Origin: Enterobacter phage KKP_3711
Length of the DNA stretch: 64,000 nt
Strand: one strand, 5' to 3'
Sequence record: PP579741.1
Program-made: the position numbers and the translations under genes
Notes under the pieces: model-generated
What the model was told of the DNA's origin: nothing
The model's database searches: none
What the model saw: the letters and a program-made list of their open reading frames with translations, nothing else
Shown here: piece after piece, positions 1 through 64,000 of the stretch
How the letters are laid out: every line of letters starts with the position of its first letter
Position numbering within the stretch: the stretch's first letter is position 1

Positions 1-5
1 AACTA

Positions 6-218
6 GTGATGAAACGTTTACTAGATATTTTCGGTGGTAAAGATGGTGGTTGTTCTTTTGTTGATCTTCGGGCTTTTGTCGCGCATTGCGAAGGTGAAGC
101 GATCACTAGAATTTTAGCACATATGGGCAAACTCCTAGATGTTGCTGAAGTAGCCACTGATGTAACTATTGATGATTTACCTGATTGGGCAAAAGAACAT
201 GCAAAAACTCTTAGTTAA
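6..218 (+). CDS. hypothetical protein (70 aa)
   Basis: ORF in track at window start; + strand tiling with early genes. Confidence 0.3.
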   Translation: MMKRLLDIFGGKDGGCSFVDLRAFVAHCEGEAITRILAHMGKLLDVAEVATDVTIDDLPDWAKEHAKTLS

Positions 219-468
219 TTTTAAATGTTGTAAATCACAAAGAGTATTTACACACTATGGGCAGTTTTTAACATGTGATTGTGGTAAATCTTTTTTCGAC
301 AGTGGTGATGGTTTTTATCGTCGTAGCTGCGGAGAAATGGATATTACTAATCTAGTAGATTCATTTAATTATGAGTGTCATGAATGCGGTAATAAAGAAC
401 CTCTTCATGGTAATAAAGTTTGTGATGTATGTGGTTCTGATCACATACATATAAGAACCGACGATTGA
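169..468 (+). CDS. small Cys-rich zinc-finger-like protein (99 aa)
   Basis: Multiple CxxC/CxC pairs (CDCG, CHECG, CDVCG); stop overlaps start of downstream tRNA. Confidence 0.4.
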   Translation: MMIYLIGQKNMQKLLVNFKCCKSQRVFTHYGQFLTCDCGKSFFDSGDGFYRRSCGEMDITNLVDSFNYECHECGNKEPLHGNKVCDVCGSDHIHIRTDD

Positions 469-532
469 CCGAGTGACTAGGTAAAGGATTGCAAACCCTT
501 TAAGGCTGGTTAAAATCCAGTATCGTCGTCCA
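459..532 (+). tRNA. tRNA-Cys (GCA) candidate, atypical T-loop
   Basis: Perfect 7-bp acceptor CGACGAT/ATCGTCG, discriminator T plus CCA; anticodon loop TTGCAAA; T-loop TTAAAAT non-canonical. Confidence 0.5.
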
Positions 533-534
533 AT

Positions 535-674
535 TTACTGAAAGAGTTATCTAATTAACTCAGGCACGCGTAGGAACACAGCCACCGTAATTGAAAGATG
601 TGGCCCGGTTTGGAGAGGTATGCCGCTACACGCTACGGTGCTAACTCCGTCTAGGTGAAAATCCTAGTCAGTAA
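535..674 (+). ncRNA. long tRNA-like element (approx 140 nt) with 7-bp terminal complementarity and T-arm-like hairpin
   Basis: 5' TTACTGA pairs with 3' TCAGTAA; CTAGG-TGAAAAT-CCTAG hairpin next to 3' segment; internal 6-bp hairpin GAGTTA/TAACTC. Confidence 0.3.
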
Positions 675-684
675 TACTAATTTT

Positions 685-760
685 GGACATATCGTATAGT
701 GGTTTATTACGGAGGGCCGTTAACCCTTTTACCCAGGTTCGAATCCTGGTATGTCCGCCA
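685..760 (+). tRNA. tRNA-Asn (GTT)
   Basis: Perfect acceptor GGACATA/TATGTCC, G discriminator, encoded CCA; T-arm CCAGG-TTCGAAT-CCTGG; anticodon stem GAGGG/CCCTT, loop CCGTTAA. Confidence 0.6.
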
Positions 761-778
761 ATTTAACATGAGACCGTT

Positions 779-1294
779 ATGTTTCTACATGATTTAATTA
801 TTAAAAACATGCTTAATAGTAAGGTGTTACCTTCTGTTGATTTTAGTATTACTGCGTATCAAATAGCGTATTTTATGAAAGAATATGTTAGATTAAGCAA
901 TACAATAGGTAGTGCCAAGCATGCTGAACAAATATATAATGCAAAATTAGCTGCGTTATCTTTAGTAAAATATAAAAAAGATAACAATCTAAAAATTGGG
1001 GAAGGTTTTGTATATTTAATCTCTAATCCTGCATGGCCTAACATCTATAAAGTCGGGATGACTACTTCACCTAAAGACAGATTAAAACAATACCAAACTT
1101 ACTCTCCTTTCAGGGACTTTAAACTTCATCATTGGTCTTTTTGGTTTGACAAACGACAAGGTGAAAAATTTATACGACAGCTATCTGATTCGATTAGCCA
1201 TGAGTGGGTTAATATTGAGTCTAAGGAATTACAAAAGCATCTATCTAGGGTTAACACGTTAACAGATATTAATTCTGTACTTAAATATCTATAA
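779..1294 (+). CDS. T5orf172-domain protein (GIY-YIG-like, putative homing-type endonuclease family)
   Basis: Motif GFVYLISNPAWPNIYKVGMTTSPKDRLKQY resembles T5orf172/MUG113 domain; located inside tRNA cluster as in T5-like phages. Confidence 0.5.
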   Translation: MFLHDLIIKNMLNSKVLPSVDFSITAYQIAYFMKEYVRLSNTIGSAKHAEQIYNAKLAALSLVKYKKDNNLKIGEGFVYLISNPAWPNIYKVGMTTSPKDRLKQYQTYSPFRDFKLHHWSFWFDKRQGEKFIRQLSDSISHEWVNIESKELQKHLSRVNTLTDINSVLKYL

Positions 1295-1303
1295 GAAATT
1301 ATT

Positions 1304-1380
1304 GCGACCGGGGCTGGCTCGGTAATGGTACTCCCCTGTCACGGGAGAATATGCGGGTTCGAATCCCGTCGGTCGCGCCA
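1304..1380 (+). tRNA. tRNA-Asp (GTC)
   Basis: Acceptor GCGACCG/CGGTCGC, anticodon stem CTCCC/GGGAG loop CTGTCAC, T-loop TTCGAAT, CCA encoded. Confidence 0.75.
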
Positions 1381-1388
1381 TTTATAAT

Positions 1389-1465
1389 GCTTCCATAGCT
1401 CAACTGGTTAGAGCTACCGCCTCTTAAGCGGAGGGTTATAGGTTCAAGTCCTATTGGGAGTACCA
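1389..1465 (+). tRNA. tRNA-Lys (CTT)
   Basis: Acceptor GCTTCCA/TGGGAGT, D-arm GCTC-AACTGGTTA-GAGC, anticodon loop CTCTTAA, T-loop TTCAAGT, CCA. Confidence 0.7.
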
Positions 1466-1547
1466 AACATCGGAGCAGCGTGATGTACTGCAAAGACCCA
1501 AAGTCCGGGGTGGACTTCTTGATTCAAAGGAGCAGGCATTAATTATC

Positions 1548-1674
1548 GTTCTAGCGTGGCTGAGTGGGGAAGCCAGCTTGCCGAGGGTTGAGATACGGTT
1601 CGATTCCGTAGATAAATGGTACGCTCGTAATTCCGCACAAGTGATAGGAGGTTCAAGTCCTCCCTAGAACGCCA
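1548..1674 (+). ncRNA. tRNA-like element with roughly 50-nt insertion (127 nt); possible intron-containing or stable-RNA gene
   Basis: Perfect acceptor GTTCTAG/CTAGAAC plus G plus CCA; D-arm TGGC-TGAGTGGGGAA-GCCA; T-arm GGAGG-TTCAAGT-CCTCC; 73 nt between D- and T-arms contains a second T-arm-like hairpin TACGG-TTCGATT-CCGTA. Confidence 0.4.
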
Positions 1675-1679
1675 AATAT

Positions 1680-1753
1680 GCGTTCGTAGTTAAATGGTAT
1701 AATTTCTGGTTGCCAACCAGAGGTTGAGAGTTCGATTCTCTCCGACCGCACCA
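1680..1753 (+). tRNA. tRNA-Gly (GCC)
   Basis: Anticodon stem TCTGG/CCAGA loop TTGCCAA; T-arm GAGAG-TTCGATT-CTCTC; CCA; one 4:69 acceptor mismatch. Confidence 0.65.
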
Positions 1754-1853
1754 AATCTTTGTAGGTCGCGTCACCTATGGTGGGACTACAAGGTAAACAA
1801 GGCGATAAGTTCCGGCCGTTCAAGTCGCTAAAATCTTCTGAAAAACTGGTCGC

Positions 1854-2016
1854 AGTAGGCCTTTATGGCTTTGGCGGATACGCAGGAGTGTAAGTAAACG
1901 AAAGTTTACTTATTGAGTAGGTTCCGATAGATCGGCGGGTCTATTCTGGCATTTAAGAGAAGTCTCGCAAACTTCTTTGTCAGCCGTGAGGGTTGAACCT
2001 CCAGGTGGCCTACGCA
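1854..2016 (+). ncRNA. structured noncoding element (approx 160 nt) closed by 7-bp stem GTAGGCC/GGCCTAC
   Basis: Perfect terminal complementarity seen in sequence; ORF-free; lies between tRNA-Gly and tRNA-Thr. Confidence 0.25.
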
Positions 2017-2152
2017 ATAAGTAAATTTAATTCTAGTAATTATAAAGTGATTAGATTATATCGCCATATAAGATATTTGCAAGATCGTAGGAAGTACAGG
2101 TTGGCGACAGGGCTACAATGCGATCATTTAATTACTAGAAATAATTTTATTT

Positions 2153-2226
2153 GCCTCTTTAGTTAAATGGTATAACAATTGCCTTGTAAGCATTTGTCGG
2201 TGGTTCGATTCCTCCAAGGGGCACCA
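2153..2226 (+). tRNA. tRNA-Thr (TGT)
   Basis: Acceptor GCCTCTT/AAGGGGC, D-arm GTTA-AATGGTA-TAAC, anticodon loop CTTGTAA, T-loop TTCGATT, CCA. Confidence 0.6.
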
Positions 2227-2550
2227 AATTTCTCTACATAGTTCCTCCTAAAGAGGTCAGAGAATAGACTCGGAGACCTGAGACTAGAAATAGTACCGAG
2301 TCCCTAACCTTCACTACTAAAGTATAAGGTTGTGAGCGCGATGCCACGTAAAAGGTCTACAGGATAGGTGCGTAACTGATCATCGAATGCACGTTAAAAA
2401 CAAAATAGATCGCACTTATCAAAGTATGGCGGCCTATCAACCCGCACCTATGACAGAATATAAGGAACTCTATCGGCATGCAAAGATCCCCTTATGTTAG
2501 CTGCTCCTCTAGGTTAAAACAGAAATGATAAGCTACAAGCCTGGGTTAGC

Positions 2551-2566
2551 CCTCCTTCGGGAGGGC
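2551..2566 (+). other. stable hairpin CCCTCC-TTCG-GGAGGG in 5' leader of ORF 2602
   Basis: 6-bp GC stem with UUCG tetraloop directly seen; preceded by the conserved aagctacaagcct motif. Confidence 0.4.
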
Positions 2567-2601
2567 AATACTCTTACTACTAATACTACTAAGGAAATAC
2601 T

Positions 2602-2871
2602 ATGTACACACTAAAAATTATTCGCAAACTTCCTGCGGGGACAAAGATATTTGATTCAGTACCTTTTGAAGTAGATGAAGAAGAACATTTTATTGAACTA
2701 AATATCGATGTAAGGGTTCAGTATCATTTTAAAGGCTATGATAGCATAAAGCCAGATGCGGTTATTGCTTCGATTGTATCCGACGACAAAACCATTTTTG
2801 TTCATAAAAATGAGGCTGCGTATCTTATGAATGACCAAGGTCAGACAGTTAAGATTATTCATCGAGTATAA
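2602..2871 (+). CDS. hypothetical protein (89 aa)
   Basis: ORF with RBS aaggaaat upstream; terminator hairpin downstream. Confidence 0.5.
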   Translation: MYTLKIIRKLPAGTKIFDSVPFEVDEEEHFIELNIDVRVQYHFKGYDSIKPDAVIASIVSDDKTIFVHKNEAAYLMNDQGQTVKIIHRV

Positions 2872-2880
2872 GGTTTAATA

Positions 2881-2903
2881 AGCCACTTCGGTGGCTTTGT
2901 ATA
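2881..2903 (+). terminator. rho-independent terminator candidate
   Basis: AGCCAC-TTCG-GTGGCT hairpin followed by T-rich tract. Confidence 0.45.
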
Positions 2904-2912
2904 AAAATTCAT

Positions 2913-2941
2913 TTGCTTTTCTTCTTATTTTAACGTATAAT
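2913..2941 (+). promoter_or_regulatory. T5-type early sigma70 promoter
   Basis: TTGCTT-N17-TATAAT then ttataaattgatgag plus RBS. Confidence 0.55.
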
Positions 2942-2971
2942 ATATTTATAAATTGATGAGAAGGTAAACAA

Positions 2972-3169
2972 ATGAAAAAGTTAGTATTGTTATCTGTATT
3001 TTTATTAAGTGGCTGTTTTAAGTTGGATTCAACCATAAATAAAGAATATGAATTTGCAAAAAACTTTTGTGGTAGTGAAAATAATATAGAAGCTTTTTAT
3101 ATTTATAGTACTATGCCTAGCACTGTATATTGTACAGATAGACGAAAAATAGATATACCACCACAATAA
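2972..3169 (+). CDS. small lipoprotein (65 aa)
   Basis: Signal peptide MKKLVLLSVFLLSGC with lipobox LSGC. Confidence 0.5.
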   Translation: MKKLVLLSVFLLSGCFKLDSTINKEYEFAKNFCGSENNIEAFYIYSTMPSTVYCTDRRKIDIPPQ

Positions 3170-3175
3170 AATTAA

Positions 3176-3251
3176 CGGTGCGTAGCTCAGTAGATAGAGC
3201 GCTTGCTTTGGGAGCATGGGGTCGCAGGTTTGAGTCCTGCCGCGCCGACCA
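3176..3251 (+). tRNA. tRNA-Pro (TGG)
   Basis: Acceptor CGGTGCG/CGCGCCG, D-arm GCTC-AGTAGATA-GAGC, anticodon loop TTTGGGA, T-loop TTTGAGT, CCA. Confidence 0.65.
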
Positions 3252-3256
3252 GATTT

Positions 3257-3335
3257 GGGGAATGGGTCTGCTTGGAGTGGACACCTCGCTTGCACCGAGG
3301 ATAGCAGAAGAGTTCGAATCTCTTATTCTCCACCA
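3257..3335 (+). tRNA. tRNA-Ala (TGC)
   Basis: Acceptor GGGGAAT/ATTCTCC, perfect anticodon stem CCTCG/CGAGG loop CTTGCAC, T-arm AAGAG-TTCGAAT-CTCTT, CCA. Confidence 0.65.
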
Positions 3336-3341
3336 AATTAT

Positions 3342-3419
3342 AGATCGATAGCTCAATTGGTTCAGAGCACTCGCCTTTTAAGCGATAGGTTCGGGGTTCA
3401 AGTCCCCGTCGGTCTACCA
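3342..3419 (+). tRNA. tRNA-Lys (TTT)
   Basis: Acceptor AGATCGA/TCGGTCT, D-arm GCTC-AATTGGTTCA-GAGC, anticodon loop CTTTTAA, T-arm CGGGG-TTCAAGT-CCCCG, CCA. Confidence 0.65.
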
Positions 3420-3439
3420 ACTTTAACTAGGAAAATTGA

Positions 3440-3601
3440 ATGAAACTATTTCGACTTAAAGTAAGTGATTCCAGATCTAGCAAAGATCGTTCTAAGTATT
3501 TAATTGCTCGTTATGCACGAGACGAAGAATCTCTTATGTCTGAAATGAAAACTCATGGATATTTAAACATTCATTCTGTTAAGGAAGTATATGTCTACTA
3601 A
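3440..3601 (+). CDS. small hypothetical protein (53 aa)
   Basis: ATG after RBS ggaaaattga; open frame ending at TAA 3599-3601; below the 60-aa ORF-track cutoff. Confidence 0.3.
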   Translation: MKLFRLKVSDSRSSKDRSKYLIARYARDEESLMSEMKTHGYLNIHSVKEVYVY

Positions 3602-3782
3602 ATTCCATGAACTGAAACAAGAGCTAGAAGAGTTAGCTTGTCCAGAATGTTTTGGAGCTGGTGAATGGGACGATGCAGAGCCAGGTGATATTTACTTTAA
3701 TACCTATAAATGCTCTCATTGTGAAGGTACTGGTATTAATCCTCTTTATACTGTTTCTCTTTTTGTAGGGGTTTCTAAGTAA
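3591..3782 (+). CDS. small zinc-ribbon protein (63 aa)
   Basis: CPECFG ... CSHCEG paired CxxC motifs. Confidence 0.45.
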   Translation: MSTKFHELKQELEELACPECFGAGEWDDAEPGDIYFNTYKCSHCEGTGINPLYTVSLFVGVSK

Positions 3783-4114
3783 TGGATATTTATACTACTC
3801 CAGCAGTAAATCTTATTGGTTCATGTTTAGTACATTTTCGTTTCTTCCAAACGGATGATAGTAAAGAAGAAGTTACTGTACCTCTGATGGATTTTCAGAT
3901 TGAAGATTTCTTTACAGAAGTTAAAAACCTATCTAACTTTGAATATGGTATGGATCGTGATGATTTTGATATTGAATATCCAACGATCTCTCGTTATTTC
4001 CTAGATAAATCAGATGCTCGCTTTGAAAAAGTAGAACATATGGAAGTAGCTTGGGCTATTCAGTTTGAGATCACTGGTTTTGCTCGATATATTCAAGGCT
4101 TTGAACTTGTATGA
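3782..4114 (+). CDS. hypothetical protein (110 aa)
   Basis: ORF overlapping upstream stop (TAATG). Confidence 0.5.
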   Translation: MDIYTTPAVNLIGSCLVHFRFFQTDDSKEEVTVPLMDFQIEDFFTEVKNLSNFEYGMDRDDFDIEYPTISRYFLDKSDARFEKVEHMEVAWAIQFEITGFARYIQGFELV

Positions 4115-4245
4115 GTATTAGACCATTTGTTGAGCGACTAAAGCCACTAATTAGTTACTATGATGTAGTAATGGCTGTTAGATTAAAGTTTAAATTATCT
4201 ACACTTCAAGCTATTGAAGAAGTAGATAAATATTACTAGGATTAT

Positions 4246-4322
4246 GCACCGCTGGTCCAATTGGCAGAGGCAAGAGACTTAAAATCTCACGGTTCCCGGT
4301 TCGAATCCGGGGCGGTGTACCA
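4246..4322 (+). tRNA. tRNA with anticodon UAA (Leu-type decoding) but class-I short variable arm and weak D-stem
   Basis: Acceptor GCACCGC/GCGGTGT, anticodon stem GAGA/TCTC loop CTTAAAA, T-arm CCCGG-TTCGAAT-CCGGG, CCA. Confidence 0.5.
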
Positions 4323-4326
4323 AACT

Positions 4327-4403
4327 GGTTCCTTAGCTCAACTGGTTAGAGCAATCAACTCATAATTGAAAGGTTCTCGGATCATACCCGAGAGGAGCCA
4401 CCA
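4327..4403 (+). tRNA. tRNA-Met (CAT)
   Basis: Acceptor GGTTCCT/AGGAGCC, D-arm GCTC-AACTGGTTA-GAGC, anticodon loop CTCATAA, T-arm CTCGG-ATCATAC-CCGAG (atypical loop), CCA. Confidence 0.6.
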
Positions 4404-4409
4404 AACAAT

Positions 4410-4487
4410 CGCGGGTTAAATCTCTGGTAGAGATTGCAGGTCTCATAAGCCTGAAAGAGGTCGGTTCGATTCCGGCACCCGCTACCA
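4410..4487 (+). tRNA. tRNA with CAU anticodon (Met/fMet/Ile2 type), 1:72 mismatch
   Basis: D-arm ATCT-CTGGTAG-AGAT, anticodon stem CAGGT/GCCTG loop CTCATAA, T-arm GTCGG-TTCGATT-CCGGC, CCA; C1 unpaired with T72. Confidence 0.55.
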
Positions 4488-4545
4488 ATTTAGTGAACTA
4501 ATTGTTCACTACTCAATATTTACTTTGACAAGTGAGGATTGAATA

Positions 4546-4746
4546 GTGATTACAAAAGAATTTGAAGTAGTACCTATGCTTACGAAGGCATATTGTAATG
4601 AATGTGGTGGAGAGTTGAAATATTCAGGTGGAACACTACTGTCTAGCCCTCCTAAATTTCCACATGCGTGTGCTGAGTGTGGTGCTACTGAATCATTGAA
4701 TGATGTTTACCCAACAATTAACTTTAAGGAAGTAACAAATGGCTAA
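4546..4746 (+). CDS. small zinc-ribbon protein (66 aa)
   Basis: CNECGG ... CAECG motifs. Confidence 0.45.
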   Translation: MITKEFEVVPMLTKAYCNECGGELKYSGGTLLSSPPKFPHACAECGATESLNDVYPTINFKEVTNG

Positions 4747-5107
4747 AGATAAATCTAGTATCCCAGCATTTTTCTGGCACATGCTCAGTGAAACAGCAAT
4801 TAGTTTAGGCTGGGATATGGAAGATGATGAGGCGATGTACACTCTGCTGCAACCTCATCATCATGAAGTAATGTTCTCTCTTAAAGGTCGTGAAGGTACT
4901 GCTGTTACAGTTGCTGATTTAGTAGAACTATCTAAAGGCAATCTGGATAATGCTAACTTTAAGACTTTTGCTACAGGTCTGCTAGAGTTAGTTAAAAATG
5001 ATAAAGATACAGAACTTACAGATGCAACACCTATGATGGTTTCTATGCATTCTGGTTCTAGTGATTATTTCACGTATGAAATGCTGAAAGATTACGTAGG
5101 AGCCTAA
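4739..5107 (+). CDS. hypothetical protein (122 aa)
   Basis: ORF overlaps upstream stop by 8 nt; compact operon. Confidence 0.5.
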   Translation: MAKDKSSIPAFFWHMLSETAISLGWDMEDDEAMYTLLQPHHHEVMFSLKGREGTAVTVADLVELSKGNLDNANFKTFATGLLELVKNDKDTELTDATPMMVSMHSGSSDYFTYEMLKDYVGA

Positions 5108-5344
5108 ATGATTCTGCTTCAATTTAATGAAAGATTTACTAATTACCCACGACCAGGTACTTCAGTTTCTCAATCTACTGAAACCCGTCGTAAAGTAATT
5201 GTTCTACATAATTATATTGAAATTATTGAACAAGAAAATGGTACTTGTATCATTAATGATAACAAAATAGCACACACTTACCGTCCGCTAGAGAGTTATG
5301 TAGAAATTCTTGATAAGTTAGCCAAAGTAGTGGATATTGCATAA
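5108..5344 (+). CDS. hypothetical protein (78 aa)
   Basis: Start ATG adjacent to upstream TAA. Confidence 0.5.
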   Translation: MILLQFNERFTNYPRPGTSVSQSTETRRKVIVLHNYIEIIEQENGTCIINDNKIAHTYRPLESYVEILDKLAKVVDIA

Positions 5345-5350
5345 TTTTAC

Positions 5351-5379
5351 TTGCTAAAAGCTATGAGAATTGATATAAT
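5351..5379 (+). promoter_or_regulatory. T5-type early sigma70 promoter
   Basis: TTGCTA-N17-TATAAT immediately upstream of tRNA-Gly(TCC). Confidence 0.55.
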
Positions 5380-5401
5380 ATTCTCATAGTTTGAAACAAA
5401 A

Positions 5402-5476
5402 GCGTGATTAGTTCAGTGGCTAGAATAACTGGCTTCCACCCAGTAGACACGAGTTCGACTCTCGTATCCCGCACCA
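5402..5476 (+). tRNA. tRNA-Gly (TCC)
   Basis: Perfect anticodon stem ACTGG/CCAGT loop CTTCCAC; T-arm ACGAG-TTCGACT-CTCGT; CCA; one acceptor mismatch. Confidence 0.65.
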
Positions 5477-5569
5477 AATTTAAGCTATTAACCAGCCAAT
5501 GTCATCAGGGGTGCTGATCTTCTGCCTTGAATGCGACTTGTTAATAGTGAGGAAGATCAAGGAATTAAT

Positions 5570-5645
5570 GCTCTGATAGTTCAACAGGTTAGAACAGGCG
5601 ACCGATAATCGTCAAATCTTGGTTCGATCCCAAGTCGGAGTACCA
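5570..5645 (+). tRNA. tRNA-Ile (GAT)
   Basis: Acceptor GCTCTGA/TCGGAGT, D-arm GTTC-AACAGGTTA-GAAC, anticodon loop CCGATAA, T-arm CTTGG-TTCGATC-CCAAG, CCA. Confidence 0.65.
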
Positions 5646-5650
5646 AATAA

Positions 5651-5727
5651 GGTCAGTTGGCAGAGATGGTTATGCACCTCCTTCATACGGAGCGACCACA
5701 GTGGTTCGAGTCCACTATTGACCACCA
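5651..5727 (+). tRNA. tRNA with CAU anticodon (third CAU tRNA; Met/fMet/Ile2)
   Basis: Acceptor GGTCAGT/ATTGACC, anticodon loop TTCATAC, T-arm AGTGG-TTCGAGT-CCACT, CCA. Confidence 0.55.
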
Positions 5728-5733
5728 TTTAAA

Positions 5734-5808
5734 GCTCGCTTAGTTCATCGGTTAGAATGCTAGCCTTACATGCTAGAGAGGATAGTTCGATTCTATCAGC
5801 GAGTACCA
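5734..5808 (+). tRNA. tRNA-Val (TAC)
   Basis: Acceptor GCTCGCT/AGCGAGT, perfect anticodon stem CTAGC/GCTAG loop CTTACAT, T-arm GATAG-TTCGATT-CTATC, CCA. Confidence 0.7.
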
Positions 5809-5961
5809 AACATGTAGTGAAAGCTATGATGAGACTGGATGTCTAAAGTCTATAAAGATATGGCAGTGACACTCTGGAAGTAGACAGAGATTTTAACTAA
5901 GGAAGTCATTCCTTGTGCTTGAACTTCCTTACTTAAGATAACCAACAACAAAGGAAATGCT

Positions 5962-6123
5962 ATGTCTCATAAAATTGCTAAACGTGTTCGTAAGATGCTG
6001 AAAACTGAAGGTGTTGATGTTACCAATGCTTTCTATATGTATGATAAGACCGGATCTATCGTGCTCGATAAGAGTGGTCGCAAAACCTATAAAGAAGCTA
6101 AAAAGCTAGCGAAGGCTCAGTAA
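5962..6123 (+). CDS. small basic protein (53 aa)
   Basis: RBS aaaggaaatgct then ATG; Lys/Arg-rich; below ORF-track cutoff. Confidence 0.35.
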   Translation: MSHKIAKRVRKMLKTEGVDVTNAFYMYDKTGSIVLDKSGRKTYKEAKKLAKAQ

Positions 6124-6124
6124 T

Positions 6125-6310
6125 ATGGGAGAACGTAACGCTGCTGTGCTAGCTCTGCAAGAGAAGCTAGACAAAAATCAAAGACAGATTGATCAACTCC
6201 AAAGCGAGATAGAATATCAATTGCAAGAAATAGAGAACAGAAGAGCTAATATTAAATTTTACGAAGAAGATCAAGCAGCTCTACGTAAAGCAATAGATAA
6301 ACTCAGTTAA
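6125..6310 (+). CDS. small coiled-coil protein (61 aa)
   Basis: Start overlaps upstream stop; Q/E-rich heptad-like sequence. Confidence 0.45.
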   Translation: MGERNAAVLALQEKLDKNQRQIDQLQSEIEYQLQEIENRRANIKFYEEDQAALRKAIDKLS

Positions 6311-6318
6311 TTTTTTAA

Positions 6319-6347
6319 TTGCTAAATATATAAAAAGTTGATATAAT
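6319..6347 (+). promoter_or_regulatory. T5-type early sigma70 promoter
   Basis: TTGCTA-N17-TATAAT then tatataaattgatgg motif and a 9-bp hairpin TTGATGGTA/TACCATCAA at the transcript start. Confidence 0.55.
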
Positions 6348-6610
6348 ATTTATATAAATTGATGGTAGGCAATCTTGTTTACCATCAATAGTTTTCTAAG
6401 GAATTAGTCTGACACTGAACCGGCTACCAAAAAGCACGACCATATCGGTACCCTGCGTGGGCTTGGAATTGGGAAGGACGGGAGTGGTTCTCCGTAAGGT
6501 CTGGTAAACCTAGAGTGTAATGTGTTTGTGAAGAGCGAATATCCAAGTCTGGCTAATGACACTGGGTATTACGCGCACCGGATTAATTGCCTTAGAGAAT
6601 TGGAGGTTTT
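6348..6610 (+). ncRNA. candidate promoter-driven noncoding RNA / long structured 5' leader (approx 260 nt)
   Basis: No ORF between strong promoter and ATG 6611; starts with a hairpin; GC-richer than the flanks. Confidence 0.3.
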
Positions 6611-6787
6611 ATGTTTCTAATAAAAACTACTAATTGGAAATGTAATTGCGGTTGCAATATATTTCACCACTTAAGCTATGGTTGTGATGGTGCTTGCGAG
6701 ACTTGCATTAATATACAATGCAAGAAATGTAAGAGCCACTATGAATTATGGGACAGTAGCGAAATTAAGTGGAAAGAAGTTAATTAA
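6611..6787 (+). CDS. small Cys-rich zinc-finger protein (58 aa)
   Basis: RBS ggaggtttt-ATG; CNCGCN ... CDGACETC ... CKKCKSH motifs. Confidence 0.4.
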   Translation: MFLIKTTNWKCNCGCNIFHHLSYGCDGACETCINIQCKKCKSHYELWDSSEIKWKEVN

Positions 6788-6792
6788 ATAAT

Positions 6793-6875
6793 GGGGATGT
6801 GGTGAAATTGGTAGACACGCGAGCCTTAGGTGTTCGTTCGTAAGAGTGTGGGTTCGAGTCCCTCCATCCCTACCA
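6793..6875 (+). tRNA. tRNA-Leu (TAG), class II
   Basis: Perfect acceptor GGGGATG/CATCCCT, anticodon stem CGAGC/GTTCG loop CTTAGGT, long variable arm, T-loop TTCGAGT, CCA. Confidence 0.7.
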
Positions 6876-6880
6876 AATTT

Positions 6881-6974
6881 GGAAGAGCAAATCGACTTGG
6901 TGACGAAAACCGCTTGGAAAGTGGCTGACTTGTGAAAAGCAGGCTTGAGAGTTCGAATCTCTCTTCTTCCGCCA
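6881..6974 (+). tRNA. tRNA-Ser (GGA), class II
   Basis: Acceptor GGAAGAG/TTCTTCC, anticodon loop TTGGAAA, long variable arm, T-arm GAGAG-TTCGAAT-CTCTC, CCA. Confidence 0.6.
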
Positions 6975-6986
6975 GTTAAGGATTAT

Positions 6987-7211
6987 ATGATAAAGAAAAT
7001 CCTAAAACGTTTATTTTGCAAGCATAAATGGGAATTAACTAGAACCATTCATGGTGACGAAGCAATGTTTACGTTTAAAAGATCAGTATACACTTGTTTT
7101 AAATGTAATGCAGTTCAATACTGCAAAGATTATCCTGATGAAATAAAATTAGAGAAATATCTTAAACGATGTGAACAAGTGTCTAGATACAAAGGTATTA
7201 TTGGAAGATAG
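6987..7211 (+). CDS. small Cys-rich protein (74 aa)
   Basis: ATG after RBS aaggat; track ORF 6945 begins inside the tRNA so the later start is preferred; stop overlaps the next tRNA. Confidence 0.45.
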   Translation: MIKKILKRLFCKHKWELTRTIHGDEAMFTFKRSVYTCFKCNAVQYCKDYPDEIKLEKYLKRCEQVSRYKGIIGR

Positions 7212-7287
7212 TGCTCATGGGAGCAAGCAGACTTGAAATCTGTCGCCATCGGTAACGGTGAGGGTTCGATTCCTTTATCTTCCGCCA
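7203..7287 (+). tRNA. tRNA-Ser (TGA), class II
   Basis: Perfect acceptor GGAAGAT/ATCTTCC, anticodon stem GCAGA/TCTGT loop CTTGAAA, long variable arm, T-loop TTCGATT, CCA. Confidence 0.65.
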
Positions 7288-7292
7288 AACTT

Positions 7293-7430
7293 GAGGTATG
7301 CCGGAAATTGGTATACGGGACTACCGAATAGGTTTACTAGGAACATCCACTCCTAGGAATATACCTTAAAAGTGGTTGAGATAAATGGTCTATCTCGTGA
7401 AGGTTCAAATCCTTCTACCTCTCGTCACAA
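7293..7430 (+). ncRNA. tRNA-like / structured RNA region (approx 136 nt) with terminal complementarity, T-arm GAAGG-TTCAAAT-CCTTC and two perfect 6-bp hairpins
   Basis: 5' GAGGTAT pairs with 3' ATACCTT (7361-7367) and partly with CTACCTC after the T-arm; hairpins CTAGGA/TCCTAG and GAGATA/TATCTC. Confidence 0.3.
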
Positions 7431-7539
7431 TGGCTCAAAGAGTAACGGTGCTGTCCAAGCGTTGACTTTCCCGACATCCGTTCGGGTGTAAGCAGCCGGT
7501 AAGTGGCAGAAGAGTTTCTAAGAGCCGTCACAATTGAGA

Positions 7540-7682
7540 ATCATTGCCCGATGAGCCGCCTGTTGGAATAATGTGTTATACAAAGTATAACGCACCAATA
7601 CGCGGACTAACCATCTAGAGTGCCAGGATAGGTAGACGCTAGATGTGGAGGCCTGATCAACCCTCAATGGTTCTCAATTGTG
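7540..7682 (+). ncRNA. structured noncoding element closed by an 18-bp near-perfect inverted repeat
   Basis: CACAATTGAGAATCATTG (7540-7557) pairs with CAATGGTTCTCAATTGTG (7665-7682); internal hairpin GTGTTATAC-AAA-GTATAAC; no ORF. Confidence 0.3.
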
Positions 7683-7756
7683 GCTATATCATAACTGGTT
7701 AATGATCTTGACTGTGAATCAAGCCTATGTGGATTCGAATTCCACTAGCCACCCCA
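7680..7756 (+). tRNA. tRNA-His (GTG)
   Basis: Acceptor GTGGCTA/TAGCCAC, perfect anticodon stem CTTGA/TCAAG loop CTGTGAA, T-arm GTGGA-TTCGAAT-TCCAC, CCA. Confidence 0.7.
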
Positions 7757-7772
7757 ATTACTAAGGACTTTT

Positions 7773-8153
7773 ATGAAATCTTCTGATTTAAATTGGCCTC
7801 CTGGTACTAATAGAGCTACCATATTTAATGGTGAAATAGTATTCTTCACACCTAATGAAAAGGTGTATTGGGAAGCTAAGGACATAGTATTTAGAGATAT
7901 TTTAGCTGAAAAGCAACACTTAGGTACACCTACTATGGTTGCAGAAGTTACTGAAGCTGAATATCAAATTGCTAGAATGTTAGGTGATGTATGGAATTTG
8001 TTTTGTCAATTGCCTAAAGAACATCCTATGCAAGATCAGGAGTTTTGCTCGGCTATACACAAATGCCAGGATATGGTATTATCTAGAGCAGGTATACGAG
8101 CTATAAAAGAACGAGACTTACAGTTCTGCGAAGAGCGTAAGAATAAAGAATAA
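7773..8153 (+). CDS. hypothetical protein (126 aa)
   Basis: ORF between tRNA-His and tRNA-Arg. Confidence 0.5.
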   Translation: MKSSDLNWPPGTNRATIFNGEIVFFTPNEKVYWEAKDIVFRDILAEKQHLGTPTMVAEVTEAEYQIARMLGDVWNLFCQLPKEHPMQDQEFCSAIHKCQDMVLSRAGIRAIKERDLQFCEERKNKE

Positions 8154-8154
8154 A

Positions 8155-8229
8155 GCACCCTTATTTTAATGGACAGAATGTGAAGCTACGAACTTCACGA
8201 TCGGGGTTCGATTCCCTGAGGGTGTACCA
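8155..8229 (+). tRNA. tRNA-Arg (ACG) candidate, atypical D-arm
   Basis: Acceptor GCACCCT/AGGGTGT plus A plus CCA; perfect 6-bp anticodon stem GTGAAG/CTTCAC loop CTACGAA; T-loop TTCGATT. Confidence 0.5.
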
Positions 8230-8353
8230 TAAAATCCCTGTTGAGAGTGACGAGGTTAGACCTCTGGTTCAAAGCCCTCTTCGTCTAACTTCCCATACTT
8301 TATGTATGTTCTAGTAGACGACACAAGGTTGTACTCAGCAGGGTGCGCATTAT

Positions 8354-8428
8354 TGGAGTGTAGTTTAGTCGGTAAAACATCGGTCTCTGAAATCGAGGTC
8401 TCTGGTTCGAACCCAGCCGCTCCAGCCA
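8354..8428 (+). tRNA. tRNA-Gln (CTG)
   Basis: Acceptor TGGAGTG/CGCTCCA, D-arm GTTT-AGTCGGTA-AAAC, anticodon loop CTCTGAA, T-loop TTCGAAC, CCA. Confidence 0.65.
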
Positions 8429-8454
8429 TTTAAATTTAACTTTAAGAGATAAAC

Positions 8455-8670
8455 ATGAAATACTTAGTTACAGCTTTATTACTTACTCTCAGTGGTTGCG
8501 CATCTTTCGATTACCCACTTAATTGTACAGGATATGTAGGTAATAGCTACTCTGCTCCAATCTTTGATTCTCGTACTATCGGTAAGAATAAAGAAGTAAA
8601 AGCAGGTGGTCCTTTCCAACTTGCTTGGGTTCCTGAGTCTACATTTAGTAAAATTACTTGCACTAAATAA
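8455..8670 (+). CDS. small lipoprotein (71 aa)
   Basis: Signal peptide MKYLVTALLLTLSGC with lipobox LSGC. Confidence 0.5.
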   Translation: MKYLVTALLLTLSGCASFDYPLNCTGYVGNSYSAPIFDSRTIGKNKEVKAGGPFQLAWVPESTFSKITCTK

Positions 8671-8678
8671 GGATAATT

Positions 8679-9134
8679 ATGTTTAAAGCTCTTCGCAAAA
8701 TGTTTACGGATTGGCTACTGCAAGAGCCTTATGTAGACACTATTACAAAGTCTAAAGATGGTACTACATTAACACAATTGATAACTCCTAGAGCGTTTGG
8801 GAGCGGTAGTTGGAGAATTGAAACTACTGCTGAAGGTCAATGGGGTTCTGTAATAATTTTTGGTATTGAACGAGATCTAGGGAAGTATAAAGACAAAGCC
8901 GTAGAGGCTTTAGAGGGTAGATTGGACAATATTTTCAATCAAGACTCTTTAGATAAAATTGCTATTATTGTGGAAGCAGCTGTAAAACGAAAAGGTTACA
9001 CCGCATTTAAGCACAATGGAAAACCTCATATGGAGTTTGTTAAATACTCTCTAGATCCTAGAGATGTTAAACGATTAAAACAAGCTTTAGTAGAGTATAA
9101 TTTCCTAAAAGATACCACAAAAAAGAAGAGCTAA
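8679..9134 (+). CDS. hypothetical protein (151 aa)
   Basis: ORF followed by terminator hairpin. Confidence 0.5.
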   Translation: MFKALRKMFTDWLLQEPYVDTITKSKDGTTLTQLITPRAFGSGSWRIETTAEGQWGSVIIFGIERDLGKYKDKAVEALEGRLDNIFNQDSLDKIAIIVEAAVKRKGYTAFKHNGKPHMEFVKYSLDPRDVKRLKQALVEYNFLKDTTKKKS

Positions 9135-9160
9135 AGCTCTCCTACTTTCCTTCAATATTG

Positions 9161-9188
9161 CCTTAAACGCCTTGTTTAAGGCTTTTTT
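9161..9188 (+). terminator. rho-independent terminator
   Basis: CCTTAAACG-CCTTG-TTTAAGG hairpin then CTTTTTTG. Confidence 0.5.
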
Positions 9189-9192
9189 GTAT

Positions 9193-9221
9193 TTGCTTTT
9201 CAATCAAAAAGTTGTTATAAT
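9193..9221 (+). promoter_or_regulatory. T5-type early sigma70 promoter
   Basis: TTGCTT-N17-TATAAT then tctttataaattgaggag RBS. Confidence 0.55.
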
Positions 9222-9247
9222 ATCTTTATAAATTGAGGAGAAAGCAA

Positions 9248-9478
9248 ATGCCTAAATATGTGAAAGTTAAATTTATCAAAACTGCTATTAATACCTATAG
9301 CTATGAAATTCCTGAAACCCTTAAAACTGAGCGTTTAGTAATCGGTGAAGCTATTGTGGTGCCTGTAGGCAATGATATGGATTTGAAAGTTGCCTATATT
9401 GCGGGAGTTTCTAATGAATCTAATGTTAGACCAGGTATTAAAATTAAAAAGGCTTATGGCTTAGTAAGGAAAATCTAA
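9248..9478 (+). CDS. hypothetical protein (76 aa)
   Basis: ATG 9248 preferred (RBS gaggagaaagcaa) over track start 9233. Confidence 0.45.
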   Translation: MPKYVKVKFIKTAINTYSYEIPETLKTERLVIGEAIVVPVGNDMDLKVAYIAGVSNESNVRPGIKIKKAYGLVRKI

Positions 9479-9768
9479 TGTGGTTATCACAATGTAATAG
9501 GTGTGGGAATAATACCTTCCAGATTATTGATAAATCTGTATCTGAAAATGGTTTATATATTCTACACAAAGTATCAAAGTGTACTAAATGTAAAGAAGAG
9601 AACTCTATTATCTCTTTCCCTAGAGCACTAGACAGGGACACTTCTCCTACTACAGTACCTAATAAGGGTCTTGCTTGGAAGAGTAACGAGAAGTGCTTAT
9701 TTGAAGGTTTACCGCCAGGAATTTATGGTATTTCATGTCCTTGCTCTAGATGTTCTATAAAATGCTAG
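9478..9768 (+). CDS. Cys-rich zinc-finger-like protein (96 aa)
   Basis: CNRCG ... CTKCK ... CPCSRCSIKC motifs. Confidence 0.45.
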   Translation: MWLSQCNRCGNNTFQIIDKSVSENGLYILHKVSKCTKCKEENSIISFPRALDRDTSPTTVPNKGLAWKSNEKCLFEGLPPGIYGISCPCSRCSIKC

Positions 9769-9775
9769 GAGATTT

Positions 9776-10003
9776 ATGTACGACCCACATCGTGAACGGT
9801 TATACAAGAAACGTTCCAAATACTGGAACATGGGCTGTTTCTATTCCGATAACAAACGTCGTGCTGGAATTGTGTTCCGTACGCCTTGTTTATGTAGTTG
9901 TCCTATGTGTGCTGGAGTTAAAGATAACTCACCTTTACGTTATAAGTTCTCTGATATTAAAAAGTTAGAAAAAGCTAAGGAAGAAATTAATGAAGCTTTT
10001 TGA
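9776..10003 (+). CDS. small Cys-rich protein (75 aa)
   Basis: CLCSCPMCAG motif. Confidence 0.4.
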   Translation: MYDPHRERLYKKRSKYWNMGCFYSDNKRRAGIVFRTPCLCSCPMCAGVKDNSPLRYKFSDIKKLEKAKEEINEAF

Positions 10004-10175
10004 TATTCGATACAAAGGGTTATGGTTAGGCGGTAAGTCATTAGTATTTGCTGAAAATGAAGAACAAGCTTTATCTTTAGTGCGTGAAGATCCTGCTACC
10101 GTAGAATTTGAAAACGTGACTATAGAAGAAATTAAAGCAGAAGGTATCATTCACAACGATAACGGAGATTACTAA
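9990..10175 (+). CDS. hypothetical protein (61 aa)
   Basis: ORF overlapping upstream end; acidic. Confidence 0.4.
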   Translation: MKLFDIRYKGLWLGGKSLVFAENEEQALSLVREDPATVEFENVTIEEIKAEGIIHNDNGDY

Positions 10176-10226
10176 TGCTATATTTTGAGGTAAGACCACA
10201 TTAAGATACTTTAAAGGAGGTACTTA

Positions 10227-10595
10227 ATGTCTAGAACTTATCGTAAGAAATCTGGTGATCGTTACTGGCGAGATAAACATCGTTCTAAATACAACTTCAA
10301 CAGGATTAATCCACGTCGTTATATTAAAGGTAACTTCTGGCACCTGGATGGTGAAGTTATTCCTATGACTCATGAAGAAATTGAAGTTGAAATTCAGGAA
10401 GATATCCTGAAGCATGAGAAGAAAGATGGGTATCTATGGGATTCCGTTTCTAAAAATGTTAAGTGGCACTCTAACAAAATGGTTAGAGGAGCTAACAGGA
10501 TGGAACTTCATCGAGTGATGAAAGATCCAGAAAATTATGACTACAATCGTGACCATGATCTTAGAAAGAAAGGTTTGTGGTGGGTGTATGATTAA
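10227..10595 (+). CDS. hypothetical basic protein (122 aa)
   Basis: RBS aaggagg upstream of ATG. Confidence 0.5.
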   Translation: MSRTYRKKSGDRYWRDKHRSKYNFNRINPRRYIKGNFWHLDGEVIPMTHEEIEVEIQEDILKHEKKDGYLWDSVSKNVKWHSNKMVRGANRMELHRVMKDPENYDYNRDHDLRKKGLWWVYD

Positions 10596-10616
10596 TAAAA
10601 TCAGATAAAGTTTCAA

Positions 10617-10645
10617 TTGCTAAATCCCCGTCATTTTGATATAAT
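10617..10645 (+). promoter_or_regulatory. T5-type early sigma70 promoter embedded in an 11-bp inverted repeat
   Basis: TTGCTA-N17-TATAAT; TCCCCGTCATT ... AATGAACGGGGA flank the -10 and are followed by TTTTTATTATG. Confidence 0.5.
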
Positions 10646-10678
10646 ATTCTTATATTGAAATGAACGGGGATTTTTATT

Positions 10679-10963
10679 ATGTGTAAAGTAAATAAAGAAA
10701 CTGCAACCCTGATTGAACAGTTTGTACATGGTTATATTGCGGGTAGCTGCAACAGCTTTGACGAATCTCTTAATGTGTTGCATTTCTCTTTGACTGAAAA
10801 AGGTATTAAAATTTCTCTAGAAGATTTGGAAATGGAACTTAGCCAAGCACTAGAAGATGCAGAAGTGTTTTGTTGTCCAAATTGTAACTGGTTCTGTTAT
10901 GAACATGATCGTTCTGAAAATGGTGAATTATGCCGTGATTGTGACCCAGATGAGGAAGAATAA
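10679..10963 (+). CDS. Cys-rich acidic protein (94 aa)
   Basis: CCPNCNWFC ... CRDCD motifs. Confidence 0.5.
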   Translation: MCKVNKETATLIEQFVHGYIAGSCNSFDESLNVLHFSLTEKGIKISLEDLEMELSQALEDAEVFCCPNCNWFCYEHDRSENGELCRDCDPDEEE

Positions 10964-11145
10964 TGACTATACAACTTCGATTTAGATTAGCAATATTATC
11001 TGCGCTCATATCAGCTTTATGTTTTGGGGTGCATTTATACACTGGAACTATGTTTCTTTTGGCTTTAACGTGGGTATTTGTTCTTATATCCTACGGTATA
11101 ACTTTTGGTCTAGATATGTATAATAGCTGGAGAGAAGATGACTAA
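10963..11145 (+). CDS. small membrane protein (60 aa)
   Basis: Two hydrophobic segments. Confidence 0.4.
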   Translation: MTIQLRFRLAILSALISALCFGVHLYTGTMFLLALTWVFVLISYGITFGLDMYNSWREDD

Positions 11146-11302
11146 ACTAGAGAAAGCAGCAATTTTATTAATGCTTATAGGTGTAGTTGTTTCCATTTTT
11201 GTAAATCCTCTTAAATTAGCTTTTATTATCTCTATGATTTGTGTTGCTGCTGGATGGATTTGTGTTATTTGTCAACAGATAAAAGGTAGAAAACATGAGT
11301 AG
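11138..11302 (+). CDS. small membrane protein (54 aa)
   Basis: ATG overlapping upstream stop; two predicted TM helices; below ORF-track cutoff. Confidence 0.3.
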   Translation: MTKLEKAAILLMLIGVVVSIFVNPLKLAFIISMICVAAGWICVICQQIKGRKHE

Positions 11303-11873
11303 GTTATATGGACTTCACCCATTAATAGTAGATGCAATTACTGCATCTGACGAGTTAGATGACTTTGTAGTCTGGGCTAGAGGTGGAGATGGTAAATGGG
11401 CGGATCTGTTTGACATGAAAGAGTTTATTCATGTCAATGTATGGTTAGATACTAAACAAGATTGTGTAATGGCAGAAGTTGTGGCAACAGTTCAAGGTTT
11501 TGGAGGAGTGATTAAAGGTAACGCTCTTTGTATTCCTAACTGTCATCTGCAAACTGAAATTATGCAAGTATTAACTATTCTAGAGTTTTTACCTAGAAAT
11601 GATAATATTAATGATCACACTCATAAAGTCCATTTACGTTGGTTGAGAGAAGAAAGAGATCGCAGAGACAAAGAGATAGATGAAATACACGCCTCTTTAG
11701 TAGAGGATGTATCTTTTCTACCGGATGAAGAAGTAGAAGCATTTGTAAGAGATTGTTGTGGCACTTACGGAATTTCTCTAGAAAATTATACAAGTGCTGA
11801 AATCTTCACAGAAGCTGATGCTCTGCTAAAAAGAGTAGCAAGAAAAATTAGAAAAGAACGTAAGGAAGGGTAA
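11295..11873 (+). CDS. hypothetical protein (192 aa)
   Basis: ORF in track. Confidence 0.5.
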   Translation: MSRLYGLHPLIVDAITASDELDDFVVWARGGDGKWADLFDMKEFIHVNVWLDTKQDCVMAEVVATVQGFGGVIKGNALCIPNCHLQTEIMQVLTILEFLPRNDNINDHTHKVHLRWLREERDRRDKEIDEIHASLVEDVSFLPDEEVEAFVRDCCGTYGISLENYTSAEIFTEADALLKRVARKIRKERKEG

Positions 11874-11881
11874 TATTTTAC

Positions 11882-11910
11882 TTGCTAAATACCTCTCCTT
11901 TTGATATAAT
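11882..11910 (+). promoter_or_regulatory. T5-type early sigma70 promoter flanked by an inverted repeat
   Basis: TTGCTA-N17-TATAAT; TACCTCTC ... GAGAGGTA surround the -10 and +1 region. Confidence 0.5.
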
Positions 11911-11939
11911 ATATTTATAAATTAAAGAGAGGTATTTAA

Positions 11940-12245
11940 ATGAAATATTTACTCCTTGTAATTCTAGCTATCGGTTCTGCACATGCTTCCACCAAAGTAG
12001 AAGTTAAAAACAATCGAATCACTGTGCAAGAAAATGGTATCCGTCAGGACTACGGTACAGTTCGTAAAGTAGAAACTACACCATCTGGACAAGTTAAAAT
12101 CTATTCTAATAAAAACTTTTCAGGTGCAGCAGTTACTATTGATCGTTTCGGCAACACCGATGTTCAACGTTATAACAAGAGTTCTGTTTCTAGTTGTACC
12201 TATAACTGTCAGTTAGATCTAGAAGATGAAGAGGACGAAGAATGA
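11940..12245 (+). CDS. secreted/periplasmic protein with acidic C-terminus (101 aa)
   Basis: Signal peptide MKYLLLVILAIGSAHAS; C-terminus EDEEDEE. Confidence 0.5.
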   Translation: MKYLLLVILAIGSAHASTKVEVKNNRITVQENGIRQDYGTVRKVETTPSGQVKIYSNKNFSGAAVTIDRFGNTDVQRYNKSSVSSCTYNCQLDLEDEEDEE

Positions 12246-12550
12246 TTCAACATCGTTTTAACCTTAACGATCGCATTAAATTTAAACCTACTATTCTTAC
12301 ACTAGAGTTTCTTCTAAGAAACCATGAAGATTTTTGGTATAATGCGATGGAGAATGCTAAGTCTCTTCATCAGGTAAAACTCTTTGAGAAATTTGCTGAA
12401 GAATATGCAATGCCACGAGTAAATGACGAAGGTTATATGTCATTTGCTGTTTGGGAATTTATGGGGAAATTTGGAAGTATTATGACCCCTGGAACAAATC
12501 CCCAAGACTATTTCTTGGACTTCTATTTAGAAATACCAGAAGTTCAGTAA
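12242..12550 (+). CDS. hypothetical protein (102 aa)
   Basis: ATGA overlap with upstream ORF. Confidence 0.5.
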   Translation: MIQHRFNLNDRIKFKPTILTLEFLLRNHEDFWYNAMENAKSLHQVKLFEKFAEEYAMPRVNDEGYMSFAVWEFMGKFGSIMTPGTNPQDYFLDFYLEIPEVQ

Positions 12551-12667
12551 ACGATCCTACTACCTTAGGACTATGTGCAACCTACTAGAGTTACGGCGGA
12601 GGAGTCGTGCCCTCCAAGGCGATGGAAGTGGTTGGGTGATTGCTAATCATTAACTAATGAGGAATAA

Positions 12668-12952
12668 ATGACTTTACAACTATTTGTAATATCACATATT
12701 TTAGTAGGTTTGATTACAGCATTATACTTTAAGTTTGCAGTAGTTGATAAATTATCTAAAAATAAAATAGACAAAATAGAAAAATATATCGACACAATTT
12801 CCGACTATAATACAAAAGCATTTATCGAAGTATATTGCAATCAGACACAATGTCAGTTTCTTTTTAAATTCTTAACCCTCATGTTGTTTATGTGCGGTAT
12901 TTTGGCTCCTGTAGGTTTCTACAAACTAAATAAGGAGTTGGGAGAAATTTAA
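12668..12952 (+). CDS. membrane protein (94 aa)
   Basis: N- and C-terminal hydrophobic helices. Confidence 0.45.
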   Translation: MTLQLFVISHILVGLITALYFKFAVVDKLSKNKIDKIEKYIDTISDYNTKAFIEVYCNQTQCQFLFKFLTLMLFMCGILAPVGFYKLNKELGEI

Positions 12953-13653
12953 TGCGTATTATTTCTAAATTTTTCGACGTTTATGACTTACAGCATAGTT
13001 TGCGTGATGAAACCCGTGTTTGGGAACGTAAAACCGAAACTATTAAAGTCCGTAAACTAGACGGTGAAGATTATGGGTACATGACTCCGTTTTACCGTTC
13101 TGCGGAAGTTATCCTAGAATATTTCTACTTCTGTGGTCAGGTTTATCCGTTATTCACTATTACCCCTATGTGGGGTACTTATGAAAACAAAAAAGTAAAA
13201 ACATTCTTATTCGATCGAGCTTTAGAAGTCTGTAAAGAATACGGTATCACTGGTATAGGTTATATGTACAAAGGTGATACTCTAGAAAAACAGTTTGCTT
13301 CTCTAGAAGCTAAAGCAAAAGAAGATATGGTTGCAGTGCAGAAGATGTTTGATAAGTTCAATCATCCTCTAGGAGTTTACAGCTGGGTTCGTAAAGCATT
13401 GCCAGATGAAGATTCTACACAAGAAGTACCATGTCATATTCTTACCTTTAACCCACAGTTAATGAATTTTTATCCGTGGCAAGAAATTGATAGTAACGTT
13501 TATCGTTTCCATCAGCTCATTGAGCAGTATCTGAGCGGAGTTATTGGTCACTTTGAGGGTACTCCAGTGACTGTGACAACTTCAGATAAAGATCGTTTAC
13601 TTGCAAAAGGTTTTGATGCAGTAACATCTTTCAGGAACATGAAGCGTGGTTAA
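12952..13653 (+). CDS. hypothetical protein (233 aa)
   Basis: ORF in track. Confidence 0.5.
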   Translation: MRIISKFFDVYDLQHSLRDETRVWERKTETIKVRKLDGEDYGYMTPFYRSAEVILEYFYFCGQVYPLFTITPMWGTYENKKVKTFLFDRALEVCKEYGITGIGYMYKGDTLEKQFASLEAKAKEDMVAVQKMFDKFNHPLGVYSWVRKALPDEDSTQEVPCHILTFNPQLMNFYPWQEIDSNVYRFHQLIEQYLSGVIGHFEGTPVTVTTSDKDRLLAKGFDAVTSFRNMKRG

Positions 13654-14083
13654 TATAGCCTGGATATGGATCAAGGCTAACAAAAAGCTAGTAGCAGTTA
13701 TACTAGCTTTTTTATTGGTTTTTGGTTATATCCTTTACAATACACTAACAATTGCAGGGTTAAGGAGTGACCTAGGAACTGCACAATCTAGTTTACAGGC
13801 TGCAACTGAAAGAGTTAACGTTCTAGAAACTGGATACACTGATTTGGTTAAGAAAACTAATCAGATGCAGTTAGATCTTAATCGCTATTTCTTTATTAAT
13901 AAAGAAAATGAGGCTAAGTATCAGCAATCTTTGGATCTATTAAATGCTCTAAGAAATAGAGAAGACCAAGTAACTTCTGATCCAGTATCTTTAGCTAGAG
14001 ATATTAAGGCAGAGGTTGAGGATTTTGAGAATCAATACTCATGTTTAGTTGGAAATCTGGAGTCTTGCTCACAGCTGCCTTAA
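13646..14083 (+). CDS. i-spanin candidate (Rz-like)
   Basis: N-terminal TM helix plus coiled-coil; overlaps downstream lipoprotein ORF. Confidence 0.45.
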   Translation: MVNIAWIWIKANKKLVAVILAFLLVFGYILYNTLTIAGLRSDLGTAQSSLQAATERVNVLETGYTDLVKKTNQMQLDLNRYFFINKENEAKYQQSLDLLNALRNREDQVTSDPVSLARDIKAEVEDFENQYSCLVGNLESCSQLP

Positions 14084-14385
14084 TCCTTGTTGGTTGCAGC
14101 GGTAGAACTCCTGTCGATACTTCCTCTCTAGAACAACCAAAACAAGTTCATCCTGATTGGCCTAGATCTCCAGCTCGTTGCTCAGTACCGGATTACAAAG
14201 TAGGCACTGATAGTCAGATGGGATCTGTTGTAATGATACCTTATAAACAGTACCTAAATCAACGAGGATGTGAAAGAGATCGCCTACGTTATACATCTTC
14301 ATTAACAGGTTTAGCTTGTTTCTACAGACAGGATATTAAAGAACCTATCTGTCAATACTATTATCCACAAAAAGAGGAAAAATAA
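14041..14385 (+). CDS. o-spanin candidate (Rz1-like lipoprotein)
   Basis: Signal peptide with lipobox LVGC; Pro-rich; overlaps i-spanin 3' end. Confidence 0.45.
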   Translation: MFSWKSGVLLTAALILVGCSGRTPVDTSSLEQPKQVHPDWPRSPARCSVPDYKVGTDSQMGSVVMIPYKQYLNQRGCERDRLRYTSSLTGLACFYRQDIKEPICQYYYPQKEEK

Positions 14386-15116
14386 TGACATTATACATTG
14401 GATTGTGTGGGGAAGCTGGAGCAGGTAAAGATACCGCTGGGATTATACTTAAAGATATCTTTCTAAAAGATTCTTTCTATTCTTTTAAAAGCATTATGGT
14501 AACTAGTTTTGCTGCTCCTGTTTATGCTTTAGCTGAAGCATTGGTTAATGGCTCTCTAAAAGATAGAGCAAGTAAAGAAGTATTTCAAAAATACGATATT
14601 ACTCAACAGTTCTTAGAGTATATGAATGAAGTATATTGCTTTTATCAGCTAGATCAGTATAAAGATTTTCCCGATGCTTGGAACGAGTTTTTCCACAAAT
14701 CTCTTGTAGAATACACACATATTTCTCACAATGAAAAGGCAGAGTTTGCACTTCATATCTCCCCTAGACGTTTACTAGAACTTGTAGGGACAGAATTTGG
14801 TAGAGAAATTCTTGATACCAATGTTTGGTTAAAAGTAGTAAGTGATTCTGTAAAACGCAACGATGCAAAACTCGTCGTAGTTACGGATGTTCGTTTTGAC
14901 AACGAAGCATTATTCATTAGAAATCAAGATAAAGGGATGGTTATTGAAATTGTAGCCCCTGTTAATGAACATGCAACTAAGTCAACGCATGCCTCAGCTA
15001 AAGGTATCAACCAATCTTTGGTGAGTCATAAAATTATTAATAAAAAGAATGGAAAAGAGCAGTTTATCAAAGAACTTGAGAACTTTAACTGCCGTTTTGT
15101 ACGAGGACTTTATTAA
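14385..15116 (+). CDS. P-loop NTPase, deoxynucleoside-monophosphate-kinase-like
   Basis: Walker A GLCGEAGAGKDT near N-terminus; size about 243 aa similar to phage dNMP kinases. Confidence 0.45.
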   Translation: MTLYIGLCGEAGAGKDTAGIILKDIFLKDSFYSFKSIMVTSFAAPVYALAEALVNGSLKDRASKEVFQKYDITQQFLEYMNEVYCFYQLDQYKDFPDAWNEFFHKSLVEYTHISHNEKAEFALHISPRRLLELVGTEFGREILDTNVWLKVVSDSVKRNDAKLVVVTDVRFDNEALFIRNQDKGMVIEIVAPVNEHATKSTHASAKGINQSLVSHKIINKKNGKEQFIKELENFNCRFVRGLY

Positions 15117-15814
15117 TGAACACACGTAACGCTAAATTTGTGGGCGGCAAAAGCTTGGGCAGCGCAGGGAAGCCAAATTCTGGTGCAGTGACTACTTATA
15201 TTGGAAGAAAATCTGATGGAAGTGCTGGCCATGTCTATGGAACTGTCAAACAGGAAGCTAGAAATATTTACACCTTCCATTTAGACAACGAATTGATTGA
15301 TCCAGCAGCTTATCGTGATCTTTTTAGTATTCTCCGTGATATGAGTGAGAATGATGAAATGCATCTAATGATAAACGCACCTGGTGGTCGCCTTGACACC
15401 TGTGCACAGATGGTAAACCTGATTCAAAATACAAGTGGCACAGTAATTGGTCATTTGCTAGGACCTTCTGCCTCTGCACATACTTTTATCCTACTAGCAT
15501 GTCATGCTTGGGTAATTTATCCGCATTCTAGTATGATGGCTCACAGCTACTCTGGTGGTGTGTATGAAAAAGGTAACGAGATCCTCAAATCTGCACAAGC
15601 AACTCATAAGTTCTTTGAAGAACTGGTTACAGATGTGTATTACCCCTTCTATACAGAAGAAGAGATTGAAATGATCCTCGACAATAAAGATATTCATATT
15701 CACTCTAAGGATATTGAAGGTCGTTTAGAGCGAGTTCTAGAATATCGTGATAAGCTCGAAGAAGAATTAGCTAAAAAGTTAATAATCAATATTTCTGAAC
15801 CAACTTCGGAATAA
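15116..15814 (+). CDS. ClpP/S14-family serine peptidase-like protein
   Basis: INAPGG (cf. ClpP INSPGG), GPSASAH and MAHSYSGG motifs resembling ClpP catalytic regions. Confidence 0.4.
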   Translation: MNTRNAKFVGGKSLGSAGKPNSGAVTTYIGRKSDGSAGHVYGTVKQEARNIYTFHLDNELIDPAAYRDLFSILRDMSENDEMHLMINAPGGRLDTCAQMVNLIQNTSGTVIGHLLGPSASAHTFILLACHAWVIYPHSSMMAHSYSGGVYEKGNEILKSAQATHKFFEELVTDVYYPFYTEEEIEMILDNKDIHIHSKDIEGRLERVLEYRDKLEEELAKKLIINISEPTSE

Positions 15815-15818
15815 TACA

Positions 15819-15852
15819 AAACCCAGGTTAACCCCTGGGTCTTTTTGTTTTT
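15819..15852 (+). terminator. rho-independent terminator
   Basis: ACCCAGG-TTAACC-CCTGGGT hairpin plus CTTTTTGTTTTT. Confidence 0.6.
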
Positions 15853-15863
15853 ATAATCCCTGC

Positions 15864-15892
15864 TTGACAATTGCAAAAATATATGATATTAC
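15864..15892 (+). promoter_or_regulatory. sigma70 promoter for the lysis genes
   Basis: Consensus TTGACA -35; weaker -10 (TATTAC) at 17-nt spacing. Confidence 0.4.
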
Positions 15893-15963
15893 AGATATGT
15901 ATAAACTTGAGTTGCATCCTGGCTATAGGTAGTATATACTAAAATGGTTGGGAGGTAAAGTAA

Positions 15964-16623
15964 GTGGATAAATTTTTACAATTGTTAACGGTATTAGTAG
16001 CTGAAATTAAGAATCCAACTACATTTTTATTAAGAATGATAGGTGCGATCCTTTGTGTTATATTGTGGCTAATAATTACTAACACCTCGGAGGTAATTTC
16101 TTACCTAAAAACCTTTTCAACTAGTTCCGTTCTACGGGATGTTCAGGAACAGCGTATAACTAACTTCCCCAGTGTTGCCCGTGAGAAGTCAATGATGCTT
16201 TTCTCACAAACAGGTGCTGATGCTGTGTTCGTTATGAAATACAAACCTGAATCAATTAATGATTACCAAAATATTATTGCCTGGGAGGGTAATAAGCCAA
16301 TAGATCAGTACGATCTAGGGGATAAAGCAGTAGACAAAACTTCAGAGTTGTACCGTCGCCACTTAGACGGGTTTAATTATTCTTTTACAATCTCTACACC
16401 AGCTAAATCCTCTTACTACGGTAAGAGCTTCCCAGTTTTAAAAAATATTAAGTTCTCATTCGTCTACACTTGTCCCTATTTTAACTTGAATAACATTTAC
16501 TCAGGATATATAGGTATGGGTTGGGAAAACGTCCCCGTTGAACCTCAAGATATGGAGGGGTTTAAAGAGTATCTATCCAAGCTCTGTGATCCACAGAGAA
16601 GAGCGTTAGGAAGGGCAATATAA
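15964..16623 (+). CDS. holin candidate (219 aa)
   Basis: N-terminal TM helices; directly upstream of endolysin with ATGA overlap; size matches the T5 holin. Confidence 0.55.
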   Translation: MDKFLQLLTVLVAEIKNPTTFLLRMIGAILCVILWLIITNTSEVISYLKTFSTSSVLRDVQEQRITNFPSVAREKSMMLFSQTGADAVFVMKYKPESINDYQNIIAWEGNKPIDQYDLGDKAVDKTSELYRRHLDGFNYSFTISTPAKSSYYGKSFPVLKNIKFSFVYTCPYFNLNNIYSGYIGMGWENVPVEPQDMEGFKEYLSKLCDPQRRALGRAI

Positions 16624-17033
16624 TGTTCCGTTTTAGCAAAAAATCATTAGCACAACTAGACACGGTTGATCCGCGTCTTAAAGCCCTAGCAATTCAGGTT
16701 TTATCAGTATCACCTATTGATTTTACCATTGTTCAGGGTCGTCGTACAGTTGCACAAAGTGCACAAAATATTAAGAATGGTACTTCTTTCTTATCAGACC
16801 CTAGTAAGTCCAAACACGTTACCGGAGAAGCAATTGATTTTGCTCCTTATGTAAATGGTAAGCTAGACTGGGATGATCGTGAGAAATTCTGGACTATTGC
16901 AAAGCTGTTCAAACAGGAAGCTGAAAAGATGGGTATTAAAGTTCGTCTAGGAGCTGATTGGAATGGTAGTGGTAGTTATAAGGACGAAGTCCAGCGTGGT
17001 ACTTTCGATGGAGGCCATGTAGAGTTGGTATAA
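16623..17033 (+). CDS. lys: endolysin, L-alanyl-D-glutamate peptidase (EndoT5-like, M15/VanY fold)
   Basis: 136 aa; strong similarity to the T5 endolysin from memory (SPxDFTIVQGxRTVAQSAQNIxNGTSFLxDPSKSKH, DGGHVELV C-terminus). Confidence 0.8.
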   Translation: MFRFSKKSLAQLDTVDPRLKALAIQVLSVSPIDFTIVQGRRTVAQSAQNIKNGTSFLSDPSKSKHVTGEAIDFAPYVNGKLDWDDREKFWTIAKLFKQEAEKMGIKVRLGADWNGSGSYKDEVQRGTFDGGHVELV

Positions 17034-17036
17034 GCA

Positions 17037-17438
17037 ATGATTGCAGCATTATTTGGGTCCGCCCTTATGCACACAAACATTGCAGTCATTATTTTCTTAG
17101 CATTAATAATGATAGCCCTTATTTTCGGGATTCATTTTAAAAATAAAAAGATAATGAAATACTCCAAAGCCTTAATACATACGTTATTAGGGCTTTTTGG
17201 TGTTTTCAGGTGCCAGGACGGAAAAGACTACTGCTACCTAGGGTTCAACCTCGGAGGTAGTAAATTAGCTGTAGCTTTATTGCTAGAGTTAGGAATGGTA
17301 GTATTTGCAGCACATGTAGGTGTAACTTTGTTCTTGTTAGGAGTTGGAGTGACAGCCTTACATACTGTAAGTTCTCCAGTAATAGGGTATTTTATTTACC
17401 CAGCACTGTTAGCTTGTTTTCGTAAAAAATGTAGTTGA
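17037..17438 (+). CDS. membrane protein (133 aa)
   Basis: Multiple hydrophobic helices. Confidence 0.45.
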   Translation: MIAALFGSALMHTNIAVIIFLALIMIALIFGIHFKNKKIMKYSKALIHTLLGLFGVFRCQDGKDYCYLGFNLGGSKLAVALLLELGMVVFAAHVGVTLFLLGVGVTALHTVSSPVIGYFIYPALLACFRKKCS

Positions 17439-17444
17439 CTTTTA

Positions 17445-17473
17445 TCTATTTTCTTGATATAATATGTTTATAA
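17445..17473 (+). promoter_or_regulatory. T5-type early sigma70 promoter
   Basis: TTGACT-N17-TATAAT then tttataaattgg and RBS aggagg. Confidence 0.55.
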
Positions 17474-17474
17474 A

Positions 17475-17873
17475 TTGGAAATAGGAGGCTATATGTCAGA
17501 TCGGTTCTACTCACAAATGTGTCAGCATTATGATATTGCTCCGTGGGAACTGAATCTTGCACTTTGGTTTCCTGAATCTGATGAATACAACAAATTAGTG
17601 AGAAAGTCTATGCCAAAAGTTACTCGTAAAGATCTTGCTAAACAGTTCAAAGAAATTACGTCAACAGATATTGATATTTCTAAGCTCCCTCTAGCTACTG
17701 CGCTAGATGTGGTAGATTTTGTCAATAAAGGCAAGAAAGTGGAATTCGACATGCCTGAAGGACGTAGAAAAGATCCCTACATCACGGTTCTTCAGGATAT
17801 TTTAGGTAAATTGGATTTTTCTACTGCAACGGTTGCAGTGATGAAGGGTATTCTAGAGGTAATCAAACAATAA
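17475..17873 (+). CDS. hypothetical protein (132 aa)
   Basis: RBS aggagg. Confidence 0.5.
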   Translation: MEIGGYMSDRFYSQMCQHYDIAPWELNLALWFPESDEYNKLVRKSMPKVTRKDLAKQFKEITSTDIDISKLPLATALDVVDFVNKGKKVEFDMPEGRRKDPYITVLQDILGKLDFSTATVAVMKGILEVIKQ

Positions 17874-18127
17874 TGCAGAAACAAATTATCTTTTTCAAAG
17901 GTTCTAACTGTACACCATGCAAAATGGTAGAACCCGCTATGGAACGCATCAAAGAGAAGTACAAAGGCATCGTACAATATGTACGTGCTGTAGATGATAA
18001 TGTTTGGATGGCGAATTTTGGTATTCGTTCAGTTCCAGCCGTAGTAGTAATTGATGGTGATAAAGAACCAACAATCCTCCTTGGTAAGGACATTACTACT
18101 GCTAAGATCGAAGCTTTGATCAGTTAA
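17873..18127 (+). CDS. thioredoxin/glutaredoxin-like protein
   Basis: CTPC active-site motif near N-terminus, cis-Pro context SVPAVVV; 84 aa. Confidence 0.55.
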   Translation: MQKQIIFFKGSNCTPCKMVEPAMERIKEKYKGIVQYVRAVDDNVWMANFGIRSVPAVVVIDGDKEPTILLGKDITTAKIEALIS

Positions 18128-18133
18128 TTAACT

Positions 18134-18164
18134 AGCCAAACCTTAGCGGGTTTGGCTTTTTTAT
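18134..18164 (+). terminator. rho-independent terminator
   Basis: AGCCAAACC-TTAGC-GGGTTTGGCT plus TTTTTT. Confidence 0.6.
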
Positions 18165-18167
18165 TAC

Positions 18168-18196
18168 TTGCTTTCCACCTAAAATTTTGTTATAAT
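18168..18196 (+). promoter_or_regulatory. T5-type early sigma70 promoter
   Basis: TTGCTT-N17-TATAAT then tatataaattgaggag. Confidence 0.55.
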
Positions 18197-18223
18197 ATTT
18201 ATATAAATTGAGGAGAGTAATCA

Positions 18224-18493
18224 ATGAAAAACTTTGAAATCTACATTAACGATACCTACACTGTAGGACTTACTGGTTATTCTGCTATTGAAGTAGCTCA
18301 AGATGAAATTGAGTACGAAATTATAGATCGTAAATCTGGTGCAGGTCTGGATGATTTATTTACTGTTGAAGTAACTTATGAAGATACTTCTGCAATCTTG
18401 ACTATTGCAGCTGATACAAATATTTATTTAAACGAACTAGATGATATCATCTGGGAAGCTATTGCTGAAGAATTTGTTACGGAGACTAAATAA
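18224..18493 (+). CDS. acidic hypothetical protein (89 aa)
   Basis: RBS gaggag. Confidence 0.5.
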   Translation: MKNFEIYINDTYTVGLTGYSAIEVAQDEIEYEIIDRKSGAGLDDLFTVEVTYEDTSAILTIAADTNIYLNELDDIIWEAIAEEFVTETK

Positions 18494-19320
18494 TGCTACA
18501 GTTAATTCATAAAGCTGTGACTGTCCCAGACGACGCAGAATTATTTTTCGTAGGGGATATTCATGGTGAGTATGATCTTCTTATGAACACCCTGCATCTT
18601 GCAGGCTTTAATAAAAGTAAAGATTATTGTATTTGTGTAGGCGATCTTATTGATCGTGGTAAAGATAACTACAAAGTACTTGCCAAGTTTGTGTATGGTA
18701 GTGAAAGATTCCAGGCTGTTATGGGGAACCATGATGCATTTATGGGATATGCTAAACTGGAACATACATTTGCTAACTGGATTTATAATGGGGGTCGTTG
18801 GGTTTTAGACGATGGTCTTGATATAGATCAATTAGATGCTATGGGTAAGGATATTCGTGAACGCTTACCAGTATTTATGACAGTCTACCACCGTGGTAAA
18901 ACTTACGGTGTTGTACATGGCGGTGTCCCTAATATTTATCGAGGTAATGGCCGTCAGGATCCTGGTTATGAGGGATTAACTCGTAATTGGCATGCAATTA
19001 TTGCAGATGTCGGCTTATATATTGCGGAAAATCCTGATATGGGCTTGAAAGATATGGAATATCTGATTAGCCCTTATCTGTGGGATCGAGATGTAATTAA
19101 AGGAGGTCTAGACGGGGTTAAGTATCCTCCTGTTGAAGGGGTAGACTTTACTATTCATGGGCATAGCTTTGTTGAACGCCCTACAGCTATTGAAAATAGG
19201 TTGTACATTGATACTGGTGGAGTATTCAATGGCAGACTTACTGTAGCTTATCCTCATCTGGGGACTATTGCGACAATGACTACCACTGTAGATACAGATA
19301 CAGACTATAGGATATTTTAA
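18493..19320 (+). CDS. calcineurin-like Ser/Thr protein phosphatase
   Basis: GDIHG, GDLIDRG and GNHD metallophosphatase motifs. Confidence 0.65.
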   Translation: MLQLIHKAVTVPDDAELFFVGDIHGEYDLLMNTLHLAGFNKSKDYCICVGDLIDRGKDNYKVLAKFVYGSERFQAVMGNHDAFMGYAKLEHTFANWIYNGGRWVLDDGLDIDQLDAMGKDIRERLPVFMTVYHRGKTYGVVHGGVPNIYRGNGRQDPGYEGLTRNWHAIIADVGLYIAENPDMGLKDMEYLISPYLWDRDVIKGGLDGVKYPPVEGVDFTIHGHSFVERPTAIENRLYIDTGGVFNGRLTVAYPHLGTIATMTTTVDTDTDYRIF

Positions 19321-19321
19321 T

Positions 19322-19582
19322 ATGATTGATGATCTGCTTAAGATTTTAAAAGCTGTAAAAGAAGATTTTCGTGAGCTTTTAGTAGACGAACGTATTCCTT
19401 TAGAAAAGCGTATGGAATGGTTTGCAAATTATGCTGATGATTTTCTACCGGTAGAGTTTAATGATGGAGCAGATCATCTGTCTGTGGAAATGTCCGGCTA
19501 TTTAGAGGAAGGATATAATGAACAGGACTTAGAACGTATCAATAAAATTTTACATGATGGGATATCGGTGGTTGTGTCATGA
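19322..19582 (+). CDS. hypothetical protein (86 aa)
   Basis: ORF in track. Confidence 0.5.
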   Translation: MIDDLLKILKAVKEDFRELLVDERIPLEKRMEWFANYADDFLPVEFNDGADHLSVEMSGYLEEGYNEQDLERINKILHDGISVVVS

Positions 19583-19752
19583 TTAAGAAAATACTAAAAT
19601 TAATTCCAACCATTTTGTTAGGTTTTGTAATATATTTGTATGCCTCTTCGGTAAACTCAAGGCTGGAAAATATAGAGCAAGGATTTGAAAAAGGTGTTGA
19701 GCATTTCATGCTCAAACTTTACATTAAAAGGAATACAGTATATTTAATATGA
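19579..19752 (+). CDS. small membrane protein (57 aa)
   Basis: ATG overlapping upstream TGA; N-terminal TM helix; below ORF-track cutoff. Confidence 0.3.
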   Translation: MIKKILKLIPTILLGFVIYLYASSVNSRLENIEQGFEKGVEHFMLKLYIKRNTVYLI

Positions 19753-19802
19753 GTGTATCTTTTGTTTGCGACCTAAGTGAGCGAAATCAGGTAAAATCTG
19801 AA

Positions 19803-19831
19803 TTGCAAAAACACTAAAAATTCTGTATAAT
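19803..19831 (+). promoter_or_regulatory. T5-type early sigma70 promoter
   Basis: TTGCAA-N17-TATAAT with TG extension, then ttataaattggtgacaggag. Confidence 0.5.
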
Positions 19832-19865
19832 AGTTTTATAAATTGGTGACAGGAGTATCACAAAT

Positions 19866-20249
19866 ATGAATAACGCTTACTTAATCATCCATAACAATGT
19901 TGTTTGTGGTACTCGTGCCGTCGAAATGGGTATAACTGAAGAAAAGTATAAATCTCTTTCTGAAAAAGAACAGCAACATTATATGGAAGAAGCTGCCTGG
20001 GAGTATGCTGACGTATACCCTGAAGAAATAGATGGTCGTGTATCTATCGTTGTTAGTCTAGGTTTAGTAGGCTGTGACACCCATGTAGATACTGATGTGG
20101 ATAATTTAGAGGATTGGGATGCAATGGATGTTGCGGAACAAAACTCTATGGTTCGTCAGGCTTTCTGGGAGGCTGTGGAATGTCACGTAGTTTTTGAGCC
20201 TAATGATGCCGAAGCCGAAAAACATACTAATTGGGGGTACAGAGGTTAA
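19866..20249 (+). CDS. hypothetical protein (127 aa)
   Basis: ORF in track. Confidence 0.5.
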   Translation: MNNAYLIIHNNVVCGTRAVEMGITEEKYKSLSEKEQQHYMEEAAWEYADVYPEEIDGRVSIVVSLGLVGCDTHVDTDVDNLEDWDAMDVAEQNSMVRQAFWEAVECHVVFEPNDAEAEKHTNWGYRG

Positions 20250-20617
20250 TGGAAAGAGAATTTGATCGTTATGTTGTAATCAAAAACAGTCACGCAAAAC
20301 ATGCTTTGACTGAAGATGAAATTAAAGAGCTGTATCGCTTAGGTATGAAGTGTGCTGCGTGGCGAAAACAGAATGGGAAAATCCCGTTTAAATGTGTTGT
20401 AGTAGAACATGATTGGCCAGAATACGAGAGAGTCTGGAAAATGATTGAAGATCGAGTAGACGCCAAAGAAAATAGTTTTACTACAGATCGATATGCTGAA
20501 GGCTATGCTGATGCTTCCAGAGCATTCGTAGATAAAGGATTTTCTTTACTGCGGGGTATTGATTCATATTGTACTGGTTGGAACACTTACATGTGGAGCA
20601 CTAAAAATGAAAGTTAA
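20231..20617 (+). CDS. hypothetical protein (128 aa)
   Basis: Overlaps neighbours by short junctions. Confidence 0.5.
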   Translation: MGVQRLMEREFDRYVVIKNSHAKHALTEDEIKELYRLGMKCAAWRKQNGKIPFKCVVVEHDWPEYERVWKMIEDRVDAKENSFTTDRYAEGYADASRAFVDKGFSLLRGIDSYCTGWNTYMWSTKNES

Positions 20618-21203
20618 ATTCTGGGCTGACTTACATTTAGATCACCCCAAAGCATATACATTCCGTCCATGGTTTAAATCCATGGAAGAACATGATGAAT
20701 GGATTGCGGATACTCTAGCTGAAGCTATCGGTCCTCGCACAATTATTAAATTACTAGGAGATGCTTCTGTAGGCCGCAAAGGGCTGGAGACATTACAGAA
20801 GATCTTTAGTGATGCAAAATGCCAGAGTCTATTAGTTATGGGGAACCATGATGCAGAACGTCAAGGTATTAAGATGCGTGATCTAGTAGACGTCTATACT
20901 GATGTTCAAGCACTTACTAAACAAGGCAAAGAGTTCTGGTTATCACATGCACCTATTCATGAAAGTGAATTAAGAGGCAAAAAGAACATTCACGGACATA
21001 TCCACCAAGATGTTATTCGTGATCCACGATATATCAACGTTTGTGTTGATTATGCTAAAACACCTGTATCTTTGGAAGATATTGTCAGTGGCCACTACAC
21101 CAGCCATGATAAATATGTTGAGCCTTCTACTGGTAAAGTAAAGAAAATCAGTGAAGCACCAGCGACTCCTATGTCGGTTCATCAACCATTTATTCAGTGT
21201 TAA
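20607..21203 (+). CDS. metallophosphoesterase
   Basis: ATG 20607 preferred (MKVKFWADLHLDH); GDxxVG, GNHD and GHIH motifs. Confidence 0.6.
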   Translation: MKVKFWADLHLDHPKAYTFRPWFKSMEEHDEWIADTLAEAIGPRTIIKLLGDASVGRKGLETLQKIFSDAKCQSLLVMGNHDAERQGIKMRDLVDVYTDVQALTKQGKEFWLSHAPIHESELRGKKNIHGHIHQDVIRDPRYINVCVDYAKTPVSLEDIVSGHYTSHDKYVEPSTGKVKKISEAPATPMSVHQPFIQC

Positions 21204-21226
21204 AACTAGAAAATTAATTTTTGTAG

Positions 21227-21255
21227 TTGCTAAACATCGAAAACTTCTGTATAAT
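21227..21255 (+). promoter_or_regulatory. T5-type early sigma70 promoter
   Basis: TTGCTA-N17-TATAAT then ttcataaattgatg. Confidence 0.55.
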
Positions 21256-21289
21256 ATATTCATAAATTGATGAAAAGGAAACGAAAAAT

Positions 21290-21586
21290 ATGACTACTTC
21301 CGTAACTTCTAAAATGACTAAAGACGAACTGGTTAATGTTCTGATCATCCTTATGGATATCCCTAAAGCGGCAGAAAGTGGTTTTCGTACTTCAGTAACT
21401 AAACTTCCTCATGCAGTTCTCGTAACTATGTACGATGCATGGGTTAAAGCTAATAACAAGTGTGAACTTGCTAAGCGTGAGGCTCAGTTTGCTAAAGAAC
21501 GTGAAAAAGTAACAGATTCTCGTAATCATACTCTTGAACGTGATCTGGCTCGTGCAACCCGTAAACTGAAGGAACGCAAAGTATGA
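21290..21586 (+). CDS. hypothetical protein (98 aa)
   Basis: RBS aaaggaaacg. Confidence 0.5.
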   Translation: MTTSVTSKMTKDELVNVLIILMDIPKAAESGFRTSVTKLPHAVLVTMYDAWVKANNKCELAKREAQFAKEREKVTDSRNHTLERDLARATRKLKERKV

Positions 21587-21816
21587 AAGTAGAAAATAAA
21601 AACGCTGTTCATAGTTTAATGCTTGGTATTGCTTTTGGCTTCTCTATTATATCTGTTGTGACACTAGGGTTTACTGGACATAAAATCGGTAAACTTATTG
21701 AAGCTAACAATGCATTAGTTAAGAAAGTTGATAGGCAAGAGAAAATCATCCAGTTATTAGTAGATAATAATAACTATATAATTGGTAAGTTCGCTAAACT
21801 AGAGGACAAAAAGTAA
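21583..21816 (+). CDS. membrane protein (77 aa)
   Basis: TM helix; ATGA overlap. Confidence 0.45.
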   Translation: MKVENKNAVHSLMLGIAFGFSIISVVTLGFTGHKIGKLIEANNALVKKVDRQEKIIQLLVDNNNYIIGKFAKLEDKK

Positions 21817-22134
21817 ATGAATATTGCAATTCTAGGGTTAGTATTTCTAGTATTTTTGCTGTGGTATCGAGCGAATGCTCTGGAGAAACGAAATAAAACT
21901 CTAGAGTTGGCAATAGAGACATTAAATAATGATCTGACTGCTTTAGGTGATAAGCATAATCAAATGTGTCAGACATTTGTTGAATATACTGGGGCTCAGA
22001 AGCATACTTTTGAACAGATTCAAGTTGCTTTGTTTGCTTCTTCCGAACTTATGCAGATGATTGCAATAGATCAAGACAATACTAATGATCGGACTTCAGC
22101 GATTGAAGAAGTATTGGGTATTAAAGGAAAGTAA
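21817..22134 (+). CDS. membrane/coiled-coil protein (105 aa)
   Basis: N-terminal TM then coiled-coil. Confidence 0.45.
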   Translation: MNIAILGLVFLVFLLWYRANALEKRNKTLELAIETLNNDLTALGDKHNQMCQTFVEYTGAQKHTFEQIQVALFASSELMQMIAIDQDNTNDRTSAIEEVLGIKGK

Positions 22135-22413
22135 ATGGTTGTTACTTCAACTGTGATTTCAACGGCGGTAGCAGTAATATTTATTATTCTGCTATTCGCC
22201 TACATTATCTGGCTTCGTTATCAGCTTCGAAACGTTATTTTAACAAACAATGGACTATACTCCAAGCTAGAGGAAGTTAGTGTAGACAGAGACAGATTGC
22301 TCGCTGCTCTAGATAACAAAATTATTAAGAACAAAGAGGTAGAAGATATGATTTCTTCTGCTGAGAATCTTTCTAACGCGCAGAAAGTTTACATGATATC
22401 GAGGCTAAAATGA
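22135..22413 (+). CDS. membrane protein (92 aa)
   Basis: N-terminal TM helix. Confidence 0.45.
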   Translation: MVVTSTVISTAVAVIFIILLFAYIIWLRYQLRNVILTNNGLYSKLEEVSVDRDRLLAALDNKIIKNKEVEDMISSAENLSNAQKVYMISRLK

Positions 22414-22664
22414 TTGGTTTCTTTATTTTTCTAGCAATCTTCATTTTCTTGGGTGTGTATGCAACCATCACATCTAAATCAAAATTTACGGTAAATAATG
22501 TTCTGGTTAAGTCTGTACTGTGCTTGCTGTACGTCCTTAATGGCATTCTGTTCATTGGCTATGCAGGTTGCGCCTTAGTCCTTAAAGTCCCACACACTAT
22601 TGTGGAAAACCTAGCAGATACAGAAACTCAACTAGAGAGGGAGATCAAGAGTCGTGAAACTTAA
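22410..22664 (+). CDS. membrane protein (84 aa)
   Basis: Two TM helices. Confidence 0.45.
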   Translation: MIGFFIFLAIFIFLGVYATITSKSKFTVNNVLVKSVLCLLYVLNGILFIGYAGCALVLKVPHTIVENLADTETQLEREIKSRET

Positions 22665-22968
22665 GTATGAAGAACTCTTAAAACTCAGTGGATTAGCTAA
22701 ACTAGCTAATGATATTGATCTAGCTAAAAAATTAAATGATATGGCCGAAGAAGAGTGGAATCCTGGTACTTCAATGCCCCCTCTTTATCAAACTATTATC
22801 ATTCAGAAACGTACAGAAAATAAAGAGATAAAAGTACGACGTTTAGATTTACTTCCTGCGTACTCTGGCAAAGGTGAGAAATCTTACAGCAAGGTTCAGT
22901 TTGTAGATGTAGATTCCAATGAAATGATTGAATTATCTGCAAACGCCTTTGAATGGCGTAGAGCATGA
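22654..22968 (+). CDS. hypothetical protein (104 aa)
   Basis: ORF in track. Confidence 0.5.
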   Translation: MKLKYEELLKLSGLAKLANDIDLAKKLNDMAEEEWNPGTSMPPLYQTIIIQKRTENKEIKVRRLDLLPAYSGKGEKSYSKVQFVDVDSNEMIELSANAFEWRRA

Positions 22969-23014
22969 GTACTTTCCTAATCCTTTATTCACAAGAAATT
23001 GTTTGGAGCCTTAT

Positions 23015-23206
23015 ATGTTTAACCGTATTATTACTAATTATACTTTATTTTGGCTTAAACCGCTAAAATTTGAACGTGCAGTTGGTGTTATCGACTGGAC
23101 TGTGATTTGGTCTTTTATTTTTATCCTTGTGGGTCTTTCTACTCACGATGACGTTCCTTACCTGTTTATGGAACTGCGTAATTCACTCATTGCTGGAGGT
23201 TATTAA
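23015..23206 (+). CDS. small membrane protein (63 aa)
   Basis: Internal ATG of track ORF 22928 chosen to avoid a 40-nt overlap; TM helix. Confidence 0.3.
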   Translation: MFNRIITNYTLFWLKPLKFERAVGVIDWTVIWSFIFILVGLSTHDDVPYLFMELRNSLIAGGY

Positions 23207-23661
23207 TGGATTTGTCTGAGATTCTGAATGGTTATTTGAACGAAGAGAAGCAGTTTAATGACTGTTTTATCCAGATGTTTGTTAATTCCGATAACTCTCT
23301 GGCATTTGCAGATTTTAACCGTGTTCATGACACTAATTTTACTCATAAACAGATCATTAAAGCAATTCAAGATCTGACAGGTAGTAAAGTAGTTAAATAC
23401 TCTATCCCAGAATACGAACCTAGTCTGTTTGAAGATTTTAAAGAGGCTTATGAATTTGGTCTCTATAAAGTAGCTAAAGACTGGAATTTCTATCTTCACA
23501 CCATTTATGGTAAAGTATTACCGCGTGGCGAACTGTTAGGCTGGATTGCTAAGCAACATCCTAAACGTGTTCAAGGCTCTTTCCTTCCAACTCATGACGG
23601 GAATTTATATGCAAAAGAAGAATCAGTACCACGACCTAGTGCAGGAAGCGAAGAAGCTTGA
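23206..23661 (+). CDS. hypothetical protein (151 aa)
   Basis: ORF in track. Confidence 0.5.
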   Translation: MDLSEILNGYLNEEKQFNDCFIQMFVNSDNSLAFADFNRVHDTNFTHKQIIKAIQDLTGSKVVKYSIPEYEPSLFEDFKEAYEFGLYKVAKDWNFYLHTIYGKVLPRGELLGWIAKQHPKRVQGSFLPTHDGNLYAKEESVPRPSAGSEEA

Positions 23662-23680
23662 TATTAACTATCTAGCACAC

Positions 23681-23950
23681 ATGAATACGGTGGCAGAAGT
23701 CGCCGATTCATCTTACGATAAAATGGCTGCTAGTGAATGTCGCGCTCTAGGTATTTTAATGACAATGGCCTTGAGTATAGATGAAGAGACAGAGGGCATG
23801 AGTTATGAAGATAAATATACCATTCTTCAAACTTATATCACAGATTATGTTCAGGCTCGTTCAGATACTCTAGAACAGGTTATGCTTACTAGAAAGACAG
23901 ATACGGCTCTTTTAGAGTCCGCCCAACTTGAACCTAACCAGAAACATTAA
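23681..23950 (+). CDS. hypothetical protein (89 aa)
   Basis: Downstream ATG of track ORF 23546, which otherwise overlaps the previous gene by 116 nt. Confidence 0.4.
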   Translation: MNTVAEVADSSYDKMAASECRALGILMTMALSIDEETEGMSYEDKYTILQTYITDYVQARSDTLEQVMLTRKTDTALLESAQLEPNQKH

Positions 23951-23957
23951 TCTCCTG

Positions 23958-23986
23958 TTGACAAAAATAAAATAGTTTGATATAGT
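23958..23986 (+). promoter_or_regulatory. sigma70 promoter
   Basis: TTGACA-N17-TATAGT; followed by the agctacaagcct leader motif. Confidence 0.5.
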
Positions 23987-24027
23987 CATGAGAGTAGCAT
24001 GAAGCTACAAGCCTATAGGAGTTTATA

Positions 24028-24327
24028 ATGATCGAAGTAAAAGATTTAGTGTTTGTTAACAATAACACAACTATGCTGGTTAAGTTTGGCGGATACGAAG
24101 CTAAGTACACTGTTACCGAAGCTAAAGTAGAAGCTCTGAAAACTTGGCTTGGCGAAGAAGGTAAGCAACATATGGAGTTCTATAAGTATCTAGCTGATCA
24201 GAGTATTCCAGAAGTGCTTAACCAACCTGATACACTAGCGAAGGACGCTGCAACTGATGAAAACTTCTTTGAAGTTACTACCGATGCTCAGGGCATTAAA
24301 GTAATCAAGCCGCGCGTTACAGCTTAA
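24028..24327 (+). CDS. hypothetical protein (99 aa)
   Basis: RBS taggag. Confidence 0.5.
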   Translation: MIEVKDLVFVNNNTTMLVKFGGYEAKYTVTEAKVEALKTWLGEEGKQHMEFYKYLADQSIPEVLNQPDTLAKDAATDENFFEVTTDAQGIKVIKPRVTA

Positions 24328-24333
24328 TATTAC

Positions 24334-24365
24334 AGCCCAGCTCACCAGAGTCTGGGCTTTTTTGT
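24334..24365 (+). terminator. rho-independent terminator
   Basis: AGCCCAG ... CTGGGCT hairpin plus TTTTTT. Confidence 0.6.
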
Positions 24366-24383
24366 CTGTATAGGATTTGCACA

Positions 24384-24836
24384 ATGAAAAATAGGGAACT
24401 CACAAATAAACTTCTTCTAGAAGAAATGCAAAACTTTCCACTAAGAAAGTTCTTAAAAGCTGATGGATCGGTCAATACTAGGAAGATAAAACTAATGCAT
24501 AAAGATTTTCAGCAAGACGCATTAGATATGATATTCCTTAGCAAAGCTATTGATAGACATGGACAGTTCTTTGGTTATGAAGAAATGTCTTTTAAGACTA
24601 TGACCCAGCAAGTGAAAATCTATTGTCCAGATTGTGATAGTTATTTCATGCAAATTGCTAGAGATCATATAGCGGGTTCAGGATGTCCTAACTGCAAACA
24701 TAAAGTAATCACTAGAAAGACAGAAGTAGGTGATTTTACAGTTCCTTGTAAATTTCATAGATGGAATGTAGTTCCTGGTGAGTACATTGAATTTTACAGT
24801 TCTAGGGGAGAAGTACTAAAGATTTCACTTGTTTAG
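24384..24836 (+). CDS. zinc-finger protein (150 aa)
   Basis: CPDCDS ... CPNCKHK; start codon overlaps a GGATTTGCACAAT motif. Confidence 0.5.
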   Translation: MKNRELTNKLLLEEMQNFPLRKFLKADGSVNTRKIKLMHKDFQQDALDMIFLSKAIDRHGQFFGYEEMSFKTMTQQVKIYCPDCDSYFMQIARDHIAGSGCPNCKHKVITRKTEVGDFTVPCKFHRWNVVPGEYIEFYSSRGEVLKISLV

Positions 24837-24857
24837 TACTTAATTTTTTGATATAAT
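24829..24857 (+). promoter_or_regulatory. sigma70 promoter (weak -35)
   Basis: TTGTTT-N17-TATAAT then RBS gaggag. Confidence 0.35.
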
Positions 24858-24968
24858 ATGTGTATCAAATGAGGAGATAGATATGAGAATGAAAGCTCGC
24901 TGGATCGATGTAAGTAAGCTGGTTGTTGTACGTCGTAAAGATGGTACTTATTATACTAAGGTGAAAGC

Positions 24969-25163
24969 ATGACAGTTATTGCAACTCGTGTTGAAGATGG
25001 TCTCAATATTTTTGTCCATGATAAAAATGGGCAAATTAAAGTAGAAATTAACGGTACATTTATTAATGCTACTAATACATCTACAGATATTTGGGATTCA
25101 TTAGACTTTGAACAAAAAGAGGCACTGCTAGACTATTACGTGTCTATCTATCGGAGTTATTAA
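24969..25163 (+). CDS. hypothetical protein (64 aa)
   Basis: ORF in track. Confidence 0.4.
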   Translation: MTVIATRVEDGLNIFVHDKNGQIKVEINGTFINATNTSTDIWDSLDFEQKEALLDYYVSIYRSY

Positions 25164-25381
25164 TGGAAATTATTTCCATAATTGCTATAGTAATTGCACT
25201 AACTGCAATTGTGATGGCTATAGTGAAAACCAGGAAAGCTAAAGAGGCTATTGAAAGTAATTCAGCCGAATTAGCAGTGCTGCAATCAAGGGATATTGGT
25301 ACCAAACAACTGCTAGAAGATCCATATATTCCAGCAGATACCAAACTTATTAAACTTAAAAACCTGCATGGAGTAGCATGA
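25163..25381 (+). CDS. membrane protein (72 aa)
   Basis: N-terminal TM helix. Confidence 0.45.
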   Translation: MEIISIIAIVIALTAIVMAIVKTRKAKEAIESNSAELAVLQSRDIGTKQLLEDPYIPADTKLIKLKNLHGVA

Positions 25382-25620
25382 TACTAAGTTTAGTAATCAT
25401 TGCATTATTAGTACTCCTCTTGCTTCAGCAGAGGAGTCGCATTAAAAGGCTGCAAGTTGAAAACGGACGTCTGAGATCAGATCTTTCACAAATTAAATCA
25501 CGAGCTAAGTCACTGTTATGTGCGCTCGATTGTAAAGCTGATACTGATATTTCGCGCATCCGCATTGCCAACTATGCAATTCGTTTAGCTACCTTTATAG
25601 GAGGCCGTCGTGCTAAATGA
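25378..25620 (+). CDS. membrane protein (80 aa)
   Basis: N-terminal TM helix; ATGA overlap. Confidence 0.45.
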   Translation: MILSLVIIALLVLLLLQQRSRIKRLQVENGRLRSDLSQIKSRAKSLLCALDCKADTDISRIRIANYAIRLATFIGGRRAK

Positions 25621-25715
25621 ATTACTAGCAGCTCTTTTGTTCTTTAGTCTTGTCTGTAATGCAGTACAAGGTTGTATAATCTCAATACTGAGAGAACGTG
25701 TAAAGGAGTTGAAAA

Positions 25716-25928
25716 ATGTTAGAAATTACAGCTATAATCGTCGCAGTAGTATTTCTAGTAATAGCAATACTAGCACTGGGCAAGATGTATGATGCTCAGC
25801 GTGAAAGAGATTTCCTGAAAGATGCTATTGAAGACATGGATGAAGATTGGGATAACATTAAACAAGTTATCGGCAATCCTACCATGACTGCTGAAGAAAA
25901 AGTTAACAAAATCTGGGAGCTTATTTAG
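25716..25928 (+). CDS. membrane protein (70 aa)
   Basis: N-terminal TM; preceded by RBS aaggag. Confidence 0.45.
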   Translation: MLEITAIIVAVVFLVIAILALGKMYDAQRERDFLKDAIEDMDEDWDNIKQVIGNPTMTAEEKVNKIWELI

Positions 25929-26179
25929 TGGACTTAAGTATAACAGCGAAAGATATTCTGAATAAAAGCCTTTCCTTGTCCAGAGATGAATACTGGAGAT
26001 TGAGAGTAGCTTTTGAAAGGTATGCCAAAGTTCAAGGGATGGACATTAATAGATCCCAGCATCCCAATTATTACGATTCTGATGAAACAGAAGAACATTG
26101 GGTCACGTGGTTGTCTTTGTATGCATATATGCAGCCTTTAGTTCGACAATTGGTAGCTAATCAAAAGGTGGTAGAATGA
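25928..26179 (+). CDS. hypothetical protein (83 aa)
   Basis: ORF in track. Confidence 0.45.
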   Translation: MDLSITAKDILNKSLSLSRDEYWRLRVAFERYAKVQGMDINRSQHPNYYDSDETEEHWVTWLSLYAYMQPLVRQLVANQKVVE

Positions 26180-26511
26180 AACCAATCGAAGTAGGCTGTA
26201 TAGCATTGGTAGTAAAAAGTGACATACCTAAAACTGTTGGTAAATGTGTTAAAGTTCTAGCCCTTATCAAGGCGGGTGAAGAAGTTCAAGTAACTTACCC
26301 TGGAAGTAATGAGCGTAGAGCAGCAGAAGTTCCACAATGGTTAGTTACAGCGGACAATTTATTTGATGATCCAATTAATGAGCCTAAGGTAAGTATTACT
26401 ACAGATGCTGGGATTGTAGGCAAATGTGCATACACTAATTCTGAGATTATCCGCATTGACGGTGATTTCGATGAAGAACTAGATAAGGAACGTGAAAATG
26501 AGCATGTATAA
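26176..26511 (+). CDS. hypothetical protein (111 aa)
   Basis: ORF in track. Confidence 0.5.
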   Translation: MKPIEVGCIALVVKSDIPKTVGKCVKVLALIKAGEEVQVTYPGSNERRAAEVPQWLVTADNLFDDPINEPKVSITTDAGIVGKCAYTNSEIIRIDGDFDEELDKERENEHV

Positions 26512-26806
26512 AGTTATTACTCATCCCTACCATGAAAGCGTAGAAGTACGCAATAACAATGATGATTGTGTGGGAGTTATTCTAGGGGCAGATACTTACG
26601 TCAAGGAAGCTTGGGATGCAGTAGAAGCAGGTTTGCCCGAGTCCTTTGGCCCTGTTTTAGCAGAGCATCTGCTTAGTTGGGCCAAACAGTGTGGACTGGT
26701 AGTGCTAGAACCTCGCCCACATTGGGTTACTAGAATCACTGGTAGCTTCAATGTTAATGATGGTGAACAAGTAGCAGAACATTTGTCTCGTATGGATAAG
26801 CATTGA
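26492..26806 (+). CDS. hypothetical protein (104 aa)
   Basis: ORF in track. Confidence 0.5.
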   Translation: MKMSMYKVITHPYHESVEVRNNNDDCVGVILGADTYVKEAWDAVEAGLPESFGPVLAEHLLSWAKQCGLVVLEPRPHWVTRITGSFNVNDGEQVAEHLSRMDKH

Positions 26807-27150
26807 TGTACAAAACCAGTAAAGAGAATCCACCTCCTTTTGATGGGGTGGAATACTGGGAAAGGTGCTTAGACCCTTCACATCCTGATGCTTTTTCTAA
26901 CGTAATGAGTGTACTAGATAGATGCTACCAATTTGGTATTATTAACACATTATTTAGTAAAAGAAAAGCAGGGTGGCTAGGAATTAATAGAGAAAATCCT
27001 GAAGCCTGGTATCCTGATGGTACTGTAGTAGAAGGTAATCTTCCTATAGAAAATATTGATTTTGTTATAGGAATATTAGGAAAATATAGAGCTTTCCGAG
27101 ATGAAGAGCAAATGATTAAATTTATGTACAAAAGATATCCTAAATTGTAA
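26803..27150 (+). CDS. hypothetical protein (115 aa)
   Basis: ORF in track. Confidence 0.5.
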   Translation: MMYKTSKENPPPFDGVEYWERCLDPSHPDAFSNVMSVLDRCYQFGIINTLFSKRKAGWLGINRENPEAWYPDGTVVEGNLPIENIDFVIGILGKYRAFRDEEQMIKFMYKRYPKL

Positions 27151-27156
27151 TATACA

Positions 27157-27184
27157 AAGCCTCCCTAACCGGAGGCTTTTTTAT
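27157..27184 (+). terminator. rho-independent terminator
   Basis: AAGCCTCC-CTAACC-GGAGGCTT plus TTTTTTATT. Confidence 0.6.
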
Positions 27185-27197
27185 TGGAAAATTTTTG

Positions 27198-27227
27198 TTG
27201 CAGGATTCGCACATAATATGATATACT
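27198..27227 (+). promoter_or_regulatory. weak sigma70-like promoter overlapping a GGATTCGCACATAAT motif
   Basis: TTGCAG-N17-ATATAC; the 13-mer variant lies in the spacer. Confidence 0.3.
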
Positions 27228-27252
27228 AATTACTGAAATTAAGGAGAATCGT

Positions 27253-28482
27253 ATGAAAATAAAAGATAAAGTAATTGAAATATGTAATAGATATATAGAG
27301 TGTCCTACTAGAACTTCCGAGCTAAGTAAAGATCAGCTAAAAATAGTTGAGTTAGTTACAAGACGTACTGCTGTTGACAAGGAAGGGCATATATTAGATA
27401 ATAAGAAGATGCTAACCACAGAAGAAATATACTCTATTAGACGTCCGGTAATTAATGGGTTTCTAGCAATACTAAAAGTACATATTCCTGAAGATTTAAA
27501 ACTATATGCAAAAGTTGCTGGAAAACATATTGTAGAAGATAAAGAATTGGTATGGCAAGATATTCATGAAGAATACTCAGCAGATCCTTGGTCTACTGTT
27601 AAAGATCCATTCATCCAATCTATACACTCTATATTTAAAGAAGAATATCAAGCAGTAAGGTATTATAAAGGTGAATCTAGAGTTAGAATATATACATCTA
27701 AAGGAGAGACTAAAACAGTATCTAAGTTTATGGAGGATGAATGGGAGTATGATAGATATCCTCAATATGATGGAGAGATTAAAAGAACTAAGTTATCTGA
27801 GGTTGTTAGTTTACAATACACTTTCGATCCTAATATTGTTCTTAAATTAGGTGGCAGAAGTTACTCTACTCTAAGTGAAGAAGAGAAGTATCTAGTAAGA
27901 TTCTTGTGTGAACCTAGAGGAGTCATATTAGAGAATAATAAATACAAAATAGATGATTCCTCAGACAAATATCTATTAGTACCTTCAGTTCATATAATGA
28001 GACTGCTAGGAAGTAATCTCACACCAACTGCAAACAGACACCATATATTTGCAGATGAAGAAATTAATTGGGATAATCAATCTTCTTCACCTAAAGAAGG
28101 TGAAATACCAACGAAGATGTATCTATCTTCAAAAATACCAATCACTAAACATATATTCCAACTAGCTGTAACCGAAGCAGTAACTTACGCCTTACTTAGA
28201 CTGTATCACTCGATTAAACAGGAAATTCCTCTAACTGTTATACAAGAAAATATACAGTTCATGTGTGTAGAATATAAAGATCAACTAGAGAAACTAATAA
28301 ATGCTTTGCACCTATTTTACATAGAAGATATTTATTTCACTATATCTAACCATCCTAGAATTGAAAGAAAAGATTTAGCGAGAGGCACTAGACAGTTTAA
28401 TCAGAGTGCAGCTAAGTTATATTTGGCGGAATTTATATACTATGCTAGAGTCGGTACATATACTTCCAAATTACGAGAGTAA
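27253..28482 (+). CDS. hypothetical protein (409 aa), AT-rich codon usage
   Basis: Own terminator/promoter pair upstream; K/I/E-rich composition unlike neighbours; last gene before the repeat region. Confidence 0.5.
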   Translation: MKIKDKVIEICNRYIECPTRTSELSKDQLKIVELVTRRTAVDKEGHILDNKKMLTTEEIYSIRRPVINGFLAILKVHIPEDLKLYAKVAGKHIVEDKELVWQDIHEEYSADPWSTVKDPFIQSIHSIFKEEYQAVRYYKGESRVRIYTSKGETKTVSKFMEDEWEYDRYPQYDGEIKRTKLSEVVSLQYTFDPNIVLKLGGRSYSTLSEEEKYLVRFLCEPRGVILENNKYKIDDSSDKYLLVPSVHIMRLLGSNLTPTANRHHIFADEEINWDNQSSSPKEGEIPTKMYLSSKIPITKHIFQLAVTEAVTYALLRLYHSIKQEIPLTVIQENIQFMCVEYKDQLEKLINALHLFYIEDIYFTISNHPRIERKDLARGTRQFNQSAAKLYLAEFIYYARVGTYTSKLRE

Positions 28483-29198
28483 GATTTCCATATAATGATA
28501 TATCTAAATTTAGAGGAAAATTTAAACTTTCTATGAAAAAATTTGGAGATTTCAAAAACGTATGTTATAATAATAAAAAGATTTCTCATGTTTACTAGTA
28601 AACAACTAGAGACATGAAAAAATCTGCGACTAGTGTCCCGGTGGTTCTAGAAATGCGTTGCACTTTCTGTGGAGCCGCCGGGGCGTAGCAACTAGTCGCA
28701 TGCAATTAATCAATAATATAAAAGTAATATGCCCGAAGTCTACTTAAAATTCAAGAGAGCTATATGAAATTTACCTTCGCTCCGCCACTGGTTACCTTGC
28801 TCTAGGGTTTTCTTAACTCTAGAGTATTTTTATTTCTAGAATTTATTTAACCCTAGAAATTTAGCATTATTTCAGCCTTGCTGAAGATTTGCCAAAGACC
28901 CCCTGTTAACATCTATTTCTCCTTTTTATCCCTACATTCATCCCACTTCTTCCCACATTTCCTTCTTATTCTGTCACTTCATTTCAACCCGCGGGAGTTG
29001 GCACCGTATGTAATCTTTGTCAACCCCTTTTAACTACCATTATCCCAAATAATTTAAAATTTTTTCTGCTAATCTACCACCAACTAAAATTTTCTCCAAT
29101 TAACCCCAAATAGGGCGGTTATAGGAGAGGGCGGTTATTTTCATAGTCGATTTTTTGAAAACCCAAATTTGAAATCTATTCTGAAAATATTTGTCATT

Positions 29199-29783
29199 GG
29201 ATTTGCACAATAGCAAATAAAACACTGTAGGATTTGCACATACCTAACCAAGTCTAGGGCAGAACAGAAGCCTCGCTTCAAATTTTGCCCTCACTCCAGA
29301 TACTTGCTCCTGAGTCACTCCTAATTACCAGGAGTTTACCTATGCAATCATACCAGTCAATTCCAAACTCTCGCAAATCTCCAATAATTAGAATAACCCA
29401 TCGGATTTGCACAATAGCAGGAGTCCAAGGATTTTTAAACGTCTCACAATATTTTCGAATCATAGTCCGGTTTCCAAATTTCGGGTCGGATTTGCACAAT
29501 GGTAACTCTAGCGTTGCCTCAGTCTGCAATAAGCCTAACTCTATCTATTAACGGTATTAGTTTTTAAGCTGCTTCTGGCCTACCTACTCTAGCAGTAGCA
29601 CATACAATTTTATCTGCTCTCGCAGGGCTGGTGGCTTGGCACCGGATTTGCCAGCGATTGGTGTAGGATTTGCACAATACCAAAAATTGCCATCGGATTC
29701 GCACAATTATCGGATTTGCACAATGCCCCGAACGCTCGGCCGCACGTAACCCATCGGATACGCACATGTCGGATTCGCACAAG
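29199..29783 (+). repeat. array of about 10 direct copies of 13-mer GGATT(T/C)GCACA(A/T)(T/G)
   Basis: Copies at 29199, 29230, 29403, 29488, 29666, 29695, 29712, 29756 and 29771 plus the variant 29642; all in the same orientation. Confidence 0.8.
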
Positions 29784-29804
29784 CGCAGGGGGTCGACCCC
29801 CTGC
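29783..29804. repeat. perfect 22-bp palindrome CGCAGGGGGTCGACCCCCTGCG
   Basis: Directly seen; centred on GTCGAC. Confidence 0.85.
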
Positions 29805-29819
29805 GGGTCTTTGATAATG

Positions 29820-29900
29820 CAAATACGAATCATTCGCGTTCAATAACCGAAATACGAATGAGAATGATTCGTATTCAGAAACGGGAGTGAGAATCACTCC
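29820..29900. repeat. inverted repeats AATACGAATCATTC/GAATGATTCGTATT and GGAGTGAgaaTCACTCC
   Basis: Directly seen. Confidence 0.75.
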
Positions 29901-29908
29901 TATTTGAG

Positions 29909-30010
29909 TTATCCACAGGTTTATACATTTTGTAAATTTGCTTGACAGGATTCTAGCGATTTTGAGGAGTTATCCACAGACTTATTAACAGGTTATCCTA
30001 CTGGATAAAT
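29909..30010. promoter_or_regulatory. DnaA-box cluster (TTATCCACA x2 plus TTATCCTAC/GGATAAA)
   Basis: Perfect DnaA consensus at 29909-29917 and 29970-29978; palindromic TTATCC..GGATAA at 29993-30010. Confidence 0.6.
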
Positions 30011-30126
30011 ATACAGTAGTTTCTGGTAGTGGGTTGTACTGATATCGATTTTAAGGCGTCTAAAACGCGCTACAGGCGTTTTAAATTTTTGGGAGGTATT
30101 AAAGGGAGGCTTTATTTCTACTAAGG

Positions 30127-30146
30127 GAAAACCGCTTGCGCGGGCT
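30127..30146 (-). terminator. rho-independent terminator for the minus-strand block
   Basis: On the - strand: CCGCGCAAGCGG hairpin followed by TTTTCCC. Confidence 0.4.
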
Positions 30147-30258
30147 AAAATTGATCGTCAAATACTTCCGGCCAGTAATGATTTATCACCGGTATTACTA
30201 TCAGACTAACGATAACACTGGGAATTATAATCCATACTAATAATTCAAGACTTGTCAT
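30145..30258 (-). CDS. small hydrophobic peptide (37 aa)
   Basis: ATG to TAG open frame on the - strand; single TM; below cutoff. Confidence 0.25.
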   Translation of the reverse strand: MTSLELLVWIIIPSVIVSLIVIPVINHYWPEVFDDQF

Positions 30259-30267
30259 GTTATACCT

Positions 30268-30408
30268 CTATACAAAAGCGATAACTAACAGGATAGCCAG
30301 CACGATAAACAGAAACCAGTTACCGCCACCAGCCTGCAAACGGGAATTATGTTTCCCGCCGTGATTATTATTTTTGTGTGACGCTGTACGCCGCCAGAAT
30401 TTATTCAT
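30268..30408 (-). CDS. small membrane protein (46 aa)
   Basis: TAATG overlap with upstream ORF; C-terminal TM helix FLFIVLAILLVIAFV. Confidence 0.3.
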   Translation of the reverse strand: MNKFWRRTASHKNNNHGGKHNSRLQAGGGNWFLFIVLAILLVIAFV

Positions 30409-30601
30409 TATGAATACTCCAGCCTGTTAACTTCCATTCTTCCCCTTTTCGGATATTACGAAACCATGTTTCGAAATTATAACCATCCTCTGAGGTGATC
30501 ACGCCGTCAACCATATGCAAATATTCATTGGATGTGAAATATTGATTCCTGACTTTATGCCCCAGAATCATCATACTTAAAGCCCACGTTATACTTTTCA
30601 T
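30401..30601 (-). CDS. hypothetical protein (66 aa)
   Basis: ORF in track; part of a co-oriented - strand block. Confidence 0.35.
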   Translation of the reverse strand: MKSITWALSMMILGHKVRNQYFTSNEYLHMVDGVITSEDGYNFETWFRNIRKGEEWKLTGWSIHNE

Positions 30602-30645
30602 TCTCTTCTCTCCAGTAGTGGGCGACTTTCGCCGCCCGTGGGTTA

Positions 30646-30942
30646 TTACAGTAAGGTGATCAGGCTAGCTTTTGACGGCTTAACAAATTTCTTTAAAGCG
30701 TCAATCATGAAGCCAGCAGTATTTTGATCAATACGATCCGTGTCAAAAAGTGACTGAATAGCCATATGAGTTTTACTTACGCCGAACTCGTTAACCATTT
30801 TCATAACGGTTGCAAAAGTATCTTTTACATGGTTGTTACCATTAGTGTTAATTACCATAACGTCAGAATTAGCGTACTGAATTTTTGACTTAGCCATTTT
30901 TGAATCTCCAGTGATTTGGGTTATTTGCTGCTGTAAAGTCAT
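30646..30942 (-). CDS. hypothetical pre-early protein (98 aa)
   Basis: ORF in track; RBS-like ggag upstream on the - strand. Confidence 0.45.
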   Translation of the reverse strand: MTLQQQITQITGDSKMAKSKIQYANSDVMVINTNGNNHVKDTFATVMKMVNEFGVSKTHMAIQSLFDTDRIDQNTAGFMIDALKKFVKPSKASLITLL

Positions 30943-30990
30943 TATAGCAAAAAGCCCTCACTAGGAGGGCATAATTTACAAAACTTTACA

Positions 30991-31452
30991 TTACAGATAT
31001 TCGTTCAAAAACTCTTGCAATGTCTTTTCATCTGGCAAATGTAAAAGCTCGAAAATCTCTGGAGTGTACCCTGTATCAGTAATGACTTCCATTTGCTTTA
31101 ACATCTGGCAAATTTCGCCGTTTGGTGATCCGCCGTTAATATGAGACTCAGAAAGATCTGGATTATACCAATATACGCTTGCGCTACAATTGGCAATGTC
31201 AAAATCGTCGTCATCTTCCTCATCTTCATAATGACCGTATGACTCCGCATGATCTTTAGCATGATCCCAAGACCAATCATCTATATTAGTTCCAGCATGA
31301 AGTAACTTCCATTCACACCATTGCTCACCAATAATTCCGGTTTCATAGTCCAGCCGAACTATCATATCAAACGGGGCAATCCCAGATAATTCGATTTCGC
31401 CGTTTGACATTACGTGACACGTTAAACCTTCATGCTCAATTTTTGAAACCAT
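30991..31452 (-). CDS. highly acidic protein (153 aa), DNA-mimic-like
   Basis: About 38 Asp/Glu vs about 7 Lys/Arg, including a YEDEEDDDDFD run; located in the pre-early (FST) region. Confidence 0.5.
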   Translation of the reverse strand: MVSKIEHEGLTCHVMSNGEIELSGIAPFDMIVRLDYETGIIGEQWCEWKLLHAGTNIDDWSWDHAKDHAESYGHYEDEEDDDDFDIANCSASVYWYNPDLSESHINGGSPNGEICQMLKQMEVITDTGYTPEIFELLHLPDEKTLQEFLNEYL

Positions 31453-31455
31453 GTT

Positions 31456-31794
31456 TCAAATCTCCTTAACAGGGTTAGTAAACGCTTTGATTATTTCACC
31501 ATCAATGAAAAAGCGTTCTGATTTAGTTTTACGTAAAAATGCTAATATATCTTCTACAGTCTCCAGCGGATAGGATTCACCGCAGAAAGAAATTATAGTA
31601 ACTTGTTTAGCAATGAAATTGTTTGCAATGCGTTGCATTACCATAGAATTAACGCGATAAACATCATAGCCGCAACAAATATCAATCATGCAACGTTCAC
31701 GAATAGAAGATAACGCCATTAATGCCCGTTCAAAGTCACGGAAATATAATGGCGTTGCCAGCTTGTTAAGATATATCCAATATGCGCCTCTCAT
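31456..31794 (-). CDS. hypothetical protein (112 aa)
   Basis: ORF in track; tightly packed with neighbours. Confidence 0.45.
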   Translation of the reverse strand: MRGAYWIYLNKLATPLYFRDFERALMALSSIRERCMIDICCGYDVYRVNSMVMQRIANNFIAKQVTIISFCGESYPLETVEDILAFLRKTKSERFFIDGEIIKAFTNPVKEI

Positions 31795-31941
31795 GATTCC
31801 AGTCTCTCATAAATAGTAAACGCCACCAGCAGAAAACAAGCGAATGAAATCACAGACCCGAAAATAATAAACAAAGTTTCAATTGTCATTTGTTTGCCCT
31901 CTGTAGTTAGGAGGGGAAATTCCCCTCCTTTTAACTATAGG

Positions 31942-32937
31942 TTATTCTTCGGATTTTGCAATATCAGCAAATTTGCTGATATCTACTTTATCCATAACAT
32001 CGTTGATCATTTGTTCAACGTTAAGAGATTGGATTGCGCCCAACATAGCACCTTGCAGCATTGCGTCAGCTACTAATTTCGCTTTGTCATTATTTGGGGC
32101 AAAATTATCTACCGCAAATTTAAACAGGTTAGCAACAGCCAATTCACCCAGCGCCGTTTCAAGATAGCCACGCGCCATCATTGGTACTGCTGGTTTGACC
32201 AGTTTAACGGCTTGCTTAACAGCGATACGACCCGCTTCAATTTTAGCTACAGATACAGCGGCAGATTTGTTAGCAGTTACAATGTTAGATACTTTAGTCA
32301 TTTTTACTTCTCCAGTTGAATTTTGATTTTGGGTTACAGCGTTGTTAGTGTTATTGATTTTTGCGGGCTTGTCAAATTTATTTTCTAAGTAACCGCAATT
32401 ACTATATAACCAGTTGTCAGGATATTGATACTCATTCTCAGGAATAATGTACTTGTCAGGTAGTACACCAAAGTAACCGATATTAGCATCACTTACAGTA
32501 ATACTAGTAAAATCAGCATGTAACGCCATAGATAGCACGTCTGTGATCTGTTTTTTACCATCCCACTGTACCTTACCATTTAAAGAAATGGAGGCACTAT
32601 CTACAGGCCGCATAAATACAAAATGTAATTCTGTGCCGTCAAACTTTAACAAGATAGCATCAGGATTAGCTTTTCTGCGATGATTTGCAAAAAACGTATC
32701 ATTACTGTATACAAATACAGTAGCGCCATGATTTAGAAGTCCTGTTACACCTTCCGCATTATGGCGAAATGATTCTGATAATTCCCCATCTTCTGTAAGG
32801 GTGCCTACAGTATCAACGGCAATATTTACCGCCCGTGGATTACCTACACCATTGAAAAACTTTTCAAAGGCTTGATGCGTGATAGCTGTTTTATCACTCA
32901 CAAACCAATCATACGTTTGCATGATATTTCCTCTCAC
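31942..32937 (-). CDS. hypothetical protein (331 aa)
   Basis: Long ORF with RBS gagagg upstream on the - strand. Confidence 0.5.
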   Translation of the reverse strand: MRGNIMQTYDWFVSDKTAITHQAFEKFFNGVGNPRAVNIAVDTVGTLTEDGELSESFRHNAEGVTGLLNHGATVFVYSNDTFFANHRRKANPDAILLKFDGTELHFVFMRPVDSASISLNGKVQWDGKKQITDVLSMALHADFTSITVSDANIGYFGVLPDKYIIPENEYQYPDNWLYSNCGYLENKFDKPAKINNTNNAVTQNQNSTGEVKMTKVSNIVTANKSAAVSVAKIEAGRIAVKQAVKLVKPAVPMMARGYLETALGELAVANLFKFAVDNFAPNNDKAKLVADAMLQGAMLGAIQSLNVEQMINDVMDKVDISKFADIAKSEE

Positions 32938-33194
32938 TCGTTAGTTGGTAGAGCTATTATGTGCCCTAGTAATGAGATAGGCGAGAAAAAAGAAAATGTT
33001 TTTTATTCCTTGCCTAACTAACTTTTTTATGGTAGACACCCGCGCCCGTCCTTAAAACGGGCTACGCTAGCACCTATCAAGTAATACTATAATAAAGGGT
33101 GTAGCGAGAAAACGGCGTAGAACGCGATTTAGGCCGCTTAAATTTAATTGCAGTTGTTACTTCTACCATTTTACCCTGTATATTTATACAGTAG

Positions 33195-33225
33195 GATAAC
33201 CTGTGGATAAGTCAGGGGATAACGT
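33195..33225. promoter_or_regulatory. second DnaA-box cluster
   Basis: GGATAACC, TGTGGATAA (perfect box on the - strand) and GGATAACG within 30 bp. Confidence 0.55.
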
Positions 33226-33992
33226 CCCTAAATTGATCCTATAATGTCAAATCTTTTTGTGCTGTGAATAACTTTGTGTATAACCTAAATGATAGTGTTT
33301 ATCATCTAGCAAGGTAGTTCCGTTGTGTTATTATTTCTCTTTAATTTATGTGAATATTATATAATAAAAAATAGTAAGTTGGCTAATGAGTTTTTACCTA
33401 ATAATACCTAATGGTTACTAATAATTAGCTAACTATAGAATTTAATTTCCATGCGTGATCATCCCCACCAGCAAACGTAACGCCCGAAATGATTAGCCTG
33501 CTAATAGTCGCGCGGCGCAGTTATGATTAGCGTGCTAACTATAACGTCATGAAACTACTTAACCTGTTTTGGATTTGTCAACCATTATTTGCAGCATTTT
33601 ATGCTTTTTTGAAAAATCAAGCGGATAACTCATTAAATTTCATTTTTGCTTTTTGTATAAGTTACTAACAGGGTCTAAAACGCTCTGTAACGCGTTCTAA
33701 GCGATTCAGGCCAAAAGCTATGCCATTGCATAGGGTACATGCCGATCTCCTCACCACGAGCGAAATAGGTTTTGTCAATACCCTAGAAGCAAATAAAAAC
33801 AAATAAATTTCGTGACTTTTATTTATTTTCGTGTATCACGCGCCCGTTTCACTTATAAATAAGGCAGACTCCGCACGCCGTGACCCTAGCAGTTTTCTTT
33901 ACACTTCTTTACAAATATCCGCTTGCAAGGTTTAACGCTTTCCCCTAATATTTATCTCGTAGGACGGCAAGACGGAAACGAAAGGCAACCTA

Positions 33993-34258
33993 CACCGCTC
34001 TTTAACAATTTGGCTTGCTCTTGTTTGCCCGTCTACTACCTAATAAGGAAAAGAGATTATGGCTAAACAATTCGCAGATCTGGCAGACGTTCAAAAAGCA
34101 TTTAAAACAAATCGTAAACTCGGTTACTTTAAGGGTAACGCTTTGAAAAAAGCAGTTAAAGAAACTGCTAAAAAATAAGTTTGACAAAGTTTTTTAACTA
34201 AGCTAACTTAATAACCAGACGGGCAAACAAAAGCAAGTCACCGCTCTTTAACAATTTG
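33993..34258 (+). repeat. 21-bp direct repeats (CACCGCTCTTTAACAATTTGG) plus a 21-bp inverted repeat bracketing a 39-aa ORF
   Basis: DR at 33993-34013 and 34238-34258; IR CTTGCTCTTGTTTGCCCGTCT / AGACGGGCAAACAAAAGCAAG just inside. Confidence 0.8.
34059..34178 (+). CDS. small basic protein (39 aa)
   Basis: RBS aaggaaaagagatt then ATG; Lys-rich; followed by a terminator at 34296. Confidence 0.3.
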   Translation: MAKQFADLADVQKAFKTNRKLGYFKGNALKKAVKETAKK

Positions 34259-34295
34259 GAAATGGTAAAAGTATTCAGGCGTATTATCTACGTTT

Positions 34296-34324
34296 GCCTC
34301 TTATAATAATGAGAGGCTTTTTTA
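34296..34324 (+). terminator. rho-independent terminator
   Basis: GCCTCT-tataataatg-AGAGGC plus TTTTTTA. Confidence 0.45.
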
Positions 34325-34381
34325 GATAATATGTTAATATTATCTACTTAACCCTAAACTTAAATTATGGAGATATATACC

Positions 34382-34789
34382 ATGACTACTACTAAATCCG
34401 CTAAAACTGTAAAATCTACTGCTTTTGCATGGGATGAAGAAAACACCGCTAAAGCGGGCGATCTTTATAACCAGATGGTAGAAGAAAGCGGGGTTGAATT
34501 TGCAAACGAGAATCTCAAAGTAATTGCGGAGAAACTCGGCGCTAAATCTGCGGCTGCTGTGCGTTCCAAACTGGTTAGCGCTAAAGTGTACCAGAAAGCC
34601 GATACGCCGCGTAAAGTTGGCGGCGGTAGCTCAATCCGTAAAATTCATTATGTGCGTGCTCTGGTTAAGGCCGCAGAAGCTAAAGGTCTGGAAGTTGAAG
34701 CCGATGCGCTGGATTCTCTGGAATCTTCTAAGATGTCAGCGCTTAAAATCCTTGCTGATATTGCCGGAGTTCAGGTTACAGGTGAATAA
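34382..34789 (+). CDS. pre-early hypothetical protein (135 aa)
   Basis: ATG 34382 (MTTTKSAK) in the track ORF; Ala/Lys-rich. Confidence 0.45.
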   Translation: MTTTKSAKTVKSTAFAWDEENTAKAGDLYNQMVEESGVEFANENLKVIAEKLGAKSAAAVRSKLVSAKVYQKADTPRKVGGGSSIRKIHYVRALVKAAEAKGLEVEADALDSLESSKMSALKILADIAGVQVTGE

Positions 34790-34864
34790 CGGTTAATTAA
34801 TGATAGCCAGTGCTTTTATAGGCTGGCTATAGTGAATTAACCCAATAATATAATGGAGTTTATT

Positions 34865-35092
34865 ATGATTAATATTTTTACTGTTATTGCGATCATGTTC
34901 TTAGCGGCAGTATTCTATATTCTAGAATTTTGCCACGCTAAAGAAAGGAATACATGGTTTAACGCAAAAGGCAATTTAAGCAAGGAATATCGTTTCCATG
35001 ATATTTCGTCTAAGCGTTGTTTATGGTTAGGTCGCTTATTCCTTATTTCGGGTATAGCTCTAGCCGTAATTGAGCAAATAACATTTATATAA
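34865..35092 (+). CDS. small membrane protein (75 aa)
   Basis: ATG after RBS ggag; two TM helices. Confidence 0.4.
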   Translation: MINIFTVIAIMFLAAVFYILEFCHAKERNTWFNAKGNLSKEYRFHDISSKRCLWLGRLFLISGIALAVIEQITFI

Positions 35093-35183
35093 TTGCAAAT
35101 TATAACGTTAAGAGTTTATTCGATCTTTTGACGTTATATTTGGCAATTATCGCCATTTACCCTGAATTATAGGAGTTTTTTAT

Positions 35184-36857
35184 ATGTCTCGTATTTCCGC
35201 CGAAAATATTGCTCTTATCGTTAAACGTGCTGCTGGTTTAAACTATTTCGGCAAACGTCTGGACGATAAGAAAAATGAAGTCGCTGAAAAAATCAGCATG
35301 GAAGTATTCAATACGGCTAGCCGTTCGGCAGAAGTAAAACAGGTTATTGAAGATAATAAACCTGTAAAAGCTGATAAGCCAAAAGCCGAAAGGGTAGCGA
35401 AAGAAGATACTCGTCCAGTGGCTGCTGGTGCTATGAATAGTGCCGTTGATAACTGGAAAGTTAAAACGGGCAAACGCTTTATTCTTACTAGCATTCAAAA
35501 CAATACTTTCCCTCATGCTAACTTTTTAGCATCACTGGAAAAGGCCGCCGAATATCTCGGTGCTGAATTGCTGGTTAGCAAATATCTGTATAATAAAAAC
35601 GGATTCCAGAATGGGGAAGGCGGGAAAGATATTAAATTCGATTCTGCTTTCGATAAATATATTATTGAGGAAAACGTATTCCTTAATAATCGTGAATCTG
35701 GTTTCGCTTTTATGGCTGAATTAAACATTCTGCCTACTGCCTCTTATCCGCTGTCAGGATTCGCGGAAACGGCTACTGCATATGATCTTAAAGGTCTGGT
35801 AGTGGGTCACGCTAAAATTACTGCTGAGAGCGTGGCGGCGTTGAAGGGTGAATCTGTGCGCCGTTTATATTCAACTGGTACGGCTACACTGAAAAACTAT
35901 ATTCAGCAAAAGGCCGGACAAAAAGCCGAAGCGCTTCATAATTACGGTGCGCTGTTAGTTGAATTTGACGATGAAGGAACTTTCTTTGTCCGTCAACTGG
36001 AAGCTATGGATGCTAGCGGCGAATTTTACGATTTGAATCTTCATTTCACTCCTAGCGGAGTTAATGAAGTTACAGGTCATGTCTTAGCGCTGCAATATGG
36101 TGATATCCACGCCGAAAAAATTGATGATGAATGTGCTAGCGCGTCATGGAATAGTGAAGATTCATTGCTTGATATTCTCAAGCCGAAATATCAACTAATC
36201 CATGACGTTCATGACTTCACCAGTCGAAATCATCATAATCGTCAGAGCGGCGTTTTCCTTGCTGAGCAATATGCGCAAGGCCGTGACAAAGTGCTAGACG
36301 ATTTGATTGATACAGGTCGCATCCTTGAGCAAATGGATCGCCCATTCAGCCAAACGGTGATTGTTGAATCTAACCACGATTTAGCGCTCGCTCGTTGGCT
36401 TAATGACCCTAAAGCGAACATCACCCAAGACCCTGCAAACGCTCACCTATTCCATACTCTTAACGCCGCTATTTATGGTGCTATTGCAGACCGTGATACT
36501 AGTTTTAACGTTCTGGATTATGCGCTACGTCAGGTTGCAGGTTGCGATTTTGCCGCCGTTTTCCTTTCAACGGATGAATCTTTTAAACTGGCTGGCATTG
36601 AATGCGGCTGTCACGGTCATAATGGCATTAACGGCAGTAAGGGAAGCCCTAAACAATTTGTTAAGTTGGGCAAGATGAACACAGGTCATACTCATACGCC
36701 TAGCATTTACGGCGGTGTATATACTGCTGGCGTGTCTGGTAGTCTGGATATGGGTTATAACATTGGTGCATCTAGCTGGAGTCAGACGCATATCATTACC
36801 TATGCAAACGGTCAGCGTACTTTGATTGATTTTAAAAACGGTAAATTTTTCGCTTAA
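35184..36857 (+). CDS. A1: A1-like pre-early protein (metallophosphoesterase-type; second-step DNA transfer / host DNA degradation in T5)
   Basis: 557 aa vs 556-aa T5 A1; GDIHAEK(I)D and GHTHTP motifs; gene order A1-A2-dmp next to the ISS-like repeats. Confidence 0.65.
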   Translation: MSRISAENIALIVKRAAGLNYFGKRLDDKKNEVAEKISMEVFNTASRSAEVKQVIEDNKPVKADKPKAERVAKEDTRPVAAGAMNSAVDNWKVKTGKRFILTSIQNNTFPHANFLASLEKAAEYLGAELLVSKYLYNKNGFQNGEGGKDIKFDSAFDKYIIEENVFLNNRESGFAFMAELNILPTASYPLSGFAETATAYDLKGLVVGHAKITAESVAALKGESVRRLYSTGTATLKNYIQQKAGQKAEALHNYGALLVEFDDEGTFFVRQLEAMDASGEFYDLNLHFTPSGVNEVTGHVLALQYGDIHAEKIDDECASASWNSEDSLLDILKPKYQLIHDVHDFTSRNHHNRQSGVFLAEQYAQGRDKVLDDLIDTGRILEQMDRPFSQTVIVESNHDLALARWLNDPKANITQDPANAHLFHTLNAAIYGAIADRDTSFNVLDYALRQVAGCDFAAVFLSTDESFKLAGIECGCHGHNGINGSKGSPKQFVKLGKMNTGHTHTPSIYGGVYTAGVSGSLDMGYNIGASSWSQTHIITYANGQRTLIDFKNGKFFA

Positions 36858-36917
36858 TTAAAATCTAATAGCGGGAATTAATATTCCCGCTAACCCTAAA
36901 TAACTGGAGAATATTAA

Positions 36918-37322
36918 ATGAAATTAGTTTTCGTATACCGCAACGGAAAAACTTTTACCGCTCGTAACGTTGAAGATATTCATATTGTTACAGGTGGCGG
37001 GAATGTTACGGGTATTAATTATATTCGTAATCTTGATTTTGAAACATATCAGCAAACAGGTGATATGAAAAAGCTAGATAAAAATGCTGGCTTGTTAGTA
37101 CGCCGCAATGGTGATCAACGCTGGCAAGAGGCTAGCGAAGCCGTATCAATCCGAGTAGACAAAGCTCAATTGAGCTACGTCATTGTAGAGGAAAAGCTCG
37201 TCTATACGGATTTAGTAGGATTGTTTGGTGATGTTAGCAATCGCAATATGGTAAGCGTTATTCCTTGCCTTGATTCTTACACTGCTGAAAATATCGCAGA
37301 CGTTCTAAAAACCATTAGCTAA
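36918..37322 (+). CDS. A2: A2-like pre-early protein
   Basis: 134-aa ORF immediately downstream of A1, as in T5. Confidence 0.45.
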   Translation: MKLVFVYRNGKTFTARNVEDIHIVTGGGNVTGINYIRNLDFETYQQTGDMKKLDKNAGLLVRRNGDQRWQEASEAVSIRVDKAQLSYVIVEEKLVYTDLVGLFGDVSNRNMVSVIPCLDSYTAENIADVLKTIS

Positions 37323-37389
37323 TATATTCTAGCGGCTTTATAGTATAGGCCGCTAGTCAATATATTAACCCTGTAAAGGAGAGCTATAA

Positions 37390-38088
37390 ATGCAACAAAT
37401 CACTAATATTAATCTGTGGGATTTAGATGGTACAGTAATCAATTCCGCGCACCGTGTTTTACCTCTGCTGGATAGTGATGGTAATTTAGATCTAAATCGC
37501 TATCGTAATGAGGCCTGCAAACATGAATTAATTATTCAAGATTCATTGTTGCCACTGGTTGAATTAATGCGCCGCCAGATGTCAGCGCCTAATACAATCA
37601 ACTATATTATCACCGCTCGCGCCATGTCCAAGTCTGATTATTATTTCCTGCGTAAACAGGGATTGAGAGGTCGCAACGGTGACAATATCCAAGTATTTAG
37701 CCGTGATACTATTCATAAGTTTGCGCCGTTGGAATCGGTGAAACATATTTACAACTCTCGTGACGCTGATTATAAAGCGTTTTATTTTGATCATATTATC
37801 CGCTTACATGGTCGTGATAACGTTAATTATACTATGTATGATGATCATAAGGGTGTGCTAGAAAAGGCGCGTGAATATGGATTCAACGCCATAGACGCCA
37901 CGCAATTAAACGAGATGTTAACAATCGGCATTCAGTTAGCAAGCGAACAATTTCTGGAGGAAACTATTTCCGATGATTTAGATATTGATTATTTAAATCA
38001 AAGGTTGTCGTTTGCATGGCAACAATTAACAGAAGAAGAACAGGATTATTATTCTGTTAAGTATCCTAAACTAGCTCAGGCAGTTTAA
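37390..38088 (+). CDS. dmp: 5'-deoxyribonucleotidase (HAD superfamily), dmp-like
   Basis: N-terminal DLDGT HAD motif I; position after A1/A2 at the outer end of the repeat. Confidence 0.6.
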   Translation: MQQITNINLWDLDGTVINSAHRVLPLLDSDGNLDLNRYRNEACKHELIIQDSLLPLVELMRRQMSAPNTINYIITARAMSKSDYYFLRKQGLRGRNGDNIQVFSRDTIHKFAPLESVKHIYNSRDADYKAFYFDHIIRLHGRDNVNYTMYDDHKGVLEKAREYGFNAIDATQLNEMLTIGIQLASEQFLEETISDDLDIDYLNQRLSFAWQQLTEEEQDYYSVKYPKLAQAV

Positions 38089-38096
38089 TATAAGTT

Positions 38097-38131
38097 AGCT
38101 AACCATTCCACTTCGAATGGTTAGCTTTTTA
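38097..38131 (+). terminator. rho-independent terminator
   Basis: AGCTAACCATTC-CACTTC-GAATGGTTAGCT plus TTTTT. Confidence 0.6.
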
Positions 38132-38282
38132 ATTATAACCATGCGTGATCATTCCACTTCGAATAGTAACGCATGGTAACTATCACGGTGGGCGGTAATT
38201 AGACTGCTAACTATCCCCCACCACTGTGGACCCACCCACATGTGTAACTTTTGAAAAATGGAGCAAAAAGTGTTATTAGCTC

Positions 38283-38358
38283 ATAGGAAAGTTACATATG
38301 CATAGGAAAGTTACATATGCATAGAAAAGTTACATATGCATAGAAAAGTTACCCACAA
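38283..38358 (+). repeat. tandem 19-bp repeats ATAG(G/A)AAAGTTACATATGC x 3.5
   Basis: Directly seen at the inner boundary of the inferred terminal repeat. Confidence 0.8.
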
Positions 38359-38469
38359 TCTCACATATAATTGCACCAAATCTCCCACCCAAACCACCCA
38401 ACAGACCCACAAATTGCCACATTTAGCACGAAATTCAACGACTTATACAAGCAATCCAATTCCAACTCC

Positions 38470-38868
38470 TTATAAATATGTAATTACACGAGGTTCTGTT
38501 AAAGAGAAAGAAACTAATACTGCAATATCATCCTCTTTAATATCGTAATCATCACGGAATACTAAGCCACCATCTTCAATAACCATTTTCCATGATTGGC
38601 CTGTAAACCTTTCGAGTCTATTACGAAGAATACCCGCAGCCTCAGAATCTAAATTATGAATCTGATCATACATATCAGACAGACTAAATGGATCCGCCGG
38701 CTTGGTTTTCAAATATAAGTCTAGTAATTTCCAGCATCTGTGATTAATATCCAGACAACTAGAACTATTCCATACTAACCAGCGATAAAATAATTGTAAC
38801 ATTATAACCACCCTAGCATAAAGAGAATCATTACTACTACAAAAATTAAGAAGATTAAAGTTCCGCAT
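38470..38868 (-). CDS. hypothetical protein (132 aa), divergent from the RBP gene
   Basis: ORF in track on the - strand in the position where T5 carries llp; no signal peptide or lipobox. Confidence 0.3.
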   Translation of the reverse strand: MRNFNLLNFCSSNDSLYARVVIMLQLFYRWLVWNSSSCLDINHRCWKLLDLYLKTKPADPFSLSDMYDQIHNLDSEAAGILRNRLERFTGQSWKMVIEDGGLVFRDDYDIKEDDIAVLVSFSLTEPRVITYL

Positions 38869-39020
38869 CCAAAACTATTAATCCATGAATCGTATACTTC
38901 TCCGCGTCTCATTGGCAATACCTTTTGTGAAGTTTAAAAATTAGTTTTACATTTTCTTCTATTTATTTTATAATTATAATATATTTTAGGTAACTTAGCA
39001 AATAAAATTTAGGAGAGATT

Positions 39021-41069
39021 ATGAGCTTTTTTGCAGGAAGAATTGGTACAAAAACAGTTCTATCCCTCAACAGTGCCAGTGGAGGCGATATAAATGTCCA
39101 TCTTAACCCTAATACCAATACTATTTTCCATAGTGATATGCCATATGTCATAATCCAAGAACAATATTCCGCTAATCTTGGCGCCGTAGGTTCTGACTAT
39201 TATGTGTGTGATATGCCAGCTGCGGTAGCAAACTATGTAAGTAACACTAGCAGAATATTGATTCCTATGTTAACTGTTAATTATGGTGGCGTGGAATATA
39301 ATACTATTCTAGGTGGCGGCTCTATGTCTCTAGGTAACTGTACTGCGGGAGGTACCGAACTAAACCTAGGTACGACAATGGCAACTGCTGAGTGCGGCGC
39401 TCAGCTACGTAATATTTGGGGTTTTTCAAACGACGTTGTTTGGGATACAGGTTACTATACTAAAAGTAGTAGTTTATCTGATGTATTAAGTATTGGTCAA
39501 GGTACTGGTAGAAGTATTGATATAATGAGTGCTAGTCTTTATTACGCTGCTACTTACAGTACAGGCGGAGGTGGTATAGGTATTCCTCCAATTCCAGATT
39601 TAGATCAGTCATACCTATATTTAGCTAGTGGTGCTATCTACAGTGGTAGAATTCCTTCCGTGGACCAAGATGGTAGACTTAGATGGGCTGATGAAGATAG
39701 ACAATATAATACAAAGATAGGTTCTGTTACTCGTACTATTGCTATTAATAGCCACTTCCAAACTCCAACAGGTAGAAGCTTAGGTCATTCTAAATTCTAT
39801 GTTCGCAGAGGTATTGCTGCTCTAGTAAAAGCTTGGCGTGTTAGGTATAACCAAGGAGCAGGTACAGGAGAAACTTTAGTACAAAGATACACTAATAGTT
39901 TTTATGCTCAGTCTGGTGATCGTATAGATGAAGTATGGCAGCGTACTAGTTTCCATTCTAATACCAGTACTGTTATCGCTCCAGATACTACAGGTACTTA
40001 TCTAAACGTAGATTATAAAGCTAGCCTGTATAATATGGTAACGCCTGTCAGAATGACTTGGTTTGTAACTAATGTTACATATAATGAGTCAGCAGGTACT
40101 TATTCTGCTAGTAATCCCTTTACTGTAAATAATGACATTAGATTGTCTCCTTCTGATTTTATTATTAAAGGTGTTAATTTAGGAACTACTGCATGGAGTT
40201 TCTTAATGCAACTTTCTGCTGGTGCCCTTTATAACGCTAATGGCCGTGTTGTGATGGGAGCTAATGGTAGTAGAAGTACTGCCAAGAATGGTAGTTCAGC
40301 AGCAGCTATTCCTATTCCTTACATGTCTGGGACTACCGAAAGATTTATAGGCGGAGATACTACGGATGGTTGGCAGTTACATAAATTAGCATTGTATCAA
40401 TTCAATAGAAATAGACAATGGAAAGTAGATACTAGATCTAATTCAATTAGTAATGCAGAAGGTGATGTATGGAGTCCCGGAGTTAATCCATTAAAAATAT
40501 TTGCTGGTAATAGTTCGGTGGTTAACGTAGGAGGTAATACATTAAACTCCAATACAGGGGAAGTATTATTGACTACCGTTAACTTAGGTATGAATACTAA
40601 TGTACGAGCAGGTTCGGTAATTTGTTCCGTTCAGCTAAGGGATGCCACAGTATTTACATCTGGGGGCTATGGGTCTTTTGTAATATGTTCTCCTAGACCA
40701 GGAAATCCAGAATCTTTGGGACTATCTGCTAGTACTTCTAGAATGAGGACTTCGGGAGGTATTGGTGCAGTACACCATCATTTGTTCTGTACACTTCCTG
40801 TTGGTAGATTTGTGCCTGTTTATGCTATAAGAACCGCTGGATATAACTTTGTGTTAACTCCGTCTTTCCAGCCGCTATGGTTTACCCCTAGTAATGTTCA
40901 AATGAGTAATAGAACTCTAGAATGTTCTTTCATAATTTATTTGAAAAATGAAGGTAATGGTAACGTAGGTATTTATTGTGGTACTGGTCGTAACGCAGAT
41001 GCCGCGGCTATGGGTAACTTCTCTTTCATTTTACCAAACTTACGTATTTCTGTACAGCGTCTCACTTAA
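39021..41069 (+). CDS. receptor-binding tail protein (pb5-like)
   Basis: N-terminus MSFFAG...SGGD..H.NP...TIFHSDM and C-terminus ...QRLT match T5 pb5 from memory; position upstream of terminase; central region divergent. Confidence 0.7.
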   Translation: MSFFAGRIGTKTVLSLNSASGGDINVHLNPNTNTIFHSDMPYVIIQEQYSANLGAVGSDYYVCDMPAAVANYVSNTSRILIPMLTVNYGGVEYNTILGGGSMSLGNCTAGGTELNLGTTMATAECGAQLRNIWGFSNDVVWDTGYYTKSSSLSDVLSIGQGTGRSIDIMSASLYYAATYSTGGGGIGIPPIPDLDQSYLYLASGAIYSGRIPSVDQDGRLRWADEDRQYNTKIGSVTRTIAINSHFQTPTGRSLGHSKFYVRRGIAALVKAWRVRYNQGAGTGETLVQRYTNSFYAQSGDRIDEVWQRTSFHSNTSTVIAPDTTGTYLNVDYKASLYNMVTPVRMTWFVTNVTYNESAGTYSASNPFTVNNDIRLSPSDFIIKGVNLGTTAWSFLMQLSAGALYNANGRVVMGANGSRSTAKNGSSAAAIPIPYMSGTTERFIGGDTTDGWQLHKLALYQFNRNRQWKVDTRSNSISNAEGDVWSPGVNPLKIFAGNSSVVNVGGNTLNSNTGEVLLTTVNLGMNTNVRAGSVICSVQLRDATVFTSGGYGSFVICSPRPGNPESLGLSASTSRMRTSGGIGAVHHHLFCTLPVGRFVPVYAIRTAGYNFVLTPSFQPLWFTPSNVQMSNRTLECSFIIYLKNEGNGNVGIYCGTGRNADAAAMGNFSFILPNLRISVQRLT

Positions 41070-41079
41070 GGAGAAATTA

Positions 41080-41562
41080 ATGAGCACAGATGTATTAGTA
41101 CCAGAAGAAATGTCACCTGAAGGTATGCGTGTCGTTGAGGCCTACCTTGATTGTGGCTCTGATATCACCCAAGTAGGAGATTACTTGGGTATGCCTCAGG
41201 AAACGGTTATGGCAATCTATAATCGTCCTGAAGTTAAACATTATATTACCACTCTTTTTATGGAGAGTGGTTTCCGTAATCGAGATAAGTTCTTTGGGGT
41301 TATGGATGAAATTGTTAAGAAAAAGCTAGAAGATTTAGAAGAATCCGAATTAGGTTCTGATGCAGATATTCTTGAGATTATGAAAGTATACCATAAAATG
41401 AAGATGGATGAAATGGCTATGCAAATCAAACTACTAGAAGCTCAGACTAAGGTAAGAACACCAACTACTCAAACTAATATTCAGAATAACTTCAATCTTC
41501 CAGGGTCGGATGATGGCAACTATATGGCGCTTATGAATCGACTTTCAGGAGCTAGAAAGTAA
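41080..41562 (+). CDS. terminase small subunit candidate
   Basis: ATG after RBS ggagaaatta; HTH-like segment ITQVGDYLGMPQETVMAIY; immediately upstream of terL. Confidence 0.45.
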   Translation: MSTDVLVPEEMSPEGMRVVEAYLDCGSDITQVGDYLGMPQETVMAIYNRPEVKHYITTLFMESGFRNRDKFFGVMDEIVKKKLEDLEESELGSDADILEIMKVYHKMKMDEMAMQIKLLEAQTKVRTPTTQTNIQNNFNLPGSDDGNYMALMNRLSGARK

Positions 41563-42881
41563 TGAAGGTATCTCGTGATTATTTGAACTGTACAGAACTG
41601 CTACAGTTTCCCGTAGAGGATAGATTTTTTGCTCTTCAAGTAGAAAGTTTACTAGAAACTGAAGGTATTATACCTAATGGGCCTCAGATTGCTATTGTTA
41701 ATGCCATTAATGACCCTAGACATCGTTTCGTAACTGCTTGTGTGTCACGACGTGTTGGTAAATCATTCATCGCTTATACTCTAGGATTCTTAAAGCTGCT
41801 AGAGCCAAATGTTAAAGTTCTGGTAGTAGCTCCAAACTACTCTCTAGCAAACATTGGATGGACTCAGATTAAAGGTCTGGTTCGTAAATATGGGCTTGAG
41901 ACTATTAAAGAGAACGCCAAAGATAAGGAGCTAGAACTTTCTAATGGTTCTTTATTTAAACTGGCATCTGCCGGTCAAGCGGACTCCGCAGTTGGTCGTT
42001 CTTATGACTTTATCATATTTGACGAAGCAGCTATCTCTTCTAAAGGTGGAGATGCCTTCGAAATTCAGTTACGTCCTACACTAGATAAGCCTAACTCTAA
42101 GGCTCTGTTTATCTCTACTCCTCGTGGTGCTAACTGGTTTAAAGAGTTCTATGAGCGTGGATTCAGTCCAGATCCTATGTTGTCTAAGTGGGTATCTATC
42201 CATGGTACATATAAAGATAACCCTCGCGTATCTGAAGCCGATATTGAGGAAGCTAAGAAAACTGTTACTAATGCATACTTCCGTCAGGAATATGAGGCAG
42301 ACTTCTCAGTATTCGAAGGTCAGATCTTCGAAGAGTTCGATGCTAAGATTCATGTTAGAGACTTTAGCAGAGAGAAAGAATTCTTTGCTAGTAATGAATT
42401 TGAAAATATTCTTGGTATTGACGTAGGTTATCGTGACCCAACAGCAGTACTAACGGTGAAGTATCATTATGATGATGATATTTACTACGTTATGGAAGAA
42501 TATGAAGAGAAGGAAAAGACTACTAGTGAGCATGCTGCTTATATTCACACTGTTGAAGAGAAATACGAAATTGATCGTATCTTCGTAGATGCTGCTGCGG
42601 CGCAGTTCCGTAATGACTTAGCTTATGAGCATGATATTGCATCTGCACCTGCTAAGAAATCAGTGCTTGATGGTCTAGCACTTCTACAAACTCTATTCCA
42701 TCAGAACAAAATTATTGTTAGTACAGAATGTCCAAGACTTATACATGCTCTAGCAAACTATAAGTGGGACTTCGATGAGACTAGTGATAAGTTAGTGAAA
42801 GAGAAGCCATTACACGATGGTAACTCACACTTATGTGATGCTCTCCGCTATGCAATTTATTCTATCCAAAGGGGTAAATAA
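41562..42881 (+). CDS. terminase large subunit
   Basis: 439 aa; Walker-A-like SRRVGKS; C-terminal nuclease-like region; position matches T5 TerL (438 aa). Confidence 0.8.
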   Translation: MKVSRDYLNCTELLQFPVEDRFFALQVESLLETEGIIPNGPQIAIVNAINDPRHRFVTACVSRRVGKSFIAYTLGFLKLLEPNVKVLVVAPNYSLANIGWTQIKGLVRKYGLETIKENAKDKELELSNGSLFKLASAGQADSAVGRSYDFIIFDEAAISSKGGDAFEIQLRPTLDKPNSKALFISTPRGANWFKEFYERGFSPDPMLSKWVSIHGTYKDNPRVSEADIEEAKKTVTNAYFRQEYEADFSVFEGQIFEEFDAKIHVRDFSREKEFFASNEFENILGIDVGYRDPTAVLTVKYHYDDDIYYVMEEYEEKEKTTSEHAAYIHTVEEKYEIDRIFVDAAAAQFRNDLAYEHDIASAPAKKSVLDGLALLQTLFHQNKIIVSTECPRLIHALANYKWDFDETSDKLVKEKPLHDGNSHLCDALRYAIYSIQRGK

Positions 42882-43000
42882 GAGCTGAATACACTCTATT
42901 TTGCCGAATTATAAATGCTACTTTACAAGTGGGATAATATTATATATACTATCTGTATCAGTTGAGGATAATATATCCCACAGTAAAAAAGGAACAAATA

Positions 43001-43432
43001 ATGGCAACTAATACTAAATATAAAAGAAGTGCCATTGCTTTGATGCGAGATGGTATCAAAGCAAACTATAAAAAAGATTCCTGCTGCGCAATCTGTGACG
43101 TAGATCACGAATTAGAATTGCACCACTACAATACGGTGTCCTTACTAGTAAAAAACTTTGCCAAAGAATTCCAACTGGATTTCAATGATGAAGATATCGT
43201 CCTAAGCAATAGGACGGCATTTTATGATAAATACTGGCACGAGCTAGTAGAGGACACTGTTACTTTATGTGCGGAGCATCATAAGCTATTGCACAAAATA
43301 TACACAAAAGAACCTCCACTTCATACTGCTTCCAAGCAGAAAAATTGGGTAGCGGTTCAACGCAACAAGCTACAGAATCCGAAAGAAAAGAAAATCACCT
43401 CTAAAAAATCGGGTTTCGGAAAGTTCTTATAA
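43001..43432 (+). CDS. HNH endonuclease
   Basis: CCAICDVDHELELHHYN ... CAEHHKLLH (HNH plus zinc ligands); RBS aaaaaggaacaaata. Confidence 0.55.
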   Translation: MATNTKYKRSAIALMRDGIKANYKKDSCCAICDVDHELELHHYNTVSLLVKNFAKEFQLDFNDEDIVLSNRTAFYDKYWHELVEDTVTLCAEHHKLLHKIYTKEPPLHTASKQKNWVAVQRNKLQNPKEKKITSKKSGFGKFL

Positions 43433-44641
43433 ATGGGTATTAAAAGCTGGATAATTGAAAAACTTAATCCTGTGCAGAATATAATGCGCGATTATGAACC
43501 CAATAGTGAAAGAACTCTTCGCCAACCTTATACCGCTTCCGCTGCATATAGAACCATTGGACTAGTAAACCGTATCGTGAATATGGTAGTTGATGGTGCA
43601 GCAGAGTGTGATTATGAAGTTGGCGAACAAAATAAAGGGATTCTTTCCTATGGGACCATAAAGGGTGTAACTTTAGATAAGCTTCTAAATGTTCAACCCA
43701 ACCCATTCATGGATATAAGTACTTTCCGTAGATTGATCGTAACAGATCTTCTGTTTGAAGGTTGCGCTTATATTCATTTTGATGGTTCAGCATTATATCA
43801 TATACCTGCATGGAATATGGAAGTTAAAGCAGACAGCAAAAAATATATAAATTCGTTTGTCTTTAATGGTAATGTTAACATTCCTGTGAACGAAGTTATC
43901 TTCATTAAAGATAACGCATTCATTCATGGAGCTACTTCTCAAGTATCAGGACAATCTCGTATTCAGACTGTTCTTGGCTCATTAGAAAAAATGTCCAAGA
44001 TGCAGGAGTTTAAAGAAAAATTCTTAGATAACGGTACAGTTATCGGGCTAATTCTAGAGACTGACGAGGTTCTGAACAAAAAATTACGCGAACGTAAGCA
44101 ACAAGAACTGCAATTAGACTATAATCCACGTACTGGACAGTCAACAGTTCTAATCCTAGATGGTGGTATGAAGGCTAAGCCTTACTCACAAATTTCATCT
44201 TTCAAAGATTTAGACTTTGAAAACGATTTGAAACGTTATACTAGTGATGTATGTGTTACGTTAGGTGTCCCAGAATTGCTAATACAAGGTGGTAACAACG
44301 CGAATATTCGTCCGAACATTGATTTGTTCTACTATATGACGATTATTCCAATGCTTAAGAAATACTCAAGCGCTGTTTCCTTCTTCTTTGGCTTTAAAGT
44401 TAAGCCAACGCTATCTGAGGTAACTGCATTAACGCCTGATCGTGATGCAGAAGCGAAATATCTAACCTCCTTGGTTAACAATGGTATTATGACAGGTAAT
44501 GAGGCTCGTAAAGAACTTCGTCTAGAAGAGATAGATGACCCTCAAATGCAGAAAATCAGGATACCTGCCAACGTTGCCGGTTCTGCTACTGGAATTAGTG
44601 GGCAGGAAGGCGGTAGACCAACCGAAGAGGATAATAAATGA
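43433..44641 (+). CDS. portal protein (pb7-like)
   Basis: 402 aa vs 403-aa T5 portal; between terminase and prohead protease. Confidence 0.75.
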   Translation: MGIKSWIIEKLNPVQNIMRDYEPNSERTLRQPYTASAAYRTIGLVNRIVNMVVDGAAECDYEVGEQNKGILSYGTIKGVTLDKLLNVQPNPFMDISTFRRLIVTDLLFEGCAYIHFDGSALYHIPAWNMEVKADSKKYINSFVFNGNVNIPVNEVIFIKDNAFIHGATSQVSGQSRIQTVLGSLEKMSKMQEFKEKFLDNGTVIGLILETDEVLNKKLRERKQQELQLDYNPRTGQSTVLILDGGMKAKPYSQISSFKDLDFENDLKRYTSDVCVTLGVPELLIQGGNNANIRPNIDLFYYMTIIPMLKKYSSAVSFFFGFKVKPTLSEVTALTPDRDAEAKYLTSLVNNGIMTGNEARKELRLEEIDDPQMQKIRIPANVAGSATGISGQEGGRPTEEDNK

Positions 44642-45117
44642 TTGATTATAGTGCTTTAGAGGCTATTTTCGGCAAAACTCTTCCAAGATCCGATATCTTT
44701 TTCGCAACAAGAGCTGCTAGAGCGATTGTTCCAGGATATGCGGCTTTACGTAGAGAGTTTGGACTATCATCCGCTCATACTAATCGTAAAGTTTGGAAGA
44801 TGTTTATGGCTAAATATGCCGAAGAAACAGCTGAAACTACAGTTCCAGTAACTGGTGTAACAGTAGCTCCTACAACAGCTACCTTAGCACCTGGAGCTAC
44901 GCAACAGCTGACTCCTACAGTTGCACCTGCTAATGCAACTAATAAGTCCGTGACTTATAGTTCTAGTGATGAAGCCGTAGCTACCGTTAGTGTAGTAGGT
45001 CTTATTACTGTAAAAGCTGATGCTACTGATGGACAAACTGCTAATATTACAGTAACTACTGCTGACGGTGCTAAAACTGCTGTTTGTGTAGTAACTGTTG
45101 AAACCGGAGAAGCCTAA
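44638..45117 (+). CDS. head decoration protein with C-terminal Ig-like (Big_2) domain (pb10-like)
   Basis: C-terminal VPVTGVTVAPTTATLAPGATQQLTPTVAP ... TVTTADG Big_2 signature; T5 gene order. Confidence 0.6.
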   Translation: MIDYSALEAIFGKTLPRSDIFFATRAARAIVPGYAALRREFGLSSAHTNRKVWKMFMAKYAEETAETTVPVTGVTVAPTTATLAPGATQQLTPTVAPANATNKSVTYSSSDEAVATVSVVGLITVKADATDGQTANITVTTADGAKTAVCVVTVETGEA

Positions 45118-45752
45118 TGGAAAACGTGGTTCACTTAGATAAAAATCTAAAGAACCCCGTTCACCTAGATGCTACGATCAAAGCTATTGAAGCTACAGAT
45201 AAATCTCTTAAAATTCGTGGATTTGCTAATACCATTAGTAAAGACCGCGCTGGTGATGTTATCGTAGCCTCTGCTTGGACAACTTCAAATGCTCTCAAGA
45301 ACTACATGAAAAACCCAATCATTTTGTTTGGACATGATCATGAACGTCCTATTGGTAAGTGTATCGATATGGTGCCTACTGAAATGGGATTAGAAATTGA
45401 AGCTGAAATCTTTGAAGATGCAGATCCTAGTATTTTTAGTCTTATCAAAAACGGGGTTTTAAAAACTTTCAGTGTTGGGTTCCGTATTCTCGATGCAGAT
45501 TGGGATGATGATACTCACACATTTATGATTCTAGACCTGGAACTATTTGAAGTATCAGTAGTTTCTGTTCCATGCAACCAAGATTCTACATTTAATCTTG
45601 CAAAAAGTATGAATGGCCTAGACTATATGGATTTAAGAAGTAAATTCGCAAAACAACAGGATTCTGAGGCTAAGTCTAAAACGCCAGAAGAATCAAATTT
45701 GACAGAAATCGAGAAGCTTTGTATGGCTCTTGGATTGACAATAGAGGAATAA
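45117..45752 (+). CDS. prohead protease (pb11-like)
   Basis: 211 aa vs 210 in T5; directly upstream of the major capsid gene. Confidence 0.7.
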   Translation: MENVVHLDKNLKNPVHLDATIKAIEATDKSLKIRGFANTISKDRAGDVIVASAWTTSNALKNYMKNPIILFGHDHERPIGKCIDMVPTEMGLEIEAEIFEDADPSIFSLIKNGVLKTFSVGFRILDADWDDDTHTFMILDLELFEVSVVSVPCNQDSTFNLAKSMNGLDYMDLRSKFAKQQDSEAKSKTPEESNLTEIEKLCMALGLTIEE

Positions 45753-45757
45753 TTTAA

Positions 45758-47131
45758 ATGTCTTTTGATTTAGAAAAACTGCGTAAAGAACTTGGTCTTG
45801 ACACTATTACTGACGCTCTGAAAGCTCAGGAAGATGCTCGTAAGGCTGAAGAAGCTCGTAAAGCTGCTGAAGCTGCTAAAGCCGCTGAAGAAGCTCGTAT
45901 GAAGAAGATGGTAGATGAAGCTACTGGCGAAACTAAAGAAAAGCTGGAAGCTGCTCTGGGCATCATCAAAGAGTTCTCTGACTCTAAGAAAACTTCTGAC
46001 GAAGAATTCGCTAAGAAGCTGAATGATAGCCAAGAAACTATCGTTATGCTGCAAGATCAGGTTAAACAACTGTTAGCTGCTCGCGAAGGTAAAGGTTTCG
46101 TTTCTAACGCAATCACCCACGCAATGTTCGGCGACCAGAAAGGTTTCGAAGAAGAAGTAGAAAAAGTAGTTCTGCTTTCCTATATCATGGAAAAAGGTAT
46201 CTTTGATACTGAATATGGTGCTGCTCACCAGAAGGCTGTTAACTCTAGCTCTTCTATTGAAGTTTCTACCGAAAACTACGAAACTATCTTCTCCACCCGT
46301 ATCCTGCGTGATATTGAAGCTGAGCTGAAAATTGGTCGTATGTTCACTGAACTCCCAATGTCCAGCAAAAACCTGACTATGCTGGTTGAGCCAGAAGCTG
46401 GTGAAGCGAGCTGGGTAGATGCTTCTACTTACGGTACTCCTGCTACTACTGGTGACGAGCTGAAAACTAAGCTGGGCGAAGTTTCCTTCCGTACCTTCAA
46501 GCTGGCTGCTAAGTCTTTCATCACTGATGAAACTGAGGAAGATGCAATCATCTCTCTGCTGCCTATCCTGCGTCGTCGTCTGATCGAAGCACATGCTGTT
46601 TCTATCGAGAAGGCTTTCCTGTTAGGTGATGGTAATGGTAAACCAACTGGTCTGGTTACTTTTGCACAGAATGATAATGCAGTATTCACTGCTGAAGCAA
46701 ATGCTGATGGTTCTGTATCTGTAACTGCTGCACAGATTCAGTCTATGCGTCGTATGCTGGGTCGTAAAGGTCTCGACCGTTCTAAGCTGGCTCTGGTTAT
46801 CTCCATGGATGCTTATTACGATCTGCTGACTGATGAAGAATGGCAGGACGTTGCTCAGGTTGGTGATGCTTCTGTGAAACTGACTGGTGAAGTAGGTCGT
46901 ATCTACGGTATCCCAGTTGTTGTTTCTGAGTACTTCCCTGATCGTGCTGCTGGTGCTGTATTCGGTGTTCTGGTTTATCGCGATAACTTCGTGGTTCCAC
47001 GTCAGCGTCAGGTAACTGTTGAGCGTGAACGTCAGGCAGAGCGTCAGCGTGATGCTTACTACGTTACTCAGCGTGTTAACCTACAGCGTTTCTTCGAAAA
47101 CGGTGTTGCTGCAATCAAATATGCTGCTTAA
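45758..47131 (+). CDS. major capsid protein (pb8-like) with N-terminal scaffolding domain
   Basis: 457 aa vs 458 in T5; coiled-coil A/E/K-rich N-terminus then HK97-like body; terminator follows. Confidence 0.8.
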   Translation: MSFDLEKLRKELGLDTITDALKAQEDARKAEEARKAAEAAKAAEEARMKKMVDEATGETKEKLEAALGIIKEFSDSKKTSDEEFAKKLNDSQETIVMLQDQVKQLLAAREGKGFVSNAITHAMFGDQKGFEEEVEKVVLLSYIMEKGIFDTEYGAAHQKAVNSSSSIEVSTENYETIFSTRILRDIEAELKIGRMFTELPMSSKNLTMLVEPEAGEASWVDASTYGTPATTGDELKTKLGEVSFRTFKLAAKSFITDETEEDAIISLLPILRRRLIEAHAVSIEKAFLLGDGNGKPTGLVTFAQNDNAVFTAEANADGSVSVTAAQIQSMRRMLGRKGLDRSKLALVISMDAYYDLLTDEEWQDVAQVGDASVKLTGEVGRIYGIPVVVSEYFPDRAAGAVFGVLVYRDNFVVPRQRQVTVERERQAERQRDAYYVTQRVNLQRFFENGVAAIKYAA

Positions 47132-47151
47132 TAGGCACTAATTGCCGGATA

Positions 47152-47178
47152 AAGGAGAGCTTCGGCTCTCCTTTTTTA
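47152..47178 (+). terminator. rho-independent terminator after the capsid gene
   Basis: AAGGAGAGC-TTCG-GCTCTCCTT plus TTTTTT. Confidence 0.65.
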
Positions 47179-47191
47179 TTATGGGTACTAC

Positions 47192-47701
47192 ATGGAAATT
47201 TTAACCGAAGATGATTACAGAATCTATGCGGGGCTTAAAAGACCTGAAGTAGATCCTAAAGTTCAACAGCTTATTAAAGCGGCTAATGCTCATGTTATTA
47301 AATACTTGAATATAGAAACTAGTCCTATTAGTAAAATTCAAGTAAATAGAAATAGAGATACTTACTTCCTAGATGCTATAGAAGCCACATCAATTGCTTC
47401 TGTTACTAGAATGGGGAGCACAGAGCCAGTTGACGTAGGGAGTTACTTCTTACAAGCTCCAGGTGTTTTAGTATTTACAACTGTTCCAATTGAAGGTTGG
47501 TATACTGTTGTAACAGATTCTGATCCTTTAGCTGTCACAGACGATTTAAAAACCGCTGTCTATCTTTTAGTACAGTATTGGGATAAAAATGAATACAGAG
47601 ATAGTAGAACATTTGGTGGAGAAACTGTTGCTTTCACCAACCAAAATACAGGTATGCCAAAACATATTCGTACTATCTTAGAACTATACCGTAATATCTA
47701 A
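47192..47701 (+). CDS. head completion / head-tail connector protein candidate
   Basis: 169-aa ORF following the capsid gene, T5 order. Confidence 0.45.
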   Translation: MEILTEDDYRIYAGLKRPEVDPKVQQLIKAANAHVIKYLNIETSPISKIQVNRNRDTYFLDAIEATSIASVTRMGSTEPVDVGSYFLQAPGVLVFTTVPIEGWYTVVTDSDPLAVTDDLKTAVYLLVQYWDKNEYRDSRTFGGETVAFTNQNTGMPKHIRTILELYRNI

Positions 47702-48468
47702 TGGCTTTATCTGATATTGCAAGAAGCATCATTAAGGATCAACTTGATACTAACAAAGGTGGTGCTTCCACTCGAAATAGCGTAACCTATGAAGTCGCAA
47801 CAGGACTCATAGATCCTGAGAAGGACGGCACAGTAGCTTCTGTAAGTTTTTCTTTCTCTAAACCAGTATCTGAAGATTTACTACTGACACAAACTGCTGC
47901 TATTCTTAATAGAATAACTCAAGCATTAGATGTTAATATGGATACTCAGGTTGTTAATTCTTTATTTGCAAAAATACTTGGACAAAAATCTGCTGCTAAG
48001 ATTGGTAGAAAGAGAACAAAAGGCAGTGTACAAGTAAACTTTGGAGATCCAGAGGATGCAGATGGAGAAGCCGGTTCAATTCGTGGTATATCAGGAAGAT
48101 ATATTTCACAATCTAACTTTAAAGCTGCTCTAGAACTATTAGCTAAGGCTTATCTTATTAAAGATATGCAGTCTCCTGGTGCTCCACTTAAGTTTAGAAC
48201 AGGTAGATTTGCAAACTCCCTTCGAATTAAAGATGTGGTTCAACGTCAGCAAAAAGCTGGTGATGCTCCAGAGCTTAATGTGTCTTACAATTACATGACA
48301 CGACCTTACTCCGTATTTGATCCTAGAGTCTCTACTTATAGAAATTTATCACTTAGACCTTTCCGTGGGGCACGAAATCCACAAGCTTTGATAGGTGAAG
48401 CCATAGCAAAAGCACTAAGAGATATTGTACACTCTAGATATAGATTGGTTGTAAGACAAGGAACTTAA
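47701..48468 (+). CDS. head-tail joining protein candidate (255 aa)
   Basis: Positional inference. Confidence 0.4.
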   Translation: MALSDIARSIIKDQLDTNKGGASTRNSVTYEVATGLIDPEKDGTVASVSFSFSKPVSEDLLLTQTAAILNRITQALDVNMDTQVVNSLFAKILGQKSAAKIGRKRTKGSVQVNFGDPEDADGEAGSIRGISGRYISQSNFKAALELLAKAYLIKDMQSPGAPLKFRTGRFANSLRIKDVVQRQQKAGDAPELNVSYNYMTRPYSVFDPRVSTYRNLSLRPFRGARNPQALIGEAIAKALRDIVHSRYRLVVRQGT

Positions 48469-48469
48469 T

Positions 48470-48949
48470 ATGGATTACAGAACTAGTATAACTGAGGCAC
48501 TGCGCCAGAAAATTTCTGATGAACTAGATGGCTCTAAGCCTGATGTATATTGGAATAATTTATTTGGTAATGTAGAACGAAAGGCATTTAAGTTTGAGGA
48601 AATAAACGAATTCCCATTCATTGGCTTACATATTGGCCCAGAATCTTTCGAGTACTTACCTTCCCGTCAGCAATGGATATATCTAGACATCTCTGTGCTT
48701 CTTTATGTTAGGAATGAGGGGGATGTTCAAGATCAACTTGAAAAATTGATCGCGGATGTAAAAACCATAATTGACAGTGACATGGATTTGACGTATACTA
48801 TAAATAAACCTGATGGGTCTACTTCGGTTGGCAAGGTAACTCAGATAACGATGAACTCTGTCAGCACTGATGAAGGCCTGCTTGATCCGTTTGGATTTGC
48901 GGAAATCAGTGTAACTTGTAGATATACACCTGATAAAAGACTATTTTAA
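48470..48949 (+). CDS. tail terminator protein candidate (p142-like)
   Basis: 159-aa ORF immediately upstream of the tail tube gene. Confidence 0.45.
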   Translation: MDYRTSITEALRQKISDELDGSKPDVYWNNLFGNVERKAFKFEEINEFPFIGLHIGPESFEYLPSRQQWIYLDISVLLYVRNEGDVQDQLEKLIADVKTIIDSDMDLTYTINKPDGSTSVGKVTQITMNSVSTDEGLLDPFGFAEISVTCRYTPDKRLF

Positions 48950-48969
48950 TAATAGGAGTGTAATTATAA

Positions 48970-50364
48970 ATGTCTGTACAACTACTTAGAGGTACACGAG
49001 TATGGGCTTCTACCGTAACTAGCGGATTCACAACTGCTAATACTCAGGAGATTCTGGTTCAGGATGATATCTCATTCAGCCAGGATGCTAACGTAACTGA
49101 TATTACGGTAAACGAAGCAGGTCCTCGTCCAACTCGTGGCTCAAAACGCTTTAACGATTCTCTAAACCCAGCAGATTGGAGCTTCTCCACCTATATTCTG
49201 CCATATGTCGATCCTGACGATAATCTCGTTAAGCTTCCAGACGTATTCCTGTGGCAGGGTCTCTGCTCTGGTTCTCCATTAGATTTAGATGGTGATCATG
49301 CAGTTCATACTAATGAAACTAACCTTATGGTTGATTTCAAGGATAATGCTTACCACGAACTTCTAATGATTCAGTTCTATATTCTTCTTGATAATATTTG
49401 GTATCGTATTAAAGATTGTCAGATCAACCAAGCAGAAATTAACGTTGACATCGAAGATATTGGTCTAGTAACCTGGTCTGGTAATGGTACTCAGATTGAA
49501 CAGCTTGAGGCTGCTCCCTTTGATGTTAATACTTTAGGTATGACTGATGAGTTTTATGCTAGACTTCAGGGTTCTTATCTGAAGAACAAACTTACAATCC
49601 TTAAACTTAAGGATATGGAAACTAGTAAAGCATACGATGTCCCAATCACTGGTGGTACGTTGACCATTAATAACAACGTAACTTATCTGACTCCAAACAC
49701 TCTGTCCCGTGTAGATATTCCAATTGGTTCCTTCACTGGTTCCTTCGAAGTTACCGGTTCTCTGAGTGCATATATGAATGACAAATCTATGGGTTCTGCG
49801 GAACTTTATCAGGATCTGTTAACTACTTTGAAATCTGTTAACAAATTCGAACTGTCAATCGTATTAGGTGGTGAATATGATGTTGAGCGTCCAGCAGCTA
49901 TCCTTACTGCTAAACAAGCTCACATGAATATTCCTTCTATCGAAACTGATGATGTACTTGGCACTACAGTTGAGTTTAAGGCTATTCCTACCGAACTGGA
50001 TGCAGGTGATGAAGCATTCTTGGGCTTCAGTCCTAAATATACTAAAACCACTATCAACAACTTCATCGTTAATGGTGATGGTGCAGAAGCAGTTAATGTT
50101 CCAGTAACTGGTGTAACAGTTGCTCCTAAAACTGCAACTTTAGCTCCAGGTGCTACTCAACAGTTAACTCCAACTATTGCCCCAACTAATGCAACTAATA
50201 AGTCTGTAACTTACTCTTCCTCTGCTAATGCAGTGGCAACTGTAAACTCTAGCGGTCTTGTTACTGTAGCACCTGCGGCAACAGATGGTCAAACAGCAAC
50301 TATCACAGTAACTACTGCTGACGGTTCTAAGACCGATACTTTTGTAGTGACTGTACGAGTATAA
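48970..50364 (+). CDS. major tail tube protein (pb6-like) with C-terminal Ig-like domain
   Basis: 464 aa, identical in length to T5 pb6; C-terminal Big_2 module. Confidence 0.8.
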   Translation: MSVQLLRGTRVWASTVTSGFTTANTQEILVQDDISFSQDANVTDITVNEAGPRPTRGSKRFNDSLNPADWSFSTYILPYVDPDDNLVKLPDVFLWQGLCSGSPLDLDGDHAVHTNETNLMVDFKDNAYHELLMIQFYILLDNIWYRIKDCQINQAEINVDIEDIGLVTWSGNGTQIEQLEAAPFDVNTLGMTDEFYARLQGSYLKNKLTILKLKDMETSKAYDVPITGGTLTINNNVTYLTPNTLSRVDIPIGSFTGSFEVTGSLSAYMNDKSMGSAELYQDLLTTLKSVNKFELSIVLGGEYDVERPAAILTAKQAHMNIPSIETDDVLGTTVEFKAIPTELDAGDEAFLGFSPKYTKTTINNFIVNGDGAEAVNVPVTGVTVAPKTATLAPGATQQLTPTIAPTNATNKSVTYSSSANAVATVNSSGLVTVAPAATDGQTATITVTTADGSKTDTFVVTVRV

Positions 50365-50373
50365 GGGACTTAA

Positions 50374-51267
50374 ATGCGTTACTCTTTACTGCGAGAGTCT
50401 AGAGTAGTGATTCATTATGACGGCAGGGCGTACGAATTTGACGCCCTGTCAAATGTGAGCGCCGGAATAGACTATCAAGAATACAAAACAACACGTAAAA
50501 CATTACATAAGCGTAGAAACTACCCTTTATCTAAAGTGGTATCTAAAAATCCTTCCGATATTTCTTTAGCTGTTAACTTAACAGATAATCAACTGGAAAT
50601 CAATTTTTTCCGTTGGTTAGGTCTACAGGAATACGGAGCACATATAATGTATCTTCCAGATGTATCGGAATTAACTCCGGTAGTATTTGATATGTACATT
50701 ATTACTAAAGGATCTATTCTTCGTTGTAAACACTGTTTTGTATCTGCTGTGGATTTTACACTAGAGAAAGCTGTACCTTTGTTAAATATTGCAATTGAAG
50801 GTGCAGATGTTGTCGAAGTGTATGATTACCCTGATACTGGTTCTCTAATGCAAGGTAATATCCTTACATACAGCCCGTTAAGAGTGAACATTAATAATAA
50901 TGAGATGCCTGCACTAATTGGTGCTGGTATTTCTTTCCAACAGCAGTGCAATTGGAGAGAACAACGAACTATTCATGACATAGGTAGAATATACACACAT
51001 AAAACAGCCATTGTCAGCGAAATGAATGCTTCAGCTACTATTAACTTCAACTTTGCCAATAGGTTTAGTAGAAGTACAATGATAGAAGATGTTCCTCTAT
51101 ATAGTGTGCCAGTGGCACTTTTTAATAGACATATATCTATTAATTTTCCTAATTCCAAAATAACTAAACGCCTAAGTGTTGCTGATGTTTATTCCATCTC
51201 TTTTGATGTTACTCCTATAGAAGAGAGTGAAGAACCAGTAACAATTCAATTCTTCGGAGAGAATTAA
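50374..51267 (+). CDS. minor tail protein p140-like (baseplate tube)
   Basis: 297 aa vs 298-aa T5 p140; position after pb6. Confidence 0.5.
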   Translation: MRYSLLRESRVVIHYDGRAYEFDALSNVSAGIDYQEYKTTRKTLHKRRNYPLSKVVSKNPSDISLAVNLTDNQLEINFFRWLGLQEYGAHIMYLPDVSELTPVVFDMYIITKGSILRCKHCFVSAVDFTLEKAVPLLNIAIEGADVVEVYDYPDTGSLMQGNILTYSPLRVNINNNEMPALIGAGISFQQQCNWREQRTIHDIGRIYTHKTAIVSEMNASATINFNFANRFSRSTMIEDVPLYSVPVALFNRHISINFPNSKITKRLSVADVYSISFDVTPIEESEEPVTIQFFGEN

Positions 51268-51269
51268 TA

Positions 51270-51674
51270 ATGTTAAATTTAAAAGATATTGCAATTGATA
51301 CCAAAGAAGTAGAAGTTTCCTTCCCTGGTTTTGATACCTTCAAAGTTCGTATTAAGTATGTAAGTCGTGCAGCTTCTAAGAAATTGCTTGAAGATTCAGA
51401 AGTTAAAGAATTTAAAAACGGTACTCTGATTAATATCCGCCGTGACGAGGATAAATTCTCTAACCTGTTCTCACAGCACTGTATTACTGGTTGGTCTGGT
51501 CTAACTCTAGATATCGTTAGCCATCTTATTCTGGTTGATATTGGTGATCGAGATCCTTCTGCTGAAGTTCCTTACTCTTCTGATAACGCAGCTATGCTGT
51601 TGAAGAATAGTGTAGCATTTAACCGCTTCATTGATGAAACTGTGTTCGACTTAGAAACGTTTCGTACAAAATAA
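51270..51674 (+). CDS. tail assembly chaperone candidate
   Basis: 134-aa ORF upstream of the tape measure gene. Confidence 0.45.
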   Translation: MLNLKDIAIDTKEVEVSFPGFDTFKVRIKYVSRAASKKLLEDSEVKEFKNGTLINIRRDEDKFSNLFSQHCITGWSGLTLDIVSHLILVDIGDRDPSAEVPYSSDNAAMLLKNSVAFNRFIDETVFDLETFRTK

Positions 51675-51777
51675 TCGGTTAGCTTTAGAAAAGGCTATTA
51701 TACGATTTGCAAAACAAGTTAATAGTCCTGCTGCCTCTAAAATAAATAAGGAGAAATACCTCCTTATTTGTGAGCAG

Positions 51778-52098
51778 ATGGGGCATGAACCTGATCCAGA
51801 AGCTATGCCCTTAGAAATGTCGGATTTTCCTCCTATTGTTTCTTTAGGTATACATTTATTTAACCAATTACGAGATCATTATATTCCTGGGGAAATGCCC
51901 ATATATTCAGGTAAAGACCTAACCGCCCTACCGGTTTTATTTGACATATATGAAATAACTTCTCCGATAGAAAAGGAATTTTTGCTTCGAGTAATTAATA
52001 TCCTAGATACTGAAGCTGTTACGGCAGCAAGAAATAAGGCTAAAAAAGCTATAAAGCCTAAAGTCTCGGATGTAAAGGGTGGTTCCAGAATTAAGTAA
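51778..52098 (+). CDS. second tape-measure chaperone-region ORF (106 aa from first ATG; frame open from 51655)
   Basis: Frame open through the 104-nt gap back into the end of the upstream ORF in a different frame. Confidence 0.4.
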   Translation: MGHEPDPEAMPLEMSDFPPIVSLGIHLFNQLRDHYIPGEMPIYSGKDLTALPVLFDIYEITSPIEKEFLLRVINILDTEAVTAARNKAKKAIKPKVSDVKGGSRIK

Positions 52099-52133
52099 TT
52101 TCCTCCAAGATGGGCGTTCCACGATGAGGGTTT

Positions 52134-52166
52134 GGCTCTGAGTGTAATTGCTCAGAGCCTTTTTTA
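52134..52166 (+). terminator. rho-independent terminator-like hairpin
   Basis: GGCTCTGAG-tgtaattg-CTCAGAGCC plus TTTTTT. Confidence 0.5.
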
Positions 52167-52188
52167 TTGTCTAAAATACAGGTGAATA

Positions 52189-55100
52189 ATGGATAAGCTA
52201 ATACGTGAATTGCTAATTAACGTTAAACAGCAAGGTGCTACTAAAACAACTAAAGCTATTCAAGGTATCGTTGATGCTCTGGAAGATGCAGCTGTTGGCG
52301 CTGAACTGGCTAATGAACAATTAGCTAAAATATCTCCTACGTTAGCCGGAATTGAAAAGAATGCTCGTAAAACAGCAGCTTCAATGGCTGACCTAGGTGC
52401 AACAAAAAACCTGGATAGAATTTCCAAGAGTCTTTCTACAATTGAAGATTACCTTGATGAATTACTTACTACATCTACTGTGGCTTCTGAAAAGATGGCA
52501 GCAGGATTTGGTACTGTAGCAAATGCAGTAAATAAGATGGGTAATAATATTGCAGGTACTGTAGAAAGAACAGAAGATCAATTAATTGGTCTTAATACAA
52601 CTGTAGGTAGAACAGGTAAATCTTTTACTGATACTGCTACTTCTGCAACAAAAGTAACACGTGCGGTAGGTGATACATCAGGTGCTGCTCGTGGTGCAAC
52701 TAGAGACTTCGCTTCTTTAGCAAAAATTGGTGGGGGGCTACCAATAATGTATGCTGCTATTGCATCTAACGTGTTCGTTTTGCAATCAGCATTTGAACAG
52801 TTCAAGATTGGTGATCAGCTGAATCGTCTGGAAAGATTCGGTAGCCTAGTTGGTAGTATGACTGGTACTCCAGTTCAATCTCTAGCAGTAGCGTTACAAG
52901 GTGCGGTAAATGGTGCGATCAGTTTCCAGGAAGCTATGCAACAAGCATCTGTAGCTTCTACTTATGGATTTAACACAAAACAAATTGAACAATTTGGTTT
53001 AGTAGCTCGCCGTGCATCCGCAGTATTGGGTGTTGATATGGTTGACGCTCTTAACCGTGTTATTAAAGGTGTTTCTAAGCAGGAAATTGAACTTCTGGAC
53101 GAATTAGGTGTAACTATTCGTTTAAACGATGCTTATGCTAAATACGTACAAGTTCTTAATTCTGCTAATACTGGTATTACCTATAATATTAATACACTGA
53201 ACACGTATCAGAAACAGCAAGCTTACGCTAACGCTGTTATTGATGATTCTACTAAAAAGCTAGGTCAATTAGATAGTGCTCTTCGTGCAACAGCATGGGA
53301 ACAGTTTGCAGCTAATGCTAACGCAGCATTACGTTCTGTGCAACAAGCAGCGGCTTCTTTCTTAGACCCGGTTATTGAACGCATTAATATCATCATGAAC
53401 CGTGCTCCTGTATTAAACAGAATAGCAGAATCTCAGGCAGCAATTCAGTCTATTCAAACTATGGATTCAAAAAACGTAGGTGCTGTCCTAAACGCTTATA
53501 ATAATGCCTTTCAACGTAGTGCTGAGTCAGCCAAGGAAACTATGGCTACTATGCAGCAAGTTCGTGATAATGAAAAGCAAATAGATGAAATCTACAGTAA
53601 GCGTCGTAAGATGGAAGGTCAAACCGCTAAAGAGTTAGGCTTATCTTGGAGTGCTTACAAAGAGCAGATTACTTCTCTAGTTAGACAGGAAGATCAGTTA
53701 AGTGCTGAAAACGAGAGATTAAATAAGAACTTAGAAGAATCTTCTAAAAATGCTTTAGCATTTACTAGAGAACAGGATGTTGCTACTAAAAAATTACAGC
53801 AGAATAAGACTTTATGGGATAGTATTACAGATGCCTCAGGTAATGTAAACCCAGATAAATTGACTGCGGCTTTAGATGCAGCAAATGCTACTACAACTTC
53901 TATTAAGAATGATATACCTGCTATAAATGGTATGTTAGGAGATCAATCTTCTACTCTTAAGAACTCTCAGAAAATTGCAGCTGACCTAGCAGGTGTTATG
54001 AACACCGTTAAGAATAACGCAGCAGCAACTGGTAGATCAGAAGATGAGGTTTTAGCTACTTATGGTCTGCAATACAAGACTATGAAAGAGCTAGAAGCAG
54101 CTCAGAAAGGATTTAATCAAGTATTTGAAGCTACCAAATCTAACTCTAAGGATGCTCTGGAAGTGCAGCAGAAAATCGCTGATGTTTATGCTCAAACTAG
54201 AGATAAGGAGAAAGCACAAGCTGCTGGTAGAGAATTGGAAGTTCAACAGCTTGATAAGCAACTGAGTAAGTTAAAGCAAGCGCAAGCTGCTGGTGTAGCT
54301 TCAAAAGAGATTCAGGATGAAATTAATAAACTGGAAACTCAGAAATTAAACATCCAGAACCAGAGTATGGAAGCAGCTAAGAAAACCAAAGATATATCTG
54401 ACAAAATTGTTGGTATTGAAGAGCAGATAAAACTGTTAAAAGATACTACCTTAAACTCTGATCAGTATGCTATGGCTAACTTACAGCTTCAACTGCAAAT
54501 AGAGAAACAGCGTCAAGCAATTTTAGCAGGTAACGCACAGAAACAACGAGATTATATGCAGTCTAAGTTAAACGAAGCTCAGATCGAACGTCAGATCAAT
54601 GAGTTAACTTTCTCTCAGGCTGAGGCTGCTAGTAAGAGACAGCGTGAGCAAGAAATTGCTATGCGTAATGCTACTGGTGAGTATACTTCTCAGGAAAACT
54701 TACTAAACCAGATTAATAATCTCGAACGTGAACGTGTAGAGCTTATTAAAAACGCTAAAGATGCAAATGTTGCGCTAGATACTAATAGAATCACAGATTT
54801 GCAAAATCAAGTGTTGGTATTAAAGCAGCAATTAAAAACTGAACAAGCAGATAAGAATCGTAACTTCCAAAACCAAACCACTGGTTTATTAGGTGGCACT
54901 TATAGCTCTAGTATGGGTCAATCAGCCGGTATGAAGGAAATGACTGAGTTCATGAATAACCAGCAGGGATATGCACAAGCTATATCTAACCTACAGGCGA
55001 TTAACTCTGAAGCTACAGCGGCAGGTCAAAGTCTTGGTAATATGGTTAATGCGATGATGCAGTTTTCCAATGGTTCTCTGGATGCTACCTCTATGGTTGC

Positions 55101-55845
55101 TGCCGGTATGCAAACTATATCTTCTGCTATTCAGTATTCTACCAGCCAACAGATTAGCTCTATTGATGCGGCTATTGCAGCTGAGCAAGCTCGTGATGGT
55201 CAATCTGAGGAATCTAAAGCTAAGATCAAGAAGTTAGAAGCTGAGAAGATTAAAGTACAGCAAGAATCTGCTAAGAAACAAATTCTTATCCAGACAGCAG
55301 TTGCAGTAATGCAGGCAGCTACCTCTGTACCTTATCCTTGGTCTATTCCTCTGATGATTGCAGCTGCGGCAGCAGGTGCTTTATCTTATGCTCAGGCATC
55401 TAGTGCTACTCCTCAGTTGGATGGTATGTCTGGTGGTTCTGGTACTACTGCTTCTCTAACTCTAGGTAAGCGTGATAATTCTGTAGACGTATCTAGAAAT
55501 TCTAGTGGCGGAGAATTATCCTATATTCGTGGTGAATCAGGTGTAGGTAACGCAAATAACTTTGTACCACGTGCAGAAGGTGGTAACATGATCCCAGGAG
55601 TTGGTTATATAACTGGTGAGAACGGAATAGAAGTTATTACTCCTAGTGTACCATCTAAGGCAGTTCCTGCTGATCAGGTAGGTTCCGCTGGTAAAGGCGG
55701 TAGTGCAGTGATTCTACAGGTTCAAGCTATGGACGCTAGAAGTTTTGTTGACTTTGCTAATGAAAACAGTGCAGCTCTGCGTGGTGCTGTAGAAATAGCA
55801 TTAAATGAAAATGGAATGTCCTTGGACAACCTAAGTAGACGTTAA
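52189..55845 (+). CDS. tape measure protein (pb2-like)
   Basis: 1218 aa vs 1219 in T5; long coiled-coil Q/A/K-rich core; hydrophobic segment then C-terminal peptidase-like region. Confidence 0.85.
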   Translation: MDKLIRELLINVKQQGATKTTKAIQGIVDALEDAAVGAELANEQLAKISPTLAGIEKNARKTAASMADLGATKNLDRISKSLSTIEDYLDELLTTSTVASEKMAAGFGTVANAVNKMGNNIAGTVERTEDQLIGLNTTVGRTGKSFTDTATSATKVTRAVGDTSGAARGATRDFASLAKIGGGLPIMYAAIASNVFVLQSAFEQFKIGDQLNRLERFGSLVGSMTGTPVQSLAVALQGAVNGAISFQEAMQQASVASTYGFNTKQIEQFGLVARRASAVLGVDMVDALNRVIKGVSKQEIELLDELGVTIRLNDAYAKYVQVLNSANTGITYNINTLNTYQKQQAYANAVIDDSTKKLGQLDSALRATAWEQFAANANAALRSVQQAAASFLDPVIERINIIMNRAPVLNRIAESQAAIQSIQTMDSKNVGAVLNAYNNAFQRSAESAKETMATMQQVRDNEKQIDEIYSKRRKMEGQTAKELGLSWSAYKEQITSLVRQEDQLSAENERLNKNLEESSKNALAFTREQDVATKKLQQNKTLWDSITDASGNVNPDKLTAALDAANATTTSIKNDIPAINGMLGDQSSTLKNSQKIAADLAGVMNTVKNNAAATGRSEDEVLATYGLQYKTMKELEAAQKGFNQVFEATKSNSKDALEVQQKIADVYAQTRDKEKAQAAGRELEVQQLDKQLSKLKQAQAAGVASKEIQDEINKLETQKLNIQNQSMEAAKKTKDISDKIVGIEEQIKLLKDTTLNSDQYAMANLQLQLQIEKQRQAILAGNAQKQRDYMQSKLNEAQIERQINELTFSQAEAASKRQREQEIAMRNATGEYTSQENLLNQINNLERERVELIKNAKDANVALDTNRITDLQNQVLVLKQQLKTEQADKNRNFQNQTTGLLGGTYSSSMGQSAGMKEMTEFMNNQQGYAQAISNLQAINSEATAAGQSLGNMVNAMMQFSNGSLDATSMVAAGMQTISSAIQYSTSQQISSIDAAIAAEQARDGQSEESKAKIKKLEAEKIKVQQESAKKQILIQTAVAVMQAATSVPYPWSIPLMIAAAAAGALSYAQASSATPQLDGMSGGSGTTASLTLGKRDNSVDVSRNSSGGELSYIRGESGVGNANNFVPRAEGGNMIPGVGYITGENGIEVITPSVPSKAVPADQVGSAGKGGSAVILQVQAMDARSFVDFANENSAALRGAVEIALNENGMSLDNLSRR

Positions 55846-55850
55846 CAGAA

Positions 55851-55872
55851 GGAGGGCGAAAGCTCTCCTTTT
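55851..55872 (+). terminator. rho-independent terminator
   Basis: GGAGGGC-GAAA-GCTCTCC plus TTTTTC. Confidence 0.55.
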
Positions 55873-55947
55873 TCTTTATGTGAGATTAAAAAAGTTTGTT
55901 GATATATCTTTTCAATAGTGTATAATAATTATATTAACGGAGGTGAC

Positions 55948-56559
55948 ATGAGACTACCTGATCCTTTTACTAACCCGTCTCTTTGCCCTGGTTTCGAAAC
56001 AGCGGATCTTGTGGATAATGACCCAATGATACGTGATGAGATGCCAAACGGCAAAGTTCTCGAGGTTAAAAGCTCAGCCCAATATTGGGGCATTAACATA
56101 ACAATGCCAGATTTACTGCCAAAAGAATTCTTCTTTTTGGACGCATTTATTGGCGAATATAAACGTACTGGTGGATACATTGATGTTCTATTGCCTCAAT
56201 ATGAAAATGTTCATGTTAGAGGTGGGGCAGAGTTACTTACTATTGCTTCAGGACAAAAAGGGTCTACTGTTGTATTAGGTAACTTATCAGCTTTAACAGG
56301 TTTACCTGTTGCTGGTGATATATTCCAGTTATCTACCCATCCTAAAGTTTACAAAATAACAAAAGTTGCCACAACAGCAACAACTATGACGTTATCTTTA
56401 TACCCTGATTTATTTATAACTACTACAGGTGCCGAGAAACCAGTCTTTAACGGGATTCTATTCCAGACTAAGTTAATGAATGGTGATGCTTGGTCTCAGA
56501 ATATAACTAATGATGGTGTGTATACTGGTGTAACGCTTAACCTGAGGGAAGCTCTATGA
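55948..56559 (+). CDS. distal tail protein (pb9-like)
   Basis: ATG 55948 after RBS ggaggtgac gives 203 aa (T5 pb9 is 204 aa, starting MRLPDP). Confidence 0.7.
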   Translation: MRLPDPFTNPSLCPGFETADLVDNDPMIRDEMPNGKVLEVKSSAQYWGINITMPDLLPKEFFFLDAFIGEYKRTGGYIDVLLPQYENVHVRGGAELLTIASGQKGSTVVLGNLSALTGLPVAGDIFQLSTHPKVYKITKVATTATTMTLSLYPDLFITTTGAEKPVFNGILFQTKLMNGDAWSQNITNDGVYTGVTLNLREAL

Positions 56560-59417
56560 AAACTATTTTGCCAGCAGCTCAAACGTATCTGAATACACAT
56601 ACGAAAATTAAGACTGCTATGCTTATCTCCATGGAATTGCCAGGCTCAGATCCTACAGCATCTACCTTTGCATACTATACTGATTATTTTAGAGATATTA
56701 CATATAGAGGCATTCCTTATCGTGCTGGCAAGATAAAAGTGGTAGGAGCACATAAACAAGATAGACAACTATCTATTGGTACTTTATCCTTTACTATCAC
56801 AGGTGCTGATGATGTAGAAGTTATTAAATTAGTACAACAGGGTGTTTCATTTATTGATAGAAATGTAACAATACTGCAAGCAATCATTGATGACAATGGT
56901 GAAATTATGGCAGTTGATCCTGATACTAATGGACCTATTCAGTTCTTCAGAGGTAAAATTACTTCTGGCGGTATTCGTGATGATGTTACTGCATCTGATG
57001 GTGGTAGTTCTACAATTACATGGACTTGCTCTAATGCATTTTACGATTTTGAACAAGTAAATGGTAGAGTTACAGATGATGCCTCACATAGAGGTCTAGA
57101 AGTTGTTAATGGAAAACTAGAACCTTCTAACGGGGCTAAAAGGGAAGAGTACAAAGAAGATTATGGATTCTATCACTCAAACCAGTCAGTAAATATTTTA
57201 GCTCAGTATCAAGTTAAAGAACTTAGATACAAAATGAAGTCTAAGAAAAAATTCTTTGGTTTATCAAAAAGTTATTCTCTAGTAGAATACTACGAAACAG
57301 TAACTAAAGAAGTAGATTTAGATTTGAACTTAGCTGCCAAGTATCTTCCAGTAGTTTATGGGGTTCAACAAATACCTGGTATCCCAGTGTTTGCAGACAC
57401 GGAGAAAGATAATCCAAATGTTGTCTACGTTGTATATGCTTTCTGTGAGGGAGAAATTGACGGTTTCTTAGATTTCTATTTTGGTGATAACCCAATGATT
57501 TGTGTTAACCAAGAGGATTCACAAGCAAGAACCTGTTTTGGTACTAAGAAAATAGCAGGTGATACGATGCAACGTATTGCATCTGGACAGCCTAGTACTG
57601 CAACTTCTGTTCACGGACAAGAATATGTATATAATGACGGTAATGGTGATATACGTATTTGGACATATCACGGGAAAAGAGATCAAACAGCAGCACAGGT
57701 ACTAGTAGATTTAGCAGCGAAGAAAGGTTTTTATTTACAAAACCAAAATGGTAATGGCCCAGAATACTGGGATTCTAGATATAAACTATTAGATACTGCA
57801 TATGCTGTTGTTCGTTTCACTATTACTGAGAACCGTACAGATATTCCTGATTTAGCTGCGGAAGTACAAGGTAAAAAGATCAGAGTTTATAAATCAGACG
57901 GTAGTTATGATGCAAGTAAAACTTCTCTTAACCCAATCTGGCAAACTCTTGATTACTTAACTTCAGACCTATATGGACCTGGTGTTACTCTTGATCAGTT
58001 TACTATGAGTCAATTGCTGCAAGAAGCAGCAGTACTCAATACTATAGATACTAGCTACCAGATGTCTTGGCAGCCATATTGGCGTTATGTAGGTTGGACT
58101 AGTAATGCTAATGTTGATTTCCGCCAAATGGTGCAATTAAACACCATAGTAGATACAGCAGATACCGTATTTAAAAACGTACAAGCACTATTAGATGCGT
58201 TCAAAGGAGCTTTAAATAACTTATCTGGAACTTACAGATTAACAGTTGAAAAATATAGTAAGACTCCTAGAAAAATACACTACCTAGATACTACCGGTTC
58301 TATTGATCTACAAGATACTACAGGCAGAAGTAAATATAACTCTGTCCAAGCATCCTTAATTGATCCTGCACTTATGTGGAAAACTAACAGTGTTACATTC
58401 TTTAACTCTGAATATAAGAATCAAGATAAAGGGGCGGACAAAAGATTACAATTATCTTTTGCTTATATTACTAACTACTATACTGCCAGAGCATTTGCTG
58501 AAAGAGAGTTAAAGAAATCTCGTTATTCCCGACAGTTAACAATAACTGTTCCTTACTCTTTTATAGGTATTGAGTGTAATGATCCTATTGCATTTACATA
58601 CCCTAGGTATGGTTGGGTTGACAAATTCTTTTTAGTAGATTCTGTTGAAAATACCAGAGATGGTAAAATCAATTTAGTTCTACAAGAGTACGCAGAAGAT
58701 GTGTTTATTAACTCTGATCAAGTAGATAACTCTGGTACAGATATACCAAACGTAACAAACTCTGTATTACCTCCTAGAGACTTCAAATATGTTCCTACGC
58801 CTGTATCTACAAGCCAGGATTTTACTACAATAGGTAAAAATGGTGAATTAACATGGTTGCCTTCATTTACGGGTAATGTAATTTACTACACTATTTTACA
58901 GTCTGGTAGACTAGACCCTTATGTAGTAGATCAACTTACTCAAGATCCTAATGTTCGATTAAAACAGGATATTATGGGTCAGCCAGCAGGACTTTATATA
59001 TTTGAAATTAGAGCTGTAGATGTTAACGGTAGACGATCTTCTCCTGTTACTCTTACCGTAGAATTAAATGCTGCTAGAAATTTAGCTCCTGTATCTAACT
59101 TTAGAGCATTAAATGCTTTACCTTCTGACGGCAGTGAGTTTACGGGGCCAGATCTTCTATTAGCATGGGATCCAAACCCCGAAGAAGATTTATTAGAAGG
59201 ACTTTACTACGAGCTGGAACTTTCAAACTCAGTAGGTACTATGTTAAGGAGTATAAGAATCGAGAATCAGTGGACATATGATTACTTACTCTTATACAAC
59301 AAGCAAGATTATGCTACTCAAAACAGTGGCAAAATAGGTATTAATAGACGGATAAATGCACGAATTAGGGCAAAAGGTCCTAATGGCGAACAATCCGTAA
59401 CATGGACAACACTTTAA
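56556..59417 (+). CDS. baseplate hub protein (pb3-like)
   Basis: 953 aa vs 949 in T5; ATGA overlap with pb9. Confidence 0.75.
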   Translation: MKTILPAAQTYLNTHTKIKTAMLISMELPGSDPTASTFAYYTDYFRDITYRGIPYRAGKIKVVGAHKQDRQLSIGTLSFTITGADDVEVIKLVQQGVSFIDRNVTILQAIIDDNGEIMAVDPDTNGPIQFFRGKITSGGIRDDVTASDGGSSTITWTCSNAFYDFEQVNGRVTDDASHRGLEVVNGKLEPSNGAKREEYKEDYGFYHSNQSVNILAQYQVKELRYKMKSKKKFFGLSKSYSLVEYYETVTKEVDLDLNLAAKYLPVVYGVQQIPGIPVFADTEKDNPNVVYVVYAFCEGEIDGFLDFYFGDNPMICVNQEDSQARTCFGTKKIAGDTMQRIASGQPSTATSVHGQEYVYNDGNGDIRIWTYHGKRDQTAAQVLVDLAAKKGFYLQNQNGNGPEYWDSRYKLLDTAYAVVRFTITENRTDIPDLAAEVQGKKIRVYKSDGSYDASKTSLNPIWQTLDYLTSDLYGPGVTLDQFTMSQLLQEAAVLNTIDTSYQMSWQPYWRYVGWTSNANVDFRQMVQLNTIVDTADTVFKNVQALLDAFKGALNNLSGTYRLTVEKYSKTPRKIHYLDTTGSIDLQDTTGRSKYNSVQASLIDPALMWKTNSVTFFNSEYKNQDKGADKRLQLSFAYITNYYTARAFAERELKKSRYSRQLTITVPYSFIGIECNDPIAFTYPRYGWVDKFFLVDSVENTRDGKINLVLQEYAEDVFINSDQVDNSGTDIPNVTNSVLPPRDFKYVPTPVSTSQDFTTIGKNGELTWLPSFTGNVIYYTILQSGRLDPYVVDQLTQDPNVRLKQDIMGQPAGLYIFEIRAVDVNGRRSSPVTLTVELNAARNLAPVSNFRALNALPSDGSEFTGPDLLLAWDPNPEEDLLEGLYYELELSNSVGTMLRSIRIENQWTYDYLLLYNKQDYATQNSGKIGINRRINARIRAKGPNGEQSVTWTTL

Positions 59418-61550
59418 ATGATTTCTAATACCGCTCCTGCCAAGATGGTGCTGCAATCCGCAGTCGCTGGATATACGATGATCTTCTTCCAGCACTCCAT
59501 CTTTACAGATCCTGACGTATATGATAGATCTTTCTGGATTACTACAGGAAGCACAACGGTACGTAGGGATTATACAGATGTGTCTAAATTTACTATAACT
59601 CTTCTGGGTCTCTTAGCTGAGACCCAGTATAGTGTTCAAGGTGCATTCGTAGATAGTATTATAGATGAACAACTATTAGCTGCAAAATTCTCTTTAAACC
59701 TTTCTGATGTTGCAACGGTTAAAACAATTAAAAGACCAAAAATACTAACTGCAACATCCACTGCTCAACCTGTTGACGTGGGCGTAGGTTCTCCTGTAGT
59801 AGTTATTACTACAGAAGGAGATGGAGATTTTTGTACAATTGAATTACAAAAAGTAGGAGAGACTACTTGGACTATTGCTTACCAAGGTCCTCTTCTTCCA
59901 ACCATCCAATTTGGTGGTGTACCAATTGGAGATTATAAAGTAAGGATCTCAGGTCAAGTATCTATGCCAGACGGTGTTACTATTGATACCTCTGGAGTTG
60001 CACAATTTGCAGGTACTTTGACTGTTGCGTATAATTTCGTACCACCTTCTGCACCTACAGGTATCACCTTCAAAGTTGCGAATGTTAAGGATGGTAAGGA
60101 AAGATATGATTTACGTGTAGGATGGACGTGGACTAAAGGTAATGGGGCAAACGTTAGAGAATTCGTTCTAGAATATGTAGATTCTGCTGCATTTGCTGCA
60201 TCTGGGTGGACTAAATCTCAAAAGATAAACGTAGGCTCAGCTAAAGAAGCGACACTATTCTCCTTCCCGTTCAATGTGGAACATAAATTCCGAGTTACTG
60301 CTATTGCTTGGGGTCCAGCTACTCAAGATGCTACTCCTAGTGCTGTAGCAACATTTAGAATTACAGAATCTACTCCGATAGACAATAGCTTTATAAATGA
60401 AACTGGTATTGATGTAAACTACGCATATATTATGGGTAAGTTGAAAGACGGAACAGCTTGGAAACAAACTTTCCTTCTAGATGCTAAAACTGGTGCCGTT
60501 GCTATTGGTTTACTAGGTTCAGATGGTAGAGCTCCTATATCTTTTGATCCAGTTCAAAGAATTGTAAACGTTGACGGTAGAGTTATTACTAAAATAATCA
60601 ACGCCGCAAGTTTTGTATTAACTAACTTAACAGGTCAAGATAACCCAGCATTATATACTCAGGGTAAAGCATATGGTGATAATAACTCCGGTGTTTGGAT
60701 TGGTATGGATAATGCCACTGCTAAACCAAAAGTAGATATAGGTGGTCCTACTCAGTATATTAGATTTGATGGTACTACATTAAGGATTGCTGGTCAAGTA
60801 GTAATTGGGACGCCTACTGGTGATATTTCCTTAACGGAAGGTGTACAGGGTAAACAAACAGTATTTATCTATATATTAGGTACATCTATTCCTGCGAAGC
60901 CCACATCTTCAGCATATCCACCTCCAGGCTGGTCGAAATTACCTCCTAATAGAACTAATGCTACTCAGAATATTTATTCTTGTACAGGTCAAATAGATCC
61001 TGTAACTAATACATTGTTATCTGGTACAGGTTGGTCAGATCCGGTGCAGTGGAGTGGTACTGAAGGTTCAGATGGGGCTCCTGGTTCTCCGGGTGCACCA
61101 GGGGCAACAGGCCCACAAGGTCCACAAGGACCACAAGGGCCGGCAGGTTCTAATGGTGCTGCAGGTGCTCGTGGCCCTGGGTTCTACGCGCAATCTATTG
61201 CGGGCTTAACAGCATTTAATACTACTCAAGCAAACTCATACTTCCAATCACTGTTTGGTACTGGACCTACACGTTATGATGTACTGACTCAGTATAACTC
61301 TAGTAACCCTGCAACTGCGTTTACTAGACAGTGGAATGGTTCTTCATGGATTGCTCCTGCTTTAGTAGTTCATGGTGATATGGTTGTTAATGGTACTATT
61401 ACAGCACAAAAAATTGTTGCTAACTATGCTTTCTTTGCACAGTTAGGTGTAGATGTAATCTATAACAGGGCTGCTGCGCTAAGCACAAACCCAGAGAGTT
61501 CCTATACAATGAAAATTGATTTAGCAAACTCTTACATACATATACGATGA
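59418..61550 (+). CDS. central straight fibre protein (pb4-like) with collagen-like repeat
   Basis: 710 aa; GAPGSPGAPGATGPQGPQGPQGPAGSNGAAGARGPG run; T5 order. Confidence 0.7.
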   Translation: MISNTAPAKMVLQSAVAGYTMIFFQHSIFTDPDVYDRSFWITTGSTTVRRDYTDVSKFTITLLGLLAETQYSVQGAFVDSIIDEQLLAAKFSLNLSDVATVKTIKRPKILTATSTAQPVDVGVGSPVVVITTEGDGDFCTIELQKVGETTWTIAYQGPLLPTIQFGGVPIGDYKVRISGQVSMPDGVTIDTSGVAQFAGTLTVAYNFVPPSAPTGITFKVANVKDGKERYDLRVGWTWTKGNGANVREFVLEYVDSAAFAASGWTKSQKINVGSAKEATLFSFPFNVEHKFRVTAIAWGPATQDATPSAVATFRITESTPIDNSFINETGIDVNYAYIMGKLKDGTAWKQTFLLDAKTGAVAIGLLGSDGRAPISFDPVQRIVNVDGRVITKIINAASFVLTNLTGQDNPALYTQGKAYGDNNSGVWIGMDNATAKPKVDIGGPTQYIRFDGTTLRIAGQVVIGTPTGDISLTEGVQGKQTVFIYILGTSIPAKPTSSAYPPPGWSKLPPNRTNATQNIYSCTGQIDPVTNTLLSGTGWSDPVQWSGTEGSDGAPGSPGAPGATGPQGPQGPQGPAGSNGAAGARGPGFYAQSIAGLTAFNTTQANSYFQSLFGTGPTRYDVLTQYNSSNPATAFTRQWNGSSWIAPALVVHGDMVVNGTITAQKIVANYAFFAQLGVDVIYNRAAALSTNPESSYTMKIDLANSYIHIR

Positions 61551-61960
61551 GCATAGAGAATAAAATGGTTGACCTTAGCGTGGAGGCCAATATCCCTTAC
61601 GGTTTATTAATGCAGTTTGAGGATGTTGAAACGCTACTTGATTCTGAGAATATTGTTCCTATTAACTTAACAGGATCTACTTTCAAAGGAGCTATCAAAG
61701 CTTCCTTAGATCCGGGAGCAGCTCTGTTGGAAACTTTTACCATCACAGTTGTAGACGCTGCTAGTGGGGTAGTTGCGGTAAGCTTATCCAAAACTCAAAC
61801 AGCTAATCTTACTACTAAAGCATCTAAGATAAGAGACAAGTATAATCCTAGGTTGCGTTTTGTTGGTTACTATGATATTATAATGACTAAGACAAGTAGT
61901 AATACTAACTTTAGAGTACTTGAAGGTAAAGTATATATTAGTGATGGAGTGACAACCTAA
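61547..61960 (+). CDS. collar protein p132-like
   Basis: 137 aa vs about 140 in T5; between pb4 and the L-shaped fibre. Confidence 0.55.
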   Translation: MSIENKMVDLSVEANIPYGLLMQFEDVETLLDSENIVPINLTGSTFKGAIKASLDPGAALLETFTITVVDAASGVVAVSLSKTQTANLTTKASKIRDKYNPRLRFVGYYDIIMTKTSSNTNFRVLEGKVYISDGVTT

Positions 61961-64000
61961 TGGCAACAACTACTCGTATAGTAATCCAGCAAGCTGTAAA
62001 CTTAGATAAAAATAATCTTACAGCTGGTAAGTATCCAAGATTCGTTGTGAGTCTTGGTTCTTCCATTACTGGTGTTACTATCAATGATTTAACAAACGCT
62101 ATTCAGGAAACAGCAGATAACGCAGCGGCTGCCGCTGCTTCTGCTACTGCTGCAAAAGCGTCTCAAGATGCTGCAAAAATTTCTGAGAATAATGCTCTAG
62201 CATCTCAGAATGCTGCTAAAGCATCACAAACTGCGGCTAAAACGTCAGAAACAAATGCTAAGACTTCCGAGACTAACGCTAAAAATTCTGAAACTGCTGC
62301 AAAAACTGCTCAAACTGCTGCGGAACTAGCTGAAACAAACGCTGAGACTGCGGAAAGAAATGCTGCTGAAAGTGCTCGTTTAGCTAAAATATCCGAAACT
62401 AATGCTGCAAACTCTGCTTCAGCTGCTGCTATTTCTGCAACTAACTCTTTTAACTCAGCAACACAATCTGCAACTTCAGCTACTAACTCTAAGAACTCTG
62501 CTGATGCTGCTGCTGCATCCGCTACTGCTGCTGCTAATAGTGCAACAAAAGCTGCTACTTCTGAAGATGAAGCTGCTGACCACGTAGTAGATGCTGCTGC
62601 CGAAGCTGATAGAGCTAAAGCAGAAGCTGATCGTGCACAATCCGTTGTTGATGCTGCTCTAGATGCTGAAGATATTGCGGGGTTCTATAAATCTTACAAG
62701 ACTAAAGCTGAGGCTGATGCTGACGTTGCTAACCGTGTTGTTGATGAAGTAGTTCAGGTTTGGAATCAGACAGCTGCACAATATGGCTGGTATAAAGTAA
62801 TTTCAACAAACGGAACTAAATCTTTACAATTGGTTGAAACAGAGAATAAACTTATATCTGTTAATAACATTAAAGCAGACACTAATGGTAACGTACAGGT
62901 AACTATTCCTGGTGGTAATCCATCTCTGTGGCTTGGTGAAGTTACTCTGTTCCCATATAGAAGCACTGATACCGTTGGTTACTCTGGTATCCTTCTAGCG
63001 GATGGTCGTTTACTTAACCGTGCAGATTATCCAGATTTATGGGCTTCTATTTCTGCTGGACTTATTCCTTCAGTTTCAGAAACTGAATGGCAAGCTGGTC
63101 AAAATCAGTTCTACTCTACAGGTAATGGAACAACGACTTTCCGTTTACCTAATATGCTTCAAGGTCAGGCTCTTCGTTCAGCCACAGCTGGTGAAACTGG
63201 CACTGGTGCCATTAAGGCTCAGATCCCTTACATCACTACAGTTAACGGCAAAGCTCCTGCCGATGCTACCGGTGCTATAACATTAGCAATTGGCGATGTA
63301 GTATCTGGTGGTATTATCCCTATAGCTAATGGTGGTACAGGAGCTAATACTGCGGCAAATGCTAGAACTAATCTAGGGGTAGATCGTTTTTCTCAAGGTA
63401 GTACTGTTACTTATATTTACAGTGCAAATAACTCCCATACTGTACAGGTAGCTGACAATGGTTTGTGGGGATGCTACAAACAAGGAACTGGTTGGAATGC
63501 TTTAGGTATAGCCCAAGGCGGTACAGGAGCTCTTAATGCTGCTGATGCTAGAGTTAATCTAATTTTAGATAGACTTGTACAAACTTCAGCTAGTACAAAC
63601 TTAAACTTCCCTACAAAAAATGCTGCATTAGTTCTTAGAGATTCAGATCTTGCTTGGGGTGTTTTTGATAATAGTGCAAATGCTTGGCAAGCTCTAGGCA
63701 TTGGACAGGGCGGTACTGGTGGCAGAACTTCTTTAGAAGCACTAAATAATCTTGGTATTCCTGGTATTGGTAAAAGTTTTGGAGATGATGCTCCACTAAA
63801 TGCTAACTCAATAGCTATTAACGGTATTTTTGCAGGTGCAGGTGTTAATGGAGTTAACTGGGGACAGCAATATTCTCCTTTATTACATATGGTTAGATTT
63901 GCAGGTGGTGCATCAGGCCAGATGCAGATTACTGGAGATGGTTATGTTTGGTTCCGTGGTAGTGCTAATGGTACTTCATGGACTGCTTGGAAATTAGCAC
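61960..64000 (+). CDS. L-shaped tail fibre protein (pb1-like), 5' partial (continues past window)
   Basis: TAATG overlap start; N-terminal Ala/Ser/Thr-rich coiled-coil repeats then GT-rich beta-rich sequence; frame open to window end. Confidence 0.75.
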   Translation, partial: MATTTRIVIQQAVNLDKNNLTAGKYPRFVVSLGSSITGVTINDLTNAIQETADNAAAAAASATAAKASQDAAKISENNALASQNAAKASQTAAKTSETNAKTSETNAKNSETAAKTAQTAAELAETNAETAERNAAESARLAKISETNAANSASAAAISATNSFNSATQSATSATNSKNSADAAAASATAAANSATKAATSEDEAADHVVDAAAEADRAKAEADRAQSVVDAALDAEDIAGFYKSYKTKAEADADVANRVVDEVVQVWNQTAAQYGWYKVISTNGTKSLQLVETENKLISVNNIKADTNGNVQVTIPGGNPSLWLGEVTLFPYRSTDTVGYSGILLADGRLLNRADYPDLWASISAGLIPSVSETEWQAGQNQFYSTGNGTTTFRLPNMLQGQALRSATAGETGTGAIKAQIPYITTVNGKAPADATGAITLAIGDVVSGGIIPIANGGTGANTAANARTNLGVDRFSQGSTVTYIYSANNSHTVQVADNGLWGCYKQGTGWNALGIAQGGTGALNAADARVNLILDRLVQTSASTNLNFPTKNAALVLRDSDLAWGVFDNSANAWQALGIGQGGTGGRTSLEALNNLGIPGIGKSFGDDAPLNANSIAINGIFAGAGVNGVNWGQQYSPLLHMVRFAGGASGQMQITGDGYVWFRGSANGTSWTAWKLA

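Follow-up and report, generated by a model that had tools for sequence, protein, structure and literature searches.

Small stable RNAs of phage tRNA clusters

The tRNA gene clusters of bacteriophages T4 and T5 encode small stable RNAs that have long been annotated without an assigned function (RefSeq notes; PMC3014915). The T5 RefSeq genome (NC_005859) lists rna1 (T5s03, 144 nt) and rna2 (T5s06, 125 nt) as "tRNA-like stable RNA with unknown functions" and rnaIV (T5s05) as a stable RNA; on the function of these RNAs, the literature searched offers nothing beyond entries in reference lists (Ksenzenko et al. 1982, PMID 6285979, cited in PMC8084836). In T4, species 1 and 2 (rnaC and rnaD, 139 and 119 nt) are small stable RNAs that close the phage tRNA cluster, and their roles are still unknown (PMC3014915). 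A canonical T arm adjoins the 3' end of rnaC, with a long hairpin just before it, and its terminal helix contains two U.U mismatches.

An acceptor/T-arm module combined with further domains is also found in other RNAs that do not decode, among them tmRNA, with its tRNA-like domain, and the bacterial Y-RNA-like YrlA, although the ends of YrlA form a Ro-binding stem, not an acceptor. The engineered "tRNA scaffold", reportedly devised by Ponchon and Dardel in 2007, has its anticodon arm exchanged for a foreign RNA, which is thereby expressed stably in E. coli; its frame confers processing and nuclease resistance.

Four elements among the tRNA genes of a divergent T5-like phage

The window (the whole 64-kb stretch of DNA analysed here) comes from a divergent phage of the T5-like group and corresponds to its tRNA gene region. 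The first-pass annotation described in it four elements, three of them given as nearly twice the length of a tRNA, as one tRNA-like class, and suggested comparing them with the T5 stable RNAs. That comparison proves informative: elements 2, 3 and 4 align to rna2, rna1 and rnaIV, respectively, and elements 2 and 3 are orthologues of T5 RNA2 and RNA1. The window and T5 also share gene order (tRNA-Ser(UGA) before RNA1, RNAI after it, RNAIV after RNA2), and the RNA lengths agree, whereas element 1 has no counterpart in T5. The T4 RNAs are analogues, not relatives: no homology to rnaC or rnaD was detected, models R1 and R3 of elements 1 and 3 give no match to rnaC, and under the element 2 model, R2, its score is 14.6 bits (E 0.2).

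As had been noted from the start, all four elements have tRNA genes as neighbours, at a distance of 5–100 nt and on the same strand. No strong promoter match (10/12) and no terminator-like site was found beside any of the four. Weak 9/12 promoter matches occur at 489–516, just upstream of element 1, and on the minus strand at 2082–2055, in a scan that is at chance level overall. A strict pattern scan (7-bp acceptor plus T arm, 100–175 nt) returns four plus-strand matches against about 0.6 expected per strand; two of these fall outside the elements first described and look like chance, one of them lying inside an ORF. The acceptor and T-arm pattern by itself is thus weak evidence, and the reality of elements 1–3 follows from covariation across relatives, not from the scan. 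RNA ends, CCA status and abundance are taken from the T5 annotation.

Element 3, the orthologue of T5 RNA1

Element 3 (7292–7426, plus strand) starts 5 nt downstream of tRNA-Ser(UGA) (7203–7287, plus strand), an order identical in T5, and, again as in T5, adjoins a homologue of RNAI (7427–7541, plus strand). The family is present in 492 phage records and is identified by both homology and covariation. Positions 7297–7541 are 82% identical to T5 RNA1 plus RNAI, element 3 alone is 94% identical, and model R3 scores T5 RNA1 at 155.6 bits; the T5 annotation of RNA1 extends 3 nt further at the 5' end and 12 nt further at the 3' end.

The acceptor helix (7293–7298 GAGGTA with 7416–7421 TACCTC) is flanked by a U.U pair and is followed by a D stem (7301–7303/7316–7318) with the loop GAAAUUGGUAUA. 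In the anticodon position stands an arm of three stems (7319–7324/7372–7377, 7330–7332/7364–7366 and 7337–7342/7351–7356) capped by the apical loop ACAUCCAC (7343–7350), and then come a long variable arm (7378–7383/7391–7396) and a T arm (7399–7415; stem 7399–7403/7411–7415). The initial description of the T arm as canonical holds, but the helix has 6 bp instead of 7 and the element ends near 7421–7426 instead of at 7430.

A global alignment of the Rfam tRNA model to element 3, with 58 nt replacing the anticodon arm, scores 22.1 bits, below the gathering threshold of 29 bits (RF00005). Apart from RNA1 homologues, the best matches of R3 are tRNA-Leu genes, at 31–39 bits, with one tRNA-Ser among the tRNA matches (locus L019, 5138–5224, 30.2 bits). 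RNA1 resembles a type II tRNA-Leu in its D arm (CCG-GAAUUGGUAGA-CGG), long variable arm and T arm; unlike tRNA-Leu, it has no anticodon stem-loop, its 6-bp acceptor carries U.U at 1–72, its discriminator varies, CCA is never encoded and its score is under the Rfam tRNA threshold.

Element 2, the orthologue of T5 RNA2

Element 2 (1548–1677, plus strand; 465 phage records) is likewise supported by homology and covariation. Positions 1549–1667 are 77.5% identical to T5 rna2, and R2 scores are 108.7 bits for T5 and 157.5 bits for the window. All of the tRNA-like parts initially assigned to this element are present: a 7-bp acceptor (1548–1554/1664–1670), a D arm (1557–1575; stem 1557–1561/1571–1575), a canonical T arm (1647–1663; stem 1647–1651/1659–1663, loop UUCAAGU) and an encoded GCCA (1671–1674), where T5 has GACA. 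The extra nucleotides also sit where they were placed, at the anticodon position, in which a covarying 5-bp stem (1576–1580/1638–1642) encloses a 57-nt insert. This insert contains an inner T-loop hairpin (1595–1598/1606–1609, loop UUCGAUU) together with AAAUGG and CUCGUAAUUCCGCA. RNA2 has two T-arm hairpins, and each has 13 nt in common with a neighbouring tRNA's T arm.

The acceptor helix is fully swapped in the distant members Sugarland and KEY. CCA is encoded in some lineages only (the window, UTK0010, Sugarland and KEY). R2, which is derived from RNA2 sequences only, also matches ordinary tRNAs at 20–35 bits.

ARAGORN reports a tRNA-Arg(CCG) at 1549–1618. This call is false because the stem it uses pairs with 1638–1642 instead, with 4 of 5 pairs changed on both sides, and because the would-be anticodon varies among relatives (CCG, GCG, GCU and UCG); position 33 is C, not U.

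Element 1, a family without a T5 counterpart

Element 1 (535–677, plus strand), defined by covariation, is a further family of tRNA-framed RNA that is absent from T5. It lies between tRNA-Cys(GCA) (459–529, plus strand, 43.7 bits; also tRNA-Cys in the annotation of relatives), which ends 5 nt before it, and tRNA-Asn(GUU) (685–760, plus strand), which starts 10 nt after the 3' strand of its acceptor. The family is found, unannotated, in 219 phage records. It is also present in Klebsiella phages of Mydovirus, which belong to a different subfamily, outside Demerecviridae; the Mydovirus copies score 104 bits with R1 and have a fully swapped acceptor helix.

The structure comprises a 7-bp acceptor helix (535–541 TTACTGA with 668–674 TCAGTAA), a D-like hairpin (544–549/556–561), a 10-bp helix with one bulge in the place of the anticodon stem (563–567 and 569–573 with 633–637 and 638–642), two inner hairpins (581–585/600–604 and 606–609/622–625), the invariant core AUGCCGCUACACGCUACGG (620–638) and a 5-bp T-type arm (651–667; stem 651–655/663–667) that directly adjoins the acceptor 3' strand. 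Of the initial assignment, the 7-bp terminal helix stands, but the T arm is not canonical, its loop being UGAAAAU as against UUCRANN. CCA is not encoded. Because R1 matches no tRNAs, the case for a tRNA ancestry of element 1 lies in its architecture.

Element 4, the orthologue of T5 RNAIV

Element 4 (1854–2016) contains the T5 RNAIV orthologue, which is an ordinary RNA of several hairpins and does not resemble a tRNA. Only about 1901–2029 (plus strand), the 3' two-thirds, is widely conserved (1901–2029 is 93.9% identical to T5 rnaIV), and 1854–1900 is kept in a minority of relatives. The complementary segments GTAGGCC (1855–1861) and GGCCTAC (2007–2013) from which the element was originally delimited do exist, but they do not form a conserved closing stem: in 19 related sequences, the closing helix (1917–1925/2004–2013) uses GTAGGTTCC at 1917–1925. 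It encloses three hairpins, and no T arm adjoins the 3' strand. The structure is conserved, with three covarying pairs, a small number attributable to low diversity. RNAIV directly adjoins RNA2 in most relatives, whereas in the window, unlike T5, tRNA-Gly(GCC) and about 150 nt lie between them.

A common design under structural selection

Elements 1–3 are conserved non-coding RNAs on a tRNA frame and represent three unrelated sequence families of one design, so that a single class of four, as first proposed, is too broad. In each of them, the frame has an acceptor helix of 6–7 bp that stacks on a T arm of 5 bp, together with a D or D-like hairpin and the junction spacing of a tRNA, and a conserved domain of about 58–70 nt, which folds independently, stands in for the anticodon stem-loop. 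That all three form a tRNA-type four-way junction is supported by compensatory base changes. On model-fitted alignments, which lean towards the model structure and were used because MAFFT misaligned the 5' end of Mydovirus element 1 and the RNA2 inner hairpin, 97.3%, 98.9% and 98.8% of cells are paired in elements 1, 2 and 3, respectively, as against 26–51% in slid controls; 14 of 37, 20 of 26 and 16 of 35 pairs are changed on both sides, and none of 500 shuffles equals the observed value in any of the three. The inserts have covarying helices of their own, and their loops are invariant.

The elements are 77–97% identical to copies in hundreds of phages, whereas the same kind of search with neighbouring coding DNA yields coverage of no more than 12%, at about 72% identity. 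Strong structural selection acts on the T5-type RNAs across over 400 phage genomes. Besides this selection, what is new here is the common design of the three RNAs, none of which is in Rfam, and the existence of at least one further family that reaches outside Demerecviridae. All of the families occur together in, for example, the T5-like phage phiR2-01. In genome records, the loci of these RNAs are often blank or overlaid with spurious "hypothetical proteins". Searches against Rfam at gathering thresholds (whole window), at E up to 10 (9 kb) and with each element alone return for these elements only the sub-threshold tRNA alignment of element 3; elements 1 and 2 are unmatched by the tRNA model even alone. 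ARAGORN reports no tmRNA, and the Rfam tmRNA model matches T hairpins only (3.6–4.1 bits). The YrlA model (RF02553) has matches of about 21 bits on ordinary tRNAs only, and none on the elements beyond the T hairpin.

The anticodon loop is conserved in none of elements 1–3, and a 7-nt loop with U33 and a conserved anticodon is absent from them; the RNAs therefore cannot read codons. A strictly tRNA-like 3' end is not assured either, since CCA is lineage-limited in RNA2 and absent from RNA1 and element 1, and the discriminator base varies among relatives.

Predicted function

The earlier suggestion of tRNA-derived stable RNAs gains support from the T5 annotation of rna1 and rna2 and from the covarying tRNA frame. 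Probably, these are three families of tRNA-framed stable RNA in which the frame serves processing and stability, the insert is the working part and the role is accessory. The elements would be transcribed inside polycistronic tRNA transcripts, and the frame would make them substrates for host maturation, in which RNase P would act on the 5' end and the 3' side would be trimmed, with CCA where it is present. The same frame would protect the RNAs from decay, and through maturation and protection they would accumulate as discrete stable species. The engineered tRNA scaffold has the same layout, with an intact acceptor/T/D frame and cargo in the anticodon position; it is artificial, whereas the elements are natural and conserved, and by analogy the two may work alike. 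The insert, with its invariant loops, would most likely bind a host or phage factor and have no part in decoding. No partner for the inserts was found, and antisense targets of at least 13 nt within the 64-kb window are T-arm look-alikes and one match that sits in paired stems (the acceptor 5' strand and the D-like stem). The consensus structures and invariant loops provide concrete experimental targets.

The deletion mutants T5-123 (deletion 29191–32442) and T5Mos (deletion 30661–38625) are viable (PMC11464382), and their deletions span the coordinates of RNA1 and of RNA2/RNAIV, respectively. The role is therefore taken to be accessory, and these RNAs would not be essential on laboratory E. 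coli.

A bolder extension, speculative and rather unlikely as it stands, is that the tRNA frame serves T5-like phages and some Klebsiella myoviruses as a natural delivery scaffold for grafted modules that inhibit or decoy host factors in the conflict over tRNA and translation, with element 1 as a mobile module. If so, host tRNA machinery would mature and stabilise distinct modules in the place of the anticodon arm, with targets such as toxins, nucleases of defence systems, or enzymes that bind tRNA and recognise its elbow or acceptor end. Phage tRNAs are now being recognised as counter-defence tools.

It is improbable that the elements are processing punctuation only, that is, tRNA-like folds that recruit RNase P and 3' nucleases and thereby free their neighbours (RNAIV, RNAI and mRNAs). 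Gene arrangement is compatible with such a role: T5 RNA2 abuts RNAIV, RNA1 abuts RNAI, RNAIII and tRNA-His without gaps, and relatives keep the T5 gene order. However, a minimal acceptor/T helix would suffice for it, which leaves inserts of 58–70 nt with invariant loops and covarying stems unexplained, and the two tRNAs that flank element 1 do not require a further cut site.

There is also little likelihood that the elements are chargeable tRNA mimics or decoys for host defences that target tRNA (LeuRS or SerRS substrates, tmRNA-like RNAs, or sponges for nucleases or toxins at the acceptor and elbow). The tRNA-Leu-type D arm and long variable arm retained by RNA1, the NCCA encoded by RNA2 in several lineages and the known counter-defence use of T5 tRNAs (PMC11464382, PMC11555353) would fit this explanation, as would a 12-codon frame that follows GGAGG in element 1 and is retained in the Mydovirus copy. 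Yet the discriminator is not conserved, RNA1 and element 1 lack CCA, and a tmRNA-like reading of the 12-codon frame was rejected, given that neither ARAGORN nor the Rfam tmRNA model calls the elements and that changes in the frame track helix pairing, not codon positions. Decoys for anticodon nucleases are impossible because the elements have no anticodon loop.

It is very unlikely that the elements are tRNA pseudogenes in decay, or remnants of fused tRNAs, without a function of their own. In favour of this reading, the tRNA regions of T5-like phages are mosaics in which homing endonuclease genes occur, the T-arm hairpins of RNA2 share sequence with neighbouring tRNAs, the 5' half of the element 1 copy in one IMG/VR genome (locus L011) is disrupted, and T5 deletion mutants are viable. 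Against this, compensatory changes keep the helices across genera and two phage subfamilies, the insert loops are invariant and the elements are conserved far better than adjacent coding DNA.

Finally, intron-containing tRNA genes, from which the extra 50–60 nt would be spliced to give functional tRNAs, are hardly credible: the inserts of elements 2 and 3 do occupy the precise position of the anticodon loop in a frame that otherwise resembles a tRNA, and ARAGORN does propose a tRNA-Arg, but the would-be anticodon of RNA2 varies behind C33, the inserts are conserved with covarying helices of their own, Rfam searches at E up to 10 match no intron family and reveal no group I core (bacterial group I introns are far larger than 57–70 nt), and T5 annotates the unspliced 125- and 144-nt species as the RNAs.

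Distribution of element 1 in genome and metagenome collections

A scan of GTDB genomes with a 17-mer core of element 1 yields 43 matches in unrelated GC-rich bacteria, about the chance expectation; as R1 finds nothing among these, element 1 is not host-derived. An IMG/VR scan with the 14-mer core gives more than 120 loci, all attributable to chance, and R1 finds nothing in the 100 that were searched (L021–L120). A metagenome pattern scan (15-N spacing) recovers five contigs, all of the ordinary Demerecviridae type.

Homologs of the T5 stable RNAs and an additional family

In its tRNA region, the T5 reference genome (NC_005859) lists eight misc_RNA genes, among them rna1 (144 nt) and rna2 (125 nt), annotated as "tRNA-like stable RNA with unknown functions", and rnaIV, rnaI, rnaIII and rna2H, annotated as "stable RNA with unknown functions". 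The comparison with these RNAs that the first-pass annotation recommended is informative for three of its four tRNA-like elements. Element 2 (1548-1677, plus strand) aligns to rna2 (1549-1667, 77.5% identity), element 3 (7292-7426, plus strand) to rna1 (7297-7541, 82% identity, together with rnaI), and element 4 to rnaIV (1901-2029, plus strand, 94% identity). These elements are known RNAs rediscovered in a new phage, and are denoted below RNA2, RNA1 and RNAIV, respectively. The gene order tRNA-Ser(UGA), RNA1, RNAI, ..., tRNA-His is common to the window and T5. In T5 and most relatives, RNA2 abuts RNAIV, whereas in the window (1680-1900) they are separated by tRNA-Gly(GCC) and by about 150 nt kept only in a minority of relatives. 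A blastn search (E up to 1e-5) finds RNA2, RNA1 and RNAIV in 465, 492 and 407 records, respectively. Several GenBank genomes carry a "hypothetical protein" annotated over RNA1 or RNA2; the covariation described below speaks for RNA genes that were wrongly annotated as coding.

Element 1 (535-677, plus strand) has no counterpart in T5, UTK0010, My1 or KEY. It occurs in 219 phage records, lies between tRNA-Cys and tRNA-Asn in the listed records as well as in the window, and is annotated in none of those listed. Klebsiella phage vB_KpnM_VIK251 and a small number of relatives (Vequintavirinae, Mydovirus) carry it as well, flanked there by two tRNA-Ser genes.

Consensus structures and covariation

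Covariance models of element 1, RNA2 and RNA1 (R1, R2 and R3, respectively) were built and used to align all collected homologs, the most distant being those from Erwinia KEY and Pectobacterium My1 for RNA2, My1 for RNA1, and Mydovirus for element 1. In these alignments, which are fitted to the models and hence biased toward the structure, 97.3% of the cells are paired in element 1 (14 of 37 pairs changed on both sides), 98.9% in RNA2 (20 of 26) and 98.8% in RNA1 (16 of 35), values reached by none of 500 shuffles in each case; when the partners are slid by 1-3 columns, 26-51% of the cells pair. Despite the fitting, entire helices are swapped in distant members. For example, the RNA2 acceptor is GUUCUAG/CUAGAAC in the window, UACGGGG/UCCCGUA in Sugarland and AGACAAU/AUUGUCU in KEY, and that of element 1 is UUACUGA/UCAGUAA in the window and UUGUCUA/UAGACAA in Mydovirus.

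The three RNAs are laid out alike. The acceptor helix is joined through a 2-nt linker to a D or D-like hairpin, which is followed, after 0-1 nt, by a helix that occupies the place of the anticodon stem and, rather than closing with a 7-nt loop, leads into a folded insert. Next come a variable region, which measures 4 nt in RNA2 and 8 nt in element 1 and forms a 19-nt arm in RNA1, then the T arm and the 3' strand of the acceptor. The RNA2 insert contains an inner hairpin with the T-loop sequence UUCGAUU, the stem of which covaries from ACGG/CCGU to CUCG/CGAG, and invariant AAUGG and CUCGUAA(U/G)UCCGCA. In RNA1, the insert is a three-stem arm with the conserved loop A(A)CAUCC at its apex; in element 1, it consists of a 10-bp bulged helix, two hairpins and invariant AUGCCGCUACACGCUACGG.

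The features initially described are confirmed in part. In elements 1 and 2, the 7-bp terminal helices are present, and a 5-bp hairpin with a 7-nt loop adjoins the 3' strand; this T arm is canonical in element 2 (loop UUCAAGU) and not in element 1, where the loop UGAAAAU keeps the first-position U and the fifth-position A but not UUC. The single encoded CCA is that of element 2 (GCCA, 1671-1674). Element 3 has a canonical T arm, but its helix is 6 bp rather than 7 (7293-7298/7416-7421, flanked by U.U), and it ends several bases before the proposed 7430. For element 4 (proposed as 1854-2016), both closing strings, GTAGGCC and GGCCTAC, are there, but the conserved closing helix employs a second copy, GTAGGTTCC, at 1917-1925 (19 related sequences); wide conservation spans only about 1901-2029, and the 3' strand has no T arm next to it. 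In addition, 1892-1901 (GTAAGTAAAC) pairs with conserved GTTTACTTAT (1906-1915). The combination of acceptor and T arm is not rare enough to prove anything by itself: a strict motif scan of the plus strand yields four matches, against about 0.6 expected per strand, two of which lie outside the elements, one of these within an ORF, and look like chance. Single-sequence folding z-scores are modest (-1.6 to -2.5).

Two peculiarities of element 1 deserve mention. A 12-codon frame at 620-658 (AUG CCG CUA CAC GCU ACG GUG CUA ACU CCG UCU AGG UGA), just after GGAGAGG, is preserved without a frameshift by the Mydovirus copy (L002, about 1530-1568), but is probably a coincidence because substitutions track helix pairing. 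In the IMG/VR UViG 2706796127 (L011, 922-1055), unrelated sequence takes the place of the 5' third, which comprises the D-like hairpin and the long helix's 5' strand, and the 3' two-thirds are intact (87 bits); this copy may be decaying or recombined.

Relationship to tRNAs

Of the two interpretations originally offered, an intron-containing tRNA or a tRNA-derived stable RNA, the former is not supported. The RNA2 nucleotides that follow the 5' strand of the anticodon-position stem vary (CCG, GCG, GCU, UCG), with C at the U33 site, and the tRNA-Arg(CCG) that ARAGORN predicts at 1549-1618 uses a stem that truly pairs with 1638-1642. The inserts are conserved, structured and small, bacterial group I introns being far larger; an Rfam search of the elements matches no intron family, and the T5 record lists the full-length species as RNAs, which counts against splicing.

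The derivation from tRNA is supported for two of the RNAs. An end-to-end alignment of the Rfam tRNA model with element 3 scores 22.1 bits, below the threshold of 29, and has 58 nt replacing the 17-nt anticodon arm; in elements 1 and 2, the model detects nothing global. The R2 model, built from RNA2 sequences only, picks up ordinary tRNAs at 20-35 bits, and the next matches of R3 after the RNA1 homologs are tRNA-Leu genes (31-39 bits), including tRNA-Leu(UAG) of the window. Thus, by this sequence-and-structure test, RNA1 and RNA2 are tRNA-derived; an R1 search finds no tRNAs, and it is only in its architecture that element 1 is tRNA-shaped. In RNA2, the inner T hairpin (1596-1608) and the 3' one (1649-1661) are each identical over 13 bases to a nearby tRNA T arm (4462-4474 and 1440-1452, in tRNA-Met and tRNA-Lys(CUU), respectively), which fits an origin of RNA2 from tRNA pieces.

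New here are the covariation-backed consensus structures, the single design of the three tRNA-like RNAs, their absence from Rfam, and the recognition that element 1 forms a further, unannotated family with members in another phage subfamily. The system is not of a new kind, but a long-standing small puzzle becomes more tractable.

Possible functions

RNase P and the 3'-end enzymes recognize a stacked 12-bp acceptor/T helix with an elbow, and in the engineered tRNA scaffold, a foreign RNA placed at the anticodon position of a tRNA frame is stably expressed in E. coli. Given these properties, the RNAs are probably excised from tRNA precursors and stabilized by the tRNA frame, the insert probably being the functional part. 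They cannot decode, and charging is doubtful because the discriminator varies and only certain lineages of RNA2 have an encoded CCA. The RNAs are not essential, given the viability of two T5 deletion mutants, T5-123, which lacks 29191-32442, and T5Mos, which lacks 30661-38625 (PMC11464382; the tRNA coordinates in that work agree with NC_005859). T5 fragments covering RNA1 did not rescue infection in PARIS-carrying cells (PMC11464382). No antisense target was found within the 64-kb window, and no published function for the T5 stable RNAs was found in the literature searched. The role of the analogous T4 RNAs C and D is also unknown (PMC3014915); judging by the R2 search, T4 species 1 RNA is an analog of the tRNA-like RNAs, not a relative.

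Genomic context and further candidate RNAs

The first 8.4 kb of the window encode 21-22 tRNAs on the plus strand, and this region matches its counterparts in hundreds of T5-like phages that infect Salmonella, Escherichia, Klebsiella, Yersinia and Pectobacterium. The elements are conserved structured RNAs on the same strand, 5-100 nt from tRNA genes, with conservation far above that of neighboring genes. The rest of the genome is highly divergent from all phages in the collection, with coverage of at most 2% for 20000-32000 (12 kb, megablast) and at most 12% at ~72% identity for 9000-15000 (6 kb, blastn). The contrast between the RNAs (77-97% identity to hundreds of phages) and the barely alignable coding DNA at 9000-32000 suggests that the RNAs are under very strong selection or else that modules of the tRNA region are exchanged. 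In a scan of the window that is overall no better than chance, none of the four elements has a strong (10 of 12) promoter match or a terminator-like site next to it; weak promoter matches (9 of 12) occur at 489-516, just upstream of element 1, and on the minus strand at 2082-2055.

Several other loci of this region merit attention. A tRNA-Cys(GCA) missed by ARAGORN (459-529, Rfam 43.7 bits) overlaps at its 5' end with the stop codon that terminates the preceding ORF (169-468). Also missed is a type II tRNA-like gene at 6881-6970 (25.4 bits in Rfam, to tRNA-Sec), with the acceptor GGAAGAG/CUCUUCC followed by GCCA, the loop UUGGAAA with the Ser anticodon GGA, a long variable arm, a canonical T arm and an odd D region; homologs are found in many T5-like phages. 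The 6319-6439 segment, in which a portion of T5 RNA2H and the promoter P13b of that gene find a match, contains a promoter close to the consensus (TTGCTA-17-TATAAT, extended -10 TG); downstream of it is a 14-bp hairpin (6358-6389). The RNAI homolog (7427-7541) abuts RNA1, and 7546-7679, in the position of T5 RNAIII, has no T5 match and folds well (z = -3.8). Finally, the non-coding segment 8230-8353, between tRNA-Arg(ACG) and tRNA-Gln(CUG), is predicted to fold strongly (z = -2.9), contains a T-loop-like GGUUCAAAGCC and is possibly another stable RNA.

What the first reader, a model, noticed from the sequence alone, without database searches (positions are those of the whole stretch)
24373..24385. 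The ISS 13-mer recurs at the start codons/promoters of two early genes
GGATTTGCACAAT overlaps the ATG of ORF 24384, which sits right after a terminator with no recognizable sigma70 promoter. The variant GGATTCGCACATAAT occupies the spacer of the weak promoter of the AT-rich ORF 27253 (27205-27219). Sharing a site between the injection-stop region and two gene starts suggests one DNA-binding factor coordinating DNA transfer and expression of these genes.
Basis: seen in the sequence. Interest (0 to 1): 0.6.

Follow-up and report, generated by a model that had tools for sequence, protein, structure and literature searches.

The report
Stray copies of T5 repeat D
The 13-base motif is this T5-like phage's version of the already annotated T5 "direct repeat D"; the two copies at gene starts are real stray members of that family, but relatives suggest the DNA site itself is what is kept, not control of those two genes.

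Summary
GGATTTGCACAAT occurs 6 times exactly (0.00 expected). The core GGATTYGCACA occurs 10 times (0.02 expected), all on the + strand: 8 exact copies plus one 1-mismatch copy in an array at 29199-29781, and single copies at 24373 and 27203.

The motif is not new. It is the "direct repeat D" (DRD) annotated in phage T5, where 3 of 12 copies also lie outside the array.

The array sits on the second-step side of the conserved nick site, not in the stretch usually proposed as the injection stop signal.

The 24373 copy supplies the ribosome-binding AGGA and abuts the ATG. It is conserved in three lineages, decayed in one and absent in one. The 27203 copy fills the spacer of a real promoter, is the first element of a swappable gene cassette, and is mutated or missing in close relatives.

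In the T5 clade the nearest stray copy lies inside a coding sequence and is conserved beyond protein need. Stray copies therefore look like selected DNA sites at a roughly fixed distance from the nick (2.2-3.3 kb), whatever gene lies there.

A Vibrio relative has a different repeat at the same place, which favours a phage-encoded binder over DnaA.

Verdict: ordinary member of a known repeat family. The regulatory reading is only partly supported, and the function is still unknown.

The parts
24373..24385 (+). Outlying DRD copy, exact 13-mer GGATTTGCACAAT. With the preceding A it gives AGGA (24372-24375), a Shine-Dalgarno 8 nt before the ATG at 24384.
   Evidence: ATAGGATTTGCACAATG is conserved in the window, L091 and L097 lineages (69-71% aa identity of the downstream protein to the window's), while the bases on both sides differ. 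It is degenerate in L092 and absent in L093.
24339..24364 (+). Intrinsic-terminator-like hairpin plus T-run ending the upstream transcription unit. ORF 24384 has no promoter of its own behind it.
24384..24836 (+). Early ORF, 150 aa, zinc-ribbon protein (PF05265/DUF723 in the precomputed Pfam hits, phrog_4605). Homologue of T5 ORF022.
27203..27213 (+). Outlying DRD copy GGATTCGCACA. It overlaps the last base of the -35 and fills the promoter spacer.
   Evidence: It is exact in L055, GGTTTCGCACA in L054/L059, TGTCGAATTAGCACA in L091, degenerate in L053, and replaced by an unrelated spacer in L051/L056/L057.
27198..27227 (+). Early promoter: -35 TTGCAG (27198-27203), 18-nt spacer, TG (27219-27220), -10 TATACT (27222-27227). 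It is preceded by a terminator (27156-27179) and an A/T tract.
   Evidence: Read. The module is conserved in 7 aligned relatives. It was not picked up by the consensus scan.
27203..28728 (+). Exchangeable cassette: promoter spacer, -10, leader, the 409-aa ORF 27253-28482 (phrog_30674, about 31-33% GC) and about 250 bp of 3' flank. Near-identical relatives carry other gene sets here.
29199..29781 (+). DRD array, 9 copies all on the + strand: 29199, 29230, 29403, 29488, 29666, 29695, 29712, 29756 (GGATACGCACA, 1 mismatch) and 29771.
   Evidence: Same motif, strand and position as T5 direct repeat D copies 1-9.
29783..29790 (+). GCGCAGGG, the reverse complement of the T5 nick consensus CCCTGCGC. 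It starts 2 nt after the last DRD copy, as at the T5 7.9% nick.
29784..29805 (.). G+C-rich palindrome CGCAGGGGGTCGACCCCCTGCG next to the nick consensus, in the position of T5 palindrome J.
29909..29978 (+). Two consensus DnaA boxes TTATCCACA (29909, 29970), in the stretch conserved with other T5-like phages (29816-30115).
   Evidence: Literature.
34367..34789 (+). A2 orthologue, the pre-early DNA-binding protein (phrog_1725; 57% identical to T5 A2). Candidate DRD binder; this is inferred only.
   Evidence: A2 is essential for second-step transfer (paper).
35184..36857 (+). A1 orthologue (557 aa), about 72-75% identical to the A1 of T5-like phages.
40978..41562 (+). 194-aa ORF directly upstream of the large terminase (41562-42881). 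Possible small terminase and alternative candidate DRD binder; weak evidence.
   Evidence: Large terminase domains at E 2e-14. Only a sub-threshold HTH-like hit (E 0.068) for the 194-aa ORF.

Best explanation
The 13-mer is this phage's form of the T5 "direct repeat D" (DRD). DRD is a strand-locked, iteron-like DNA motif, core (T/A)(C/A)GGATT(T/C)GCACA.

**Where it sits (shown)**
- The main array has 9 copies at 29199-29781. It starts 2 nt from the conserved nick-1 sequence.
- The array extends about 0.6 kb into the DNA that enters the cell in the second transfer step.
- The copies at 24373 and 27203 are genuine outlying members of the family.

**What appears to be selected (inferred from comparison)**
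- Outliers are kept as DNA sites in the first few kb of second-step DNA: 2.2-3.3 kb from the nick, and about 5.4 kb in this clade (4.7 kb in the L091 lineage).
- This holds whatever is encoded there. Here they sit in a promoter spacer and a ribosome-binding site. In other lineages they sit inside coding sequences.
- The selected property is therefore the site and its position, not control of one gene.

**Who binds (inferred, not shown)**
- The array and the outliers are bound by one phage-encoded sequence-specific protein.
- The first candidate is the essential pre-early DNA-binding protein A2, acting when second-step transfer restarts.
- The alternative is the small terminase. In relatives with determined ends the terminal-repeat boundary falls inside the array.

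**Consequence for the two genes (inferred)**
A protein bound at 27203 would occlude the 27198 promoter. A protein bound at 24373 would sit just behind a terminator. Some damping of these two genes is therefore possible, but as a side effect.
For: **Motif is non-random and strand-locked**
- 6 exact 13-mers against 0.00 expected, and 10 exact 11-mers against 0.02 expected, all on the + strand.

**Identity with T5 DRD**
- Same motif, same strand relative to the gene map, and same position next to the nick consensus.
- In T5 all 12 hits with at most 1 mismatch in the 119 kb read are on one strand.

**Conservation of outliers**
- In 18 distinct homologues of T5 ORF019, copy 10 overlaps the single most conserved 13-nt window of the gene. 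Five consecutive third-codon positions are invariant there, against 19% background invariance.
- The 24373 site is a conserved 17-nt island in three lineages whose flanks have diverged.
- The L091 promoter-spacer copy carries the same substitutions as L091's own array copies.
- Relatives that lack the promoter copy carry an in-CDS copy GGATTAGCACA 2.2 kb from the nick.

**Position**
- Nick-to-nearest-outlier distance is 2.2-3.3 kb in three non-homologous contexts.

**Binder**
- Vibrio phage PG07 has the same architecture but its array repeat is AGAATCCGCAC. The motif therefore varies with phage lineage.
- The terminal-repeat end lies inside the array in T5. The ends of the right-repeat loci imply the same for My1 and the L033/L039 phage.
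Against: - No binding protein is known, and nothing here tests binding.
- Outliers are not universal.
  - None in 65 kb of the Vibrio phage.
  - No convincing one in the partial loci held for DU_PP_V and the L033/L042 type; the My1 locus ends about 2.4 kb beyond its array.
  - None at the 2-3 kb position in L053, L057 or L060.
- The 27203 copy is mutated at a core position in two near-identical relatives.
- The 24373 site is lost in L093 and decayed in L092.
- T5's two far copies inside the D13 gene show no extra conservation. They look like a chance match plus a 15-bp duplication.
- The similar distances partly reflect the size of one or two genes next to the array.
- The number of independent lineages is small.
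Confidence: 0.45

Rival explanations
1. First reader's reading. The outlying copies are operators: one DNA-binding factor that acts at the injection-stop region also switches ORF 24384 and ORF 27253 on or off, coupling DNA transfer to their expression.
For: - The 27203 copy lies exactly in the -35/spacer of a real, conserved promoter module. That is a classic place for a repressor.
- The 24373 copy lies between a terminator and the start codon. It is conserved in three lineages.
- Both outliers lie in the roughly 10-15% of the region that is non-coding. For two random positions that has a probability of about 0.02 (my estimate).
Against: - The equivalent outliers in the T5 clade and in the L051-type cassette are inside coding sequences, far from any start.
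- T5 ORF022, the homologue of ORF 24384, and its relatives have no DRD upstream.
- The spacer copy is mutated, degenerate or replaced in close relatives that keep the same promoter.
- A DNA-bound protein on a ribosome-binding site does not act on translation.
- No excess of weaker sites at other gene starts. The other hits with at most 2 mismatches lie inside ORFs.
Confidence: 0.2
2. Neutral relics. The array region is a hot spot for gene insertion and cassette exchange. Outlying copies are pieces of array, or spacer sequence, carried along or split off, with no function of their own.
For: - Ten near-identical relatives carry several alternative gene sets next to the array. Against L051/L057 the left breakpoint is exactly at 27202|27203, where the motif starts.
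- An HNH gene sits inside the array in L053/L059, which have fewer DRD copies.
- The array itself is mosaic between relatives.
- Same strand and proximity to the array follow automatically from this model.
Against: - Nucleotide-level conservation of T5 copy 10 beyond coding need.
- The conserved 24373 island.
- The cassette's right boundary (about 28729-28741) is not at a DRD, so DRD copies do not flank the cassette as recombination joints.
- No extended similarity between outlier flanks and array flanks beyond a few bases.
Confidence: 0.2
3. Host DnaA (or another conserved host factor such as Fis or IHF) binds the motif as a weak box.
For: - ATTTGCACA inside the motif is one mismatch from TTWTNCACA.
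- True DnaA boxes lie 130-200 bp away, and the literature proposes DnaA binding in this region.
Against: - No copy meets the consensus (one search lists none at DRD positions).
- The common C variant (ATTCGCACA) has two mismatches, one at a specified T.
- The conserved GG, and in most array copies the TC before it, lie outside a DnaA 9-mer.
- In the Vibrio phage the repeat changes to AGAATCCGCAC, while DnaA-box-like TTGTGGATA repeats persist nearby.
Confidence: 0.05
4. At 24373 the sequence is kept only because it provides a Shine-Dalgarno, spacer and start codon. The match to the array is historical, and 27203 is a chance match.
For: - AGGA lies 8 nt before the ATG. L092 keeps TAGGA and GCACA but changes the middle.
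- One extra same-strand 11-mer has an expectation of about 0.01-0.03 in 64 kb (and my arithmetic).
Against: - The 8 spacer bases are identical in three diverged lineages.
- L093 translates the same gene with no such sequence.
- The 13/13 exact match has an expectation of about 0.002.
- The 27203 site recurs in the L091 lineage, with that lineage's own array variants.
Confidence: 0.07

Closest known systems
Bacteriophage T5 'direct repeat D' (DRD), copies 1-12 in GenBank AY587007; Repeat Region 3 of the left terminal repeat (Davison 2020 bioRxiv 10.1101/866236)
   Same: - Same core sequence: T5 TGTGCAAATCCGACA is the reverse complement of TGTCGGATTTGCACA.
- All copies on one strand.
- An array of 9 copies starting a few bases from the nick-1 consensus.
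- The array lies between the palindrome / DnaA-box block and the first early genes.
- Annotated copies outside the array.
   Different: - This phage prefers the extension GCACAAT, and an A or C before GG.
- Its outliers lie at a ribosome-binding site and in a promoter spacer. The T5 outliers lie inside ORF019 and the D13 gene.
- Surrounding DNA is below 80% identical to any deposited phage.
Terminase recognition arrays next to genome ends (lambda cosB R sites, SPP1 pacL/pacR boxes, T7 short-repeat arrays beside the terminal repeat). These are recalled from my own knowledge.
   Same: Several direct copies of a short motif flank the place where the virion DNA end is made. In T5 the repeat end (10139) lies between DRD copies 6 and 7. 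The locus ends imply the same for My1 and the L033/L039 phage.
   Different: No terminase binding is known for DRD. The ends of this phage are not determinable from the window. Single copies kilobases away are not a feature of those systems.
DnaA boxes (TTWTNCACA)
   Same: Shares TTTGCACA. Lies near true DnaA boxes in a region proposed to bind DnaA.
   Different: Fails the 9-mer consensus. The conserved bases extend outside the box. The repeat varies with phage lineage.
Shared early promoter / stem-loop cassettes that mediate gene shuffling in T4-type phages (PeSL). Recalled from my own knowledge.
   Same: A conserved terminator / A+T tract / -35 module precedes a slot where unrelated genes are exchanged.
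   Different: This concerns the cassette slot, not the DRD motif. DRD is present in only some of the cassette variants.

Membership tests
T5 direct repeat D (DRD) | Core sequence CGGATT(T/C)GCACA | tested here: met
   The 11-mer GGATTYGCACA is exact at 24373 and 27203 and in 8 array copies. It is identical to the T5 copies. The base before GG is A in both outliers. In the nine array copies it is C in six, A in two and T in one.
T5 direct repeat D (DRD) | All copies in one orientation, the same as the array | tested here: met
   10 of 10 exact copies on the + strand in the window. 12 of 12 on one strand in T5.
T5 direct repeat D (DRD) | Array adjacent to the nick-1 consensus, on the early-gene side of the palindrome / DnaA-box block | tested here: met
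   The last copy ends at 29781 and GCGCAGGG is at 29783-29790. The DnaA boxes are at 29909 and 29970.
T5 direct repeat D (DRD) | Occasional copies outside the array | tested here: met
   T5 copies 10-12 are annotated. The window has 24373 and 27203.
DnaA box | 9-mer matching TTWTNCACA | tested here: not met
   None of the 14 consensus matches in the window coincides with a DRD copy. DRD gives ATTTGCACA or ATTCGCACA.
DnaA box | Sequence independent of phage lineage, because DnaA specificity is conserved in gamma-proteobacteria (my own knowledge) | tested here: not met
   The Vibrio phage PG07 array repeat is AGAATCCGCAC.
Promoter operator (repressor site) | Overlap with core promoter elements | tested here: met
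   27203-27213 overlaps the last base of the -35 and fills the spacer. The 24373 site has no promoter to overlap.
Promoter operator (repressor site) | Site conserved together with the promoter in relatives | tested here: inconclusive
   Kept in the window, L055 and, as a variant, L091. One core change in L054/L059. Degenerate in L053. Absent in L051/L056/L057, which have the same promoter module.
Promoter operator (repressor site) | A cognate DNA-binding protein and an effect on transcription | not testable with these tools
   Needs EMSA or footprinting and reporter assays.
Terminase recognition (pac/cosB-type) array | Repeats flank the DNA end-forming cut | tested here: inconclusive
   True in T5 (annotated repeat end 10139) and implied for My1 and L033/L039. 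The ends of the window phage are unknown, because the assembly joins the pre-early region to the late genes.
Terminase recognition (pac/cosB-type) array | Bound by the small terminase | not testable with these tools
   The candidate small terminase 40978-41562 has only a sub-threshold HTH-like hit.

The most novel reading that the evidence does not exclude
DRD copies are waypoints for DNA entry rather than gene switches.
- The roughly 0.6-0.74 kb array directly behind the nick is the first DNA to enter when transfer restarts.
- Single copies kept 2.2-3.3 kb and 4.7-5.6 kb further in would be bound, in one orientation, by a pre-early protein (A2, alone or with A1). That protein would hold or ratchet the incoming DNA.
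- This would give the essential but unexplained A2 a sequence target. It would also tie DNA transfer to transient silencing of the genes next to the entry point.
- The array span is close to the length of DNA that would fill a T5-type tail. The tail length is recalled from memory and was not checked here.
Probability: 0.15. Interest if true: 0.7.

Novelty: new member of a known kind. Interest (0 to 1): 0.35.

Why it matters
How T5 stops and restarts DNA transfer has been open since the 1960s. A 2026 study still calls A2's role in second-step transfer "an as-yet-unknown mechanism". DRD repeats are listed in the T5 papers I could read, but those give them no function.

The useful result here is not the two gene starts. 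It is that single DRD copies outside the array appear to be conserved as DNA sites in two clades: inside a coding sequence in the T5 clade, and at a ribosome-binding site in this clade. The repeat also changes with phage lineage. Together these give concrete, cheap experiments: binding assays with A2 or the small terminase, and synonymous recoding of T5 copy 10. As a claim about regulation of two genes in one uncultured phage, it is minor.

Tried and rejected
- **Literature search for the motif sequence** found only miR-19b papers.
- **Davison's 2015 review** is not held under its DOI or under the PMC id I guessed.
- **T5 packaging literature:** no paper on a T5 pac site was found.
- **Close relatives of the 409-aa protein** in the viral-contig collection: none.
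- **Synteny with T5 copy 10.** I suspected that ORF 24028 was homologous to the N-terminal half of T5 ORF019, which would have made 24373 syntenic with copy 10. BLAST found no similarity, so I dropped the idea.
- **T5 ORF022 homologues** in T5-type phages have no DRD upstream.
- **T5 DRD copies 11/12 in the D13 gene** were tested as evidence for a genome-wide strand-locked signal. They show ordinary codon variation, encode a repeated VQI(L/R)Q peptide, and are absent in My1 and DU_PP_V. I do not count them.
- **DRD as the recombination joint of the cassette:** the right boundary is not at a DRD.
- **RNA-level role:** no Rfam family reaches its threshold. The 24330-24420 RNA fold shows only the terminator hairpin, z = -1.15.
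- **DnaA-box membership:** fails.
- **A2 alignment** (window, T5, Vibrio) gives 57% and 43% identity to the window protein. It does not discriminate between candidate binders.
- **HSV UL9 resemblance:** the UL9 origin-binding site CGTTCGCACTT resembles the motif. This is recalled from memory only and was not tested.

Full report
**What the window is**

The window is a T5-like phage (Demerecviridae) read in the opposite orientation to the standard T5 map.
- A tRNA cluster lies at 685-8428 and early genes run on the + strand to 28482.
- A 1.9-kb non-coding stretch follows at 28483-30400.
- Then come the pre-early genes: an A2 orthologue at 34367-34789 (phrog_1725; 57% identical to T5 A2), A1 at 35184-36857 (about 72-75% identical to the A1 of T5-like phages), and a 232-aa ORF at 37390-38088 that I read as the dmp (deoxynucleotidase) orthologue from its position and size, without testing it.
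- After about 39 kb come the late genes, with the large terminase at 41562-42881.
- The pre-early region runs straight into the late genes. The assembly has therefore collapsed the terminal repeats, and the physical ends cannot be read from the window.
- At the DNA level only a 300-bp non-coding stretch (29816-30115) resembles deposited phages at 77-89% identity. This is a divergent lineage.

**The observation**

GGATTTGCACAAT is at 24373-24385, and its last two bases begin the ATG of ORF 24384.
- The exact 13-mer occurs 6 times in 64 kb against 0.00 in shuffles.
- The core GGATTYGCACA occurs 10 times against 0.02 expected. Every copy is on the + strand.
- Eight exact copies plus one 1-mismatch copy form an array at 29199-29781.
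- The two others are at 24373 and 27203.
- A terminator-like hairpin sits at 24339-24358, and no promoter-like site lies between it and the ATG.
- With the preceding A, the motif's GGA forms AGGA 8 nt before the ATG. The motif therefore doubles as the ribosome-binding site.
- It lies between TTGCAG (27198-27203) and a TG-extended TATACT (27222-27227), behind the terminator at 27156-27179.

**What the motif is**

It is the "direct repeat D" annotated in T5 (AY587007).
- On the T5 + strand it reads TGTGCAAATCCGACA, the reverse complement of TGTCGGATTTGCACA.
- T5 has nine copies at 9672-10409, starting 4 nt from the 7.9% nick (CCCTGCGC, 9661-9668).
- T5 also has annotated copies outside the array: copy 10 inside ORF019 (12073-12086) and copies 11 and 12 inside the D13 (exo2) gene.
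- In the 119 kb of T5 that I read, all 12 hits with at most 1 mismatch are on one strand.
- The window has the same layout. The last copy ends at 29781, GCGCAGGG is at 29783-29790, then come a G+C-rich palindrome and two TTATCCACA boxes at 29909 and 29970.
- Davison's review lists the DRD copies but assigns them no function. [quoted passage not shown]
- DRD lies on the other side of that point, in DNA that enters in the second step. "ISS 13-mer" is therefore a loose label.

**The 24373 site in relatives**

- Ten metagenomic contigs of about 113 kb encode the identical 150-aa protein, and all have the site. They are too close to be informative.
- Homologues at 65-71% identity gave four further lineages.
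- ATAGGATTTGCACAATG is identical in the window, L091 and L097, although the bases on both sides differ.
- L092 has TAGGAAAAGCACATATG. L093 has no trace of the motif and no Shine-Dalgarno either.
- In T5-type phages the homologous gene (ORF022) has no DRD upstream.
- The site is therefore conserved within part of this clade, beyond what a ribosome-binding site needs. It is not required for the gene.

**The 27203 site in relatives**

- The terminator, A/T tract, TTGTTGCA and -10 form a conserved module. The spacer differs between relatives:

| Relative | Spacer at the DRD position |
|---|---|
| window, L055 | exact DRD |
| L054, L059 | GGTTTCGCACA (1 mismatch) |
| L091 | TGTCGAATTAGCACA |
| L053 | degenerate |
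| L051, L056, L057 | unrelated sequence |

- The two substitutions in the L091 copy are the ones seen in L091's own array copies.
- Homology between the window and L051/L057 ends exactly at 27202|27203 and resumes at about 28729.
- The motif is thus the first element of an exchangeable cassette. Its gene content differs among otherwise near-identical phages: 409 aa; 290+127 aa; about 120+268 aa; 417 or 428 aa.
- Relatives with the about 120+268 aa cassette lack the spacer copy. They carry GGATTAGCACA inside the first cassette ORF, where it encodes G-L-A-Q.
- That copy has unchanged synonymous positions in four sequences, while neighbouring codons vary.
- GGATTAGCACA is also an array variant in L091.

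**The T5 clade**

- Copy 10 lies in the middle of ORF019, 347 nt from its start, and encodes S-D-L-H-N.
- Across 18 distinct homologues, the 13-nt window TGCACAATGTTCC is the most conserved of the whole gene. It overlaps the 3' half of the motif.
- Five consecutive third-codon positions there are invariant, against a background of 19%. The very next codons (Pro, Cys, Gly, Gly) vary freely at synonymous sites.
- The variants seen at this site (GGATATGCACA, GGAAATGCACA) change positions 4-5 of the core. GGATATGCACA also occurs within arrays; GGAAATGCACA was not seen in any array.
- This argues for selection on the DNA itself, at a place with no promoter or start codon.
- Copies 11 and 12 in the D13 gene behave differently. 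They show ordinary codon variation in 28 sequences, encode VQILQ-VQIRQ, and are missing in My1 and DU_PP_V. I treat them as a chance match plus a local duplication.

**Position**

- I measured distances from the nick consensus. The array spans 584-739 bp in the loci that contain the complete array.
- The nearest outlier lies at these distances:

| Context | Distance from the nick consensus |
|---|---|
| T5 clade, inside ORF019 | 2.37-3.35 kb |
| L051 type, inside the cassette ORF | 2.21-2.26 kb |
| window, L054, L055, L059, in the promoter spacer | 2.58-2.86 kb |

- The second outlier of this clade (the 24373 site) lies at 4.87-5.64 kb, and at 4.70 kb in L091.
- No outlier lies on the pre-early side in the window or in T5.
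- The three contexts are not homologous, so the similar distance is notable.
- It partly reflects the size of the one or two genes next to the array, and the number of independent cases is small.
- L053, L057 and L060 have no copy at the 2-3 kb position.

**Who binds**

- The motif fails the DnaA consensus. Its conserved bases extend beyond a 9-mer.
- Vibrio phage PG07 shows the same order of elements: a repeat array, GCGCAG-containing repeats, DRC-like repeats and DnaA-box-like TTGTGGATA repeats. Its array repeat, however, is AGAATCCGCAC, with five copies and no outlier in 65 kb.
- A repeat that changes with phage lineage points to a phage-encoded protein rather than a conserved host factor. 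This rests on the assumption that the two repeats are equivalent.
- **Candidate 1: A2.** It is the essential pre-early DNA-binding protein needed for second-step transfer, and its mechanism is unknown.
- **Candidate 2: the small terminase.** The T5 terminal-repeat end (10139) lies between DRD copies 6 and 7. The right-repeat loci of My1 and of the L033/L039 phage also end inside their arrays. The left end enters the cell first, so it should be packaged last and packaging should start at that boundary. This last step is my inference.
- I cannot choose between these two candidates.

**Verdict**

- The recurrence is real, and the two sites are true members of the DRD family.
- The best-supported reading is that they are outlying iterons kept for a DNA-level, position-dependent role in the first kilobases of second-step DNA.
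- A bound protein would occlude the 27198 promoter and sit behind the 24339 terminator. That would be a side effect.
The proposed coupling to these two genes is weakly supported, and the DnaA suggestion is disfavoured.
- The family is already known. The positions in this phage and the evidence for selection on outliers are new but modest.

Noticed in passing
window 27203-28728; L051-L060 about 8750-10400: A gene-cassette slot next to the array. Ten relatives with an identical ORF 24384 protein carry different gene sets here: 409 aa; 290+127 aa with a T5orf172 domain; about 120+268 aa; 417 or 428 aa. The left breakpoint is inside the promoter (at the -35 or after the leader). The right breakpoint is at about 28729-28741.
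   Followed up: partly
L053 10987-11478; L059 10781-11272: An HNH endonuclease gene (163 aa, opposite strand) sits inside the DRD array of two relatives. These have only 4-6 DRD copies instead of 9.
   Followed up: no
window 15162-15169 (+): A second exact copy of the nick consensus GCGCAGGG lies on the same strand as the one at 29783, inside ORF 15116-15814. Only 2 copies occur in the window (0.31 expected). It may correspond to the T5 18.3% nick, which lies in the dnk gene.
   Followed up: no
window 29909, 29970 (+) and 33202, 33263, 33275 (-): Consensus DnaA boxes form two clusters of opposite orientation 3.3 kb apart. This matches the IRD'/IRC' and IRC/IRD arrangement described for T5-like phages.
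   Followed up: partly
window about 28900-29120 (+): A strongly pyrimidine-rich non-coding stretch on the + strand lies between the last early gene and the first DRD copy. GC skew is -0.16 to -0.22 there.
   Followed up: no
window 29199-29790; related loci: The span from the nick consensus to the farthest array copy is nearly constant: 584-586 bp in most of this clade (737 bp in L053/L059) and 600-739 bp in the T5 clade. This holds despite mosaic sequence between the copies.
   Followed up: partly
L095 1476-1921 (Vibrio phage vB_VpS_PG07): The equivalent array uses a different repeat, ATAGAATCCGCACTCACA (5 copies). It is followed by GCGCAG-containing repeats and CAAATGCGAATAATTCTCATT-type repeats, as in the window's 29816-29880.
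   Followed up: partly
L050 9019-9048 (T5 79019-79048): T5 DRD copies 11 and 12 inside the D13 (exo2) gene encode a repeated VQILQ-VQIRQ peptide. They are no more conserved than the rest of the gene and are absent in My1 and DU_PP_V.
   Followed up: yes
L011 8934-9186; L043 12837-13252: An otherwise unexamined 14-kb viral contig has seven 42-bp tandem units that each contain GGATTCGCACA. An 89-kb metagenomic phage contig has DRD-like copies in both orientations.
   Followed up: no
window 38100-39020: The ORF I take to be dmp, the outermost pre-early gene, ends at 38088 and the late-gene block starts at 39021. The record is therefore a collapsed or circularised assembly of a genome that should have about 10-kb terminal repeats.
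   Followed up: no
window 23958-23986: A near-consensus promoter (TTGACA-17-TATAGT with TG) precedes the 99-aa ORF 24028. ORF 24384 can only be reached from it by reading through the terminator at 24339.
   Followed up: no

Follow-up and report, generated by a model that had tools for sequence, protein, structure and literature searches.

Genomic context of the locus

The DNA analysed here is a stretch of 64,000 nt of Enterobacter phage KKP_3711 (PP579741.1), in the following designated the window, which derives from a T5-like phage (Demerecviridae) and is oriented in reverse to the T5 map. The early genes are located on the plus strand and end at position 28482, the pre-early genes are located on the minus strand from position 30268, and these convergent groups are separated by a non-coding gap of 1.8 kb, which lies within the range of 1-2 kb for a gap between the pre-early genes (A1, A2, dmp side) and the early genes. 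According to the T5 annotation and blastn, the gap is the counterpart of positions 9157-10936 of T5 (AY543070), a segment that comprises the injection stop signal (iss), also called Repeat Region 3, and in which the terminal repeat has its inner boundary. The genes for A2, A1, and a Dmp-like protein are found further inside than the gap, and a homologue of the nicking endonuclease is also encoded in the window. The assembly contains a single, collapsed copy of the terminal repeat, as dmp runs into a pb5-like gene. The features of the locus are compiled in Table 1.

In a preliminary description made from the sequence, nothing in this region was considered to be coding, and this view is upheld. 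The small ORFs inside the region (40-95 aa) gave no match in a PHROG search and are not kept in the closest relative (L061), in which no gene is called across the gap, so that hidden small genes were dropped as an explanation. A structured RNA was dropped as well, since an Rfam search of the region yielded no match at E ≤1, and so was an array of promoters, because promoter-like matches are not more numerous than in shuffled sequences (16 versus 13.6) and in no case coincide with the repeat copies described below.

Table 1 Features of the locus and its surroundings, with positions in the window
Feature	Position	Strand	Remarks
Outlying DRD copy	24370-24383	+	ATAGGATTTGCACA; overlaps ribosome-binding site and ATG of ORF 24384-24836
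Outlying DRD copy	27200-27213	+	GCAGGATTCGCACA; in promoter-like spacer, 40 nt upstream of ORF 27253-28482
Non-coding gap	28483-30267		Convergence of early (+) and pre-early (-) genes; from ORF list
DRA repeat	29113-29138	+	Two copies of GGGCGGTTAT, then conserved spacer ATTTTTTGAAAAC
Outer DRD pair	29196-29240	+	ATTGGATTTGCACA at 29196, GTAGGATTTGCACA at 29227; collinear with T5 copies 10350 and 10315
Two isolated DRD copies	29400-29498	+	ATCGGATTTGCACA at 29400, GTCGGATTTGCACA at 29485
Dense DRD cluster	29641-29781	+	Copies at 29641 (degenerate), 29663, 29692, 29709, 29753, 29768; GC 50-53%
Predicted single-strand nick site	29746-29790	+	GTAAC-N31-A|GCGCAGGG; nick between 29782 and 29783
22-bp palindrome	29784-29805		CGCAGGGGGTCGACCCCCTGCG; perfect, GC-rich
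Nested inverted and direct repeats	29814-29905		GAATGAGAATCATTC type; homologous to DRE/DRC/pal block of T5 (alignment to T5 and Eos)
DnaA-box module (IRD'-spacer-IRC')	29909-30016	+	TTATCCACA (29909) + GGT + TTATACATT; 61 bp on, TTATCCACA (29970) + GAC + TTATTAACA
Inverted partner module ("Repeat Region 2", IRC-spacer-IRD)	33176-33283	-	3.2 kb inside
A2 gene	34367-34789	+	phrog_1725; PF26822 (Phage_T5_A2) on homologues; pre-early DNA-binding protein, essential for second-step transfer; candidate DRD ligand
A1 gene	35184-36857	+	phrog_1745 (E 7e-224); DNA transfer protein, partner of A2
dmp-like gene	37390		
Small terminase ORF	~40978-41562		

Relationship to the injection stop signal of T5

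The preliminary description had likened the region to a T5-type injection stop signal and had proposed an alignment to T5. When this alignment was performed with blastn, positions 29827-30103 were found to share 74% identity with T5 9600-9324 (E 1.5e-43) and positions 29662-29893 to share 68% identity with T5 9869-9638 (E 5e-25), both blocks being located inside the feature annotated as "injection stop signal (iss)" in AY543070. The iss region of T5 (Heusterspreute et al. 1987; Wang et al. 2005; Davison 2015, 2020) is situated in the same non-coding interval, with pre-early genes on one side and early genes on the other, and the DRD repeat of its Repeat Region 3, with nine copies in T5, has been named in the T5 literature (bioRxiv 10.1101/866236). 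T5 and KKP_3711 have in common the 14-nt DRD core, its polarity and its copy number (9-10), the last DRD copy adjoining A|GCGCAGGG and a GC-rich palindrome, the GAATGAGAATCATTC-type nested palindromes, the DRA repeats, and the DnaA-box pairs 3 bp apart with their 61-bp repetition and an inverted partner about 3.2 kb inside. Because of the alignment to the T5 iss, the occurrence of the motif in the corresponding gap of T5 with equal orientation, the published DRD repeats and DnaA-box pairs, the inverted partner, and the A2/A1/dmp synteny, the region is almost certainly a T5-type iss or Repeat Region 3, i.e., an element of an already described kind at the inner end of the terminal repeat, carried by a divergent new T5-like relative whose assembly holds one collapsed copy of that repeat.

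Several differences from T5 were noted. The flanking sequences of KKP_3711 are mostly unalignable, and megablast matched 19-20% of the region to any record; the A2 protein has no more than 59% identity to the A2 proteins of the phage collection; palindrome units are fewer in number; and a C-rich tract which in T5 lies between the outer and the inner DRD groups precedes the DRA repeats and the outer DRD pair in KKP_3711. The stop of T5 DNA entry at 8% of the genome and its restart constitute a question dating from the 1960s. The elements of the region have been published before, as has their conservation among T5-like phages, and the specialist's picture is unchanged, but the DRD core, the nick consensus, the position of the palindrome, and the paired DnaA geometry all survive in the divergent KKP_3711, which gives a sharper view of the bases under selection and a defined 14-mer probe.

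The DRD repeat array

The DRD array extends from 29196 to 29781 and consists of nine strong copies and one degenerate copy (ACCGGATTTGCCAG at 29641), all on the plus strand, in agreement with the roughly ten copies of one orientation within 600 bp that had been noticed initially. The unit proposed at that time, the 13-mer GGATTTGCACAAT, occurs in the region in five perfect copies (29199, 29403, 29488, 29666, 29712) and, with up to two mismatches, in three further copies (29230, 29695, 29771), again all on the plus strand; over the whole window 15 matches were counted compared with 2.0 expected, a number reached in none of 100 shuffles. With the pattern GGATTYGCACA and at most one mismatch, nine copies were obtained between 29199 and 29781, and additionally GGATACGCACA at 29756. 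The 13-mer is therefore a genuine repeat, but its register had to be corrected: the conserved unit begins 3 nt further to the left, the upstream bases over 184 contexts being T in 100% at position -2 and C in 96% at position -1, and the trailing 3' AT is peculiar to KKP_3711 or its lineage. The 14-nt core RTCGGATTYGCACA has 12 matches on the plus strand of the 64 kb and none on the minus strand, with 0.9 expected. A helical phasing of the copies was rejected, as the spacings (31, 173, 85, 178, 29, 17, 44, and 15 bp) do not correspond to whole numbers of helical turns. The T5 copies 10350 and 10315, with which the outer pair is collinear, are located just beyond the terminal repeat of T5, and the copy at 29400 is not present at the aligned position in either of the two relatives compared (L061 and Eos).

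Over the 184 contexts, the 14-nt core is invariant amid diverged flanks. The cores of KKP_3711 share more identity with the relatives than the spacers do, both for L061 (84% versus 72%, p = 0.002) and for Eos (66% versus 34%, p = 1e-11), and the copies are uniformly oriented in all 48 loci examined. Core invariance, the higher identity of cores than of spacers, and uniform orientation argue for a protein-binding site, so that the initial view of the array as a candidate for an iteron-like set of binding sites gains support from sequence comparison.

Predicted nick site, palindromes, and DnaA-box module

Of the neighbouring elements, the DRA block is the best-conserved part of the outer region, with 83% identity to T5 10421-10369, and it is also kept in Eos, L061, and many Tequintavirus and Epseptimavirus records. 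At the opposite end of the array, the last DRD copy adjoins the conserved nick consensus A|GCGCAGGG. For the major nicks of T5 the consensus is Pu|GCGC, which the three T5 sites examined extend to GTAAY-N~29-R|GCGCAGGG; the KKP_3711 sequence agrees with this consensus, and judged by this similarity the predicted nick site is the homologue of the major nick at 7.9% in T5 (9749|9748). Within the window the pattern is present only at 15126 and 29746, both on the plus strand (0.10 expected). The proximity of the last DRD copy to the nick consensus in T5, the window, L061, L063, River4, RP7, and PR1, and the location of motif and nick on the same strand, would be consistent with DRD being a recognition element of the nicking endonuclease, with the array directing single-strand interruptions. 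However, the major nicks of T5 at 22336 and 39746 share GTAAY-N~29-R|GCGCAGGG yet have no DRD copy, and the same holds for the second nick-like site of the window at 15161. A nickase function of the motif is thus largely refuted by the other nick sites of T5 and has next to no probability left.

The perfect 22-bp palindrome, which had been recorded before as following the array, has its counterpart in T5 (GCGCAGGGCAATTGCCCTGC) in the same place; that it carries the conserved nick consensus is an addition to the preliminary description. The nested inverted repeats mentioned there were also found again, in the form of 20-nt arms at 29822-29841 and 29856-29875 (90% complementary) and a hairpin at 29883-29901, and a fold z-score of -5.6 was calculated for 29760-29910 as single-stranded DNA. 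The palindromes of the T5 iss resemble Fur boxes, the site at T5 9658 matching TGATAATnATTATCA in 13/14 positions and that at T5 233 being a perfect box; this resemblance is not kept in the window, whose palindromes score below 11/14, and Fur boxes were dropped.

The perfect DnaA box TTATCCACA occurs six times in the window (0.74 expected; six were reached in 0 of 100 shuffles), and the boxes at 29909 and 29970 account for the at least two originally assigned to the region. Each of them belongs to a pair (29909/29921 and 29970/29982) with a distance of 3 bp, repeated at 61 bp as in T5. The module ends in an inverted-repeat arm (29942-30016), to which the 75-nt arm of the partner module (33176-33250) is 79% complementary; the partner also contains a perfect DnaA box at 33202 and a pair TTATACACA-AAG-TTATTCACA at 33263-33283, both on the minus strand. 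IRD'-spacer-IRC' modules with paired DnaA boxes have been published by Davison (bioRxiv 10.1101/866236), and the architecture in KKP_3711 agrees with that report (Davison 2020).

Co-oriented direct repeats beside clustered DnaA boxes represent the textbook layout of an iteron-type origin such as P1 oriR, pSC101, or F oriS, in which case a phage initiator would bind the DRD sites with assistance by host DnaA, and T5 does encode a putative origin-binding protein, T5.108. About ten co-oriented short repeats are likewise characteristic of ParR/parC centromeres (R1 parC with ten 11-bp direct repeats), whereas DnaA boxes are near the repeats in the origins. The likeness to either system is an analogy only, as the DRD spacing is irregular (15-178 bp) and no initiator or partition gene is adjacent. 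Several further observations make an origin very improbable: transcription converges on the region rather than diverging from it, the flanking ORFs have no match to an initiator family, no AT-rich unwinding element abuts the dense cluster, where the GC content of the region is highest, the first step of transfer does not yet yield replication proteins, and published electron microscopy has located the origins of T5 close to the centre of the genome (cited in bioRxiv 10.1101/866236).

Distribution of the motif and the nature of its ligand

In IMG/VR, the motif pair was found solely on T5-like contigs of 95-123 kb, and a search of 596 Gb of bacterial genomes yielded only seven contigs with it, all of which belong to metagenome-assembled genomes. 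Phages of Escherichia, Salmonella, Klebsiella, and Yersinia share an identical core; in Vibrio phages it has drifted to CGGTTTTGCACC or TTYGCACAT variants with canonical DnaA boxes retained; and the Proteus phage RP7 and the Providencia phage PR1 possess A2 and A1 but a single DRD-like copy, which is located beside the nick site. The occurrence in T5-like phages only and the drift between lineages point to a phage-specific ligand.

An alternative would be a host protein, cytoplasmic or membrane-associated, which binds the DRD sites and forms a roadblock together with DnaA on its boxes, an extension of the DnaA model of Davison. That the stop acts in cis from a site in this region, that the DnaA boxes are conserved in all lineages examined, and that one and the same core serves phages of four enterobacterial genera would fit such a protein. 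Moreover, the T5 stop is not known to depend on the synthesis of phage proteins or to occur when T5 ejects its DNA in vitro. Against a host protein stand the alteration of the motif in Vibrio phages and its near loss in the Proteus and Providencia phages while the DnaA boxes remain canonical, the lack of comparable arrays in the bacterial chromosomes searched, and the loss of the Fur-box likeness in the window; also, we know of no enterobacterial regulator whose consensus matches the DRD core. We therefore regard a host ligand as improbable, although less so than an origin. Among the ligands suggested initially (an A2-like protein, DnaA, or another host factor), A2 and a host factor are kept as candidates, but the small terminase had been omitted from that list; in our own ranking the order is pre-early A2, small terminase, host factor.

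Position of the array relative to the terminal-repeat end

Where genome ends have been mapped, as in T5-type and Sugarlandvirus genomes, the DRD array straddles the end of the terminal repeat. In ten genomes for which both repeats are available, the inner boundary lies in the gap between an outer and an inner DRD sub-array. Nine of the ten agree on the boundary, i.e., eight of the Tequintavirus type with identical spacing and the more divergent L022 with wider spacing, and in these nine, copies are positioned at -131 and -96 (in some also at -268) outside and at +246 to +457 inside. In the tenth case (the pair L004/L046), the boundary is placed 40 bp before the first inner copy and the outer copies are found at -338 and -303. 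Klebsiella phage GZ8 has four DRD copies outside and four inside its annotated repeat end, and in Providencia phage PR1, which lacks the array, a different 25-nt repeat straddles the repeat end. For KKP_3711, two conflicting estimates of the boundary were derived from homology (~28998 and ~29312), and no close relative with mapped ends was found in the phage collection.

These positions would be compatible with a recognition array for the packaging enzyme comparable to the R sites of lambda cosB or the SPP1 pac boxes, with the small terminase binding co-oriented DRD sites at the right edge of the terminal repeat and thereby placing the initiating cut or generating the repeat end; the presence of DRD copies in the left repeat near the stall would then be a by-product. 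With the left end being the first to enter the cell, packaging should begin at the right end, and no packaging site of T5 is known. Co-oriented multi-site arrays are suited to ring-shaped small terminases. The known terminase arrays (lambda cosB R1-R3 with gpNu1; SPP1 pacL/pacR boxes with G1P) resemble DRD in being short sequence-specific sites within a few hundred bp of the genome-end cut at the first-packaged end, and SPP1 pacL/pacR also in that the DRD array of T5-like relatives flanks the cut on both sides. The T5-like array differs in that no DRD copy is present at the other genome end, the left terminus, which must likewise be cut with precision, and in that about ten sites over 600 bp to 2.4 kb are more than these systems have, so that membership in this class is not claimed. 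Furthermore, a different motif of the DRA type (GGCGGTTA) is present beside both repeat edges and is a better terminase candidate, outlying DRD copies occur 2-5 kb away in gene-expression signals, and a boundary at ~28998 would leave every copy of KKP_3711 on one side. Recognition of DRD by the packaging enzyme is consequently considered unlikely.

A somewhat wider formulation places the DRD array outside the stop signal proper, either as a T5-like packaging or end-generation site, with the small terminase or an A1/A2 end-processing complex acting on both sides of the inner repeat edge, or as a centromere-like handle by which A2-A1 would pull in the remaining DNA; we assign to it a slightly higher though still low probability. 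If a packaging or end-generation function were true, the near-equal lengths of the first-step DNA and the terminal repeat would be explained.

A putative role of A2 in second-step transfer

As the ligand of the DRD sites we tentatively propose a phage-encoded sequence-specific DNA-binding protein, taken to be pre-early A2, an assignment which is possible but falls short of being probable. A2 is the sole essential pre-early protein predicted to bind DNA. It has no match in a local Pfam copy or in a PDB sequence search, and a structure model of A2 (pLDDT 81.7) gave no PDB fold match at E <1, the best hint being the helix-turn-helix domain of an IS transposase with a probability of 0.66, which is below significance; sequence-specific binding thus lacks structural support. 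As RP7 and PR1 keep A2 and A1 with one DRD-like copy, the array is not obligatory for A2-dependent transfer. Should transfer stall left of the nick, the DRD sites would not yet have entered the cytoplasm, in which A2 is located, and an array straddling the terminal-repeat end suits a packaging role equally well.

The DNA enters the cell from right to left in the window, which brings in first the DnaA-box module with its inverted partner, then the nested palindromes, the GC-rich palindrome bearing the nick consensus, the polar array of about ten DRD sites, and finally the two GGGCGGTTAT repeats. In the model with A2 as ligand, the left end would enter and transfer would stall in or near the block of DnaA boxes and palindromes. 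The DNA already inside would yield A2 and A1, A2 may then load on the co-oriented DRD sites, which would lie just distal to the point of stalling, and together with membrane-associated A1 it could re-engage or process the DNA so that the remaining 92% enters.

Both outlying DRD copies are kept in L061, the one at 27200 at position 2692 and the one at 24370 at position 768. In T5, no DRD copy was found in the range of 1-63 kb outside 9762-12163, and T5 and its close relatives likewise possess a single copy some 1.9-2.4 kb beyond the repeat boundary. As the outlying copies coincide with a promoter-like spacer and a ribosome-binding site, a protein of the regulator type fits the motif better than a packaging enzyme.

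Identity of the region

In the Enterobacter phage KKP_3711 window, 21 tRNA genes (0.7-8.4 kb) and a long run of plus-strand ORFs extending to 28482 are followed by a gap of about 1.8 kb, after which minus-strand ORFs begin at 30268. The gene order is that of T5 in reverse. A gene of the pb5 receptor-binding type lies directly after the dmp-like gene (37390-41069 together), from which it follows that the assembly contains the terminal repeat only once, attached to the right-hand end of the unique region, and is therefore either collapsed or circularly permuted. Demerecviridae provide the nearest records for the 10.5 kb around the feature; only about 20% of this DNA can be aligned, at 76-78% identity, and no A2 in the phage collection reaches 60% identity to the A2 protein of the window, which makes this phage a divergent relative of T5. 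A closer relative was recovered via its A2 protein (79% identity), a metagenomic contig of 113.9 kb (L061), which is collinear with the window across 29107-30031 at 77% identity.

In T5 (AY543070), the left terminal repeat is annotated at 1-10219, the "injection stop signal (iss)" at 9140-10149, the major nick at 9748/9749 and the first early gene at 10936. Read on the window strand, the T5 gap contains the direct repeat DRD in the same orientation as in the window, the last copy being followed by AGCGCAGGGCAATTGCCCTGC, by palindromes of the GAATGATAATGA type and then by DnaA boxes. The alignment to T5 proposed in the preliminary description gave two local matches, 29827-30103 to T5 9600-9324 (74%, E 1.5e-43) and 29662-29893 to T5 9869-9638 (68%, E 5e-25), which at the sequence level confirms the homology of the inner half of the region to the T5 iss region. 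In a comparison of 25 T5-like phages in which these elements were named, Repeat Region 3 was described as containing "nine DRD repeats", copies of a second direct repeat, DRA, several palindromes and an IRD'-spacer-IRC' element; the latter has paired DnaA boxes 3 bp apart, and its inverted counterpart, IRC-spacer-IRD, lies about 3 kb further into the repeat (Davison, bioRxiv 10.1101/866236). Since this layout is reproduced in the window together with the homology to T5, the array is identified as the DRD repeat of the literature and the region as its iss region, as its reading as an injection-stop-like locus had anticipated. The perfect 22-bp palindrome, the nested inverted repeats and the perfect DnaA boxes seen in the preliminary description were all recovered (table below), the boxes at 29909 and 29970; the window has six perfect boxes against 0.74 expected, and a second box pair lies 61 bp upstream of the pair at 29970, with the spacing found in T5. 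The region also shows no coding signal: its ORFs of 40-95 amino acids have no PHROG match, and in the closest relative they are not conserved and gene calling placed no gene across the gap. An Rfam search of the region gave no match.

Features of the window with their positions
Feature	Position	Remarks
Perfect 22-bp palindrome	29784-29805	CGCAGGGGGTCGACCCCCTGCG
Nested inverted repeats	29822-29875 and 29883-29901	fold z-score -5.6 versus shuffles
DnaA-box pair	29970-29990	TTATCCACA-GAC-TTATTAACA
Inverted arm, 75 nt	33176-33250	
Further DnaA boxes	33202 and 33263-33283	minus strand
A2 homologue	34367-34789	phrog_1725
A1 homologue	35184-36857	phrog_1745, E 7e-224
dmp-like gene	37390-38088	

The feature is thus a new, divergent instance of a known, named element. 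No function has been assigned to the DRD in the literature, and experimental studies of these sites were said to be lacking in a 2023 paper on BF23. Because both the motif and its conservation are already published, as is the question of what it does, the interest of the region is modest; added here are a corrected 14-nt core, an extended nick consensus adjoining the palindrome, an array that drifts or is lost by lineage against constant DnaA boxes, its position across the repeat end and a DRA-type motif beside both repeat edges.

The DRD motif and its distribution

The array of same-orientation 13-mers is present: the region has five perfect and three near-perfect copies, each of them on the plus strand (15 matches in the window against 2.0 expected; none of 100 shuffles reached 15), but the 13-mer is not the conserved unit. 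An 11-nt core occurs in nine copies plus one with a single mismatch, and a degenerate copy lies at 29641. When the motif was refined on 184 distinct copies, gathered across 48 T5-like loci, bases that the search pattern had left free were also found to be fixed (T at -2 in 100%, C at -1 in 96%, G or A at -3) and an A-rich patch appeared at -11 to -9. The core of the family is the 14-nt RTCGGATTYGCACA, the trailing AT of the 13-mer being particular to this phage, and the orientation is uniform within each of the 48 loci. Within T5 1-63000, all ten perfect copies lie on one strand at 9762-12163, with none beyond. In IMG/VR, a scan for two adjacent copies matched just 45 stretches, each on a contig 95-123 kb long. 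Among bacterial and archaeal genomes totalling 596 Gb it matched just seven contigs, every one of them from a metagenome-assembled genome; the array is therefore a signature of T5-like phages and not of hosts or plasmids.

Individual copies turn over, the DRD at 29400 being absent at the aligned position from both L061 and Eos. In a three-way alignment of the window with these two, the cores were nevertheless more conserved than the spacers (84% versus 72% identity with L061, p = 0.002; 66% versus 34% with Eos, p = 1e-11). That selection acts on the cores as short, polar sites specific to the phages is taken as shown. Two isolated copies occur outside the array. The copy at 24370-24383 overlaps the ribosome-binding site of ORF 24384-24836 as well as its ATG, and the copy at 27200-27213 lies in the promoter-like spacer that precedes ORF 27253-28482. 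L061 has the two at the same positions (768 and 2692), and a single copy, 1.9-2.4 kb outside the repeat, is likewise retained in T5-type genomes.

The nick site

All three nicks annotated in the first 63 kb of T5 read GTAAY, about 29 nt, then R/GCGCAGGG (slashes marking nicks or ends), which extends the published consensus Pu/GCGC. The window has two matches to this extended consensus, both on the plus strand, against 0.10 expected. The one at 29746-29790 (GTAAC-N31-A/GCGCAGGG) is predicted to be a nick and is the probable homologue of the T5 7.9% interruption, the 22-bp palindrome starting one base after it. The other, at 15126-15169 (GTAA-N31-A/GCGCAGGG), contains the only other RGCGCAGGG, 14.6 kb away, and is probably the homologue of the T5 18.5% nick; the 7.9% and 18.5% nicks of T5 are 12.6 kb apart. 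A protein encoded in the window is 83% identical to one carrying the Pfam domain Phage_T5_Nicking_endo. That the DRD itself is a signal for the nickase has next to no probability and was rejected, since the other nick sites lack a DRD copy.

Position relative to the end of the terminal repeat

The inner boundary of the repeat was located in ten contigs containing both repeats by matching the contig right end to the left repeat. Eight Tequintavirus-type genomes share the boundary ...GAGTTTTTA/GAGCCACAGAAATTTTCACTTGTCAAGC, with DRD copies at -131 and -96 (in five of the eight also at -268) and from +246 to +457; the more divergent ninth (L022) has copies on both sides at wider spacing, and for the pair L004/L046 the matching gave a different boundary, with the first inner copy only 40 bp beyond it. 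In Klebsiella phage GZ8 the annotated repeat end has four copies on its outer and four on its inner side; in Providencia phage PR1, which has no DRD array, the annotated end is flanked on each side by a 25-nt pyrimidine-rich repeat of another kind. In the relatives, the array thus straddles the physical end of the repeat, and the region has been reported to overrun the repeat by 270 bp (Davison, bioRxiv 10.1101/866236). For the window, weak homology to T5 10200-10108 suggests a boundary at about 28998, and DRA-DRD-DRD collinearity with T5 and Eos suggests one at about 29312, just before GAGTCAC; the phage collection holds no close relative with mapped ends. The left genome terminus is predicted at about 38232 by homology to T5 position 1 (...CAGTGGACA/).

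Candidate ligands of the DRD

Whereas the DnaA boxes remain canonical in Vibrio phages River4 and D149, Proteus phage RP7 and PR1, the DRD drifts with the phage lineage: River4 has six variant copies (CGGTTTTGCACC or CGGATTCGCACC), the last adjoining /GCGCAGGG, D149 has six TTYGCACAT units, and RP7 and PR1 have a single copy (CGATTACGCACA) beside the nick consensus and no array. This difference from stable host-protein sites favours a phage-encoded ligand and makes a host factor, DnaA having been among the ligands first considered, improbable. Equally, the iteron-like appearance of the array very probably does not reflect an origin, as neither an initiator gene nor an AT-rich element accompanies it and transcription converges on the region. 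The ligand is quite probably a sequence-specific protein encoded by the phage, for which A2 would come first and the small terminase second.

A2 is put forward tentatively: among the essential pre-early proteins it alone is a predicted DNA binder, how it contributes to second-step transfer has yet to be explained, and the outlying copies at a promoter-like spacer and a ribosome-binding site would suit a regulator-like protein. Its predicted structure is confident (pLDDT 81.7) and helical; the model had no match in the PDB at E below 1 and did not help the choice. Relative to the direction of DNA entry, the DRD cluster lies on the distal side of the block of nick, palindromes and DnaA boxes. 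The small terminase, suggested by the position of the array across the repeat end and by the expectation that packaging starts from the right end, is a rather unlikely ligand, as the left terminus has no DRD copy and the repeat is accompanied at both of its edges by a different motif, of the DRA type. Two DRA copies (GGGCGGTTAT) occur in the gap, at 29113 and 29129, a DRA-like GGGCGGTAAT at 38190, about 35 nt inside the predicted left terminus, and GGTGGCGGTTAG 25-40 nt from the left end of T5; given its presence at both edges, this motif is a candidate recognition element for terminase.

Other sequence features

A 19-bp tandem repeat (CATAGAAAAGTTACATATG; 38282-38352, 3.7 copies, 98% match) and, after it, a C/A-rich tract lie close to the predicted left terminus, on its outer side. 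A 23-nt inverted repeat with a T-run (28798-28857; TCTAGGGTTTTCTTAACTCTAGA / TCTAGAATTTATTTAACCCTAGA), which resembles a terminator, is found downstream of the early genes, after the last of them. CTAGA/TCTAG words recur across the gap in both the window and T5. The T5 iss palindromes (9554-9713) resemble Fur boxes (TGATAATGATTCTCA versus TGATAATnATTATCA, 13 of 14 positions; also GATAATGAGAATCA), and a perfect 7-1-7 Fur box lies within T5 dmp (233-247); Fur is not mentioned in Davison 2020, and the resemblance is not conserved in the window, whose sole Fur-like site (32421-32440) is located within an ORF. In PR1, nine tandem 8-bp units (GACGTCYA; within 5417-6467) take the place of the palindromes of T5 and the window. 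Upstream of the DRA copies, a strongly C-rich, G-poor tract (28895-29110) has a GC skew down to -0.65, whereas the similar tract of T5 lies within the repeat and separates the outer DRD group from the inner one, so that the order of modules has been rearranged between the two lineages.
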